Of a DNA stretch of 64,000 bases, positions 1 to 64,000 are shown in pieces (positions within the stretch are counted from its first letter, which is position 1; every line of letters begins with the position of its first letter). The notes under the pieces were generated by a model. That model worked only from the letters and a program-made list of their open reading frames with translations, ran no database searches and was not told the origin of the DNA. A program made the translations under genes and the position numbers. This DNA is from Tubiluchus corallicola (taxonomy: Eukaryota > Animalia > Priapulida), in assembly GCA_030141605.1 (NCBI GenBank), contig JAQGDQ010000004.1:558001-622000 (forward strand). Reading direction: 5' to 3'.

Positions 1-1751
1 TACGTTTGAAAGTGTGACATAATTTGCACACATAATAGTAAGTAAGGTAATAAGCATACTAACTTTAACAAGAGTTGATTAATTCTGCGATGGAGATAAG
101 GCACATTACAGATATTCACCAAACAAGTAAAGTAGAATTTCAAAACACTGTACAATAGTATTTGTGATACGAGTGTGCCATCACGTAAATGATTTAAATC
201 TGATCAACTTTAATCAATGAATTTAGACAAACTAAGACACTGGCATAATGAATCACAGAAGTAGTAACATCAATGAAATTTCCAGGCCATTTGTTTGTTA
301 TGATGAGCAAATTTTTAATTTTGGTTAAATGTTTTCCAGCTATATCAGTTATTCTGGCCAAATGTTCTAAATTCAATCTCTAGATTCAATTTCTTCAACG
401 TTCTGTACATTTCACACAAGATTCAACTCCTTAGTCATAAATTATTATATTTATTGATTTATTTTAAAATATAGGAATGTGTTATTTTGGTGAACATTCG
501 AAACAAAAAGTAAATTACACTATTCCAGCCCGCTTCAGCTTTTTAACACATCACATTACCTTATATGTTACCAAAGCAGGGAAACAACCTATATTTTTGC
601 ATACAGATCATCTCTCATTGTACTGTAAAATGGCACAGTAAAATGTGTTATTTTCTAACACAGTTAATAAGCACATATAATGCATAAAAAAGGAGCTTGC
701 AGAAAAATAACAAAATTAAAAATAGTGACCACTCTGTCTTTCGTAAAAATTACATAGATAGAAGTTTGTTGACATATGGCCAACACGGTCGATCAAAACA
801 ATAATAAATATTTCATATAATAGATTGCATGCATGTTTGGATAAATTTTGCCACTGCACATTGTATTACAGTGTTTTATGGCTGCATCAGACAAAACAGT
901 TTTTCATTTTCAGTTAAAGTGTTAAAAGTAGGAACGTACTGAGAAACTGTGCTCAAAATTAAAGTTACCTGCAATGTATTGAGCAGTACAAAAAAATGAC
1001 ATTTATCTTCAACAACATTACAAACACACTAAATTGTTTTTGCCAGAACAAACATCAGTAAAAAGTAACATCTTGTTATTTGTTACAGATAAATTACTGA
1101 AGTACCGAATTACGGATCATCAATAAACAAACTGTAGTTGTTGGTACTACCTGCTTACACTGAGAAAATTAATATAAAGAAATCTTCACTTACTGGGTTC
1201 TTAATTTCAAACAGAACTTTCTTATCCTAAAATCTGACTCTTTACTTTTTTAAGTGGTTGAATTTAATTCGTAAAAGGATTTAACTTTACACAGCACACT
1301 TTTGAATAAAAGTCAATCCCAACTTAAATTTGAAACAACAGTTTGGTATTAAAATCTTACAACACTATAGAAATACATATTAAGCTATCTTCACACAAAT
1401 ACTCAATAAACTCATACTCTCACTTAATTTTTTACACAGGTATTACAAATCAAAAAATTTTACAATTAGTTCCCAGAAAACTGCATGCATTCCACATAAA
1501 ATCATGTCCGTTTTGTCACTTGCAGGCAAAACTGCATTGACTAATTCTAATTCAAATTAAGACTATCATAAACTTAATAAAGTTAATTTTGAAATCGCTC
1601 GAACACCAAGTATCTCTTCCACAGCACAGAAGTCCGTTTATATGACAAAAAATTACAAATTACGGGATACACAGTGAAAATATAAGCCACAGTAGTTTTC
1701 GACAGATATAACTAACACAGCATTAGTTTACTTTAAAAATGTTCTAAACGA

Positions 1752-3044
1752 TTAAGCAGTTTTTACAGTTGCATCATGCTGTACATGCTGAACCATTCTA
1801 ATTATTACCCATATATTGACCATAAAAAACATTACTCCTGCTAACCATATGTACATGAAAGTGTTATATCCTTCAAATTCCAGATAATACGCAGGTATCA
1901 GCCAAACACCTTGCACAATAAACCAAGGCAGCCAGGTAATTAAAAATGAAGAAAATGAGCAGGAGCAACGAGGCAAAAGTATTGGCACAAAACAAAGAAA
2001 CCAAAGAAAATACTGGGATGTACAGACTTTGTTAAAAGTGACAAATGTGAAAGTATGTAAAAACCAACAGAGTGTCGGGTCATCATAAAAGCAAAACGAA
2101 AAAAGTAACAATAGACACAACTGTGGAAGGAATGGTAATAGACCAAAGTAAGAGGACCAAACAGAGTGTTCAGTGAGGTACAGCATGTAAAAATAGACAG
2201 AGAAATTATGTCTAATATCTTTCCTTGTCACGTGATAAAAATAAGCATTATCAAGAAACTCGTATCCATATAGCTGGTAACTCCACATAGTAAGGCACAA
2301 GAAGCCTGCAAATGCAGCAACACCAAAGCACAGAGAACTGTAGGAAGGCCACAGAACATTGATGAATCTATGAAGATGTACATTTGTCTTGTTACGCGAG
2401 GATTTCCAATTCAAAAACAAGTATATGGGTAAGCAATATGTAAGTGGATATATCTTAAAATGCACAGAAATACCATAAACTATTCCAGCACACATGATGT
2501 TACCATTCAACATCAGCATAAGCGTCGAAAGCACAAGTGCTACCATGATGGATTCGGCATTCCCTCTTGTAGACACAATTATGGGCAATGGATTAAATAA
2601 CCACAGACAAGCATATGCAAAACACTGTCTGTCGATATCCCTTTCTTCTTTTATTAGATGAATGGAAGCTCGAGGGAGTTTTACATCACTAATGTAAATT
2701 CCAAATTGCCCAACTTTCTTCAAAATTCGATATATCAACCAGCCTGCAAACACATCAGTTAGCACAAACAGAAGCTTCCCAGATGATTCGTGAAGTACTG
2801 TATTTAGTGTCAACATCCAGGCCAAGAGAGGTGTATACCGATACGTGGCCCGATTGTAAGGAGACTGGTTCTGTATTATATACTTTCCAGCATCGCTAAA
2901 TACACGATAATCTACGTCGGTATATTTTACTATATGCGTCTTGTCATGCCACATTCCGTAACTCAGTAGAAATAATCGTAGCAAAAGTGAAAAGCCGAAA
3001 ATGGTTCTGCCATTGGCAATCACGCTCATCATGGTGTGAATCAT
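1752..3044 (-). CDS. PIGM: GPI alpha-1,4-mannosyltransferase I catalytic subunit (PIG-M), intronless CDS, 430 aa
   Basis: ORF has PIG-M motifs VKYTDVDYRVFSD, SPYNRATYRYTPLLAW, STRGNAES, HFKIYP, RKDIRHNFSVYFY, FNKVCTSQYFLW; multi-TM. Splice acceptor (ttttttgctgtag) ends 10 nt before the ATG. Confidence 0.95.
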   Translation of the reverse strand: MIHTMMSVIANGRTIFGFSLLLRLFLLSYGMWHDKTHIVKYTDVDYRVFSDAGKYIIQNQSPYNRATYRYTPLLAWMLTLNTVLHESSGKLLFVLTDVFAGWLIYRILKKVGQFGIYISDVKLPRASIHLIKEERDIDRQCFAYACLWLFNPLPIIVSTRGNAESIMVALVLSTLMLMLNGNIMCAGIVYGISVHFKIYPLTYCLPIYLFLNWKSSRNKTNVHLHRFINVLWPSYSSLCFGVAAFAGFLCLTMWSYQLYGYEFLDNAYFYHVTRKDIRHNFSVYFYMLYLTEHSVWSSYFGLLPFLPQLCLLLLFSFCFYDDPTLCWFLHTFTFVTFNKVCTSQYFLWFLCFVPILLPRCSCSFSSFLITWLPWFIVQGVWLIPAYYLEFEGYNTFMYIWLAGVMFFMVNIWVIIRMVQHVQHDATVKTA

Positions 3045-3269
3045 CTTAGCTAATCTACAGCAAAAAATGATTCAAAGTTTTTAATCAATAATGATGAAAG
3101 CATTGATGATGAGTCAAATGTTCGTTCAAATAATAATAACAATATGACCATTAATTGCAACTGTCACCTTTAGTTTAATAAGATTAATTTGACACACGGC
3201 TAGCGAAGCCATTTGTGGTTGCTGCATTACTCAAATTTAAACTACAAAAACGAAGCTTAATTAGAACCG

Positions 3270-3815
3270 GAGTTTTGAATTAGAATCCGAATCAGAGCTT
3301 TCACAAAATTCGACCCGATTTGGTGAAGTACTATGTTACTCTAGATGCGACCAGATTTGGCAGAATTAAAAAAAAATCAGCTTATTGCAAAAGCAATTAC
3401 TCTTTTGCCACTTTTGTCCAAAACATGAAATCGTATATGAAAGTGCCAATCACATTACGATTTTAACTACTAGTTTTAACAAAAATGTTAAGATTTCTTG
3501 TATTACTTTTGCACAAAGCAGCACACAATATGGCCCAGATGAATGCAGTTTATTGTCATTCACATTTTTTCATAGTATGCAGGTAATGGCACTCCTAAAC
3601 CATTCGAACAAAATTCAGTTTACAGAAATACCTAAAAAAGTCGAGATACGAATTCGATTTGATTTAAAAAATTATTTGACATTGAGATTGGATTTAATCT
3701 GGATATGAACATTATTTTAAACTGAAGTTATGATTTGATCGGGATTCGAAAATTATTACAAAATGAGATTTGGTTTAGATTCAAATTCGGTAATTTCTGA
3801 CTCGTGACAGCCCTA
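3270..3815. mobile_element. TTCGA-rich MITE-like interspersed repeat remnant
   Basis: Clusters of gattcgaa/aattcga motifs; right end gtgacagcccta resembles the TAGGG-type termini of other MITEs in the window. Left terminus not identified. Confidence 0.4.
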
Positions 3816-3962
3816 ATAAAATCTAATAAACCCCAAATCGATCTACCTTACAAATAACCAACTAAATGACAAAAAAGTCTTTGTTACATGCATCAGAGAC
3901 AATAAGTATTATATAGTTAAAGTACCTTAATTATTCTAAGTCAGCAAGTGCAGGTAAAATAT

Positions 3963-6900
3963 TCAGTGTCTATTGCTGAAGATTTTTCGCAAAGTAACAA
4001 TGAACAGATGAAGGTTGAGAGTTTTGTTCAATTTCTTTACAAGCTCATCAAGCTCATCAAATGACGGTTCACAAACAGTAACTACAGCAAAACAAAAAAC
4101 TATAACAAAGTACAGTAAAAAAAATCTCAGTGCAAACATACTATCATCAAGTGTTATGGTAACTGTATTATTATTTTGATACATTTGAAAATAGTTCATG
4201 TCGGGTGGAAAACACCTTCATACAGAAGCAACTTATAAAAAGAGATTACAGAGATAACATAGCACAAAGTTAAATATGATCTACTTTCCAGCTAATGCAT
4301 GTTACATATAGAAGAAAGACACATGACGCTTTTATTGGTCTTACAGGTAACAGTGTTTTAGGCCCCATGCAAACATGCAGTTTTCAGTTGCACAATTAAA
4401 AGTTGTGCAACTGAAAATTGCGGAAAATGTGCTGGTGTACAAAAATCGAGCAGGCAATTTTAAATTGTAAAACTGCCTCTATTGTGATTGAAGAGGATGA
4501 GTGTATTATTAATTCACAAAAAAAACAAATTGGCACTGGAAATGTTGGGCTTAGCCAATGCTAGACAGGGTTTAATGAAAGGGAAATTTTATAAGTCTAT
4601 AAAGTTAGTTTAGTTAAGTAATCACTAAATTTTTTGATTACTACTGGATAAGTCCAAATAGTTTTGGTGAAATGCTAAGTATTGCTGGGCTATACATTAC
4701 CTATCTCAACATTACGTGGAGATAAAAGAAAAAACACTTTTATTTTTGGGCTTTTCTGTCCGCTCTATGTAAGCACACGTGGGCATGTTTTACAACATAA
4801 TCGGTGCAAAATTAAACCTCATTCGTGTAGCAGCTGTAATATAATGGCACACAGTATCTTAACAACTAAAACTGCTTAGTGCTGAATGAATAAATGGAAG
4901 GACCTATGCAGTTATGATACGATATCAATTCATAAGAGAAGGTTAAATTATTTTGTCCCATGAATTTGGTACAATTTACAGTTCATATATTTAGAGTATG
5001 GCAACTTGAGTGACTGACCAGGAATATAATTTCTAAGCAGTGCCCATTATTGTGAAAGGCCACAGCATTTTGAAGAAATCAGCAGTGGGCAGCAGAAATG
5101 TGTTGACTGTACAGAGGAGCGATCGCACGTACTGTACACTTTCAGAATTTCAAGTTTTGGTTTCCAGTTTCTAAATTTGTCATTGAATCTCTTGAAAGAT
5201 GGTAGTAAAGATAGTAAGAATGATTTAAGTTCATTAATTTGTTTTTCTTTTCTCTCTTTGTATGTTTAGTGATGCCTATTCATAAGGCACTGCCTTCTTC
5301 TTATGCTCAACTACTTGATTAATGAAAATTGCACGTCTGCACACTCTTATTGACTTCAGTTATTAAAAGATTTTCCAAAGTTCTTTTACAAGTGCAAATG
5401 AAAACTGCATGTCTGCATTGGGCCTTAGTCTAAACATTTTTTTCGAACAAAATTATCACGAATGCGTAACATACAGAAGACTAAACAATGACTGGCTGAT
5501 ATGTAAGCCTGTCTTAACACCTTTCAGAAACTAATAAAATAACTACCATAATAATTGCCCGTCTCTGCGTCAACACCAATGTTCACAAAAAACACTTGAT
5601 CTGCATGTTTCTCATTTACATTCCTAAATATAATTTGGAGCAACCCATCTGAAATAATAGCAAATTTGTAAGTCCTCTATTTGTGCACAAAATTTATAAA
5701 TATATCATGCACAATGCGACAATGATGTTATATAACTGATATCTCTAAAAATTACATTCTGTTAAAAAGGTGGACAGCAAAATCAGGGAAAATTTGCAAG
5801 TACTTCATAACAAAAATAAAATACTGTAAAAGCAAAGTTAAAAATCCCCTGTAGAAAGCCAAATCACTTACATCTTGTGAAATATGTTACATATAATTCA
5901 ATAAGCGAAAGTACTAACCCGACGTTTTTTTCAGATGGAGCTGCAAAATATCTTTGTATAAATGTATTTGCTTTAAAGCTTTCTCTTTCGACTTTTTTAA
6001 ACTGTCTTCTTTCGACTCAAGCTCTGAAATTATCAAAGCCAAATATCAAATATTCATAAGAAAATAAAATGTATCTATGCACAGCAATATTCCACGTCAA
6101 TTCGACAGGACAAATGCAGCAAAAGTCATGTGATGAAGTTTAAACAACAAATGTTTTTAAAAGGTAATTTCAGACTAGTTGACATGTTTGTGAAGGGGTC
6201 AGAAACTGAAGATTTTGCAAACAATAGTTGTAAAATTCAGCCTTAAAAATTAAGAGACAGCCTTTTTTAAAAGTGCTATCTTCTTTTATTGAATTGCTTG
6301 AATACATGGAAAGTGCATTTCACAATGAAACCTCAGCATTTAACAGTTCAGACAATCAGGTCAAAGGTCAACAATCTTGGCATAACTTATATCGTCCAGT
6401 TTGTCTCATTGAGAGCTTTCATTTGATATACAGCATCCTACTTTTGTCTCCTCGACCACTATTTTGCCCCTAACTGGGTCACAGGTTAACGATTCACACT
6501 GTCACCTATACCATTTGATACGCCTGATCAAGACCTTTCATTTGATATGCTACATGGTACTACGCGTAGACACTCAATGCATTTCTGTTCCTGACCCCCA
6601 TTTTTCGGTTTTTGCCCCCTAGCGGAGTCGCAGATTAGCTATTCTTGTTGCAACCTATGCCATTCGATCTGCCTCATTGAGACCTTTCATTTGGTATGCT
6701 ACAAGGTTTCATTGCTCAACACTCAGTGCACTTCATTTTTCGGTTTTTGCCCCCTAGCGGGGTTGCAGGTCAGCCATTCTCGTTGTAATCTTTGCCATTC
6801 GACTCGTTTCATCGAGACCTTTCTTTGATGCGCTACACGGTATTATTCCAAGACACTTAATGCACTTCTGCTCATAACCCCCCATTTTTCAGTTTTTGCC

Positions 6901-9900
6901 CCCTAGAGGGGTTGTAGGTTAACCATTCTCATTGTAACCTATGGCATTCGACGTGCCTCATCGAGACCTTTCACTTGATATGCTACACGGTACTATTCTA
7001 AGACACTTGATGCATTTCCGTTCCCAACCCCCATTTTTTGGTTTTTGCCTCCTAGCGGAATCACCCATATTTTGCCATATCCAACAACAGCAACAATAGC
7101 AGATGGATCCTCAAGAAAAATAAAAAAGACCCGACCGCACCGCGTGACCTTTGACCCGGCAACTCGGGTCAAGTGTATACGTATATAACTTTGGCCAGTG
7201 AGTGTACCCTGTGAGTTTTTAAAGGACACCCCAAATTTTACATTTTGGCGCCTCAAATTTTGTGTTTATTTTCACTTTCGTTAACTTTTTAGCCCGCTTA
7301 AAATAATTTAATTCATACAGCCAAAGTAACAAAGTTTTGTACAGAAAAAAGTGTACAAGTCATACATACTACATTTGCTTTTCTGATACACTTCTCGAGT
7401 TTCAGATATTTGCTGTCGGGTACCTTCACATGCACGCAGTAAACTGTCCAACTCAGTTCGAGCCTGTGTGCACTTTTCTTGAATACTGCTTACCTCTGAT
7501 GAATTATTTTCTTGCGCTGAAAACATAAAAAACGTGTATCACAAGTCAAATACATAAAAGTCACACATCAGTCACAAAAAAATAAATAAATATAAATACA
7601 TACAAACAAATATATAGAATCTGATAGAATCTGATGCAGGAAAATTCTGATTCTTGCCTTTACCATATCTTACAGTTCAAAAGATTTTGATAGCAACTGT
7701 TTTTTCAGCTTAAACTTCGAATCTCAGATTCGGCCTGCTTAACGGATTTTTTATTTTTTGTGTAATGCTGAATTATGGAGAAATTATGTTTCCTGTGTAC
7801 AAAGGAAACAAAAAAAAACAGATACTTTCTTGAAGAATGGTGCATTGTGGGGCATAACAGTCCACATACCTTGAAGTTTTCAGATATCAGCATAAGCTTG
7901 CTGTGAGTAATCTCCTTAGTTAGTATATTTTCATGCCTTTGCTAATTTCTTGCGCAATTGTTATTAATTATAATGAGCTGCATTACAACAAGTTTAGTTC
8001 TACTTAAGTAGTTTCCCAGTCGCGGGCTAAGATGGTCTAGGCTAGATTTAAATAATCTCACATCTTTTTGTCTCTTCTAGAAGTGCATCTTCCTCCAGTT
8101 TTAGTACACTCAGTTGTTGTTGTATAGTGTCTATAATAATAACACCTTCATTAAAAAGGAAATAAAATCTCAAAATAAGAAAAGTTAAGTTTTGAGCTAT
8201 ACCAATGAAGTCTATAGTTCTAAGAATAATAAACAACTATAAATGACAGCTGGAATACATAATACGTATACACAAACACGCTCATGTGCACACCACAACA
8301 ATCTACATGCACACTGCTTGAGGCACTCGTAATGTACTAAATTAATAATTACTAAATAAATGACTAATTAATAAATTAATGTTAACTAATGAATTAGTAG
8401 TCACTGTACCATTGCAACGATTTATCATACAATACTCGATTTACAGCACCAGCTGCAAATTCTGAAATACATTTGAATGTATCAAGTAAAAGCTAGCACA
8501 TAAAACAGTGGCAAAGAAACCAAATACAGGCAATTATATAAAAGTAACAGCTAGTATCGATTTCACAAACTTTCTATTTAGGCAATACTTATTAGAAAAA
8601 AGGAGTTTATCATCACTCACTTATATTCAATAAATTCAAGTGTTCATACGCAACAAAAGCTTTAAGAAAGGGTTCAACAATCATATAGCAAACAATTACG
8701 AACATGTAATCAAGGTAAATATGTGTTAAACTACTGTTTCATACAGCAATTTTGCTGCAAAGAAAATTTAATGAATTGCTAGTGAATGCCACTTAAAATA
8801 GAGGCAACAGTGGTAAACACAGGCAAAACATTTAACAGATCAAAAGATTAAAAATGGTGCATTTTAATTTTTCTTCTGTTATTTTAATGAATGAAGGATA
8901 GGGTGGTGATAAAAAATAACTGAGCAGTTGAATTTTGACGTAACAAAATAAATTTCAAAATAAATTGATTTGGTTACCTTTAAGCAACTAGGTGCTTTTA
9001 GCTTCAACATACAGCAAAAATGTTTCCTCCAAGAAAAAATAAACAAGTGCTTACATGGCAAACACAATGGCCATAAATATTTACAAGGTTTTATATAAGG
9101 CAGAACCATAGTCCAAGAGACGAAATAAGCACATGATAAAATACAAAAGGTCTGGGCTTTACTGATACAAAACACAGAATTTGCATCAAATCAGTTACTG
9201 AAATGAATTTAGTATTGCACAAAAAAGAGAAATAATTGAATGTTAAACACTTTAGCTGTAACAAAACTGTAACTGTAGAAAACCTAACTGTAATAAATAT
9301 TTTTAAATGGATCACGAAACGATACTGTCCTCATAATTTTAATTTTCTTCATCCTCACTGTATGCATCGTCACCAATGATCTCATCATCGTCATCAATAT
9401 CACTTTACTCATTCAAGAGAATTCTATCTAAGAAAACAGGTACTTGCGGTTCCTTGATCCACTTTGGTGAATACTTATTGATTTTTAACGGCCAGCCATT
9501 GTCCAGTGGATTGTTTATTAGCGATTCACCTTTTGTGGCATGATTCAGTCATGATTGCCACAAGTGAAATTTTCTTTGAGGATTTTCTCATAAAGTGCAG
9601 TTCCACATGGAGGTAACATACTCCCACTAATGCCCTTAATTTTGTGAAAAGGAAAATGATTTTGTGGAGAGTATACATCCACATATTTCTGTACCCTTGC
9701 GTCATTCATATTGGTCGGTTTTTTTCTATGCAAACAGTTTACAAACATATTGATAGAATGCAGGGACTGTCATGTTGTTAACTGTTTCATAATGACCTAG
9801 AGTTGTAAATGCCACTTATGCCTTAAATTTTTTTTCCTAAAATAGCTAAAGATCTTGCTTTGTCTTGTAGTGAAAAGGCTGCTACATAATCTCATCCAGC

Positions 9901-12601
9901 AAAGCTGTGGAAACTAGCTAGGATAGGGATTTACATAAAGCCTTTCCTAGTACTGCTACCAGCTTCATAAAATCAGTATATCTCAGTGCGTTTTTGACTG
10001 AATCTGTATCATAAGTCTGTTGGTACCTTCATGTCAGGTTCCAAGATTCCATAGTGTGTATCTCTGCTTATCAAGTGAGCTCTTTTATCTCTTTTTAGGT
10101 CTTTCACGAATGGTGTTACTGAACAGTCAAAAACCATGTGAAAAGTCTGGCCTTGTTTTTTCATTATATGCCTTGCAAGGCACCCAAAAGCGATTTCTCC
10201 TTAGAGATGGAGCAAAAAATTAATATAACTATTGTTCAATCAGGCTTTTGGTGGATTACTTTCAACTTTCACTTCCTTTCTGAGGCTTGTCTACGCAGTT
10301 GAGATCCCATGGCACAGGTGTCAGTGGGTATTTATGAATGAGAGTATCAAAATGTTTGTATCTATGATTATTAGATTATCAACCCCACTGAACAAATTTG
10401 CAAAATAATCTTAATCGCCTTTTTTAGCTTTCAACCAATGTACATTGACTAATAAGTTTCTTTTTGTACAACAAGAAGGCTGCCATTATTATTTACAAAT
10501 TTTGAGGTGAAATTACAAGGTAAAACACAAAACTTAATGAGCATTACTTTGACCCAAATTATGTGCTTAGTATGATAGGAACCCGTTGCTTAGATTGGTG
10601 ATTAGTTATCACACGACAGTATTTAAACTTATCTCTAAACTTCTCTAAACTTATGAGATTGCAATTAACATGAATATTTACACAACATTTTGTTTTTGCA
10701 ATTATCGACAGGCACTTGCATGGGAGGGTGTGGCTCGTGTTTTTGAGGTAGTTGAATTGTATCTGCAGTATTATCTCAAGTTAATGACATACCAATGAGT
10801 TAAACCTTAGGATAGCCATTTGTTCTAACCAAGATACTTTCTCGTGAACCATACTTAGCACATATCTATGGATTTTGCTCAAGGAAAAGCGCTAATTTGT
10901 AACTATGTGCATACAAGCAGGGGCATGGTCTACTCTAAGAAAATGACCATAAATAATTAATCAAACAATGCTAAATACAAGTTGGCATTTCTTTAATTAC
11001 TTACTTTAACTGAATATAGTCTTATGACTAAAATACTCTTTACCAGCACATAATTTTGACATTAGTACATCTTAACCATTGCATATGCCATATGATTAAA
11101 TTATTTACTGCATTAGACTGCTATTTGGTCTCCATTATCTCTCAAACATTTATATAGTATACATATTTTCAATTTTATTTTCGCGTATTTCCAACCATCA
11201 TATTACATCATCATCATCATTAAACATGGTCATATTCACACGTTCATATTGTACCAAAAACAAGGAAGTAAACAAAATGAGTCTTTTTGGGGGCACTGTA
11301 TAGATTATACCAATTTAAAATGTACAAACTTTACAACTGATCATCATGATAATATTAATTCAATTAATAATGGTTGGCTGTGTACCCCGTGATTGCAGTA
11401 CATACTAACTTTCGACAATATTTCAGGTGATAGTGAATTTCAACTTTACTTTTAATGAAAAACACTCTTGAATTCATTCATAATTCTCTTGGATATGATT
11501 CAGAAGCCATAAATAGCATTGACACAGGCAACTAACTTTTACTCACAATATTAACAGGTAGTAAATACTATACAAAAGATCATTTCCACCCTCTACTATA
11601 CAATTTAAAATTCAAACAATCCATTGTCTTTGTTACATTTAAATATCAGAATCTAAAAGCCAACTTTGAATACATAGTTACATTTCTTAACCTAATGGAA
11701 GAAAAATCTTCTACAATAGCACAGTCTATTTGACGAACCCAATCTGAAATGTCAATTACCTGGTTACAGTCTACTTGGTCTCACTAAGAAACATAAATCT
11801 GGTGATGCGTTTGTTCTTTTTTTCAAAACAACATTGTGTATGCAGTATATAAAGATTTAAATCTAACTAATGAAAATTTTGAGATGTTCTTTAGCAAATT
11901 ACAGTGCCTAACTAGAAAAATATATTAAATGGTTCCATATATAGATCATATATAAAAACCACGTAAAAGAAAAAAATTATACAACTTTTTTTAAAAACAC
12001 ACATAATTAGCTTAATTCTTTTTTATCTTAATCACTGTTTCATACTCTGGAGAAAACATATTTCAAAATCATCTAATCTAAAGAAAATGTTTGCGCATTC
12101 TTTATAAATAGACCAGAAGAACACACAAAGATTAATAACACTCATTTTAAAGAATGTAAAATATTATCAGTTGATGGTCTAGTTAATTACAATTTAAGTA
12201 TCTACATGTACAAAACAGTTAATAAACTAATGCCATTATTTTTTTAATCCAGTTGAATTAAATATTAAGCTTCATAATACTACATCAATTGAATTTAAAA
12301 TACAGTACTGCAGAACAAACACAGCCAGACATCATTCAGCATTCACTGGGCCATCACAATGGAATAAGATACATACAGAAATAAAAAATTATGCTAAATG
12401 ATAATATATATTCAAATACAAGTTTAAAAAATCAATACCTGGCACTTGCCGAAAGAATTAATCAGTTTCTGCAACTAAAAATGCACATCTTTATTTTCTA
12501 CAGTTCAATATTTCATTTCTGACACTGCAAAAATGGCTCACTTGGTTTGAGCATCACCACCTTGAAGCATCATCATCATTAGCACCAATTCATTATCGAC
12601 G

Positions 12602-12634
<33 letters not shown>

Positions 12635-13284
12635 CCATCACCATTGCCAACAGCATTAATATCACCATTACAGTCATCATCATCATCATCAACATCGTCA
12701 TTATTGTTGCCTCACCTCCATTTGTTTTATTTCATTTAGCAGCCTGTATTGTTTGACTATGTTGCAATTAAGGCCTATCCATATTAAGCATAGCTTAAAC
12801 TCTTAATTTAATTTCTTCTGCTACACTCACAGCACTCCAATCCTGCAATCTTAACACTTTGCATATTATAATATTGTGCTAAGGGATAAAAATAAATAAA
12901 TCTAAATCTAAACATCTAATTTATAGCCTACCTTGGTCTTTCACTTTTCTTGTTTCACACTCTACACGTACTTGTTTTCGAATCTCTCGAAATTCTTTTA
13001 CCTGAAGTATTGTGAAAACGATTCTTCAGCTAAATCCACTTTACATATGGTCATACTTATATCACAATTGGAAACATAAGCTGTCCAAATATTATATATA
13101 TATATAAACTTTAGGTCTACATTCAGAATGCTATTTGTCATAGCTCTTGAATAGAAAGAACATTTTCGCGTACTTGAAATGTCTGTTGTCTTACCTTTTT
13201 TACTAAAGCTCCATGAACAGTATCCAAAAGCTTATCGTGTTTGGCATAATCCTGATCATTCGGCAGAGAGCTCAACAGAGACAT
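3963..13284 (-). CDS. SPC25: Kinetochore Ndc80-complex subunit SPC25, about 233 aa, 7 coding exons
   Basis: Exons 13284-13195, 13001-12932, 8130-8062, 7516-7370, 6023-5919, 5648-5547, 4081-3963; all GT-AG, phase-consistent, 702 nt total. N-terminal coiled coil, then YKDILQLHLKKTSDGLLQIIFRNVNEKHADQVFFVNIGVDAETGNYYVTVCEPSFDELDELVKKLNKTLNLHLFIVTLRKIF, matching the SPC25 RWD-like C-terminus as I recall it. Confidence 0.88.
4361..5424. mobile_element. PIF/Harbinger-type non-autonomous element (MITE), copy 1
   Basis: Roughly 33-bp TIRs ggccccatgcaaacatgcagttttcagttgcac ... gtgcaaatgaaaactgcatgtctgcattgggcc, flanked by TTA on both sides (4358-4360, 5425-5427). Confidence 0.8.
6400..7260. repeat. 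Diverged tandem array (about 5 units of 120-150 bp) ending in a GC-rich hairpin; Helitron/Helentron-like non-autonomous element
   Basis: Recurring agacctttcatttgatatg (about 6412, 6531, 6680, 6815, 6965) and ggtttttgccccctag motifs; palindrome ttgacccg-gcaact-cgggtcaa at 7151-7172. Family assignment is inference. Confidence 0.65.
9330..10500 (-). mobile_element. Decayed DNA-transposon coding remnant (Academ-like transposase C-terminus)
   Basis: Minus-strand fragments YPLTPVPW (about 10300-10335), MNDARVQKY...MLPPCGTALYEKI (9545-9748) and an acidic tail (about 9350-9410); many stops and frameshifts. Confidence 0.45.
11400..12250 (+). mobile_element. Decayed LINE (L2/CR1-group) endonuclease region
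   Basis: Plus-strand fragments PLSLLHLNIR (about 11620-11650) and GSIYRS (about 11931) resemble APE-domain motifs; no intact ORF. Confidence 0.45.
12565..12700. repeat. (CAT)n imperfect microsatellite
   Basis: Visible catcatcat runs. Confidence 0.9.
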
Positions 13285-15199
13285 CTGAAATGAATAACAC
13301 AATAAGCACAAGGATAATAATGCTAACATAGGAACAATAGTCTAGACGCTAGACACGTAGTTAACTAGAATAATTTATTTGCTTCTTGCGAAAGTAAATT
13401 TTCAGTAAGTAATTCATTTGAGTATTAAAAGTAATAGTGAAGTTGCGTTAGACAGCATGTCAAAAGTTAAAAATGGTTACACAATTTTTATATTTTATAT
13501 GGATGTCACAACAGTGTTGCACAGAAAAACATATTACATGAAGAATTCCTCAGATTCTCGGTTTCCTCTTTTTTCACGGTATGGATGGAGTGACTGGAAT
13601 TATCTTGCAGAATGGCCGACCACCAAAACTTACCAGACAACACTATTAAGACCTGCCACCTTAGTGGCTTCAGTCCAACTGTTAGAAAGTGGCTGCATAA
13701 ATAGTACTTACTCAACATTAAAAGATAATGGTTTATTTTAATGTCAAAAAACACACTGTTCCAAGAGGAAAACATGTTAAATTTCTACTTCTAGTAGAAA
13801 TGGCAAACAAACATAGATTAGTACAAGTAAACAGGCATCAGGCATAAAAAGAAATTATTGTGGAAAAGGAAGCTAAATGTGCAATAAATCAGTATTTGAA
13901 AAATGAACATGGGGACACGTGTGTTAAAAAATGGAAGTAAAACAAAACTGCAATTTATGAGTAGCAAAGCAGGACACTGGGGTAAACCAACGAAAGTATT
14001 TTGTAGAATGCAGAGAAAAGACAGAAGTTAGTGACAGGAAACTAAACATAGTCAAAGTTAAAGCAAATTATCAAAATAAGTTTAAAGGAGATGCAGACCT
14101 GCCAACTCTCACACATTAGGCATGTGTCACACACACACACACATGTATCAAATTTCACAGTTGTCACGCATTCCACAAGTTCACACTCAAGTTTCAAAAT
14201 CAAATGGCTTCCTTTGTCATCAGCAGTGTCAGCTCTAGGTAGTTTAAAACCCAAGGCAAAAGTATTTTTAGTACCCCTCCTCAATGGTCAACCCATCCCC
14301 TAGTCCCAGCACACCTCCAAATTCTATTTTTCTTATATACTAGTACAATAAAGTATCATAGTATCTGTGTACTAGGCTGGTACGTGTATTATAGACCACT
14401 AATTATGTGTAGTCAGTTACCTATCTACAGTTTATATTGTATCTACGTAAACGAATAATTTTGAATTTATGACTCCTTTGTATGTCCTGGGTCTTCAGGA
14501 GCAATCAAATTTCTGGAATTTGACCTATTCTTGGCTAGATTTTCTCTCAGGATCAAAAAATTTTTGACACTCTAACCACTCTTTTTTACATATATGGACA
14601 TTTCACCAGTTTCATCATCTACATAACCACAATTCTGGTCTGGTTGCAAATATTCTGTTCATTGTCGCCAATCACCAAATTTTACCCCTTCATTTCCTGT
14701 ATTCTGCTCCTAAAGACAGCGATTCTTATCTAGGTTTATCTGCCATAATTACATAAATGCTATAGTAAGAAATTTTATAATTAACGTAACGGCACATTGA
14801 AGGTAAGTAGGAAAATACTTTATTTGTCTTTAAATTTGTACAAGATAAAGATAAACAAAAGCAAAAAATATAATAAAAAAGAAAATGGTCATTCACCCCT
14901 ATCCAAAATTAAAGAAAAATAAGTGACCTGTCAAGCAGTTATAGACAAATAATAATCAAGAATTTGAAAACAAAAGGGAAAATAAAGATAACTTGGCAAA
15001 AAATTAGTTCAAATGAGTTTAAAATTAAAATGGCAAACACTGTGAAAATTGTAAAACATTAAACTACAAATAATTCAGGCAACAATAAATAAATATGGCA
15101 AATGAAATGAAACAAAATTTGAATTAACAAACAAAACTAAATTTTTAATTTAAATCAAGAAACTTAATTTAACGAAAGAACAAAAGAAAAATTAACAAA

Positions 15200-17400
15200 A
15201 AAGTAAATATCAGAATTAACTAAGCCCTGAAAGTAGAAAATGGTTGAGAAGTGTCTTCGAGATGTAGAAACACAGCGCTACAAGACTAAATTAGGCTTGC
15301 ACTTAAGAGATAAATGCTTCCCAGAAAGGAGAAGCCGCTCACTATTCCAGCCAGCATTGGCCCGAATATAACAAAGTATTCTTCTCAGTCTTAGGCGATA
15401 GAAATTTCTAACACTAACTATACGCATAAACTTAATTATCCAAACAAAAGAATTATTTCGCATCTAACTTAGGCAATTTTCACATTTTAATCATTCCTTT
15501 CAACCATTTTTAGCGGGTCATGTTCTTCGTCATCATTTAATGGTAGCTACCCGGGAAACCATGCGAATAATCCCCGGCGGGTTGGCGACACAAAACAAAA
15601 GCAATCCGCATTCGGTACCCCTGCCGACATTCTAATAAAGCCGAGAATAGTCTTACAGTTTGGCAATTGCACAAAAATTCAGACCTATATAACAAAATAA
15701 ACAAATAACATAACACTAAAATGAAAATCAAATATATGAATCCAGAGATTGTAAATTAAAATAATGTTTAAACTAATAAAAATGTAAAGTGAAACAAAAT
15801 AACACATTTTCATTTATTCATTCGATTGTACATGTATCATTATACTGAATTATGATATTTTGTTATTTTATCATGCACTAAAATAAAAAATTGAACATGT
15901 ATCTTAAATCACCTTGATCTAGTTTATTTCTTTTAACCATCTTTTTAATTGTCTTGTTGATTTTTACTCTTTTAGTTTTCTGCCATTGGGTTATAACTAG
16001 TTTGTCAATCAACTCTTTTCTTGATCTATTAGTTTTGCCTTTTGTCTAATCTTGTCGCTGTCCAGTTCTTTTGATTTTTCTTTTTTCTTTCATTAATTTT
16101 TGAACTGTTTTTCCCTTACCAGCTTTTTCTTCTTATTGCTAGGAAATGTTTATCATGAATTTCTGTTGGTTAATCACTTTCGCACTTATAATAAAGTTCA
16201 TTTATTGTAAGTTCATTCTTTCAAATATTATCTAATTTACTGGCTTTAGTCAAATTATTAAACTTTGTATCAGGACCTTTTTATTTATTTTCATTATTTT
16301 GCTCCTGTTACTTTTATTTTCAGCTGTTTGCTCGTATTCCTCCACCTAGATAAATTCAGATACCATATCACGTTATGATTAGAGTAGTTTGCAGTCTGTT
16401 TGCCATTTTTAATTTGTATTCTCCTTAATGATAATTGTATACTTTATACCATCTTGATATTCTTGGCTAATCGATTTGTTTAGTTCAGGTTTACTTTTAT
16501 AGACCGTTTACTTTCATTTTGCTGTCTAGTCCATATTCCTCTGCAATTACTCATTTCATGAACTATTATTATATCTTCTTTTTCCAATAATTTTAGTAAT
16601 AATTATTGTTGTCTATCCACCTTACTTCTTCTTTATTGCGTTTTATTTTTCTCAACAATTTTTGCATCAAAATCGTCCAAGATCAAGTACTTCTGATTAT
16701 TCTACATTAACCATCCCCCAAATCTATTCTTCTGAAGCATTTTGTACACATCAAATTTCAAAGTGTCATTTTTAAAACATAAGTGTGTTTCTAATAACCC
16801 ATTCGCACTAGGTAGAATATCATTGAATACACTATAACAGAACTTTTGGCATTAACTCCTCTGCAATTGACAAACGTTCTTTTGAAGTTTTTGTAATATT
16901 TGACCATTTGGTCTTTTTTCCTAATTACATTGCTTATTTTCGTTTCGTCCATTGCAGGGACATATAACACCTGATGTCCCTTATTTCCCTTAATAAAAAA
17001 TTACAATATCAACGAGTTTATATACCGTCTATATCATCTGGTCCATGTTCTTGCTCATACTTCTTATTTTCTTACTCGGCATAATAATGACTGTATCTAC
17101 AGAAATTAACGTACTCACACTCACTGTTTGTTCGCCTAATTCTAATATATTTCAATCTGCCTTTCTTGATGTATACACCCTCTTCCTCTTTCAACATGTG
17201 TATCATGCAGTTTTACAGTATTTGTTTCTTGCATAAATGAGCCCGGTTTTTATTTCTGTTGTTGTCATTGTTATCCACCTTTCACTCCTGTAACTGGTTT
17301 TATTCTGTTCTTCACCTTCTGCTTTATATTGCCTTGCATGAATATAAATTGTAGTCGGCTGAACGTTCCGTATCCAAGCTCTCGTTATGTCGCTGAGATT
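15200..17400 (-). mobile_element. Heavily decayed non-LTR retrotransposon (knuckle-like ORF1 remnant, APE, RT start) in the SPC25 5'-UTR intron
   Basis: A-rich minus strand; FVNCRGVNAK...LLETHL (about 16780-16875) is APE-like; YRSEFLCNCQTVRLFSALLECR (15537-15731 ORF) resembles the RT-proximal YRPISL..KLF motif. Confidence 0.45.
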
Positions 17401-17441
17401 GGAAATATTGGTCGCTTAAAGCGGTGCCTTACTTCACTTAC

Positions 17442-17574
17442 CTTTTACAGCAAGTAGTATGGCGTTAGTTGACTGTTAAGTGTTAATATGTCGTGCGATT
17501 AAAATTATAATAGTCTGATTACATGATATCACGCAGAACGATGCGCATAATTTCTACAATAGACTAGGAAAAAT
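17442..17574. promoter_or_regulatory. Putative bidirectional promoter and non-coding first exon of SPC25, shared with PAR6
   Basis: Consensus minus-strand donor AAAAG|GTAAGT at 17442/17441; PAR6 ATG on + at 17575; local CpG enrichment. Confidence 0.55.
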
Positions 17575-20378
17575 ATGTCGAAGAATTCGAAAGATTCTGG
17601 AACATCTGCCGAAAAATTGGAGAGTGGTTTGTTAGAAGTGAAAAGCAAGGTATTACTATTACATGAATTTTTTTGTTTCTTATAATGTAATTCTATCCTT
17701 GATGTAGCGCCGCAGTTTTATTAATTCTTTTAATTAATGTGACGCCAGGATACGGGACGTCAGCGTAGAAGTACAGTTAAAGTGTACTGATCAAAATCAC
17801 ATTTAAACAGTATCACTGTCAGACAATCAGTGTTTTCTAAAACCAATATTTTTAAATATTTTTAGTTTGATGCCGAATTTAGAAGGTTTTCCATTGACAA
17901 AGCAAAGGTGACGACATTTGAGGGCTTTCACAAAAAAGTAGAAAGGATTCATTCGTTGAAGGAAATCCCATTTACAATATGTTACACTGATCCGATTCAC
18001 GGAGATTTGCTTCCAATAAATAACGATGATAACTTCCGAGCATCTCTAGAAAGATCCAAACTTTTACTCAGGCTATTAGTGCAAAGGAAAGGTGAGGCAT
18101 TTATAGTTTTTAGGATTTTAACTAAGCTTTCAATTGCTGTTCAATATTTTTTTGCAAGTATTATCGCTCCAAGCACAAGAATAAATTTAATTGTCCTTCT
18201 AAAAGTTCAATAACATACCATACTTTTTATCCCCACACAAGTTGTGATGTCATGTAATGACTCTAGGATTTATATGCAGTAATGCTTCATAATATAGAAT
18301 TGTTTGATTATATGCAGCAACACAATCAAGTGAGTAATGTCGTTTTGTAGCATTGTCTTAGCAGAAGAGTCTTTAGCCTGCTTCATTGAATATGACAGAA
18401 GTTTTAAAGTTGATTAAATTATATTTCTTAAATTAAAAGGCATAATCATTTTTTATTAGTGATTAAAGTTTTTCGTCCCAATTTTTCCAAGAAAAGGCTT
18501 GGAATGAAATTAGCAAATTATCTGACTATTCAACACTGGTGTGCAATCTTTATCTAATCAAAATGAATGTAGAATTAATGAGAGCAAAACTGTCTTTTTT
18601 TATAGTTTTTCATATCACTTATACAAATTTGTGAAAGGGCTTTTTAATGTTTTGTTAACCTCCATTTTCAATGTAAATGTGAATGTAAACATTGACTCTA
18701 ACAGACGAGAAAACATAAATGTGTTTTGCAGCACCGATGCATTAAATTTTTTCTAGCAAACAGAATAATTCTGCTGTTGGCCATTGTGGGCGCAATTTGC
18801 CACACATGTAACAGATCTTGTGTATTATAATAGGAAATTATAAAAATGTATTTACAGTTTTCATTTTTCTTAGGGTTTTTACAGAACAGGAACTAGATCC
18901 GGTTTCAGTACCAGAACTAGTGGTTTTGGTTTTGATCTGGTTCAGATAAGTGCCAGAGCAGTACTTTTTTAAAGCCAATCACAAGATTCATAAAATTTTA
19001 CTCAAAATGTTCAGTGCAGCTCAATCAATGCATGCAATCATTAGTAATAAATCAGCGCTGTTGAAATCTGCAACTTTCTTCAAAATATTTAAATAAATAT
19101 TTAGTCTTAGGAAAAAATACAAAGTTCGCATCTGTGAGACGCCATTATAATAAATCCTCACTGAAATTAAATGACGACAATACCCGAAGAGTACGGTGGA
19201 AGCCGATGTTTGCGTCCATAGTAACGACCTTGTAACAGCTCAAAAATGTGCATCGCGAACAAGTTGTGGTTTAAAAAGTTTTTGTAATGTGCAAGGAAAA
19301 CAACAGTTTTGCTGTATCTTAGTTTGCAGTGGAAAGTATAGTAGAAGGGCGATGGGAAAATCTGGGGGTGTGTTTGGCACATGACTGTAAATATGACTGT
19401 AAAGTCAACTACCTTGTGGGATGATAGAGCTAGATGCATTTGTAATGTCTGTATATTCCATTTTTGGCACATCGGTTTTAATGAAGCATCTGCGAAGATA
19501 GGTTTGCCTGTGCTCAAGACTAACAAGCACTGTTCATCTGCATTAATCTCTCGAAACACTTTTGTCTGTTTCGGCCTTGTTCAGATCCGAGATTCAGTTA
19601 GAGTTCTGGTCCGGTACAGTTCCGGTTACCTAGATGTCCATAACAACCCTAATTTTGCTCATATGTTTTGTACAAATCTGGTCTTCAAACAAAAAGAGAT
19701 TTTAGTTTCCCCTTCAAATAATAGGCATTTGTTGGCTTTTCAGGAGACGATATTGGTCTCGTGGATGGATATGGTACAAATCTAAAGAAGCCAGGGAAGC
19801 TTGGCAAGGTTGTCCGAACTCCGGCTAAAAAACCACTCATACACATTAGCATGCCGGAAGATTTCCGTCGTGTGTCTGCCATCATTGACGTTGACATTGT
19901 TCCTGAAACTCAACGAAGAGTTAGACTAATAAAACATGGATCAGACAAGCCACTTGGCTTTTATATTCGTGATGGTATCAGTGTTAGAGTAACCCCACAA
20001 GGTTTGGAAAAAGTACCAGGTATTTTCATATCGCGACTTGTCCCTGGAGGACTCGCTGAAGGCACTGGTCTTCTTGCTGTTAATGATGAGGTCCTAGAGG
20101 TAAATGGGATCGAAGTTGCTGGTAAGACCCTTGATCAGGTCACTGATATGATGGTAGCCAACAGCTCAAATTTAATTGTGACTGTTAAACCTGTGAATCA
20201 GAAGTTCAACACGATCCCCCGTGGTTCACCTAGCCGATCGTCTAACGTCTCATCTGCTTCGTATCATTCGGCCACGCAGCTCCTTCAGAGTGAAGACGAT
20301 GATGACGAAGACGAGGTTAAAGAATATCAACAAGCTGAAGGTGGCGAAGAAGCTGAAGCTGCTGTAGTTACATTGTAA
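17575..20378 (+). CDS. PARD6: Partitioning defective 6 (PB1, semi-CRIB, PDZ), about 311 aa, 3 exons
   Basis: Exons 17575-17649, 17866-18091, 19744-20378. EVKSK|FDAEFRRF and [17 protein letters not shown] (PB1), [22 protein letters not shown] (semi-CRIB), [10 protein letters not shown]...[13 protein letters not shown] (PDZ), C-terminal VVTL. Confidence 0.96.
18871..19651. mobile_element. hAT-type MITE in PAR6 intron 2
   Basis: Termini tagggtt...aacccta with subterminal atccgg/ccggtt motifs; 8-bp flanks atttttct / attttgct (7 of 8 match). Confidence 0.7.
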
Positions 20379-23300
20379 AGTATGTCATGCTTAGTTTTCA
20401 GTTGCTTCACTTGCAAGAATGCTTTGTACTGTAATGTCAGCTGTTATTGTGTATCCTTAATTATTGTAGATGGAATGGGTTTCTTTAGCATTCAGAATTG
20501 CAGATGTCATTATAAAAGAAGATTATCAGCATTTCTGGTACTTTCTGAGACTTATGCAGTGCCTATCATATTGTTAATGTAATTATTAATTTACTCAATG
20601 GAACTCAACAGCCATTGTGCATAGGCTTATAAACTTGAAAACTAATGTCAATCAAAGAAAATTTTATTTATTGCGTAGAATTAATAATACAGATTCGTTG
20701 TACTATGGTGTTTCTGTTTGGTGTACATAAGGATCCGTCCTTAGCAATTGTCTTTATAGTTGCAATCATTGTGGGTGTGATTAACTATTTTAACTTTACT
20801 CATCACAAATGTGATATAAATTTACTTTATGCTCAACCTTTTCCTGTTAATACATTCCATTTTCTTTGATTGTGAAGATTGGGTGGCAGCTACCATTTCA
20901 TGTGATACTATAAACTATGGTTCGCGTTCTTACTATTGTGTGTATGGCGTTTGCACCTGTTTACATTATATACAGTTTATTTTTAATAAGTTGCTCTTAG
21001 GTTGTGAGTCATTGAACAATTGATTAAATGTTTTAATTTGAAAAATATTTTAATTTTATATCTGGACGGATAGTTGCACTTAAATTGTTAGGCCTATAAG
21101 GCTTAACTATTATAAATTATTGTTACTGTTTATTGCACAAAATTATTATGGCGAGAAATTAAATTCTAAAAAGTAACACTGTAAATTGAAGTATCAAAAG
21201 AAAACAGAAAATGGGTACTAGGATACTAACAATACAACATTTAGTATCCCTACTGCAATTTAGTAAATGGAAAATTGTAGCTTCTTGTCAGTTGGCAAAT
21301 AGAGCTACTTTTGCTTCACATTTGCTTCACAAAGCCAAGAAATTGTGAAACATAACTACTTTATAAAATTAATGTCTGCTCTTTAGTTTCAATGCATTTT
21401 AAACTTTGTTGATTAATGTTAACTATGACTGATAATTATATATGCAGGTATGAGTTTGTAATTTGCAAATAAAGTTTTGATACTTTTTCATTAGGTAGTC
21501 TGTTAGGTGAATACATGTAGGTGTATGTGCCTTTATTGCGAGTTGTAGTGACATCGCATTTTTAACCGTCTTTTTACAAGGACAAATCAGCTTTTTATTT
21601 AGGATTTAGTTACTTGTACATCTCATAACATACCCGGATCATTACTAATGTATCATAACTGATGTTATCTAAGTTGATTGTGCTGTTAGTTTGAAAAATT
21701 GGATTTTATACTTGTGAACTGTAAAATGTATATTATTTTTCCTATCTTATAGATCAATAGATTTAGATAAATTTCTTGAATGCATTTTGGAAAATTTAAT
21801 GATAACCGTCCAAATACTTCTATAGCGTTGCAATTAATTGTGTATAGTAATATGATTGATATATTGTTTGCAACAAGTACTGTTAACTTCAGCAAACTTC
21901 GTAGTTGTTGCCTAAATAAGCTATTGGTTGGGCAAATATATTTTTGGCAGTACAGTATTTTCTAATTATGGTACCCTGAGTCGTACACGGGAAGTTTTTC
22001 GGCCTACTGGATTAAGTTAGCACATAAGTTTATGATGTAAATGAGTAAAATAGTGTTTTTTACAAGTGCATCACTTTGTGTTTTGCATTTGTTTGGCGTA
22101 ATATTGACTGTGATGCATCTGTTTTTAATGCAGTGGATTTTTTTTAGATTGCTTTAATTGTATACTGTATTTCTGACATAAACCCATAATGGAGTGCAAA
22201 ACGTGAATTTTAGGGTATGCTATAGTGTTGCGAAATTTGGTCTTAAGTGTGTCGATTAAAAATTAAACAATGTCACAATTTTTACAACCCCCAACTTTCT
22301 AGTTGGGCATTTTTTGCTGTATCACCTGTTCACCAAAACTAATTTATACTTTATTTTGCAAATTTGTTTGTGTACCATCTTGTAAATGTACATAATGTGC
22401 ATTTATTTTCTATTGCAAATTATAGTAAATGACATTTTTTGACAGTAACATATTTAATAGTGTATGCGCATGCGTAAGTCCTATATGTCTTTGCTTAGTT
22501 GGTGTACTGGTGCTCTGGGTTCTGCTTTGCCAAAACAATCATGTCTTTAAGGGGCCATGTTTTTTTATTAATCAGTGTTATAGTATATTATCTTTTATTA
22601 AGAAAAACTAATATGAAGACATTACATTACGTTCAGTTGTTTTTACTTTTATTTGTTTAATCAATGTTATAAAAAACAAAACTTACATTACAAGTGTTGT
22701 TATGTAAAGAAATTTCGTAAAATAATGATAAAAATTCATAATAGAATGAATTTTTAAATCATGTAAAGCGAAGTGGTGCTGACAAGCCACTGGCTTTACA
22801 CTGGTCAGTGTTTGTTGAACTGCTGTGCTTACCTGTCTTGAAGTCTGATTTCTTTTATAATACAATTCTGATTGCCCAATGAACAGTAGACATAACATTT
22901 ATTTCAAGATGGTGACAGACAGAGGAACACCTAGTATGAAAATCCTCTGCAGAAAAAACATTCGTTCCACTTACAATGTTGCAACTATCACAGTAGTGAC
23001 GTCAATAATTTTGTGATAGTAGTCTAATGATCATTATTTCGTTAATTAAGTCTTTTGTACTTTGGACAGACTTTGAATGACAGAAAGTTCAATATGCACA
23101 AGAGTTCCAGGAAGGTATATTAAACTCAGTCACTCAAGGCTTTGACTTTTCCTGGCTGGGTTTTGTCCTGCATACTGTATTCTGTGTCCTGACAACTTTG
23201 TATAATATTAACATAACTAATCCATAGAATAATTATAACAATATTTTGGCAATTCCTGTTAATGCACTAAGATGAAGTTCTAGACCCAAGCTTCAAAAAA

Positions 23301-24134
23301 GACGATAATTGTTTGAAAATATCAAAACAAATTGCATTGGAAATCGCCACTCACCAGGAAATTAAAGCTTTTGTACCCTTGCAACACTGGTACTTTCCTA
23401 CTCTTGCAACACTGGTAAAGTCTATAGCCTTCTATATTATAAAACATTAATTTAAAAAAATGACTAGACAAATAGTAAGGCACATCATGTTAATTTCAGT
23501 GAGCTAAATTATTTAAAAAAATTGTAGAAAAAGTAGTTTATAGCAAAAAAAGTCAATAACAAGGAAACTTCACACTATGTGAAAACATGTATGTATGTGA
23601 TGTATCGTAAGGAAATGTGGTGTCTATAGGCACTAACACAGGTACTTTTCTTTGTTATACATGCATTCACAAATAATGAACTATACAATTATGGTACATT
23701 TTGCTACTGATTTACTACATACAATTATCTGTTGCTTATTATTTCTGTGAGCCTACATTCTTCCAGTTCACTAAAAGGGGAAAAGAGGTAGGTTGCTTGA
23801 ACATATGTAGACGAATTTGTTTCATTAAAAACAGCAAAATAGTTGTAATACTGTAATAAAACTAAAACCAAATTTTTATGTGTTGACCTGTCAGTACTGT
23901 ATGCAGATGAGCGATGGTAAAATAAATAATTAAATTTTTTGCCTAAATCAATTTAGTTTTTGTGCACATTCCTAACTAGAGACTAAAACTACAAATATTA
24001 GGGAAATAATCTACATTCACTCAATCACAAAAATCAAAGATACTCGACAATTGATTATCACATAATCTCATAATGTAGCCACCATTCTCTTTGAAAAACG
24101 CTATCAAAATGGGAAATCTATGTTCATCGTACGG

Positions 24135-27100
24135 CTATAAGTTCATACTTTCTTCTACACAATTCTTCACAGAATCAGATTTGTGAACTGCCTGAGGTTC
24201 TCCACTTTCTGTGTTTGTATCATTATTTTGCGCTTGTTTTCTGGAAATAATCAATGAATGTTTGTTTTAAAAACTGATTATCCATTGTTTTATTGTGAAA
24301 CAGCACTACGAGTTGGCCAATGGCTTTTTCATTCAATTTCAATTTTTGTCTTCCTTGTGTCTTTCATTTTGATTTTAAAGCAAAGCTGAAAATTTTGATT
24401 CACATTTCAATACTTCAAGAAAGTTAGGCTAATGCAGCGCCATACCTATGAGAAATTGAGATGGTGCTCCATTCTGGGGAACACTTTTGCTCTATTGCAT
24501 TAAAAAAAGTTGTAATTCTTTTGGGATAGCAGAAGGATACAAGAACGCCTGGCATGTTGCTTTGGTCTTCTAAAAAACCTCTAGTAAAGTAAACGGTCAA
24601 ACCTACGTTTTTGATTCTACCAACTCTCAATATTTTATACACATCAAATGTAAGAAAGGAAAAGCCATACCACTAGAAAGTAAACACTACAAAGAAATTT
24701 AATAAAATACTTTACTGCCACACGTGTGATGACAATGTCATCTGTTTTCTTTATGCAGACTGAGCATGACCACTACAATAAAAAGTTACTATTTTAAGTT
24801 TATCAAAATAAAATAGTATGGATGTGAGCAACAGAACCCCGCTGAAAATGGGGTGCAAAAACACTGCGACTACCTGTCCTTTTCTGCGTTTAAATGATTA
24901 TTTGCCTGCTGTAAGCAGATGTCATCTGATTAATCACTTGAATGTCACTCACTTTTTAATATATATATTGCCCAATTATAATATTAATTACAATTTATTT
25001 GGGCATGTTTTCAGTCAAGCACTGGTATTGTTGTCATAATGAGTTTCTCCATTATTTAGTATAGGCAAAAATGAGAGTCAACAAATGTTAAATATTTTTG
25101 TAGTGCAATTAAGCTGGTTTTGAAATTTATTGTTGTTGTGGAATAATGGCCTTATATAAGTGAGTGACCGACTTAATTTACTAAATAAAAACACATAGCG
25201 ACTAAATTCACTAAATAAATAATAACTGCCTGCTGACGATTTTCTTCCTATAATTCGGCAATGCAACAAAGCAATCAAAGACAAGACATAGGTTAAGTGA
25301 CCAATGGGAGCGGTACACTGTATCTTCTATATTTACCGGGTGTGATTACATCCCATTACTGGTATTCACGTGACCATGAAGTATTTCCGGTGGCCGAGCA
25401 TTTTAAAATGAAGTTTACTTAGCACCCAATTTTGATGGAAAGCATTTGTGTTGTTAGATGAGGGGTTATTGAAAAAAGTTTCATTGATAGCATAATACTT
25501 ATTAAAGTTGTAAGTAAGGGTTACAATGAAAACATATCAAAAACTGCAAAATCATTTTTCGTAAACATTTATATATACCAAGCAGGCAGTGACCAAGCAT
25601 TTTTTCAGTTAAACAAAACCTACTTTTTGCAACCACAGTTCAAGAATGGCTGTCCTTTGCCAAAGTTCTCTGCCTCTTCGATAGTTTCTGGCAAATTTTC
25701 GTTGAGTGTTTCAGGTAATGCTAAAGACAGCAACCCAGCTATCAACATGATTACACCCATGCCAAATACAGGTAATTTCTGATATTCGTAGCCCTAGATT
25801 AAATACAACACACTTTTACATTCTAAACACAATCCCATACTTCAACTAATGCATTTGTCACAGCGAAATATTTAATGCCACCAAAATGAATTTGCATAAT
25901 AAACATATATGTATAAGTAAAACCATTAAATGTTTTTGAATTTAGCACAGACAATTATGAATATGGAGTCTGAAACTCCAAAATGTAAATAAAATGTTGT
26001 TTATGTATATTAGTTTTACAGTTATTGTGCATTACACCTTGTTACATTAATTTTTGAAAAAAGTGTCTTTTTTACGGTTGTTGTGAAAGTATTAAGATTA
26101 CAAAGCATTACGAATCTAAAGAGTAAAAGAAAGTATCGTTGCTATTTTTAGGCAAAAACATTTAAATAAACACCCTACAAACATGCAGCAAAACTAGAAG
26201 CAAAACTAAGCTAGTAAACACAGCAAGCTTAGATTAGAAAGTGTGCTTTGTAAAGCTAGTAGTGTCAACAATTAAGATAAAATCAAATCAAATGTTTTTA
26301 GCAGTTATTCTTTGAAAAAGAAAAAAATAAATAGAAAGAAGGAATGTATGCAAAATTAACCTTCAGATATAATAACTGCAATAAAAACTGCATTTACAAT
26401 GGTAGAAAAAAGTTAGACTCATATTAGATACTGGAAATTAAGGACCAATGCAGATATGCAACTTTTAATTGCGCAACTGACACTACAGAGCTTGAACAGG
26501 TTGTATGTATTTGCACATTATAAATTTATAAAAAGACAAGTAGACATCGGAAACACTAAATCCACCCAATAACTAGCTACTGAAAGGCGATTTTAAAAGG
26601 TCCATCACAACATACAGGCTCATCTGAATGACTCACTTTTTTATTTACTATAGGACGGCAGCAAATAGTTTTGATGAACTGATGCGTATTTTTGGGCCGT
26701 ACTTTATCTTTCTTGATGTCAAGTAGAAAAAACGTTACCTCAGAGAAATGAATCTCATCTTTGGTCTTCTCTTACTGCACTCTTATGTAAGCTTATGGGG
26801 GCATGTTTTATAACAATCTATGCAATATTGAAGTTTACTCATGTAGCAATTGCACAGCAAGAACAAAAGTTGCATAAAAATATGAATAAAATATGAATAA
26901 ACTCGAAATCGAAATACCAATCTTGTTCAGTTTAAAGAGAACGTTGTATTATTTAGTCGTGTGAATTTAATACAACTTACAGTTTATATTCTTTGGAGGG
27001 CATGCAGTCCATGAACCTAATTTGATTTCTAAAGCAAGTAGCATTGACACATGAGGTTACTAGAGCAGAGTATGGTAACTGAAGTGACTGACCACTCAAC

Positions 27101-30100
27101 AAAGAGTATAATTAAAGTGGTGTTCGTCTTTCCAAAAGGCTGCAATAATAGGAAAAAAATCTGAAAAGAGCAGCAGAAATGTGTTAACTGTTTGTAGTAA
27201 GACATGTTTGCATGCTCTGTTCACTTTTCAACTTCATACATAATTATTTTGGTCTCCAATTTCTGGATCTGTCACTAAATCTCTTAAAAGATGTTATCAA
27301 AGACAATAAGAATGATTTATTTTCATTAATTGGTTTTTCTTTTCTTTCTATTGAATGATTAATGGTGCTTCTTCATAAGACACTGCCTTCTTCTTTAGCT
27401 TGCCTATTGCGTTTAGCTAAAAGTTACGCAATTAAAAAGTGCATGTCTGCGAGCTCTCATTGAAAACAGTACATTACAAAACAATTACACAACTGTTTAA
27501 GCCCATATTATATTTAATTGCATATGTCTGCAAACTCTCATAGACTGCAGTTATATGCAGATTTTTCAATTTCTAGTTGAGTTATGAAAAATTGCAAGTT
27601 TGCGATAGACGCAAATAGGCCTAAGTTTCACGAATAAAAACGTTAATCCAGCAATTTTCAAAATATCAGAGTGGAGTTATTCAGAATAAAACTTGTGCCA
27701 TCAGAAATTTTGCTATTAGTTAGTATTAGCGTATTAGGCATAAACTGCAAATGTTTGTTACTAAGATTACTATCTTACAAGTTTGCCTGAATGCAATACA
27801 TAAACTAGCATTTGCAATAAGTGAATCACCGTGCAGTGCAATGTGTACATAGAAGAATGATATGCTCTGCCAAAGCAATAATTGAGATTAATTTTACTGA
27901 AGAAAAATCATTTCTGAGATAGAGAGAAAAAATCGTAGTGTTATAGACAAAACGTGTTTACCAAATAAACTATCATGGGTACAGCAACCACTCCAATAGA
28001 ACCTACAAGCTGACTGAATCCTAAACCTAAGCCTCGAAGTACAGTAGGGTATAGCTCAGCTGCCATTACATAAATGTCGACAAATGATGTGGATATACCA
28101 AATTTTCCAGTCATAGACAATGTAACAAGCAACCAAAGATGATGGCCACCTATAAACAAAAATCATGCCTTGTTGACTGCCTACTATTTTGCCTCATCTT
28201 GGCAATGCGTCCGTATTTAACTGGAATCTAATGAGCAGTGATTTCCAATATAGTGGCAATTTGGTAAATTCTAAAATTTCTTTAAAGAATCTTGTGTTCT
28301 CTTAAAAGGCACACTCAAGACCTATCACAGAAAAGCTGTTTAAATATCTAAATTGCAGATTTTATCTAACTGTTTTGCAAAAAATGCAAAACGCACTATC
28401 AGTCAATTAATTAGACTATTGTACACAACAGCTTTCTGCCATTAGGAACCTTTCATCATGAGGGTATGTATTCAATGTAACACAGGTTAAGAGCTACTTT
28501 TTGTATGTAATGAAATGGAAGAATTGTTTATCCTTACAACTAGACCAAAATGGTCCCGTAGGAACTTTTTAAATTTGCAAAAATGACAAAGGTCAACGAA
28601 TGGGCAAGGACATTGTAGTAGTGTGTTTTACGTAAAAGTATAAAGAACATAATCCGTAGAAAATCTGTGTAATGTGTATAAGCAAGGGTCATCTGAGCAA
28701 TCGTTATATAAGGCTGATGTATAAGGCTTTCAACCTCTAAGCAGGCTCTACTAGAAATGTACAAACTAAATATGATGTGTTTTAATATGAAGTAAAAAAA
28801 ACTAGTTTCGAGCTTTGCTAAAAATAATTTTAATATAAGATTGCTGAGAATAAGAAACACCAACAATTAATATTGAATCCAACACCAAGGCATAAGATAA
28901 AAGCAATGTAATAACCCATCACCTAAAATGAAGCATAACACAAATAAATAAACATAACAAATGCACACCACACGACTTAGAAATAAGGCTACAAAAATAA
29001 AAACAATGTGGTCCAATTTAAGCATAACTTTAGAAAGTCCTATAATTTACAACACTAGCCATTGAAAAAAATCTATATGTATATTTTACTCTTTGAGTAA
29101 TCACTGCATTTTGCCAAGTGTCTTCAATTACCTACATATTTGAATGTCAAGATTATCATTAATGATGGAAAACACTCACAATTAATTAAATTTTGATACC
29201 AAACTCAAAATACAGGAAATGTGAAAAGTTGAAACATTATTGGTTCAAATCTAAGTTCTAAAGTATGGATTTGAACCAGGGACTTTTGGCTTACAAGGCC
29301 GATGCCATAACCACTAGGCCACTATGTTTCCTGGTGACTATGACAGGCAGAATTCATCGCTTACAGCTAGTCAACCTTTTCAGCTTTCCAATGTTACAAT
29401 TAAATTCTAAAGCAAGTTTTATTCGAATTCTTTTCTGAATTATCCAGTTATAGTGTAAATAAAAAAAGCAAATTCATTCTATTCTGTTTTGCAAACACTT
29501 TGACTCTAAAAAAATAAATTTTAGCGACAGAGCTCCAAATCTAAATGACAAAACTACACAACAATCTCAGACGAATAGCGTTATAGAAAAACTCTTTACC
29601 AAGTAAACAACCATGGGCATAGCAATAACTCCAACAGCTCCCATAAGTTCACTCATTCCCATGCCTACCCCCCGTACTACTGTGGGATAAAGTTCAGCAG
29701 ACATAAGATAAATGTCGACAAATGATGTGGACACCCCAAATTTGCCAATCAAGGACAATGTAACAAGAACCCACAGAAAATTTTCACCTATAAAGAAAAA
29801 TGATACTCTAATGATTATAAGAAAAATAACAATTTAATTCGGCCATCAGAAAAGAAAAAAGTTTTAAATTAATTTTACTGAAATAAACTACATGTCGCCT
29901 GAATAATGCAGCAGAAATGAGAAACAAATACACATAATAAAATAGTTCTTAAAAAGTTGAAAACAACCAGAACATCTGACAAATTTGGATAAAACATTAG
30001 CAAAGCATTTGCAATGTGAAAAACTATGTAAAAATTAATAAATATACAGGGGCCTATTTTTTCCTGCAATTTTATGACACAAAGTTTAATAGCTAAAGAA

Positions 30101-33100
30101 AAATGCAGAAAAAGTTGTACTAAACTGCACATGAAATCAATCTAATAAATAACGAATTTAAAGCACAGCTTAATTCAAACAAAATGCCCATTACACTTAA
30201 AGTGTGGCAAAAATAGGTGCAAGGACCCTAGTCTATGATCACAAAAAGAGCAAGTTATACTCCTTGTGAGTATTGCCACTGGTACTGCATTTGCTACTAG
30301 CACATGTAACTTAATGTGATATGGCCACATTTCTGTGGTATTGAATCATATCATGTTTGCACAACTTTACAAACTCTAACTAGTGATCATCAGATCTGTA
30401 ATTTCTCATTTTTATTTTCGTTGCTAGGAAAAGAAATTTACATATGATACAATATCGAGCTCGCCCGAGTTTGCAGTGTTGAAACTATGCAACATACTAC
30501 AACATTAAATTATTACCCATTTTTCGTCATTTAGTGTATGATGTTTAGTCTATTATACAATTACAACTTTCCAAAATGGAAAACATCCACTGGCAAATGC
30601 AGTTATAGATAGCATAAGCGTATGAAAGAAAGATATCTTTACAATATTTTATAATCACATCCCCTGCATTTTTTCTTGTTGAATGGTAAAGTTGAAAAAA
30701 TCAGTATCTAATATGAGTCATCTTAACATGCCGTAAGTATACATGTCGTAAATTTGATAATTAAGTAAAATGCAACATGTGCCACAACCTAAGAATCAGG
30801 AAAACTAACAAAAAACCAAACAGAAAAACAAAAAATTAGACAAAATGAAGAAAATGCTAAATGAGAACCATGCTAAAAACAGGATCAGTTGTTTCTGAAA
30901 TTGTGCACGAAGATATAAGTGTATATCCCTAATATCCAAGTCTTACCAAGTATACTACAAATGGGCTTGCTATCGCACCGGCACTACCACAGAATTCACT
31001 AAATCCTATGCCAAGACCACGGACTACAGTTGGAAAAAGTTCACCCGCAAATAAGTAGATCATTACGTGTGATGTCGATATACCAAATTTGCCAATGATT
31101 GAAAGACTAATGATCCAATTAAGTTGTCCTGGCAATTGACAAACGTATGATGATTTTCAAATGATTTATATTAATTTCATGTGACATACTATGATAATTA
31201 TATAAATTTATTTACAGTAACAAAAAAGGTCAAGTCACTTGGATACATTTTGTTACAGCAATGATTATTATTAGCACTCTTCTTGTATCTTAAGAATAAC
31301 TTTTCTGAATTACTTCAGTTATATATCCTACTTATTGAACATTTGTGAAATCAGCACATGAAAGGTGGAATTTGACAAAAGAATTGAAAGTCAGTTGTAA
31401 TTACAGCATGTCAGTGACTGATAGTTAACGAAAACTAATAAATACACTCACAGGGACTTTTAAGCAGTAAATGGTCAATGCAGTGTAGTGAAAAATGTCA
31501 ATGTTTCAAATATCAACAAGCACAACTCAGTAAAAATTTTGTCCTGTTAATGGTTATCTAACAGTTTGAAACCTCAGCTGATGAAAAAGAAATGAAGATG
31601 TTTGCTAAAATTTGCAGCATTTCATAACTCTTCTTCACAACCAAAAAGAGAAAGCAAAAAATAAACATTGCAGCAAACGTCATGTATTAGTACCTCTTAC
31701 TGAAATTCTTAAATAATCAAATCCTGTTATCACATTTACTTAAACACTAATTATATCAATATCCCTAATATAATCTTTAGTTATATTACAATCCCTGATA
31801 TGTAACTGCATTTCATAAGCTTTCTCTCACACTATAGGTCAGCTCATGCCACCACTTTTTACAGCGGCGTAATGGTAATGCTGAAAACATCACTGGGATA
31901 AGCGACATGTGGTCTAATTTTTTTTACAATAACACAACTGTTCCAAGGAATATAATACATTTCTTAGAATCAATGCTTATTATTATTATCCACAAGCCTA
32001 AGATAAACTCTATCAGCTGTTTGTAGTAAACGAGAGAAATTGTTGGCTAAGGCATTAGTGAAAGAATTTTAATAAATTGACTAGGACTTTAGGAAGAATA
32101 GTGGCGCAAATCAAAATGTGAGAGTTGGAAAAAATTTCTGCCAAGGAGAACGAACCTAGATTTTGTGCTTTTGTGTACCAAAGACAGGAAATATAATTTA
32201 GTTAGTTATACATTAAATGCAGGTGTAACAGAAATATTACTTACTGTTTATATTATACAAAACATTACCACATAAATTCTGCATTATTTACATTATTATA
32301 ATTATGATAGAAGAAAAATAACCTTAACACTAACCAGCAGGAAGAAGCACAGTAACAGTACATGCTACACCTCCAAGTAACATTGATAAACAAAGAGGCC
32401 ACCGTCGTCCCCACCTAATGAAAAATCAACTATTATCAGAAGATAATAATTATTATTATTATTATAATTCTCTATTTAAAATTATACACATGTACAAATA
32501 TTTACACACAGTGACCCTCTATTTGCAGGGTATCAGGAGATAATGTGAATGTAAATAAATATTATGACTATCCTGCACTTTATGCTATGCTCTATCATGC
32601 ATACTAAATATTTAGTCTTATATAATTACAAAATGTTTAATTTTTTTGAATGTTGAATGGCAGCAACAATGATAATCTGAAGTATTCCCCCATACCAGTA
32701 CAAATATAAGCTTACACATAGCTTATACACTAAAACTATTACATATAAAAAACACAATGTCTACAAATAGATGAATTCGGCAATGTCAGTTAACCGATGG
32801 GTTCACCTAGCAATGACCAATCGCGAGCTCCTGTTATCTACTCCTAAATGGGTACACATTCTTCATGTTTTTTATGGTTTATTCAATAGACCCTTTTACA
32901 TTGTAGCCATTGTCAGCGAATAAAAGTTTATGAGACTGGGCCAGGTAACAGTACCAATCACGTGTGCCAATGCACATTTGTTCGACAAGCCTAGGAAAAT
33001 CACTATCGGCGGCACCATGCTAAGCAGTTAGAACAGCGTTGGCAGCAGACTCTATCTATAAACTACTGGGATACATTAAAACAAGTTAGCTTGCATCGCT

Positions 33101-36100
33101 TTAGTTGTATGTAATGATGTAGCGCGGATGTTAGCACTAGTCTTTACAGTACTTTACAAAAACTGAATTTAGGCCCCCAAAGCTGCCTCATGATTTTGAA
33201 TGTACAGCAAAAATTAGCATTTAACAATGTCATAAATGTATCATTTGATCCAAGTATCCTTATCATTTTCTTCACTAGTATTACTAAGCAAAACTGCTTT
33301 TACATAAAAATTTTGCTTATTCCTTGATTCAAAAGCAGTAAATAATTATTTCCCACTTATGCTCTGGCTTCTTTTTCATCACTTTGAAAATACCCACAAC
33401 ATTGGGTAGTTTGCTACCCGCGTCATCTAACATATATTATGCACCTACTCCAGACTATATTGTGAAAAGGTGAGCCAAGACAAAAAAAGATCATAAATTG
33501 CAAGCAGCTGAGGATTTTATACTCTGAAACTTGTGAAGATAACAGGTCTAAGCATCTGATGTAAGTAAACATTTGTACCCCCTAACAGCTTCCAAAACTG
33601 CTTTGTCTCGGATTATTCTGCATGTTTTACACTTTGTTTTACAATATAAGCACAAAGCTTTAATGTTTACTTACCCATTTGCAGAAAAGAGCATTATAAT
33701 TGTAATGTATCAAAGTAATAATTGCATCAATTATAATTATTGATATAATAAGTTTTTCTTTTATCAGTGAATTCAAAATCAGCAAACAATGTTTATTATG
33801 TACCAGCAATATGTTGCCACTAATTCTTGTTATGGTGACAAAATTGACGTCGTGCAGGCGGCGAGGGCTAACATGCTAATATGCAGATTGGTGGCTGCTT
33901 CTATGTCCCACATTTGAAACAATGTGATACTGTGTATGTAACTTGAATGAAGTTGAATGAAAAAAATGCTATCTTGTGTTGGCCAAATGTCAGTTGTGCA
34001 CAGAAATACTATAACATTATGATGCTTTGTTTGGTAATCAACATGTTAGAAAGTACAATTAGTATTATTACAAATAGAACATATAACTTGTAAAAATAAG
34101 TTTTATCAGCAGTTAGTTTTGAAAAAAATTGTACAGCAAAAAACTACATATAGTAACTCATTTAAAGACGCTTCATTTTAACGACGCTGAATATCTGACA
34201 CCCTTTTCGCTTAATACCGCATGTTTTGTTTTAACAATTTTCTTCTTTACTTGAAGCAATTTTTTATTCTAAAACGACTTTTTTGCTTATTTGAAGCATT
34301 AAAACACCATTTATTGCATTATTTTATTCCAAAAAAGCTACTAGTAACGTAAAACTTCAATTTATATTGTCATCCATTGCTAACTGCTAAAGACTGTGTG
34401 TCTATGTCAGGCAAGATCTATTTGCTATCTTATGATAAACTTATGCCTAAGGAACTCTGCCTACAAGCTGTTGCTATAGCAACCAGTACCCAGATAAAGC
34501 TTCTGCATACTTCTCACTATGTAGGTCTAACTGCTGTGGCCTTAAACATTCAAGGATAACTAATGTTCACCAGCAATCTATGTAGGATAAACAGCCAAAT
34601 ATTAGTTTTGCCGAGTCATGGCTTTAAAGAGAACCCGCTAGTTGGGTAAGAACAACAGGTGGTTTTAAAGGAAGCAAAAAGAACTTAAACAATAAGAAAT
34701 ATGCAGAAAACCCATAAAACATTTAGCTTATATGTCAAATAACGAACTAAGTATTTTTTATTCTTGCCCTTGAAATGAATCTCAGTGCTCATATATGGAA
34801 ATAATGGCTTTGTTTAGCATTGCGCTTTACAGGAATGTATTAGCATTGTTAGGCGAGCACTTACTGTATTGCCAGACTTACCTGTCAATTACCACCCACA
34901 GTATGGGATATGATAGCATTTCCACTGCAGAGGAAATGAAGAAATTCAAATAATCAGAGTTGCCTAGAATAGGGATGTATAAGCTTAGTCCTACATACAC
35001 TGACACATTTACGAACCTGTAAAAATAATTATTTCTTGTAAAAAATAATAACTGCCTTGAAAAAAACTGCAGCCATCATAAACCCTGTCAATGGGTTGTG
35101 AATCGAAAAACACACTAACTTTTACATTTCCTTTTCCAGTTTTGGGCATACGCATTTTTCTGACAGTAAGCATTTAGCACTCCACGTTCAATTAGTTACT
35201 GAACTTGCAAAATCTCACTGCCTTGTGTTCACTCACACTGCAGCTGAACTGATAATTCTTTGACTTTCTAACCTTCCCAGAGACTTCAGTTAATTTTGCT
35301 CACCACATATTGTGTTTTAATAAGTTTTCAGTTTTCTTTATTTATTTTATTACTCCTCCCTTTTTACAAAAGCCTTCCGCATTCGTTCTAGTCTCTATGA
35401 AATAACAAGGTAAATTTTAAAATAAAGTAGCAATTATTTTATTCATGGACTAATGTTAAAGTCGGCAAAATCAGACCCATAAAGTCTTATTACATGATAA
35501 TCTGATCACCTAGAAGTCAGCTGACCTTAGTTCAGTTGCTGGTAAATCAAAGAAATCATATACTGCTTAACTATAGAATAACCCTATAGACAGTCCCACA
35601 CACACAAAAAATTTGAAGTTCTAAAACTGCCATAACTTGTACAACATAAAAAGATAATGAGCAAAAACACTATACCAGATGTCCCACATCATTAGAAGTG
35701 ATTCTTGGGTCACTTGTTTCAGATGTAACTTTGTAAACAGATAGTTTTTGTTGTGAAGCCGGTTCAAGTTTTCGTTTATTTAAATTTTTTAGCTAGTTTT
35801 TATATTGTGACGTCACTAGACGCCTATGGTTGCATACAGTGAAATATGGCAATATAAACTACATGACTTACCATATAAAAGATATCAAAATTGTTTTCTT
35901 CCTTAGGTTAGGAGTACGAAACAAATCTATCACTGTATAAGTAATTTGCTCTGATTCAGGAACCAGCTTTTCTTTGTCTTCTTCATCCCGTTTCTAAAAA
36001 CAAATGAAAAAAAGACGTGAAGTAAACTTTTAAATCAGATTTCATTGATGCTTATGCCACTGATGAACTTACATCTCATTTAGCGCAAACTTTATAACAT

Positions 36101-39100
36101 TTTCAGTAATTATTTACTTATCTTTTATTTAATTGGTATAAAGACTATCTGAAATGTTTTAAAAATGTGCATACTAAACCGATTTCCACAATGACATAGA
36201 ATGTATTATTAAGTAAAGTAATAACTACAAAATTATCTTAAAAAGAATTGAAAAATAATAAAGACGAAAAAAAGCCCTCGTTCTAATTTTTGCAATTCTT
36301 CCTTAAATAGGGTAGTGATCATGACTGAGCATTGTTAGTCAGTCATATGCTCAAATTAACATGTGCTCTCTCCCAAAAACCCATAACGATGAGTTAAAAA
36401 AACTAACTGAGCTTAATTAGTTAAAAAGCCGCTAACAAGTAGTTAATCCTCTTGACAAGAAACATAAGTTCAAAAAGCTGCTAATAAGTAGTCGATGATC
36501 TCTAGTAAAAATCTATAACTATGAGTTCAAAAAGTTGCTAATCCGTAGTTGAACATCTGGCAATGATTCTCTGGCAAAAATCCCATAACTATGAGTTCAA
36601 GAAACTGCTGATAAGTTATTTGATACTCTCTAGCAAAAAGCCCATACATATGTGTGCAAAAAGCTGCTAATAAGTAGTCGATGTTCACTTGCAAATAACT
36701 AAGAAACTAAAAAATTGACTTAATTTAATTTAATTAATTAACTAACTTATTAAAAAGCTGTTAATAAATACAGTATGGTTGCAGCTGTACCACTTCTCTG
36801 ATGAAAGTGATTAAGTGGAAATGCACTTTACTAAGAACAGAATACAGACCATGAGTTGCAAGATTAGATTTGTTCCTATGTTCTTCTTGTTTAGCTTGGC
36901 TGCTTTCTGAACTAATTCTTCACACTGGTCAATTTTGTTGTTAGCTAACAACCATCGTGATGATTCTGGCAAAAACCTTCAAAATATTACAAAACTAAAT
37001 TACACAGTTTTAATTCAAAATCCATTCCGGGAAGCTTCCAAAAACAAAAACACCGTACAGTAAAAATTCTAAAATACATACGTACATACTTATGTATGTA
37101 TGCATAGAGTACATGCTATATTTGCATAAATTTCTCAGACGGCAATTTATTTTTTAAAGCAAGCTGTTATGATAAAGATCATGCTAGTACTAACTACAAT
37201 TTTGCCCCTGAGCTTAAATACATATTTAAGCATATAGTACAGGTGGTTCTTCACGCCCAGATGGACATTATGTGTCCTAATTAGCATACTCAACACAATG
37301 GGATGCATTTTTGCCACTTTACTCAAATATAGAGTTGCTGCCAATGTTTCTGATGATGTTTTAATTTATACAGTAAATGCCAGTATAAAAATATAGATAA
37401 AGTTTATTGTCATCAGGTAGTTGTACCTAACAACTGTAGTGAATTCTTCATATGATATAAAATAGAGTTCTTTTTTGAGTGTATGAGGGGTGCAAATTTA
37501 CCAAGCATCATTTTTATGATGGCGCATACTAAGCAACGACATATGTATGACAATGCACTAGCAAGCAATAATACAAAAAGTTTGCTATTTTAATCACTGG
37601 TGTTTATGGCATGCTGGTGATCTTGCCACATGTTTGAATTCCACTTTAACTATTTAAATCTTGTCCAAACTAAAGCTTAAATATTGTCTTCCAATAGTAC
37701 AAATTTCAAAAATCTTGGTAGCACATAAGTTGCAAGACAAAAACTTATTTGCTGCAAAGGTCTTTCACGGAAAAGAAAGAAAAGCAGTTCACTGAGGAAA
37801 AAGTCAAGAAGGCAAATTTTGTGATAATGGCCATAATGTAAAGAGAAATTCAAACTACCCAAGAAAGGATAACACATTTTTAAGTATACAGTAACTGCAA
37901 ATTACATTCTTGTGTTAAGTTTCATCCCCTTTTCTTCAAATTTTTGAAGTCGTAGGACTTTGAAATATGTAATGCAATTTTTTCACTGCGTTTAGATATA
38001 GCCATCATGGTGTGTCAACATCTGAAGAAATTTCGTTATTTGAACTTTTTGAACTAAACTAAAATTTAATGTTTAAAAATTTGAACAATATAGAAAAAAC
38101 AGTCTACTAATAAGCATTAGAAGTTCAAACTATAAGGCAAACTAAAAACAAACTCGCAGCAAAGTGTAGAGCCAGGAAACAACTTTTACTGTTAGTTTTT
38201 CTGCTGTTCACCAACCAGGGTGTAATTTCCAACATTTCATAAGGCAGAAAAATTCTAAAATGAAGACTGGAATAATGATAATGGAATTGTACAACTTAGT
38301 AACACCAACAAAAACACTGAATGTCTTTCACTCTGTATGAATGAAAATGAATGCTTGAACACTTATATATAAATTATGTTAAAGACTAGCAAAAAACAAA
38401 AATTCATATATTAAAGCTTATTTAGTCCAAAGACTTGAAAAAATTACTGCTTTTTTAAATTATGCTTAACAAAAAGTTATTAAGTATTTAATGACATATA
38501 AAGTTTCCAATTTGATTTTCTCATTTTTGCAAACCTCTCATTTCTAAAGTAACTCAAAAAACAGCAACTTACCACCAGTAGATATACATGTACAAAAAAG
38601 GAATGCTCGTTGCTAATGCAAGGTGCCTCCAGTTCCGTACTAAATATGCCACACCTGACAAGATTAAGAGTCCTGTCGTGTATGCACAGCATTGCACCAG
38701 GGTGACAAAGCCTCGTTTGCTGGGCCCAACTAATTCTATAGCTGAAAAGCAGAAAATCTATTTAAACAAATTTGCACGTTAACCCAATCTGTAATCGAAA
38801 TATTTGTCAAAATGATTCAAGTCTGTTGTTAAAAAAGTCTTTTCCAGATAAACAATACGAAGCTGAACATTGGAAGCCTAACATTAACTATAGTTTGTGC
38901 AAACTTCTGAGCTGCAAAATTACTTCATATTATTTGATCATAAATCCATCCTTCATTATTAAAAGTGAGTAAAATTCTCACGCTCTAAACAACTATTAAG
39001 AGACAAACATGCATTTAACCTTCATTGTACAAGGTTCCATAGTTAAGTTTAAAGTTATTCATTTTACTTACTCATTGATTAGCACAATAAATTGTAGTAG

Positions 39101-42100
39101 CTTAGCTAACAACTTGTAAAGAAATTTGAAATACAAAAGCTGTTTATTGGCTACAATGACAGTAAAATGATGCTGATTTATACGCACCTATGACGAACGG
39201 TATCACAAAGATTTGAGGTACCGTAAGACCAACAAAGAAGCGGAAAACAGTGAAAGAGACAAAATTAGGTGCAAATGCAGTAGCTATGCCAAAAACGGTC
39301 TGCAACGTTAAACAAGCAAAAAAGGCCTTCTTTCTTCCTGTTCTGTGAATGAAAAAAAAATTAATGCAATGCTAAGAAATTAAACATGTGAAAATGGTCT
39401 TGACTCTCACACAGAAAACAAGCACCTTCAATATTTCCCTTCAAAATTAGTTAGTTTCCTAATATTAGGAATCATATATGCTCTGGGTAACACTTGGAGT
39501 GTTGACCATTGATGATTCTGTGGCTGTGCATTCATTTTAGCAGTAGATAAAAATTTAATGTCTGCAGGGCATGATGTACTTACATCACAACGTGATTCTG
39601 CTGGTACAGTAACTCAACCATCTTAGAAGGTTATGTTAGATAATAAGCTAGGATCCTGTCTTCTTGCTATGAATGCCAACAGTGTATAGACATTAGCTTG
39701 TAGAGTTTAAAATGTGTTAAAAAATGCCTACTACCTCATCTCTTTTACAGGCACTTTAAACTTGTATGAACAACTATAAGCCAAAAAATTATTGATATAT
39801 GCTGAAAAGCCCAAGATGTTGCAAAACACAGCTGTCTGCTACCTAAAAAGCAGTTTACCTTGTTCTAAGTACCTAAATGCTGTTCTATGTTTTTTGGCTA
39901 CATTACAATCTTCATTTGAAAACAATGCTACAAGCGCAGCCTTTAAAAATACAGTAGAAATAGTAAAGGTGTATTGTATGCATATACGACATTCTGAAAA
40001 AACTTTTGTATGCTTATCCAGACAACTGTAGAAAAACAAATGAAAATCTCATTTAGTAATGGAACAGTTAATAACTTACTCTATTTCAATGTTAGCACTT
40101 TAGACTTACTACTTTTACTTTACTTTTCCTTTTACCTCATGAAGATAGTTGCAGTGGAAGTTTGTCAAATTGCTTTTAAAGATCAGAAGTTCTTTATTAT
40201 CACAGACGCTAACATCGCCATTTTAATCATCATCACATCACTATCATTGCTGTTGTTACTGTTGTTCGCAGTCGTAATATTAATGAGTGGGCTTTCAAGA
40301 AATTTGCTGTTATCGTAGTTGATAAAATTAATTTGTGTTGTAAATATGAAACAAGTATCAACTAAATAAACTATTCTTACAGGCAAATTACCAGTGAAAA
40401 TCGTGCAAAAACATTTTGCTTAAAAAATTAGGAACAAAAATCAATAAGATGCAAACACTCAAGTCAACATATTTACTGTTAACTATTTTTGCCTCTTGCC
40501 AATGGTAATTGACTGATACAGCATATTTAGTTACATAATGAAGTCAGTTCATAGTGAGAGGAATATCAAAAATGAAACTTTGAACTAGTTATACTATTGT
40601 ACTATTATGGTAATCACAGAAGTCATCTGCGTAGGACTATTGCGAGCAAATTACATACTGTTGTAATGTAGTGGAACCAGATAGCATTTTATTTGAGCAT
40701 AAACATGTCTACCTTAGAATGGCTTTTTGGAGTGGCTTAATAAAATGCTCCATGCCCAACTACTGCCCCACCCTTAGTAACCACTAATGTAGGAATTTTA
40801 TACAGCAATGTCAAGAGTAGTACAAAGTGTAAGTAAAAATTTACAAAAGGTAAACAAAATAGCATGGGAAAAATAAACAAGTTATTAATAAACACATTTT
40901 TATGATTTTTCTGAGACAGGACAGTTTCAGGGCAGTATGCCCTAATAATTTAGGGACCAGGAATATTTTTTCTGCTACTATCTAAATGATCACAATGGTG
41001 AACAGTATATGACTAAATAAAGTAACCTCTTAAAACTTGCATGGCTACAGCATTGTGTAGTCTCATCTTTGCCATGTACAAATTTGCCCAAACATAGCTT
41101 TTTGAGGGTGGTCTCACAAATGGGCCAGTACTGCCCACAAAACTGTACTGCAGAAATGTCCACCAAGTATTTTTCACAATTCAAAATAAGTACTTTTTCA
41201 AAATACATAGGGAAAATTTGGCTTTCTGGATGGTACTGGTGACCAAATTTTGAGGGTCTAGCTCACGGACTATAAACCCTAGTCATTCATCCTGCTTGGA
41301 GTACTGTTGAGCTGTTCTAAAAAGACCTGACCCAGTCATATAGTCCACTTCTATCCAAAGAGCTGTAGATAGTTAGTAAGTCAATTTAGAAAATTTGAAA
41401 TAATTCCTAGCAACAGTAGATTATGATATTAAATAGCTTGCTTTGACAGAGAAACAAATTTTCTGTAATTTTGGGAACCAGTTACTGAATACTTTTGTTT
41501 TATAATTGTAATTTGTGTCTGGAGGTGCTTTGTTCTTATTATCATCATAAAAGTCCAGAAACTAGTTACAAAAAATTCTCTTAAATGAAACTGAAAGATC
41601 ACTGTGAGGGTGTCATAGTATATTGTAAAGTGGATCGTAGTACTGGACAAAATAAATTTATAAAATGCTAAAAATGCTTGTGCACAGGTCCTACTACAAT
41701 AATGTAACACATTTAAAATTTAGACGTTTTCAAAGCCTGCTTTTCTATGGAATATGGTGCCAGTTGTTCTTGTTATTTCAGAACATGAGTTTTCTGTGCA
41801 GCACATAGATAACACCAAAATAGATTCTTAGATGTTTTTTGAAACTAATAAGTTCCTGCACATTGCTTCTGAAAGCAATCACAAACTTGTTTTAACAGAA
41901 AGATTAGGAAAGATTTCAAGTAGCTAACAAACATATTACTGTCTTTCAGTGTCATGGTAACTTATGTAAATCAGCTATTTTCTTCAAAAACACAGTAGGA
42001 ATTCAAACACATCTCTAAGCCTCAAACAAGTATTAGGAAAACAAAATATGATTCCTTAAACACATAAAAATGTGAATTAAAATCTAAAATCTTATGCACC

Positions 42101-43892
42101 CTTTGTACATTATCACAACTTTTACACAATTAGCTAAATACAACATAATCGAACTTACTGGCTGCTCCTTGCCCATATTTATTTATATTAGGTATGAGCA
42201 CAAACATTTATGTTAGGTATCATTAGTAAGACGAGAATCTATGTACTATAGTACTCACTTTTATATTATTAAAATTATTAGGTTAAGTATGTTAATGTAT
42301 AATTATTTTATGTTAGTTGAAATGCAAAAAATTATCTCTTAAGCTGAATTTAATTTTAGCTCTTACCTGTCTTGAATAAAACCAAACAGAAAATTTCCAA
42401 TCAAGTTGCCAACAGAATAAATTGTGTATGCCAAGGAACCCATGTAGTCCTTATCACATACTAAATTCCACTGTAAATCATAAAAGCATGTACAACAATG
42501 GCAATTCAATATATAGAAACAAGAATTTTTGAGAGACTGCCGTCTACAGTGAAATCAATGTAAAGTACTGTGAAACAGCAAAACGGATGAATAGGTACAA
42601 AAAATGTAATATTTTTTTTAAATCTGCATGGGAATAATACGGAGGTAAGCATACCAATGTGGCAACCAAGCTCACAAAAACATTTAAAGATCTCTAGACT
42701 TAATCTTAACACAAATAACTATAGATGTAATTGTAAACCAATAATTTGATATTAATAATAATGATAATAATAATAATAATAGTAATAATAATATAGTTCT
42801 TTAGAATAACTACAGACACACTCTGTACTTATATATGTGCTATCAGAGAGTTTTCGCTACAATCGCAGAACGTTTTTTCGTCGGGGAGTGGAATTGACGT
42901 TATCCTACTGTCGCGAAGATTGTAGACTAGAAGAATTTCGACTGTAGACGATCACAAGCTGAGCGTTCTGCAGTTGTAAGCTGATTGTAGATTTTTTACA
43001 GTCAGCAGATGTCGCAGTTTCAGCACAATTTCGAGCTAAACAACATTTGCACTTTAGTTTGAGACAGTGTGTTTTGTCTGATGATGTCTGAAGATCATAC
43101 ACCAAACCTTAGTTAAAATCTTTTCAGCTCTTCAAAAATTCATCAGTAGTGTCACGGACTGCAGTGATATGTACTGAGTGTGATTCTGACTGAGACTGTA
43201 GTGATGTCATTTCAGAGTCAGAATTATTTGCTGTTTGACAGTAGTGGAAACTATCAATTATTAATCAATTTGAAAAACTAAGGTTTTTGTTCCAAGACAA
43301 CAAACTGTTGTCCTGTTTTTACTTTCTAAATCATGAAAGTAAGCTTAGCAAAAACGGCAGTCAATATTTTTAATTTTTTTTTCAGAAACCATAAGCTCAT
43401 TAACACATAGGAAAATATTTTAGGTAGAAAAGAATATCTGGAAAATAGTAAGGAGACACTTTGCCTCATGCTGTTAAGAAATACACAAAATGACAAACAA
43501 ACCTCAGTTATGGCTGTCTTTTCATAATTTGAATGATCATAGTTCCAACCATATTTACAAGCAGTAGAATTCCATGCTGAATCACCATACCAAGTATGAT
43601 TAACCTCAATAAGTTCATCATAATTAACATCGTACATTAAGCATTGGCTAAACACCATTTCACCTCTTTGATCCTCTAAAGGAACACTCATGTTCTTCTG
43701 TAGTTCATCCGTAAAACCTATTAGTTGTGGTACAGTGCACCAATGTGGGGGTATAGCACCGAGAAACACTTGATTAAAACCATGAAAAGCACAAGGTATG
43801 CAAGCGGGAACACATATCAACCAGAATAGTAACTTCTGGTACTTTCCCCACTCGCCAATATGCGGTAGCACTTCATCAAAATCTAACACCAT
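24135..43892 (-). CDS. SLC22 organic cation/zwitterion transporter (MFS; resembles the carcinine transporter CarT group), about 579-581 aa, with three alternative versions of coding exon 9
   Basis: Exons 43892-43503, 42470-42367, 39342-39188, 38741-38573, 36976-36850, 35993-35872, 35016-34882, 32414-32335, [31128-30947 or 29787-29600 or 28149-27962], 25793-25624, 24240-24135. Motifs FDEVLPHIGEWGKYQ, TEWNLVCD, ELVGPSKR, LPESSRWL, DLFRTPNLRK, DRWGRR, ELYPTVVR, LPETLNENLPETIEEAE. The CarT likeness is from memory only. Confidence 0.92.
26442..27621. mobile_element. PIF/Harbinger-type MITE, copy 2 (same family as 4361-5424)
   Basis: Left end ggaccaatgcagatatgca, right end ggcc, TAA on both flanks; shares internal strings agagtatgg..gtgactgacca, gcagcagaaatgtgtt and cactgccttcttctt with copy 1. 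Confidence 0.75.
27962..28149 (-). CDS. SLC22 alternative exon 9C (TM10-TM11), 188 nt
   Basis: tttgtttatag|GT...TTG|gtaaac; encodes GGHHLWLLVTLSMTGKFGISTSFVDIYVMAAELYPTVLRGLGLGFSQLVGSIGVVAVPMIVYL. Confidence 0.9.
29267..29323 (-). pseudogene. tRNA-Thr(TGT)-like fragment or tRNA-derived SINE head
   Basis: Minus strand agtggcctagtggttatggcatcggccttgtaagccaaaagtccctggttcaaatcc: A box, anticodon loop CTTGTAA, B box; no pairing acceptor stem. Confidence 0.7.
29600..29787 (-). CDS. SLC22 alternative exon 9B (TM10-TM11), 188 nt
   Basis: ttttctttatag|GT...TTG|gtaaag; encodes GENFLWVLVTLSLIGKFGVSTSFVDIYLMSAELYPTVVRGVGMGMSELMGAVGVIAMPMVVYL. Confidence 0.9.
30947..31128 (-). CDS. SLC22 alternative exon 9A (TM10-TM11), 182 nt
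   Basis: ttgccag|GA...TTG|gtaaga; encodes GQLNWIISLSIIGKFGISTSHVMIYLFAGELFPTVVRGLGIGFSEFCGSAGAIASPFVVYL. Confidence 0.9.
36370..36700. repeat. Diverged tandem repeat, about 50-70 bp units
   Basis: Recurring cataactatgagttcaaaaagctgctaataagtagtcgat-like units. Confidence 0.75.
42754..42793. repeat. (AAT)n microsatellite
   Basis: Visible aataataat run. Confidence 0.85.
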
Positions 43893-45764
43893 TTTAAAGC
43901 AGTGTTGACTGATTGTAATTCATAGGTGACCTAGAAAACAGAAAAGAAATCTGATCATTAATACATGTATCCAAGAACTGATCACAGCATTGATAGCATT
44001 ACATTTATTTTTACCATACATATCGTTAAATTAAATTTAGGTTTACCATGGATGAAACAGCTTCAAACAAGTGAAAAACTTTTTAGTTAATAATTTATCA
44101 GCTCTTCAGCACATCATCACATCATTCTTGCAAGACATTTTACACCTTTAGATATTACATACAAGGGAACAAAAGTTATCAGCATCTGCATGGACATAAA
44201 CTAACAAACATAACATACAATCTGCTACTTGCACAGTGCTAAAATGGTTCAATGTGCAAACAACAGTGTCTACGATTAATGTTGCTCAAACATTTTGATA
44301 TTTTTATTTATTTTTGATTACTATAAGGTTGAAAAATTGCTCATAAAGTCATCATTCATAATATTCAGGGTATATGGTAGAAAAAACAGTGCTTCAACAG
44401 CACTGTTAGTTGACAGCCTGGGTTTCTCATTCAATTAAGTATTTTTGACATAAAATAGCTACAAAATTTCCAAAGTTGTTATCCATGCAGTGCTCAAAGC
44501 TCCATTTTCTTATCTACTAAAAGCTATTCTAAAACCAGTAAAATAAATGTCAATTGGCCCAATTTAGGGTGAACATCACGGTTGCTTTCCTTCAGACTCA
44601 TTCATTAATAGTTTTAGAACTTGAAAGCCATGTGTATCAATATTGTTTGTCATTGCAATAACTATGACTGCACAAAATGAACTGGATGGTATGAATGTCC
44701 ATTTGCAGATACGCCAGTTGCTTGTCAGGTGACAAGAATTTATGTCCAGTAAGCCCTAAATCCCATATGTAAGCTTCTTTATAAATTATATATAAATAAG
44801 TTGATTACAAAAAACATTTTTTCACTATTTAGAATTTAAAAACAATTGAGTGAGTAATAATTTATTGCATTACACAACAATGCAATGCAAAGATGAAGGT
44901 ATGAAAAACCAAAGACAGTGACACAATAAATCTGCCAGTAGTCAATTAGTCACCAAAGACAATAGTGGTAATAGTACAGTAAATATGCCAGTAGTCAACC
45001 AGTCCTGAGTTTAGCAGCAAGTCATTTTACGGGCTTAGTCACGGAATTCTGTGGTAATTAGTAAGTCTTTTGCTTCATAATTGGTACATGATTTGCGAGA
45101 ACAGTGAGATCACTAAATAGCGTCACTGTTCAGAGTCTGAATTTTCACTGCTCAAGACATATTGGTAATTGCTAAGTCCTAACTGGCACTAAAGAAAGTG
45201 CACTCGACGACTGTGAATTAGCATATAACCAACACAAACTTCACGTAATTTTGCATCAGAAAACTATAATGCAAAATTACAATGCTAATTTACCAGCACT
45301 CAATGTCTTGTCAACTTCAGTGTTGTTAAGTCTTGAATCAGAATCCAAATCCTTAGTACCGTACCTTTCTAGTACTAGTAGTACCTAGGCTAAGCCTAGG
45401 TATAACTAGTATAAGTTGCTCCTCAGCATTCGAGGAACAAGCTTTCTGGACTCCAGTTCCTACTACGAATAAATTTAAAGATTGTAAAAATTAACTTTTT
45501 CCAGCTTCGTTTAAGCTTTAAAATATCACAAAAATTAACTTTTGCGCCTGACCTTCGCCTATTGCAGCCGTCACCTTACGCTTGTTTTGTAATTATTACT
45601 GCTGCACGTGCAGCCTTATGAATATACTATATAAACATCGCTGCACAGCTTTACAATTTGGGCATCACTAATTCGTGCAACGCGATTACTGTCTTTTCTT
45701 ACGACTGATACGAACACGATTCGGATTAACCTGGCCTGCGTTTTTTTAAGTGCAATTAGCTGTA

Positions 45765-46255
45765 ACAAGCATCGAACGTTCAAGTTCGAAGGCACAAATC
45801 GAACTCGAACGTTCTAGTTCGATGGCACGAATTGAACGCGAACGTTCAAATTCAATAAGAAACGAACTTTATTACGTCAAATTCAATTCGAATCGGTTAT
45901 TATAGGTACTAATAATTCTGCACTTGAAACGTATGAAATTCCTTATCAATAAAAGATTTGTAACATTATGCAACCAGCACAATTTACGTGCGATTATTGA
46001 TTTATTATGCCAAACTTTTAAACAAAATATTGGTGTTCTTATTGCAGAATAACATGCACAATCCATGTTTTTTATTAAATGATTTGTAAATTTATTAAAA
46101 AATCTTCAAGATTAAACTCGAGTGCGAATCAAATTTGACGACTCAATTTTATCAAATCATTATTGGATATTAAAAGTGCAAATATAAAAATTCAATCCAA
46201 TTTATTCTCGAAATTCGGTTTGATTCGATTCAAATTCGCTTTCTGGCAGAGAATG
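45765..46255. mobile_element. TTCGAA-rich MITE, inverted relative of 46606-47014
   Basis: End ttcgattcaaattcgctttctggcagagaatg is the near reverse complement of cattctctacctgcaagcgaattcgaatcgaa at about 46616. Confidence 0.6.
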
Positions 46256-46399
46256 GTTGTTCCTAATAATTAATCATTTAAATGTAATGCATTTCTTTCG
46301 AGTACATCATTCTAGCTTAAACCAATGTTTTGCAGTATCACTTTTATTTTGGCTCTATGGACTTTTACATTACAAATATGTCTTACCTCTCAATCTTAC

Positions 46400-47790
46400 C
46401 TTTCAAAGTCATAGGGACCGAGAGTTGAACTCGGTTACAGTCCCCTCTCAGACACGATTTAAAACCATTGACAGATGGTGCTTGAATGGTTGAAGCTGAT
46501 AATTTGGTCCAAGGGTCGAGGATGCAGGAAGCAAAAAGTGTGACCAAACATTGGTTCATGAAAAAGAAACAAATGGTTTGGATGGGCATCCACAGAGGTC
46601 TTTAGTAGGGGTGAGCATTCTCTACCTGCAAGCGAATTCGAATCGAATCTAATTTGCGACTTTTGTGGTTGAATCAAATTCGAATTGAGTTTGAAAGATT
46701 TTCGATCAAGTTTTCGAACCATTAATAAAAAGTGGTTTAACAAAGATCATGCATATTACTTGATTTTGTTCTGCAGTAAAACCACTATTAGTTTGCTAAA
46801 ATTTTGCACAGAAATTGCAGTTAAATTGTGCTAATTGCATGCTGTTTCAAATATTTTAATGACAAAGAACGTATGTGACTGAAGTGCTGAATTATTTCAA
46901 TCTATAATTTTAGGTTCGAATCTAAGTTAAATGTAAAAAAACTCGTTCGAATCGAATTCGAACATTCAAACTCGATTCGAATGTTCGAACTCGAATGTTC
47001 TATGCTCACACCTAGTGTCTAGGCGGCATGAAAACAATCGTCTTCCTTGAGGATGGATGCTCCATTTATTACTTTACGACAGTTGATTAGGTCTCTCTCC
47101 ATTGTTCCAGAGTTGATATCGTGGAAAGGTCAGTGTCTTCAACTAGTATAACACACTGGTTTTGTGTTTTTTCCAAAGATGCTTTGAGAGTGGAGTACTG
47201 CAGTGACCAGAGTACTGAAGCATACTCAAGAATTGGGCGTACAACAGCTTTATAAAGTGGGATGATTGCCGAGGCTGTATTAGATGTAATACAACAATTG
47301 ATCATGCCTACTGATTTGCTTGTGAAATGACATTGCTAATGTGGATATTCCACTTTAAATTATTCGTTACTGTGATGCCAAGATCTTTAATGGATTATTT
47401 ATCCTCAATTGGCCCGTCTTTAAGACAATATGGAGTTTCATTTTTAGGACGAATGAGCAAAAGACGACTCTTGCTTTTTTATTTCCAAAAACCATTCTTC
47501 ACACCATTTTTAAATATTGTTGAGGTGGAATTGTAGCATGATATGCCCATTGCTGTCAGTCCATATCAGATGGAATGGTTTTGAATCATCAACATACAGG
47601 TCAATGATGTCCCAGTTGACAGGCAATTCGTGATATTGTTTATGAAGGTTTGGAAGCAATAAAGGCCACCGAGGGTGCCATGAGGTGTGCCACTGCGGAC
47701 ATACTTCCAACTTTTGGTTATGCCATTTAAAAAAACATTTGAGTTTGAGTAATCGATGATGACCAGAGTCCAGAACACTATCAATTATTT
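46400..47790 (-). mobile_element. Decayed CR1/L2-group LINE 3' portion, interrupted by a MITE
   Basis: VRSGTPHGTLGG, DLYVDDSK, LYKAVVRPILEYASVLWS, then beyond the MITE FASCILDPWTKLS; frameshifted. Confidence 0.75.
46606..47014. mobile_element. hAT-type TTCGAA-rich MITE nested in the LINE
   Basis: TIRs taggggtgagcat ... atgctcacaccta; 8-bp flanks gtctttag / gtgtctag (6 of 8 match). Confidence 0.7.
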
Positions 47791-48169
47791 GCAGTTCTGT
47801 TTTTCTTCTACTGAGTATTGAGTAGTGAGTACTGGCGTGTTTAGCTTGAAGAAAACAAATGTCTATTGAGTTAAAAACAAATAATTATAGCGCAAGCGTC
47901 AATTTATTAAAATGCGCTTAGCATGGCCCCTGTATCGAGGTTGAGTGAAAAATTCTACTCTCAAGTGTTGCTTTTCTTATCATTGTAGCTTACTGTTTGG
48001 TCCGATTAGTTGACAAATTTACGCAGCGTAGTTTCACAGCGCCCTTTCTGCCGTAAAGCAGGCACTCTTTTTAAGGTGCAAGCCTGCAAGGTACAAAACA
48101 CCGTAGTTTAGTTTGTCTACTTTACAGTCTTTAGTTGTTTTTTCCGGTATCCCATCATGACCATTGCAG

Positions 48170-49800
48170 TTTCTTCATAACACTTGTGCATTTGCTTCCA
48201 TTAGATCTTGACCTTGAATCCCTTTTTATTTAACAAAGACAAGCATTTACAGGTAAACAAATGTTCTGTTGTGTCAATCTCACATGAACGTTAAGAAAAC
48301 TTGCCATTATCTTAGTTTGTAATTATTTTTCAATTCTAAGACATTCTATCTAATCTTTAACTCCTTTAACCTTTAACATTTTTATATACTGTTGTTTTCC
48401 AAATGTTATCCTCGAGATTTAAAAATCTTAATTGTCATCGTTTCAACCTTGGTTTTAAACTCTTCTATTCTTTTCTTTTGCTTTTACCGTTTTTTCCATG
48501 CAGACCTTTACTTCTTGTATTTGCTGTACCTCATATTCAATGACATATTTGACCATTATTTTATTAACTTCTTCATACCAACACTTTTCATAATCTCGTT
48601 CTTTCTGGACCAATGACACTTCGCTTTGACATTCTTTGAACATTGGAATCAACTAAACTTGCAAAGGCATTAATTTTCTGTATTTCACTATTTATCACCC
48701 GATATGAAGTAGTTTTTTGCTCTAAGATTCTCTATGTAGTGTTTTTCTGAATATTTTCTAAGAATTTCCATTTCCTTGTGTTATATTTATTATAAAGGAC
48801 TGCAGGGATTACCTTTGATTCATGCATTAGTAATATGATTTCCAATAACTTGTGTTCCATATTTTCATCCTTTCCTATAATTAAAGTATTTAAGTAAATC
48901 TAAATAAATAAGGAATTTCATTTTCTTCTTTCACTTCTTTATCATTGCATTATATTTCCTAGTATTAGTCAACCGATTATACCCAAATATTTATATCTTT
49001 GGTCCCTTATTAATTCGCCTCCATTTATTTGAGTTCTTATTTTATGACTGGATTTTTTCTGTATCGTTCTTGTAATACATATTTGGTTTTCGTTATATTA
49101 AATCTTATTTTCTTTTGTTCTTCAAATTTAAGAAATTTTCTACTAATTAATCTATAGTATTTTTTTATCCTATTTCTAAAGTATTATAAACATACAATCT
49201 TGAGCATACCTCCAAATCAGGACCCATCATTATTTTAGGATAATTTAGTATATTTACAATTCTTTTGACTGGATCCAAATGGAATTTGTTGTGTTGCAGA
49301 CCTTTTAATTTGTACATCTGTTGTGTTTCCTACCAGTGTGTTAATTACCACCTCTAATGGAAATCTAAACAGTCATTTTTCATTTACTTCTACTTTCCAC
49401 GACTTATTTATGAGTCTTGCAACATAACTTGCCAAAACATTTTTTCTAATTCACCAGTGACCAAGTATAAATCATTATTTATGTACCTATCAAAGTCCAG
49501 TATTGCTCTGACTCGAGGTAAGTGATCTGCTGGGCTTCTGTTTTTTCCCCCTATTGTAAGTTGCTGATAACTTCATAATATCTTATCTTCTCATTATTGA
49601 TATCTTATCGTGTAGTTTACTTATTGTGCTACTTATTAGGCATATTTCTCTGCTAGTTTTCATAAATTGTCTTTTCTCACCCCCTGTATGTCAATTTTAT
49701 TGGCATTTCTTCCATTTGCCCAATACCTTTGTTATTTCCTAGGAAAGAAAGCAAACTGTTGTTGTTAAACCATTTTTTAGAAAGTTGAGAATTTAGACAG
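48170..49800 (-). mobile_element. Decayed LINE reverse-transcriptase remnant
   Basis: Minus-strand YAQD (about 49195-49210, YADD-like) followed by YKYLGII (about 48975-48997); A-rich coding strand, many stops. Confidence 0.6.
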
Positions 49801-49986
49801 GGCAATTTTCCATTTTTCACTCTATTTTTTTGCTGTTTTATGTGTACAGATTCCAAACTTGTATAAAAGAAAATCATTTGGTGGTGTAAAACTGTATGCT
49901 GTTTTTTCTTGTTACATAGCAGGTTTTGTTAATTTTATTTTTTGTGATATTTTACTGAAAAATAGTTTGTTCTCTAGCTATACAGT

Positions 49987-52900
49987 ATGCCATATGCTAA
50001 TCAGCCTACTATTCACGTCAGTGAATTAAGTGAAGAACATGTGAAGTTTTATATAGAGGATACTGACTTGAGGTGAAATTTTAACATCAAGTTGACTTCT
50101 AACACTGTTTTAAAATTTTCTTTTTAAACTAGACTTTAGGAGCATGTTAATATAAAACTGTTTGTTTACTTATGTGTTGGTTACAGGCTAATGTTTTCTA
50201 AATTGTCAGCTCATATAATATACAGCATGGCTAATTGACCTTGTATAAATTTGCTTGTTGATCTGATTCAGCACAAAAACACATTGTTTAACAAAATCAT
50301 TTCCTTTTTGTGTCAAATACTAAATTTATTATCACTGGTGTAATCTTAAAAAAAATTATTAATCAATGAATTCAAAATATTGTAGATTTTTTGTCCACTG
50401 TTTCATCACTCACCATTTTGCAACCTTGCGTTTTGGGGTTTTCTTATAGCTTTTAACTTTTTTGTAGTGTTGCCAATTCCATACGCAGAGTTTTAATCGC
50501 TGAAGTTCCAACATTGGGTAAGTTTCTATGTACTGCATCAAATAATAAAGAAACCCCAACAAAGAAATTGAAAAAAACATGATCTTTACTATGCTGTTGT
50601 GTACTACTTTTAAGGAGAAAGGAAAAAGCATCGAAAATCAGTAAGTGCAAAGTTTTTTGGACTTTATAACTCTGATCACAAATTCTAATTAAACACATTC
50701 AGTAATTAAAAACAGAGAATATGCAGCATGGAAAAATCCCCAATAAAAACACTAGATATTATTAATAACAGATTATGAAAGTATTCATTATGTAATGGAG
50801 AAGTATGATTATTAGCAAATAGCTTGTTAGTGTTTGTTGGTATTTTTTCTTTTCGCGTTAAGATCATATGCAGTAATATGGGTGTCTATGAAGTCTCTTT
50901 GCAATTTAAAAAATATGCTAAAAAGCAATTGATGAGGTACCTTAATCACATTTGTTCTATGTACTCAGTGGTTATCAAAGTTTTAAATCACTTTGTATTT
51001 GCGTATTTCATGTAACCCGTTGGTAAAAGACGTACTACTGTTAAACGAACCCCTAAAAATGACTACTCCTCAAGAAAAGGCATGTATGTCATGATTTTTA
51101 TTATTTAATTGCAAGTTTTTGTGCAGGACTTTGTGCACTGTTGAACGTGGTAGATGTAACTGTCCAGCAGCAGTACGAATGGACTTGCAGGAGAATGATC
51201 AAAGGCTTGTCTTACACAATCCATGTTTTCCTCAGATGTTCTTGGTCTGCCACTCCTCCCTTTATCCAACACTGACTCTATCTCCATAAATTTCTTGTGC
51301 CATGCACAAATTGAGAGATGTGACAGTGGATCTCTTCCATAGTTAGTTCTGTAATTTCGCTGAATCTGCTTACCTGATTTTGTTTCAATAAACCACGACA
51401 CACATTGTGCCTTTTCTTGCGGAGTAGTCATTTTTAGGGGTTCATTTAGCAGTAGGCCTCTTTTAGCAACAGGGTACCTGAAATACATAAATGAAATGTG
51501 ATTAAAAACTCTGATAACCACTGACTATATAGAGCAAATCTGATTAAGATATCTCATCAATTTTGTCTTTGTAATATATTTTTTAAATTGACTTTATTTC
51601 TGTATATTGGAATTTTGTATCTTTTTAATTTTGTCATTAGTGCATTTTCATGATTTTTTATATTTTTTATTAAGAGGTATTGAAAGTTATTGTATCAGAA
51701 TTGTTTTTTTAAAAACGTAAGGCTGCTGTGTGAGCTACAGACTATAATTCAATTTATCAATTTTAGTTGTTTTATTTGATATGAAAGTGCAGTTAACTCT
51801 GCATAACTGGGATAACTGTGGACAGAACAGGTAGTTCCAGTTGGACTACCATGTTGGTGAAACCATGTTCATTTATTCCTTTTTGGCTGTACTGTGACTT
51901 TGCTCTTGTGCGTAACTGTTCAGATGATCTTACTGCAATACCAAATATTTTTTAAGATAAACATTGACAAATTCAACATTTGCAGGTAAATAAGATAAGT
52001 TTATTAAATATGCAATATACATCTTTTTAAATAGTCGATTTTTACTGTGTTACAGCAATAGACTGGATACAGCTGCAGTCAAATAGTACAGTATTGCATG
52101 ATGAATTCATAGCTCACAGGGTGGGGCTGATTCCATTGACTTGTGATGAGATTATTGACAGGATGCAGTTTCACAGGGTAAACAATTTGATTTTATTTTT
52201 GTTTAATTATTCTGGTATGCAGTGACTTACTATCCAGTTAGTTACCTGTAATTCAGTTGTCCTATAAGCTGTTTTTTGTTTTCATTTTTGCTTATGAAAC
52301 TTGTTTAGACTTTTTAGTAACAAAATTTATAAGTTTATCAATATTACCATTAGTAACAACTATTATGGAGTACGTGTTGTTTGAATAAATAGAGAAAATA
52401 TTTAAAACTTTATTTTTGAAATTACATTTAACTGGTGTTTGGTATTCTTCCAGGACTGTACATGTGACGAATTCTGTGATCAGTGTTCTGTGGAATTCAT
52501 GTTGGACGTCAAATGTACGGATGATCAGACGCGCCATGTAACTACAGCTGATCTCAAATCTGCTAACCCTCTTGTAGTACCTGTATGTATATGTCAGTTT
52601 TAAATGTATAATTTTATTTACAGCAGCAATGACAGGCTGATCATCTGTGATACTAGGAAGGTTTTCAGCGGGCCTCAAACTTGTGGTTTATCAGAGATAG
52701 AAATCACATTGATTTAAATACTTTAAACAAAACCATGACTTTTTTATTTTTTCTGATGTCAATGTCATTTTGGACGAAGTTGGTTTACAATAACAAAAGT
52801 TATCATTTAGCAGAAATCAGTGATCTCTGTTAATAGGAGAATGCATTACTTTGCCAAACAGTTTTGTTTTGATTTTTTTGTACAATTTAAATGTTACTTA

Positions 52901-55854
52901 TGCTACTAGCTAGCACTACTTTTCTATTCTACCCCAAGACTATCATAGATTTGAAGTATATTTTAATAGAAACACTCAGCAAAGGCATTGAGCAAATGGT
53001 TAATAAAGTGGTGAGTTAATAAAAAACAAATCTAAGTTTGACAGAGGCCCACAAGCAACACACGGGTAGCATCACTGTAAGAGAAAATTATAAAAAAGCG
53101 ATTATTATCACTATCATAATCAAAATTATTATTTTTTAACCTTACTTTTTAAACTGCTTATATTGGTTATTCTACAGTCGAAATCTTCATTTTCATTATA
53201 AAATTATTAAAATTCTTTGGAATTTCAATTATACATGCATTAAGATATGTACACATAGGGTCACCATATTGTCTGAGTTGAAAAAGAGGACACTTTTCCG
53301 CACACTTGTAAGTAGGCAAAAATGACCAGTCTAGAGTCTATTAAAATGCAAAATAAAATGCAAATTATACAAATATGCCTACATGTATTCTAATAGCAAT
53401 ACCAAATGGTTATACTGCAATTAACTTTTACCAGTTGTTCAAAACTGCAAAACAGCGAAACTGTACAAATTTAAAGAAATTCACACAAACAAAATGGCTC
53501 CCAGAAGCTGACGTCATTTTAGTTCGTTAGCGAGTACGCCAAGTATCGACAGCAGTGTGAGTCGAGTGACCCATAGTGATGTGCGCATCGCTTACTTTTG
53601 TTCAGTAAATATGTACACAAAGCTTTTACAAGGGTTGCATTTTGAGATGTTAGGAACATCTTGTATTGAAAATTAATGAACTTTTCTTTGTCTCGTACTA
53701 TCATACACCTCTGCAGTTCGCAACGTCCGTACATACTTATGGGTTGAGTCAAAACCTGGACAAACTGCCGATTTTTTGAAAACACGCCTGGATGCCCGGA
53801 CAGAGGCCCAAAAAGAGGACATGTCCGGGGAAACCCGGACGTATGGTAACCCTATGTACACAATGATATTGGTAGATGTAGTATTTTTTTCTGGAAGTTT
53901 GACGTTAAATCTGTTTAAGGTTACAGATTTCTAGACATCTTCTGTTTTGCAGGTAACATCTAGACATCGGGAGGACGATCCTCAAGACTATGGCGAAGTT
54001 GATGGTACATATAGTACAATTCAGTTCTTTGAAAAATTTCTTGATTTGAAATTTAGCATCGTGTTAGTGACTTGGCTGACCCCTGAAAAGTCAATTGAAA
54101 TTACTGACAAAATCATTACTTTATTAAACATTTTCCCCATTTAGATTATGTATTTATAATTCCTTTTTAGCAGTGCGCTCAACTTACCATAATTATTGAC
54201 TGCTGGACTACCAGCAGATCTTCGTTGATACAAACTTTATTAAATGAATGCTTTGGAACTTGTTCGTTTAATACACGAGTCAATTGATACAAATTTTATT
54301 AAATTAAGTACATTGTGACTTTTAGGTGTTACCTTTATCTTCATTTCAGACATTTTGATTGTAAAGCTTCGTAAGGGACAAGAGTTGAAGTTCCATGCTT
54401 ATGCAAAAAAGGGTTTCGGTAAAGAGCATGCAAAGTGGAATCCAACATGTGGAGTGGCATTCGAATACGATCCTGACAATATATTGCGACATACGACCTT
54501 TCCCAAGCCGGAAGAGTGGCCAAAATCAGAGTATACAGAGCTGGATGAAGACACAAGTATGAAAACCAAATTTATTGTTTGATTTTTTTCATGTTTGGAT
54601 GAGTTGAGAATTTGGATACATCTAGTTTATCTTTTATTTACGCTTAGCTATAGTGAAGTATAGTGAGTCTTGGATTAAAAACACATTTTGCTGCAGTAAA
54701 ATGCAGCATACATGAACTGAAGCCATGCATGCAATAGGAAATAATTTAAATGGAGATGCATTGTAGGAGCAAAAAATAATAATGCATGGCTGCAGATGAT
54801 TGTAGGAGCAAAAAATAATAATGCATTGCTGCAGATGCATTGTAGGAGCAAAAAAATAATAATGCATGGCTGCAGATGCATTGTAGGAGCAAAAAAATAA
54901 TAATGTATGGCACATAGTGAAACGTTGTGCACATAGCTGCATAAATTACAATTACAGTGATTTTGTGGAGTGTTAACCCTACATGTACATCATGAAACAC
55001 ATCAGAATAGGGGTGCCTAATGGTTTTCTGTAATTTACTCGTCAGTCATTGTCTTGTCATTCAGATATGTGTCATTCTCCTTTCATTTCAGTGACAAGTT
55101 ACATTCAGACACGAGTCTGCAATGTAACTTGTCAGAAAGCAGTGTGACACACATTTACTTGGAAGAAGCTTTTACATAAATTAGTACTGGCTTGTCCGTA
55201 AAGTATCAACACAACAAACAACATTTTAGCGTTAAAGTAAGGCTGAAAATTGAACATTAAAATGAAACATCCATCCTTTAATTAGAAAGGGACCCATCTA
55301 TTTTGATTATAGTGGACAAGTTTGTTGTAACGCAGTCATGCAATGGGCCGCAAGCTCAATTCAGCCTATCATGTTCTTGCTGCATATGCATTATCACTAG
55401 CAAAGTGTTGCATTCGATTCTAACAGCGAGTCGGTTGTAACAGACTACACTACCCCCAACTAGTCCGTTATAACGAGTGTTTACTGTTATTATAATGGTC
55501 CTTAAAACTTGTATAAGTTTTTAAAGTTTAATCACTATGAATGTTCACTGTGATTATTTTTATTAAGGATATCTGTAGTCAAATCCTCCTGTTAGAATCT
55601 TGCATAATGTACTAAGATGAAACAAGGTAAGGTATTGACAGTAACACTTTTATTATTGACTTTTAGTGCAAGGGGATTACGATTTTCAAGCGAAGCCTAA
55701 CAAATTTTTCTTCAATGTGGAGTCGTCAGGAGCTTTACGTCCAGAATCCATAATTCTCACCGGGCTTTCTGTTTTAAAAAAGAAGCTTACAGATCTGCAG
55801 ACGCAGTTAGGTCAAGAGATGCAGCATGACCAAGATGCACTTGCTATACACTGA
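49987..55854 (+). CDS. POLR2C: DNA-directed RNA polymerase II subunit RPB3, about 277 aa, 7 exons
   Basis: Exons 49987-50072, 50468-50517, 52056-52177, 52454-52582, 53953-54004, 54350-54556, 55667-55854 (834 nt). [81 protein letters not shown]. Confidence 0.97.
50878..51604. mobile_element. Tc1/mariner-derived element: two 5' ends in inverted orientation with a truncated HTH transposase
   Basis: ORF 51105-51521(-) includes [19 protein letters not shown]...[18 protein letters not shown]; 50901-51082 is an inverted copy of about 51410-51590. Confidence 0.8.
53256..53854. mobile_element. hAT-type MITE
   Basis: TIRs tagggtcaccata ... tatggtaacccta; perfect 8-bp TSD tgtacaca (53248-53255, 53855-53862). 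Confidence 0.88.
54754..54912. repeat. Minisatellite, about 4 units of 39-40 bp
   Basis: agatgcattgtaggagcaaaaaataataatgcatggctgc repeated. Confidence 0.9.
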
Positions 55855-56164
55855 AGTAGAGGTGCAGCAAGATCAAGATGTACTTATGCACCACAATCGA
55901 ATGCATTACTTAAACTGAACTAAAGGCTGTCTTATCAAAATGCACTGAGTCACTAAACCAGAAAACTGTCATTTTGAGATTTGACAAGTGAATTAGCAAC
56001 AGCTAAACATGTCTGTCCATGTAGAATCAGGAGATTTTTTCATGTAAATATTTTTACAAAAATAACAGTGTCTAGTTTTGACTGCTGTTGTACAGTGTAT
56101 AGAAATGTCTGTTTTTTTTCTATGCAGGCATATTGTTTTCATATTTCATACTTGCAACCATTTA

Positions 56165-56170
56165 AATAAA
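56165..56170 (+). promoter_or_regulatory. Candidate polyadenylation signal of POLR2C
   Basis: First AATAAA I can see downstream of the stop, followed by T-rich sequence. Confidence 0.5.
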
Positions 56171-57312
56171 CTTTGCTTTTATCATTCTATCATTCATGAT
56201 GTTGTCTAATTGTAAAATCTGTAATTCACCATCAGCAGTTCATATAAAGATAGTTCTAGTTTAGTCATCACTAGTTGTTTAGGAAGATCACCTACTGCGA
56301 TGATCATATCATTATGACCTGGTCAGTCACGCTCATAAATCACGTCAGTCATTTGTGTCTCAGAATTGTTTAGCCAAAGGAAGCTCTTTTATAGTGTCAT
56401 CTGTTTCCTTTAACTTTTGTGTTACTGTTTCAGACACTGTATTGATGTTATATCAATCACTAGACTGTCAGCAGATTATGCAAATTTTACAAACTTTATT
56501 ATTGCCGATAGCTAGCACAACATCCTACTGGGTTGGTGAGATGAAATTACTATTTCTGTTTGCTGCTGTTTCACGAGTTTAAAAACGCTAGGTTAACAGA
56601 TTCAGAGATTCTGTAAACTTAAAGCAGTGTTATTCTAATTATGTTACTTCCAAATAGTTAACCCTGTCTGGATTGAGGTGATCATATGCCATTCACTTCT
56701 AAAATGTGTCTTTTTGTTCTAATAAACAATGTATTATTTTGTAAATAAAATTCTGATTTATGTTGGGCTGTGAATCCTAACAGTGCAAACATAAATTCAA
56801 TGCACTAAATTATAAATAGTTTTACAAGAATTTATTTACAATATTTAATAAATGCTGAAAAGAGAACATATGATACATACTCACATGAATGAACTGCAAT
56901 AAAACTTTGATAAAATGGTCAAGTTATACAATAACAAATCTCCATTAAGAAAGGAATTTGTGTTCAAATGTTTGTCATTGAAAAAAACAGTCGTCTATAA
57001 ATAGAATTTGAATTATCATTAGTGATGACCAAAACAACCAGAACTAGTAGGTAGCTCATGCTGGTGAATTATTTTTGCTATAAAATTCTAAAAAAACGGT
57101 ATATTTCTACATTTTTGACAAAAACAACCATGTTTAGCGTAAAATGAAATATGAATTGGCCTAACCAGGGTAGAGAATAACTCATCAGATACTAGAATGA
57201 AACCAGTTATAATTGTGTCAATTACATCTGAGATAAAAACATGTAATTGGAGGCGTAAGTCTTTACAATACTGCAATTCTAGTACATGTACCGGTAGTAA
57301 CATCTGCAGCAT

Positions 57313-60300
57313 TCAGTATCTGGTTGGTTGGTACATCGGTGGCTTTATTCCACCGGGTAAGATTATATGTCCACCTTGCATTGCTGATGCATTTTGAGCT
57401 CTTAAGACAGGATAGACAAGACCACTACCAGGGACTACTGTAGGACCCATGGTGCGTAATGAAGGTGATGCATACGGGGGCTGCCCATACGTGTTAAACT
57501 GAAAAATGCAAAAATGAATACATTGTTATACTTTCTAGTCAAAGTTGTCGTTTGTTTTGTGCAGCTAAATCCAACTTTTGTTTAGTAAGGTTGCTTAACA
57601 AAAATCAACGTTTTTTCCATATCTTCGAAGTTGAGTTTCATGGTTGGTTTTTTTGTCATATTGATCTTGGCTGTTTACCTCAAAAAGGAGCATGTATATG
57701 CATCAGAACTTGGCTTAGACACCAGTGCCGGTTTATCTTAGATGAATGTTTTTGGTAATGACTCAGGCTCCACTAACACAACAAACATGGCACTGAGCAG
57801 GCCTTGCTACTGAAATGTTTGTTCCGACTTGCCGTGTGCCAAAGTGTACTCGGCTGGCAAATTACGACATTTTTTACCTTGTCTCAGCATTTTGCAGATT
57901 TAAATTTGACACTGCTATTTGTTGAGTGGTAAATAATTAACATTATTCAAGTAATTTCCTTATTTCAATTTGTACATGTTTCTATTTCTTATCAATATAG
58001 CGTGGTACAATAACTACATAGAAACTTGCAGACAAATATTTAAGTTCTGTTGCTGCTTATAATGACAATATGTATATTGCAAGTAATATGTTGTAAAATT
58101 TTCCTTTTGTCAAAAATAATACCAATTCTTCTTGTATTATGTCAGTTGAAACATAGTAAGATACACTGACTGCTTTAATGTTAAAAGTGGATACATTATA
58201 ATAGCCAAATGCGGCTGCAGGTTGCCTATTTCAGCATGTAAAGGCAACTCGGCAATATATTTAACTATCTGACATAAAATTTAGTAGACGTTACTAACGT
58301 TTTTAATCAAATAAAATTTATCTAGCTATTTGATTAGCTTATTTAATGATTAAATTCGTCATGAAATTTCCTCTAATTAGGTTTGCAGTGTATTATATCA
58401 AAAGAGCATTTCTTGGTGTACTGCAGTATTACGCATCCTTTCCCATAGTTCACACCAAAAATACCAAATTAACTATTGACACCCACCACATGAATTTCTG
58501 CAGAAAGATGCATAAATTTGATGCACTGTTCTACCTGTTTATTAGTGCAAAAGGTGATGGAATGGCTACAGTGGCTTACCTGTGATAAAGGAACATATTG
58601 ACCATAGACAACTTGACCGCTAGTTTGAGGAGCAGAATTTGCGATCACTTGTGCGGGGGATGATTGTCGAGCTTCCGAGGTATGCTTCTGCACAGTGGCT
58701 TTCAGGCTTTCTATTGCTGAATCAGGTGAATTTGGCTGAAAAATATTGTGATATGTTAAACATAATTAACGGATAATTGTCAGTTAACAATGTGATTACT
58801 GAATTTTTAATTCACCTATAGTGCAGGAGTATGGTGCAATTTAAAAATCTACACTCCACTTTCAGATGATGCCTGTCTTATTTATTATTATTATTTATTT
58901 ATTGACCATGGTCAAAGATATATACAAAAAGTCATAAGAATCGTTTCGAGATAGTTGCAACATTTAAGAAATTTAGGCTGATCATAGTCCATAGATCACT
59001 CAATGTATGGTGTAGTAACAATTAGAGACCAAAAATGGCTAGAGCATCGTGTACAAAATTACAAATATCAGCGGGATTTCCGCTGAAAAAAGTCACTAAA
59101 TCATCAAATATTAAATCGGAATTGTTTCTTAAGATACGTGTTTCAGGGCATTCACATATTACGTGCAGTTCTGTTTGGATTTGTCCACATGAACAGAGTC
59201 TTCGCTCTCTTTCAATACGGGACCAACGACCGGTTTCTATGGCAAGGTTGTGTGAGGAAAGTCTGAGCCTTGACGTTTTTATCCGTTTCAGTTCATTAAC
59301 ATTGTCACAGTAAATTCGATGGATAGAGAGTTCAGGGTTTAGTTGTAAGTATGTGACAAATTTCGTACGGACAGAAGCGCGGATCATATCTTTGATTCTA
59401 TTCAGGTCATCATCGATAAAATCACCACGGTATCCAGTTATATTACGCAAATATCGAGCACATGGGGTGTTTGACTCGCGACACAAATTATAAACAATCA
59501 TAAACGGATCATCAGGAATATTCACTCTTGAGCGAACAATCTTATTGAAAAAGCGAGATTGGGTGTCCTTCACAAAACCATTCAGGGAGGGAAGGCCCAA
59601 CTCTATGAGACACAAATCATTAGCAGTTGTACGTCGCACACCGAGTAAACATTTAATAACACTAATATACATCCCTTGAATAGGATTAAGGTCATTGCAT
59701 AGCCAAGACTCACATCCGTAAGTAATTGCAGCAAGTAGCGCGGCATTTAAAACTAACTTCTTAACTGCAAAAGGATAAGCTGAATTCTTAGAAATAAATG
59801 ACACGAACTTCAGTACGTGACAATATTTGTCTTCGCAGTGTTTTTCCAGAGCGGGTTTAAATTTTCCTGTTGAGCTAAAGACAGCACCGAGGTAAACGTA
59901 ATAGTCACAGTGATTAACAGTAAGGGGGTTCACTACGAGGTCCAGACGATCAACAGCATCGCCATTAATAACCATAAATTTAGTCTTTTTTAAGTTCACC
60001 TTCATACCGGATTGATCACAGAACTCAATAAGGATACTGAGTTTTTGAATAATACCTTCTCTAGATGTTGACAATAAGATTGTATCATCCATCAACATCA
60101 AACAGTGTCAATTTCCTAGGAAACCATCGAGACCACATCTAGACTTTAATTCACGAATAAGAGGGTTAATATACAGTGTGAAGAGGAAACAGGATGACGG
60201 AGAACCCTGCTTCACACCTAATGTAACACCAATAACGGCAGCACCAAGGACCAGCTGCGTATTCACATACATGGCAGCAAGAGCAGAAAGCATCACAAGA

Positions 60301-63300
60301 CCACAGCCAAGAGCTCTCAAGGCCCTAATCAAACCAGAACGTGGAACTCTATCGTAAGCTTTCGAGAAGTCTACGAAAACGATATATAATTTCTTCTTTT
60401 TAAACAGTGCATAGTCCATTAATAGTCTTAGAGTCACAATCCACTCAATGCAGGATCTACCCTTTTGGGCGCCAGCCTGCTCCCTATCGGGTTTGAATAT
60501 CTTCATTTTAATTATTGGTAGTACAACACAGTCCCACAGACTACAGATTCTGTTTAGATATTGCCGTCCCTTAAGTAAATACAACACTGGTCTGTGAGAT
60601 TCAATTTGTGCAAAGAAAGAGCTAAACGTACATCAATTTAATTGGAAACAAAAAAGTCCTATCAGTCTAATTTGCCAAGAGACTGAAGTTTCAAATCATG
60701 TAGGCAGTATTAATCCTTTGTTCTTTCACAGTTACTTGGAAATGAAAGAAATTATTTTTTTGGAATATAGTCTGCCGCATCCAACATTTTTAACATCATG
60801 CTAGAAATTAAAATGTAGCTTTTGAAAGCTTAGAAGTGGTTTATTGTTTCTATGGCTTGCAAGTTATAAAAATGCTAAGATATTTCTCATCAAATACTTT
60901 TACAAGTGTTTAAGAGCTTAAATATTGAATCCTTGATGCACTTGATAAAGCCATATTTGAGCTGACAGATTGCAGCTTCATTTGATTGATTATGCATAAT
61001 AATTATCACGAAATGAAATGAATAAGAAAATGAGCACTTACCTTGTCGCTGGCGGCTGTGTCAGCTGATGAGCCTTTTACTTCTCCTGATGACTCTTGTT
61101 GTTGCATTTGTGTACAAGAATTCATGTGCGTTGGCCAATGAAGTTGTTGACATGAGTAGTCGCAATAAGATGTGTTCCAGCAGCAATAGAAAATAGCCTC
61201 TTTTCCACAATTTGCACACTAGTGATAAAAAGGAAAAATAAATAGAACATGAAATAACACAGTTGCTTGTCTGTGCTTTACGATGATTAAGAAATCCAAC
61301 ACAATTTTACCCTTGCTACTATTATTACAGTTAGGCCCCTATACCACCCCCCAGATCCAACTGCTGTAAAGAAATTGCCGGACAGACAGATTAATTATAT
61401 CTGTTATCATTATACTACGATCTTATTAATTTCAATACCCATTGCTTCTTTTTTGTTTCGACAACAGCTTTTTCAATTTCTTTGTTTGTTTCTTTGCGCA
61501 AGTGGTCTATTTCTTTCCGTCTCTCTAGTTCACCCACCCGAAAACCTTCCTGCATCTGACGCTCCATGTTCTGAATGGCTGCCTTCTTTTCCAACTCAAA
61601 ACTTTGCCTCATCTCAACCAATGTTAGTTCTATTAAACAAGAAAGTAGACTTAAAAATGTTGGCAGAGTAGTCAAACACGTTACATTAACTAACCAATTT
61701 TATGTAAGCATACTAAGGCAGAGCCCGAATTGTCTTAGTTACTTGCAGGCTTGAAAGTAACAAAGAATAAAATTTAGAAGCCTATGAGTGCAAGTATGCC
61801 CTATTTTTTGCGTGGATAATAGCAGCTTTATCTCCATTGCTAAAACAATTAAAATAAAATAAAATAAATTAAAATAAGAAAAAATGATGTTTCACCTATA
61901 TTGTGTTTTATCTCAGCTAATTCTTGCTGATGCCGCCAGTTTAGCTTTTCCATCTCCTGGGGAAGCTGTGAGTTCTGCTTGGCTTCTTGCTGCTTAGTAA
62001 CTGTTTCTGTGATGTCATTGTACATCTCCTGCATTACTTCTTTTAACACCTTTGAAATCTGAAAAATGAGAATATTTCTTCAAATTCTAACCAGTTATTA
62101 GAAACATAAAAAGTTGCACAAGCATGCAATGTCAAGTTTGGAAACCATTTAATAATAAATTGTGCTGAAAGTTGATAGAAATATTTAAAAAATGTACACA
62201 AAATAGAACCTGAGCAGAAAAATTTGCAATAGTATTTGCTTAACACTAGAAGACAGCTACTGCCACTGGAAAGCAACAGAACATCCTTCTAGTACAGTCA
62301 CCTACAAGACCCCCAGAGGTAATGATAAATATGAAGTTCAGCTTTAGTACTGTGTCTTCCAATAAACACATGATAATGCAACTATGATAGTAAAAAAATT
62401 CACATTTCTTACATTGAAACAAATAAAACTAAAATTAACGTGTTTTTAGAAAGTCATATTGGAGTACCTTAGAAATACCACTATACTAAGACAAGAACAT
62501 TGCACATTACTGACCTTGTCTGCATATTTTTGAGGCACGACATCGGGGCCTGGCTTTGAGGACAGATTCAATGGTGCAGAGTTAGTAGAAAAAGTTGATC
62601 CTTTGCTTGATGAGACAATTCCTGGAACACTGACAGTAGTACCTCTGTTTGTGCTAGGATAAACTGTAGCAAATGGAAACCCCTTCGATAAAGCAATATT
62701 TACTATCAATTTGTAACTTATTAAAAAAATGAAACCAGTCATCAGATAATGAATATACCATTATTGCCAAGCAGAAATGTTACATTTTCACAATACACCA
62801 ATACCAGTTACTAAACACAATGCTGATAATGGATAACAGCATATTCTGAAATCTTGCTGCTTATAATAAATCTGTCAATTGTTTACCTGTTTTTTGCTCT
62901 GATCAACATTGTCTTTAGCAGTTAGTACATTTATATTAATTATTCGAACATTAATTATTCTTAATCTGCTCACAAAAACTCTCTTGCTAAACATCTTGAA
63001 TTTTGCTAATTCTCTCGTGTTTTTTAATTTGTTTTTTTTATTAGAAAAAGATGACAAACATATTTAGAAAAATATGACTAACTGTGGTTTGCTGCACAAT
63101 AAATACCGCTTATGTTACTATCCAGCATCACATGTTTAAGAAGAATACCATAATTTATGTCCACATGAATGTTAACTGTGTCAGTCAAAAGTCATGCAGA
63201 CAAAAAAAGATGCAACCCAAATTATTGTAATTTCTCTTCATAGATGAGCATCTTAACACCGGAAAATCTTGACCTCTGCAGTAACAATACAAGCAGAATA

Positions 63301-63621
63301 ATACGCAATGACCAGTTACTGTCAATAATGAACAAGTGCCAACAATTGCTTACATGCTAGCACAAAACAAAAGCTTCGCTACAGCCTTTATTATTTAAAG
63401 GCAAATGAAGCATATAACATACCATATCTAAGAGTATGCGGAGGAATGCGTGAAGGCGCTGAAACACCAGGCTGTATGTGCACTACATTTGAGGTCGGTG
63501 ACTTGTATGTAATCGATCCGCCGGATGGCTGAACTATTGCAACAGATGGCTGCAAAGGAGAAGACATTTTTGTTGCATTGTCTCCCACCAGCATCACACT
63601 GGTGTTGTCAATCACAGACAC
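57313..63621 (-). CDS. ZMYND8: ZMYND8/PRKCBP1-like chromatin reader, 3' part (coiled coil plus MYND finger); 5' part lies beyond the window
   Basis: Exons 63621-63423, 62663-62515, 62058-61896, 61629-61439, 61218-61042, 58735-58580, 57498-57313. [28 protein letters not shown]|[37 protein letters not shown]. Confidence 0.92.
58879..60500 (-). mobile_element. 5'-truncated, nearly intact LINE (RT plus C-terminal zinc-binding region) in a ZMYND8 intron
   Basis: [57 protein letters not shown]...CSCG...H...C; one in-frame TGA at 60108-60110; AAT/TAAA-type tail at about 58879-58903. Confidence 0.9.
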
Positions 63622-64000
63622 CTGAAAATAACAGCCACTATAATTATAAATTTCAATGCACATAAAGCATGTATTATTCCATGTCATTAAATAGCTGCAT
63701 TTGCAAACTTTGCAGTTCATGACTTTGTAACAATTATGTACATTGGTATTCTACGATGGTCATATTTGCTTTATACATGTTGTACGAGCAAGTCTGTAAG
63801 TTTTAATCAAAAAAATGAATAAAGAAATATAAAATGAATAAAGAAATATATTGACATGTCAAAATAAAATATGGAAAATATTAAAACTTCACTAACACTT
63901 GTAGGCCTAACGATTAAAGTGGTATCAAACTGTGCAAACACTCACTGCACCAATAATTAGCAAAACAGCAACACAGTTGCAAGTTATAAAAACTTGAAGA

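Follow-up and report, generated by a model that had tools for sequence, protein, structure and literature searches.

Three tandem TM10-TM11 exon copies form a probable mutually exclusive cassette in an SLC22 transporter gene of the priapulid Tubiluchus corallicola

An SLC22 transporter gene, of the organic cation transporter family, on the minus strand of Tubiluchus corallicola DNA consists of ten single-copy exons and three tandem copies, 9A, 9B and 9C, of the exon that encodes TM10-TM11. We consider it likely that these copies act as a one-at-a-time cassette giving three proteins that vary in the predicted substrate pocket, with the choice among them probably biased by long-range RNA pairing. 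At least two of the copies are very probably in alternative use, and use of all three is likely. In the mechanism that we propose, one copy would be spliced into each transcript, resulting in three proteins identical except for a segment predicted to line the pocket. Pairing between an 18-nt element that follows 9A and a docking site ahead of exon 10 would loop out 9B and 9C, thereby favouring 9A. A weaker partner after 9B would lead to 9B, and the unpaired state to 9C. Transcripts that lack all copies, or hold two or three of them, carry premature stops and would undergo nonsense-mediated decay or yield a truncated protein.

The features are listed in Table 1; positions are those of the window, that is the whole 64-kb stretch of DNA that was analysed.

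Table 1. Exons of the T. corallicola SLC22 gene and candidate RNA pairing elements
Feature	Position	Strand	Evidence
Coding exon 1 (ATG at 43892; TM1 and large extracellular loop)	43503..43892	-	62% identity to P. caudatus XP_014665354.1
Constitutive exon 2	42367..42470	-	
Constitutive exon 3	39188..39342	-	
Constitutive exon 4	38573..38741	-	RNA junction to exon 5
Constitutive exon 5	36850..36976	-	RNA junction from exon 4
Constitutive exon 6	35872..35993	-	
Constitutive exon 7	34882..35016	-	RNA junction to exon 8
Constitutive exon 8, phase 1 at end	32335..32414	-	
Alternative exon 9A, 182 nt, 60 codons; His at OCT1-446 position; GELFPT class	30947..31128	-	RNA splice to exon 10
Alternative exon 9B, 188 nt, 62 codons; Asp at 448, Glu at 470, Ala at 474	29600..29787	-	Sequence constraint
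Alternative exon 9C, 188 nt, 62 codons; Asp at 448, Gln at 470	27962..28149	-	Sequence constraint
Constitutive exon 10, phase 0 at start	25624..25793	-	RNA junction from 9A
Terminal coding exon 11, ends at TAG	24135..24240	-	AG acceptor, frame-compatible, tail length as in Priapulus; no RNA support seen
Candidate selector A, complementary to the candidate docking site at all 18 nt, 228 nt past the 9A donor	30702..30719	-	Duplex of -29.1 kcal/mol; putative function
Candidate docking site, within the intron that follows 9C, about 620 nt before the exon 10 acceptor	26416..26433	-	
Weak candidate selector B, same docking site	28859..28883	-	-19.0 kcal/mol; borderline

The original prediction of three intact copies, phase 1 in and phase 0 out, proved exact to the coordinate, each copy being flanked by AG and GT and open in the same frame. 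Like other tandem exons they are adjacent, homologous, similar in length and identical in phase, with intact splice sites. Translations of 12 exons were compared with the window by tblastn and blastn, and extra copies were found only among 9A, 9B and 9C, as had been claimed. Within the 64-kb window their cross-matches had E values of about 1e-20 to 1e-28, compared with 0.019 for the best other tblastn match. The spacer introns, put at about 1.16 and 1.45 kb, measured 1159 and 1450 nt; at these lengths and with donors of ordinary GTAA types, steric or U2/U12 exclusion was rejected. The encoded protein matches as a full-length SLC22 transporter with MFS domains (Pfam Sugar_tr and MFS_1 in a run on the Priapulus proteins), and its best PDB match was OCTN2, with an E value of 1.7e-99. 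When single exons of the window were submitted to Pfam, 9C alone matched MFS_1, weakly. The single Rfam match was a tRNA-like piece. An assembly artefact as the source of the triplication was ruled out by the low pairwise amino-acid identity among the copies (from 34/56 to 42/59) and by contigs of a DNA-like run, which match the window with 0 differences over 9C (27754-28126) and with 1 difference over a portion of 9B and its adjoining intron (29679-29999). This run possibly comes from the source sample, and its independent support against an artefact is thus weak.

Purifying selection on all three copies, as originally proposed, was borne out by dN/dS ratios of about 0.18 (A-B), 0.11 (A-C) and 0.21 (B-C). 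Over 56 codons the NG86 method gave pS/pN values of 0.69/0.27, 0.74/0.28 and 0.49/0.15 for the same pairs, dS being close to saturation for those with 9A (Fisher p of 5e-6, 3e-7 and 2e-5, respectively). Differences between 9B and 9C at codon positions 1, 2 and 3 numbered 15, 1 and 24. With 9A used for polarisation, second-position changes amounted to 0/12 on the 9B branch (p 0.008) and 1/15 on the 9C branch (p 0.019), which indicates constraint on both branches since a split at a dS of about 0.8. In a simulation of neutral decay by substitutions without indels, frame and splice sites were kept in 12% of cases at 0.25 and in 3% at 0.5 substitutions per site. To judge from the sequence, constraint on 9B or 9C may have lapsed within the last ~0.1 substitutions per site. 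The AG/GT sites and pyrimidine tracts of both exons resemble those of the constitutive exons.

The claim that zero, two or three copies break the frame was confirmed, since among the 8 exon combinations only the three single-copy forms are open. With the terminal exon at 24240-24135 these encode proteins of 579, 581 and 581 aa. Premature stops lie 87 nt upstream of the last exon junction when all copies are skipped, 319 nt upstream when any two are included and 507 nt upstream when all three are present.

RNA data consisted of one run in one public assembly of spliced contigs. In this assembly 9A is joined to exon 10 across 9B and 9C (junction 30947>25793, CT..AC, depth 59.5) by a contig that runs through 9A and exon 10 without a break. 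This sole junction seen for any copy belongs to the one that the pairing would favour. The same assembly lists no junction that enters or leaves 9B or 9C and none from exon 8 to 9A; the absence of 9B cover there carries no weight. A contig ending at 32339, in exon 8, has 29 further letters without a listed placement. The assembly also lists no A-B or B-C joint, contigs being prone to lose rare forms. The only contig of the RNA run that covers 9C (27852-28009, depth 3.3) is unspliced and reads through the 9C donor into the next intron, where a stop follows within 7 codons of the donor; its exon/intron contrast (1/48 against 10/110) was not significant (p 0.17). Protein searches found no fragment from T. 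corallicola or a close relative among 11 of 94 candidates (9B query, longer matches) or 24 of 34 (three-exon profile), and the closest match among the candidates examined had 31 identities in about 57. Three-way use is accordingly our inference, neither 9B nor 9C having been seen as included in this single assembly.

The closest relative found was an organic cation transporter protein-like gene of Priapulus caudatus, whose product shares 325 of 511 constitutive residues (64%) and is sister to the T. corallicola protein with a support of 1.000. By sequence it is the probable orthologue. Its isoforms X1 (XP_014665349-52) and X2 (XP_014665354) are identical outside residues 429-490, where a 62-residue segment in X1 is swapped for a 60-residue one in X2, with the same boundaries as the cassette exon. 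Since these two RefSeq isoforms differ in the cassette exon only, the annotation of the probable orthologue already contains its alternative use. X1, carried by four RefSeq transcripts, belongs to the 62-residue AELYPT class, as do 9B and 9C. The Priapulus annotation is automated and has two variants against the three copies in T. corallicola, and we found no paper on it. Together with frame arithmetic, purifying selection and the 9A-exon 10 junction, this isoform swap supports the mutually exclusive use originally put forward.

An exon tree placed 9A with Priapulus X2 (89.4/78) and 9B and 9C as each other's closest copies. Independent duplication in each species was rejected by the AU test (p 0.028) and not by the KH (p 0.22) or SH (p 0.49) tests, and the raw identity of 9A is higher to X1 (41/58) than to X2 (34/55). 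Sister to the two priapulid proteins (0.994) is a clade that includes proteins named beta-alanine transporter and carcinine transporter-like. No TM10-11 swap was found in 15 non-priapulid multi-member clusters (one of them uninformative and one partly compared), and no adjacent copies of the cassette exon in one protein among 211 proteins scanned.

Pocket positions were mapped by alignment to the solved OCT1, OCTN2 and OAT1 structures and with the help of PMC10567722 and 10.1101/2023.03.15.532610. The cassette exon spans the equivalents of the OCT1 pocket residues 439, 446, 447 and 474. The copies differ at 446 (His/Phe) and 474 (Ser/Ala), and also at the neighbouring 448 (Met/Asp) and 470 (Glu/Gln); the Glu/Gln difference is seen again between Priapulus X1 and X2. 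The Asp/Arg that marks OCT1 474 / OAT1 466 is absent from all five priapulid exons, so a switch between anions and cations is not indicated. We lean towards measurable substrate differences among the three isoforms.

The original prediction had also invoked RNA pairing for exclusivity, and the introns hold a concrete candidate for such complementary elements. This perfect 18-bp inverted repeat (Table 1) has no second occurrence in the window even when up to 4 mismatches are allowed; a length of at least 18 was reached in 4 of 1000 dinucleotide shuffles, and the next best in the region is 13. DNA depth in the bins of the two 18-mers is single-copy-like (7.4 and 4.0), compared with 32-197 in repeat bins. 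On balance we favour, by a little, a functional duplex. Among 300 shuffles 16 matched selector B in strength, as did 3 of 76 chunks of real sequence, and a true competing docker with two selectors is doubtful. No upstream docking site of the srp type, with bidirectional pairing, was detected, as the best pairs of intron 8 with the 300 nt immediately upstream of 9B and of 9C gave values in the shuffle range (7/40 and 29/40). Without such a docker the pairing model leaves unexplained how 9A is bypassed in favour of 9B or 9C. The strongest duplex of the cassette region, a 29-nt inverted repeat in the last intron (27450-27422 / 26478-26450, -36.5 kcal/mol), was discarded as part of a dispersed repeat with similar sequences at 4369-4414, 5416 and 27575-27603. 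A short motif common to the sites just after the 9B and 9C donors was also discarded (4/100 shuffles in one of 18 comparisons, with no strong partner). Long inverted repeats also arise in genuine DNA from other causes: among 17 other tiles of the same size, 2 contain a longer one, of 23 bp (one element, 51047/51443).

A rival account accepts the cassette and opposes only the pairing step. Splice-site competition and splicing proteins, together with nonsense-mediated decay, might ensure exclusivity, and the 18-bp repeat would be chance or a mobile-element relic. We regard this as a serious possibility that falls a little short of our preference. Premature stops in every wrong combination suit it well, as do the repeat-derived inverted repeats of the window and the lack of significance of selector B and of any upstream docker. 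It also has a parallel in C. elegans, for which PMC4165533 gives NMD-sensitive mis-spliced forms in 14 of 19 non-3n clusters. A relic or chance match is, however, harder to reconcile with a pair that is perfect, unique and at single-copy-like depth, and that lies where the layout of 14-3-3, Mhc, MRP1 and Dscam exons 4 and 9 (selector after exon, docker after cluster; sources cited below) would place it.

Other readings touch the cassette itself. A two-way cassette with a spare, in which 9A and one of 9B and 9C are used and the third copy has recently fallen out of use, would match the two annotated Priapulus variants, the closeness of 9B to 9C and their absence from the splices of the one RNA assembly; a recent loss of constraint in either is compatible with the data. 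The constraint on both branches since their split, and the AG/GT sites and constitutive-like pyrimidine tracts kept by both, make it improbable. Use of 9A alone, with 9B and 9C as pseudo-exons or remnants of a partial gene duplication, agrees with the RNA junction found for 9A only among the copies. We hold it to be very improbable given the one second-position against 24 third-position differences between 9B and 9C in 56 codons, the lack of a duplicate of any other exon, and the four Priapulus X1 transcripts of the 9B/9C class. Least probable by far is that 9B or 9C serves in part as an alternative last exon or retained-intron form, giving a truncated or decayed transcript with a regulatory role. 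The unspliced contig over 9C and the stop soon after the 9C donor would fit, but the low depth of the contig is compatible with pre-mRNA or DNA carry-over, and protein-level constraint over whole exons with intact donors favours internal coding use of both.

A broader version of the one-at-a-time cassette is unlikely: a priapulid-wide SLC22 cassette that predates the Priapulus split and has grown to three copies here, where competing RNA pairing to a single downstream docking site selects the TM10-TM11 module, one gene thereby serving different substrates. The gene's relatives suggest beta-alanine, carcinine or histamine-like amines as examples of such substrates. If true, it would amount to a natural domain-swap experiment in the pocket of SLC22 transporters and, within the literature searched, to the first docking-site cluster found in a priapulid. 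Drug transport still lacks an answer to how SLC22 proteins select from their many substrates, and three interchangeable TM10-TM11 versions that differ in charge and polarity, in a protein the same everywhere else, would allow a clean test of the contribution of TM10-TM11. The 18-bp pair likewise makes long-range splicing control testable on a small scale beyond insects and vertebrates. Tandem exon swaps are well known and enriched in transport proteins, which limits the surprise.

Tandem duplicated exons are substituted in the human transporters SLC7A2, SLC25A3 and SLC39A14 (supplements of PMC8373072 and PMC5740500), two catalogues in which SLC22 gave 0 matches. The supplements of PMC9741552 and PMC7954323 were uninformative, as positive-control genes were missing from them as well. 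No published case of an SLC22 tandem-exon cassette was found. The earlier remark that no such cassette is known to be described agrees with the literature searched; a two-way version was already present, without comment, in the P. caudatus RefSeq annotation. In C. elegans, mrp-1 exons 13A-D provide a swap of homologous exons within a membrane transporter, according to PMC4165533; the mrp-1 exons are 3n long, whereas 9A, 9B and 9C are 3n+2. The three human genes and mrp-1 belong to folds or families other than SLC22; arthropod BalaT-like and carcinine-transporter-like SLC22 proteins and human OCT1, OCTN2 and OAT1 have both family and fold in common with the priapulid gene. In insect 14-3-3zeta, Mhc, MRP1 and Dscam1 exons 4 and 9, PMC6071210 and PMC4691838 describe a selector after the exon and a docker after the cluster. 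Those clusters have elements conserved across species, a selector for each variable exon and tested mutations, whereas T. corallicola presents one strong and one borderline pair, from the sequence of a single species. The likeness to these downstream-docking clusters lies in the tandem homologous exons, the long spacer introns, and an element after a variable exon with its partner after the cluster.

The window holds a single SLC22 gene, as delineated by tblastn with homologues, and its exon cassette is real and constrained, and probably three-way and mutually exclusive, with one copy used per transcript. The three tandem copies of the TM10-TM11 exon (9A, 9B and 9C) were found where they had been placed, with AG/GT ends and no stop codons; each is entered in phase 1 and left in phase 0. 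A search of all exon translations against the window yielded extra copies for exon 9 alone. Every single-copy form gives an open frame, of 579 (9A), 581 (9B) or 581 (9C) amino acids, and the other 5 of the 8 exon combinations run into a stop codon 87 to 507 nt ahead of the final exon junction, in agreement with the proposal that wrong combinations break the frame. An assembly artefact is unlikely, because pairwise identities of only 34/56 to 42/59 set the copies too far apart for a duplicate created during assembly; contigs of a DNA-like run, perhaps of the source sample, also cover 9C and a portion of 9B.

Positions of features in the window
Feature	Position	Strand
SLC22 gene	43892 to 24135	-
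Exon 9A	31128-30947	-
Exon 9B	29787-29600	-
Exon 9C	28149-27962	-
Candidate selector A	30719-30702	
Weak candidate selector B	28883-28859	
Candidate docker	26433-26416	
29-nt inverted repeat	27450-27422 / 26478-26450	-
Related dispersed repeat	4369-4414; 5416	
Post-donor motif	29599-29576; 27961-27936	-
Direct repeat, 23-24 nt	31323-31300; 29452-29430	-
tRNA-like fragment	29262-29323	-
PIG-M frame	1752-3071	-
PB1 + PDZ gene	17866-20378	+
LINE-like frame	59022-60632	-
Nested inverted repeats	50902-51590 (23 bp at 51047/51443, 15 bp at 50902/51590)	

Purifying selection on each copy was borne out by low pairwise dN/dS values (about 0.18 for A-B, 0.11 for A-C and 0.21 for B-C) and by a near absence of second-position changes. 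9B and 9C differ at 15 first, 1 second and 24 third codon positions, and polarised second-position changes amounted to 0/12 on the 9B branch (p 0.008) and 1/15 on the 9C branch (p 0.019). Constraint has acted on both copies through the greater part of their evolution; it may have been lost recently, no more than 0.1 substitutions per site ago.

Contigs of a spliced RNA run contained three canonical joints, including that of 9A to exon 10 at a depth of 59.5, which bypasses 9B and 9C. Of the expected junctions, that from 9A to exon 10 was recovered, and no 9B or 9C joint was among those listed; since contigs drop rare forms, they show 9A use and are silent on the absence of other forms. One contig (depth 3.3) was unspliced from 9C into the adjoining intron, and the three differences from the window listed within 9A and 9C were all synonymous. 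Against window positions 25660-38675, exons of the RNA run show a divergence of a few percent and its single intron piece one of about 9%, which suggests that the run comes from a diverged population or from a closely related species carrying the same label.

The spacer introns measure 1159 and 1450 nt, so that steric exclusion is ruled out, as anticipated. The RNA pairing proposed in its place gained a candidate long-range duplex. Between exons 8 and 10, perfect inverted repeats reach at most 18 bp (runner-up 13 bp), and the arms of the 18-bp repeat lie 228 nt past the 9A donor (candidate selector A) and about 620 nt ahead of exon 10 (the putative docking site, or docker). A length of 18 bp or more was reached in 4/1000 shuffles, the pair has no second copy anywhere in the window, and 15 of 17 tiles of the same size elsewhere have a maximum of 15 bp or less, the two others overlapping and containing a single 23-bp element. 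Pairing of selector A with the docker would loop out 9B and 9C, which fits the sole cassette junction seen and the known downstream-docker layout, in which the default copy is the one closest to the docker (accessible portions of PMC6071210 and PMC4691838). The docker's next-best partner, selector B after 9B, is borderline (-19.0 versus -29.1 kcal/mol for selector A), and a search for an upstream docker, pairing intron 8 with the sequence ahead of 9B and 9C, found none; the pairing model therefore covers how 9B and 9C are skipped, but gives no mechanism by which 9A is left out of transcripts with 9B or 9C. Repression by proteins, or NMD that clears double forms, may play this part, by analogy with C. 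elegans; 14 of 19 non-3n clusters in that species show NMD-sensitive mis-spliced forms, according to the accessible part of PMC4165533.

A 29-nt inverted repeat in the last cassette intron, with one arm 16 nt from the docker, forms a stronger duplex (-36.5 kcal/mol) than the 18-bp pair and was set aside as repeat-derived, being related to a dispersed repeat; it would make the intron some 940 nt shorter, and co-option of it is possible. Immediately past the donors of both 9B and 9C stands a common short motif (4/100 shuffles, uncorrected), which may be a duplication remnant or a protein-binding site. A direct repeat occurs in intron 8 and in the 9B-9C intron (0/30 shuffles), and a search for a strong pairing partner of it found none. 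The 9B-9C intron also bears a tRNA-like fragment, scoring 32.6 bits in Rfam, which is probably a tRNA-derived SINE; DNA depth in its bin is very high.

Elsewhere in the window, a PIG-M mannosyltransferase is encoded by a single uninterrupted frame of 439 codons (Pfam E 1e-83). The PB1 + PDZ gene, which we take from its domains to be Par6-like, is convergent with the SLC22 gene and ends some 3.8 kb from the stop codon of the latter, and the 3' UTRs of the two genes may overlap; another neighbour is presumably POLR2C, again judging by domains. A LINE-like reverse-transcriptase frame with one in-frame stop adjoins ZMYND8/11-like exons. The nested inverted repeats probably represent a DNA-transposon relic, and a 139-codon frame overlapping them had no Pfam match.

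The exon 1 query gave 3 matches among 19 candidates, the best being a Priapulus caudatus protein (62%), with which the constitutive part shares 325/511 residues. A midpoint-rooted tree, built on 34 sequences picked from named and best single-domain matches, makes the two priapulid proteins sisters (support 1.000). Their sister group (0.994) is a clade that includes proteins named beta-alanine transporter and others named carcinine transporter-like, and a protein of Anastrepha called 'carcinine transporter' sits outside that clade; these names are the ones used by the sources.

The Priapulus cluster has two members, RefSeq isoforms X1 (at least 4 accessions) and X2, which differ solely at residues 429-490, exactly the exon 9 segment (62 versus 60 residues). 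9A resembles isoform X2 in its 60-residue length and in Gly/Phe of the GE(L/I)FPT motif, and 9B and 9C resemble isoform X1 in their 62 residues and AELYPT. An exon tree of 56 columns and 17 rows (4/16 outgroups lacked the anchor motif and were left out) groups 9A with isoform X2 (89.4/78) and 9B with 9C (89.9/64). A separate duplication in each species was rejected by the AU test (p 0.028) and not by the KH and SH tests; as 9A is nearer to isoform X1 than to isoform X2 by raw identity, a shared duplication, predating the Tubiluchus/Priapulus split, is likely rather than settled. Among 16 multi-member clusters (27 looked up; one without the segment, one partly compared), an exon swap was found in Priapulus only.

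On solved structures, 9A aligns with OCT1 427-485, OCTN2 431-483 and OAT1 425-475. OCT1 R439, I/F446 (TM10), Q447 and D474 (TM11) contribute to the pocket or to its network of charges, according to the accessible portions of PMC10567722 and 10.1101/2023.03.15.532610. Nearby positions 448 and 470 may also be relevant to the pocket, the latter because it is about one helical turn from 474; those portions do not mention 470. The exon swap likely alters affinity or preference, and a cation/anion switch is not indicated.

Residues at OCT1-equivalent positions
OCT1 position	9A	9B	9C	Isoform X1	Isoform X2
439	K	K	K	K	K
446	H	F	F	F	F
447	V	V	V	V	T
448 (nearby)	M	D	D	V	L
470 (nearby)	E	E	Q	Q	E
474	S	A	S	S	S

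SLC22 is absent both from the supplements of PMC8373072 and of PMC5740500, which do contain SLC7A2 and SLC25A3, and from the main text of PMC9013439. Among the papers listed by literature searches, none dealt with an exon cassette of this kind in SLC22, organic cation transporters, MFS or Priapulus, Drosophila catalogues being outside the coverage. The original note, whose author knew of no such SLC22 cassette, agrees in this with the literature found; a two-way counterpart is already in the automated annotation of Priapulus. Tandem exon substitutions are enriched among membrane transport genes, according to the accessible part of PMC9741552.
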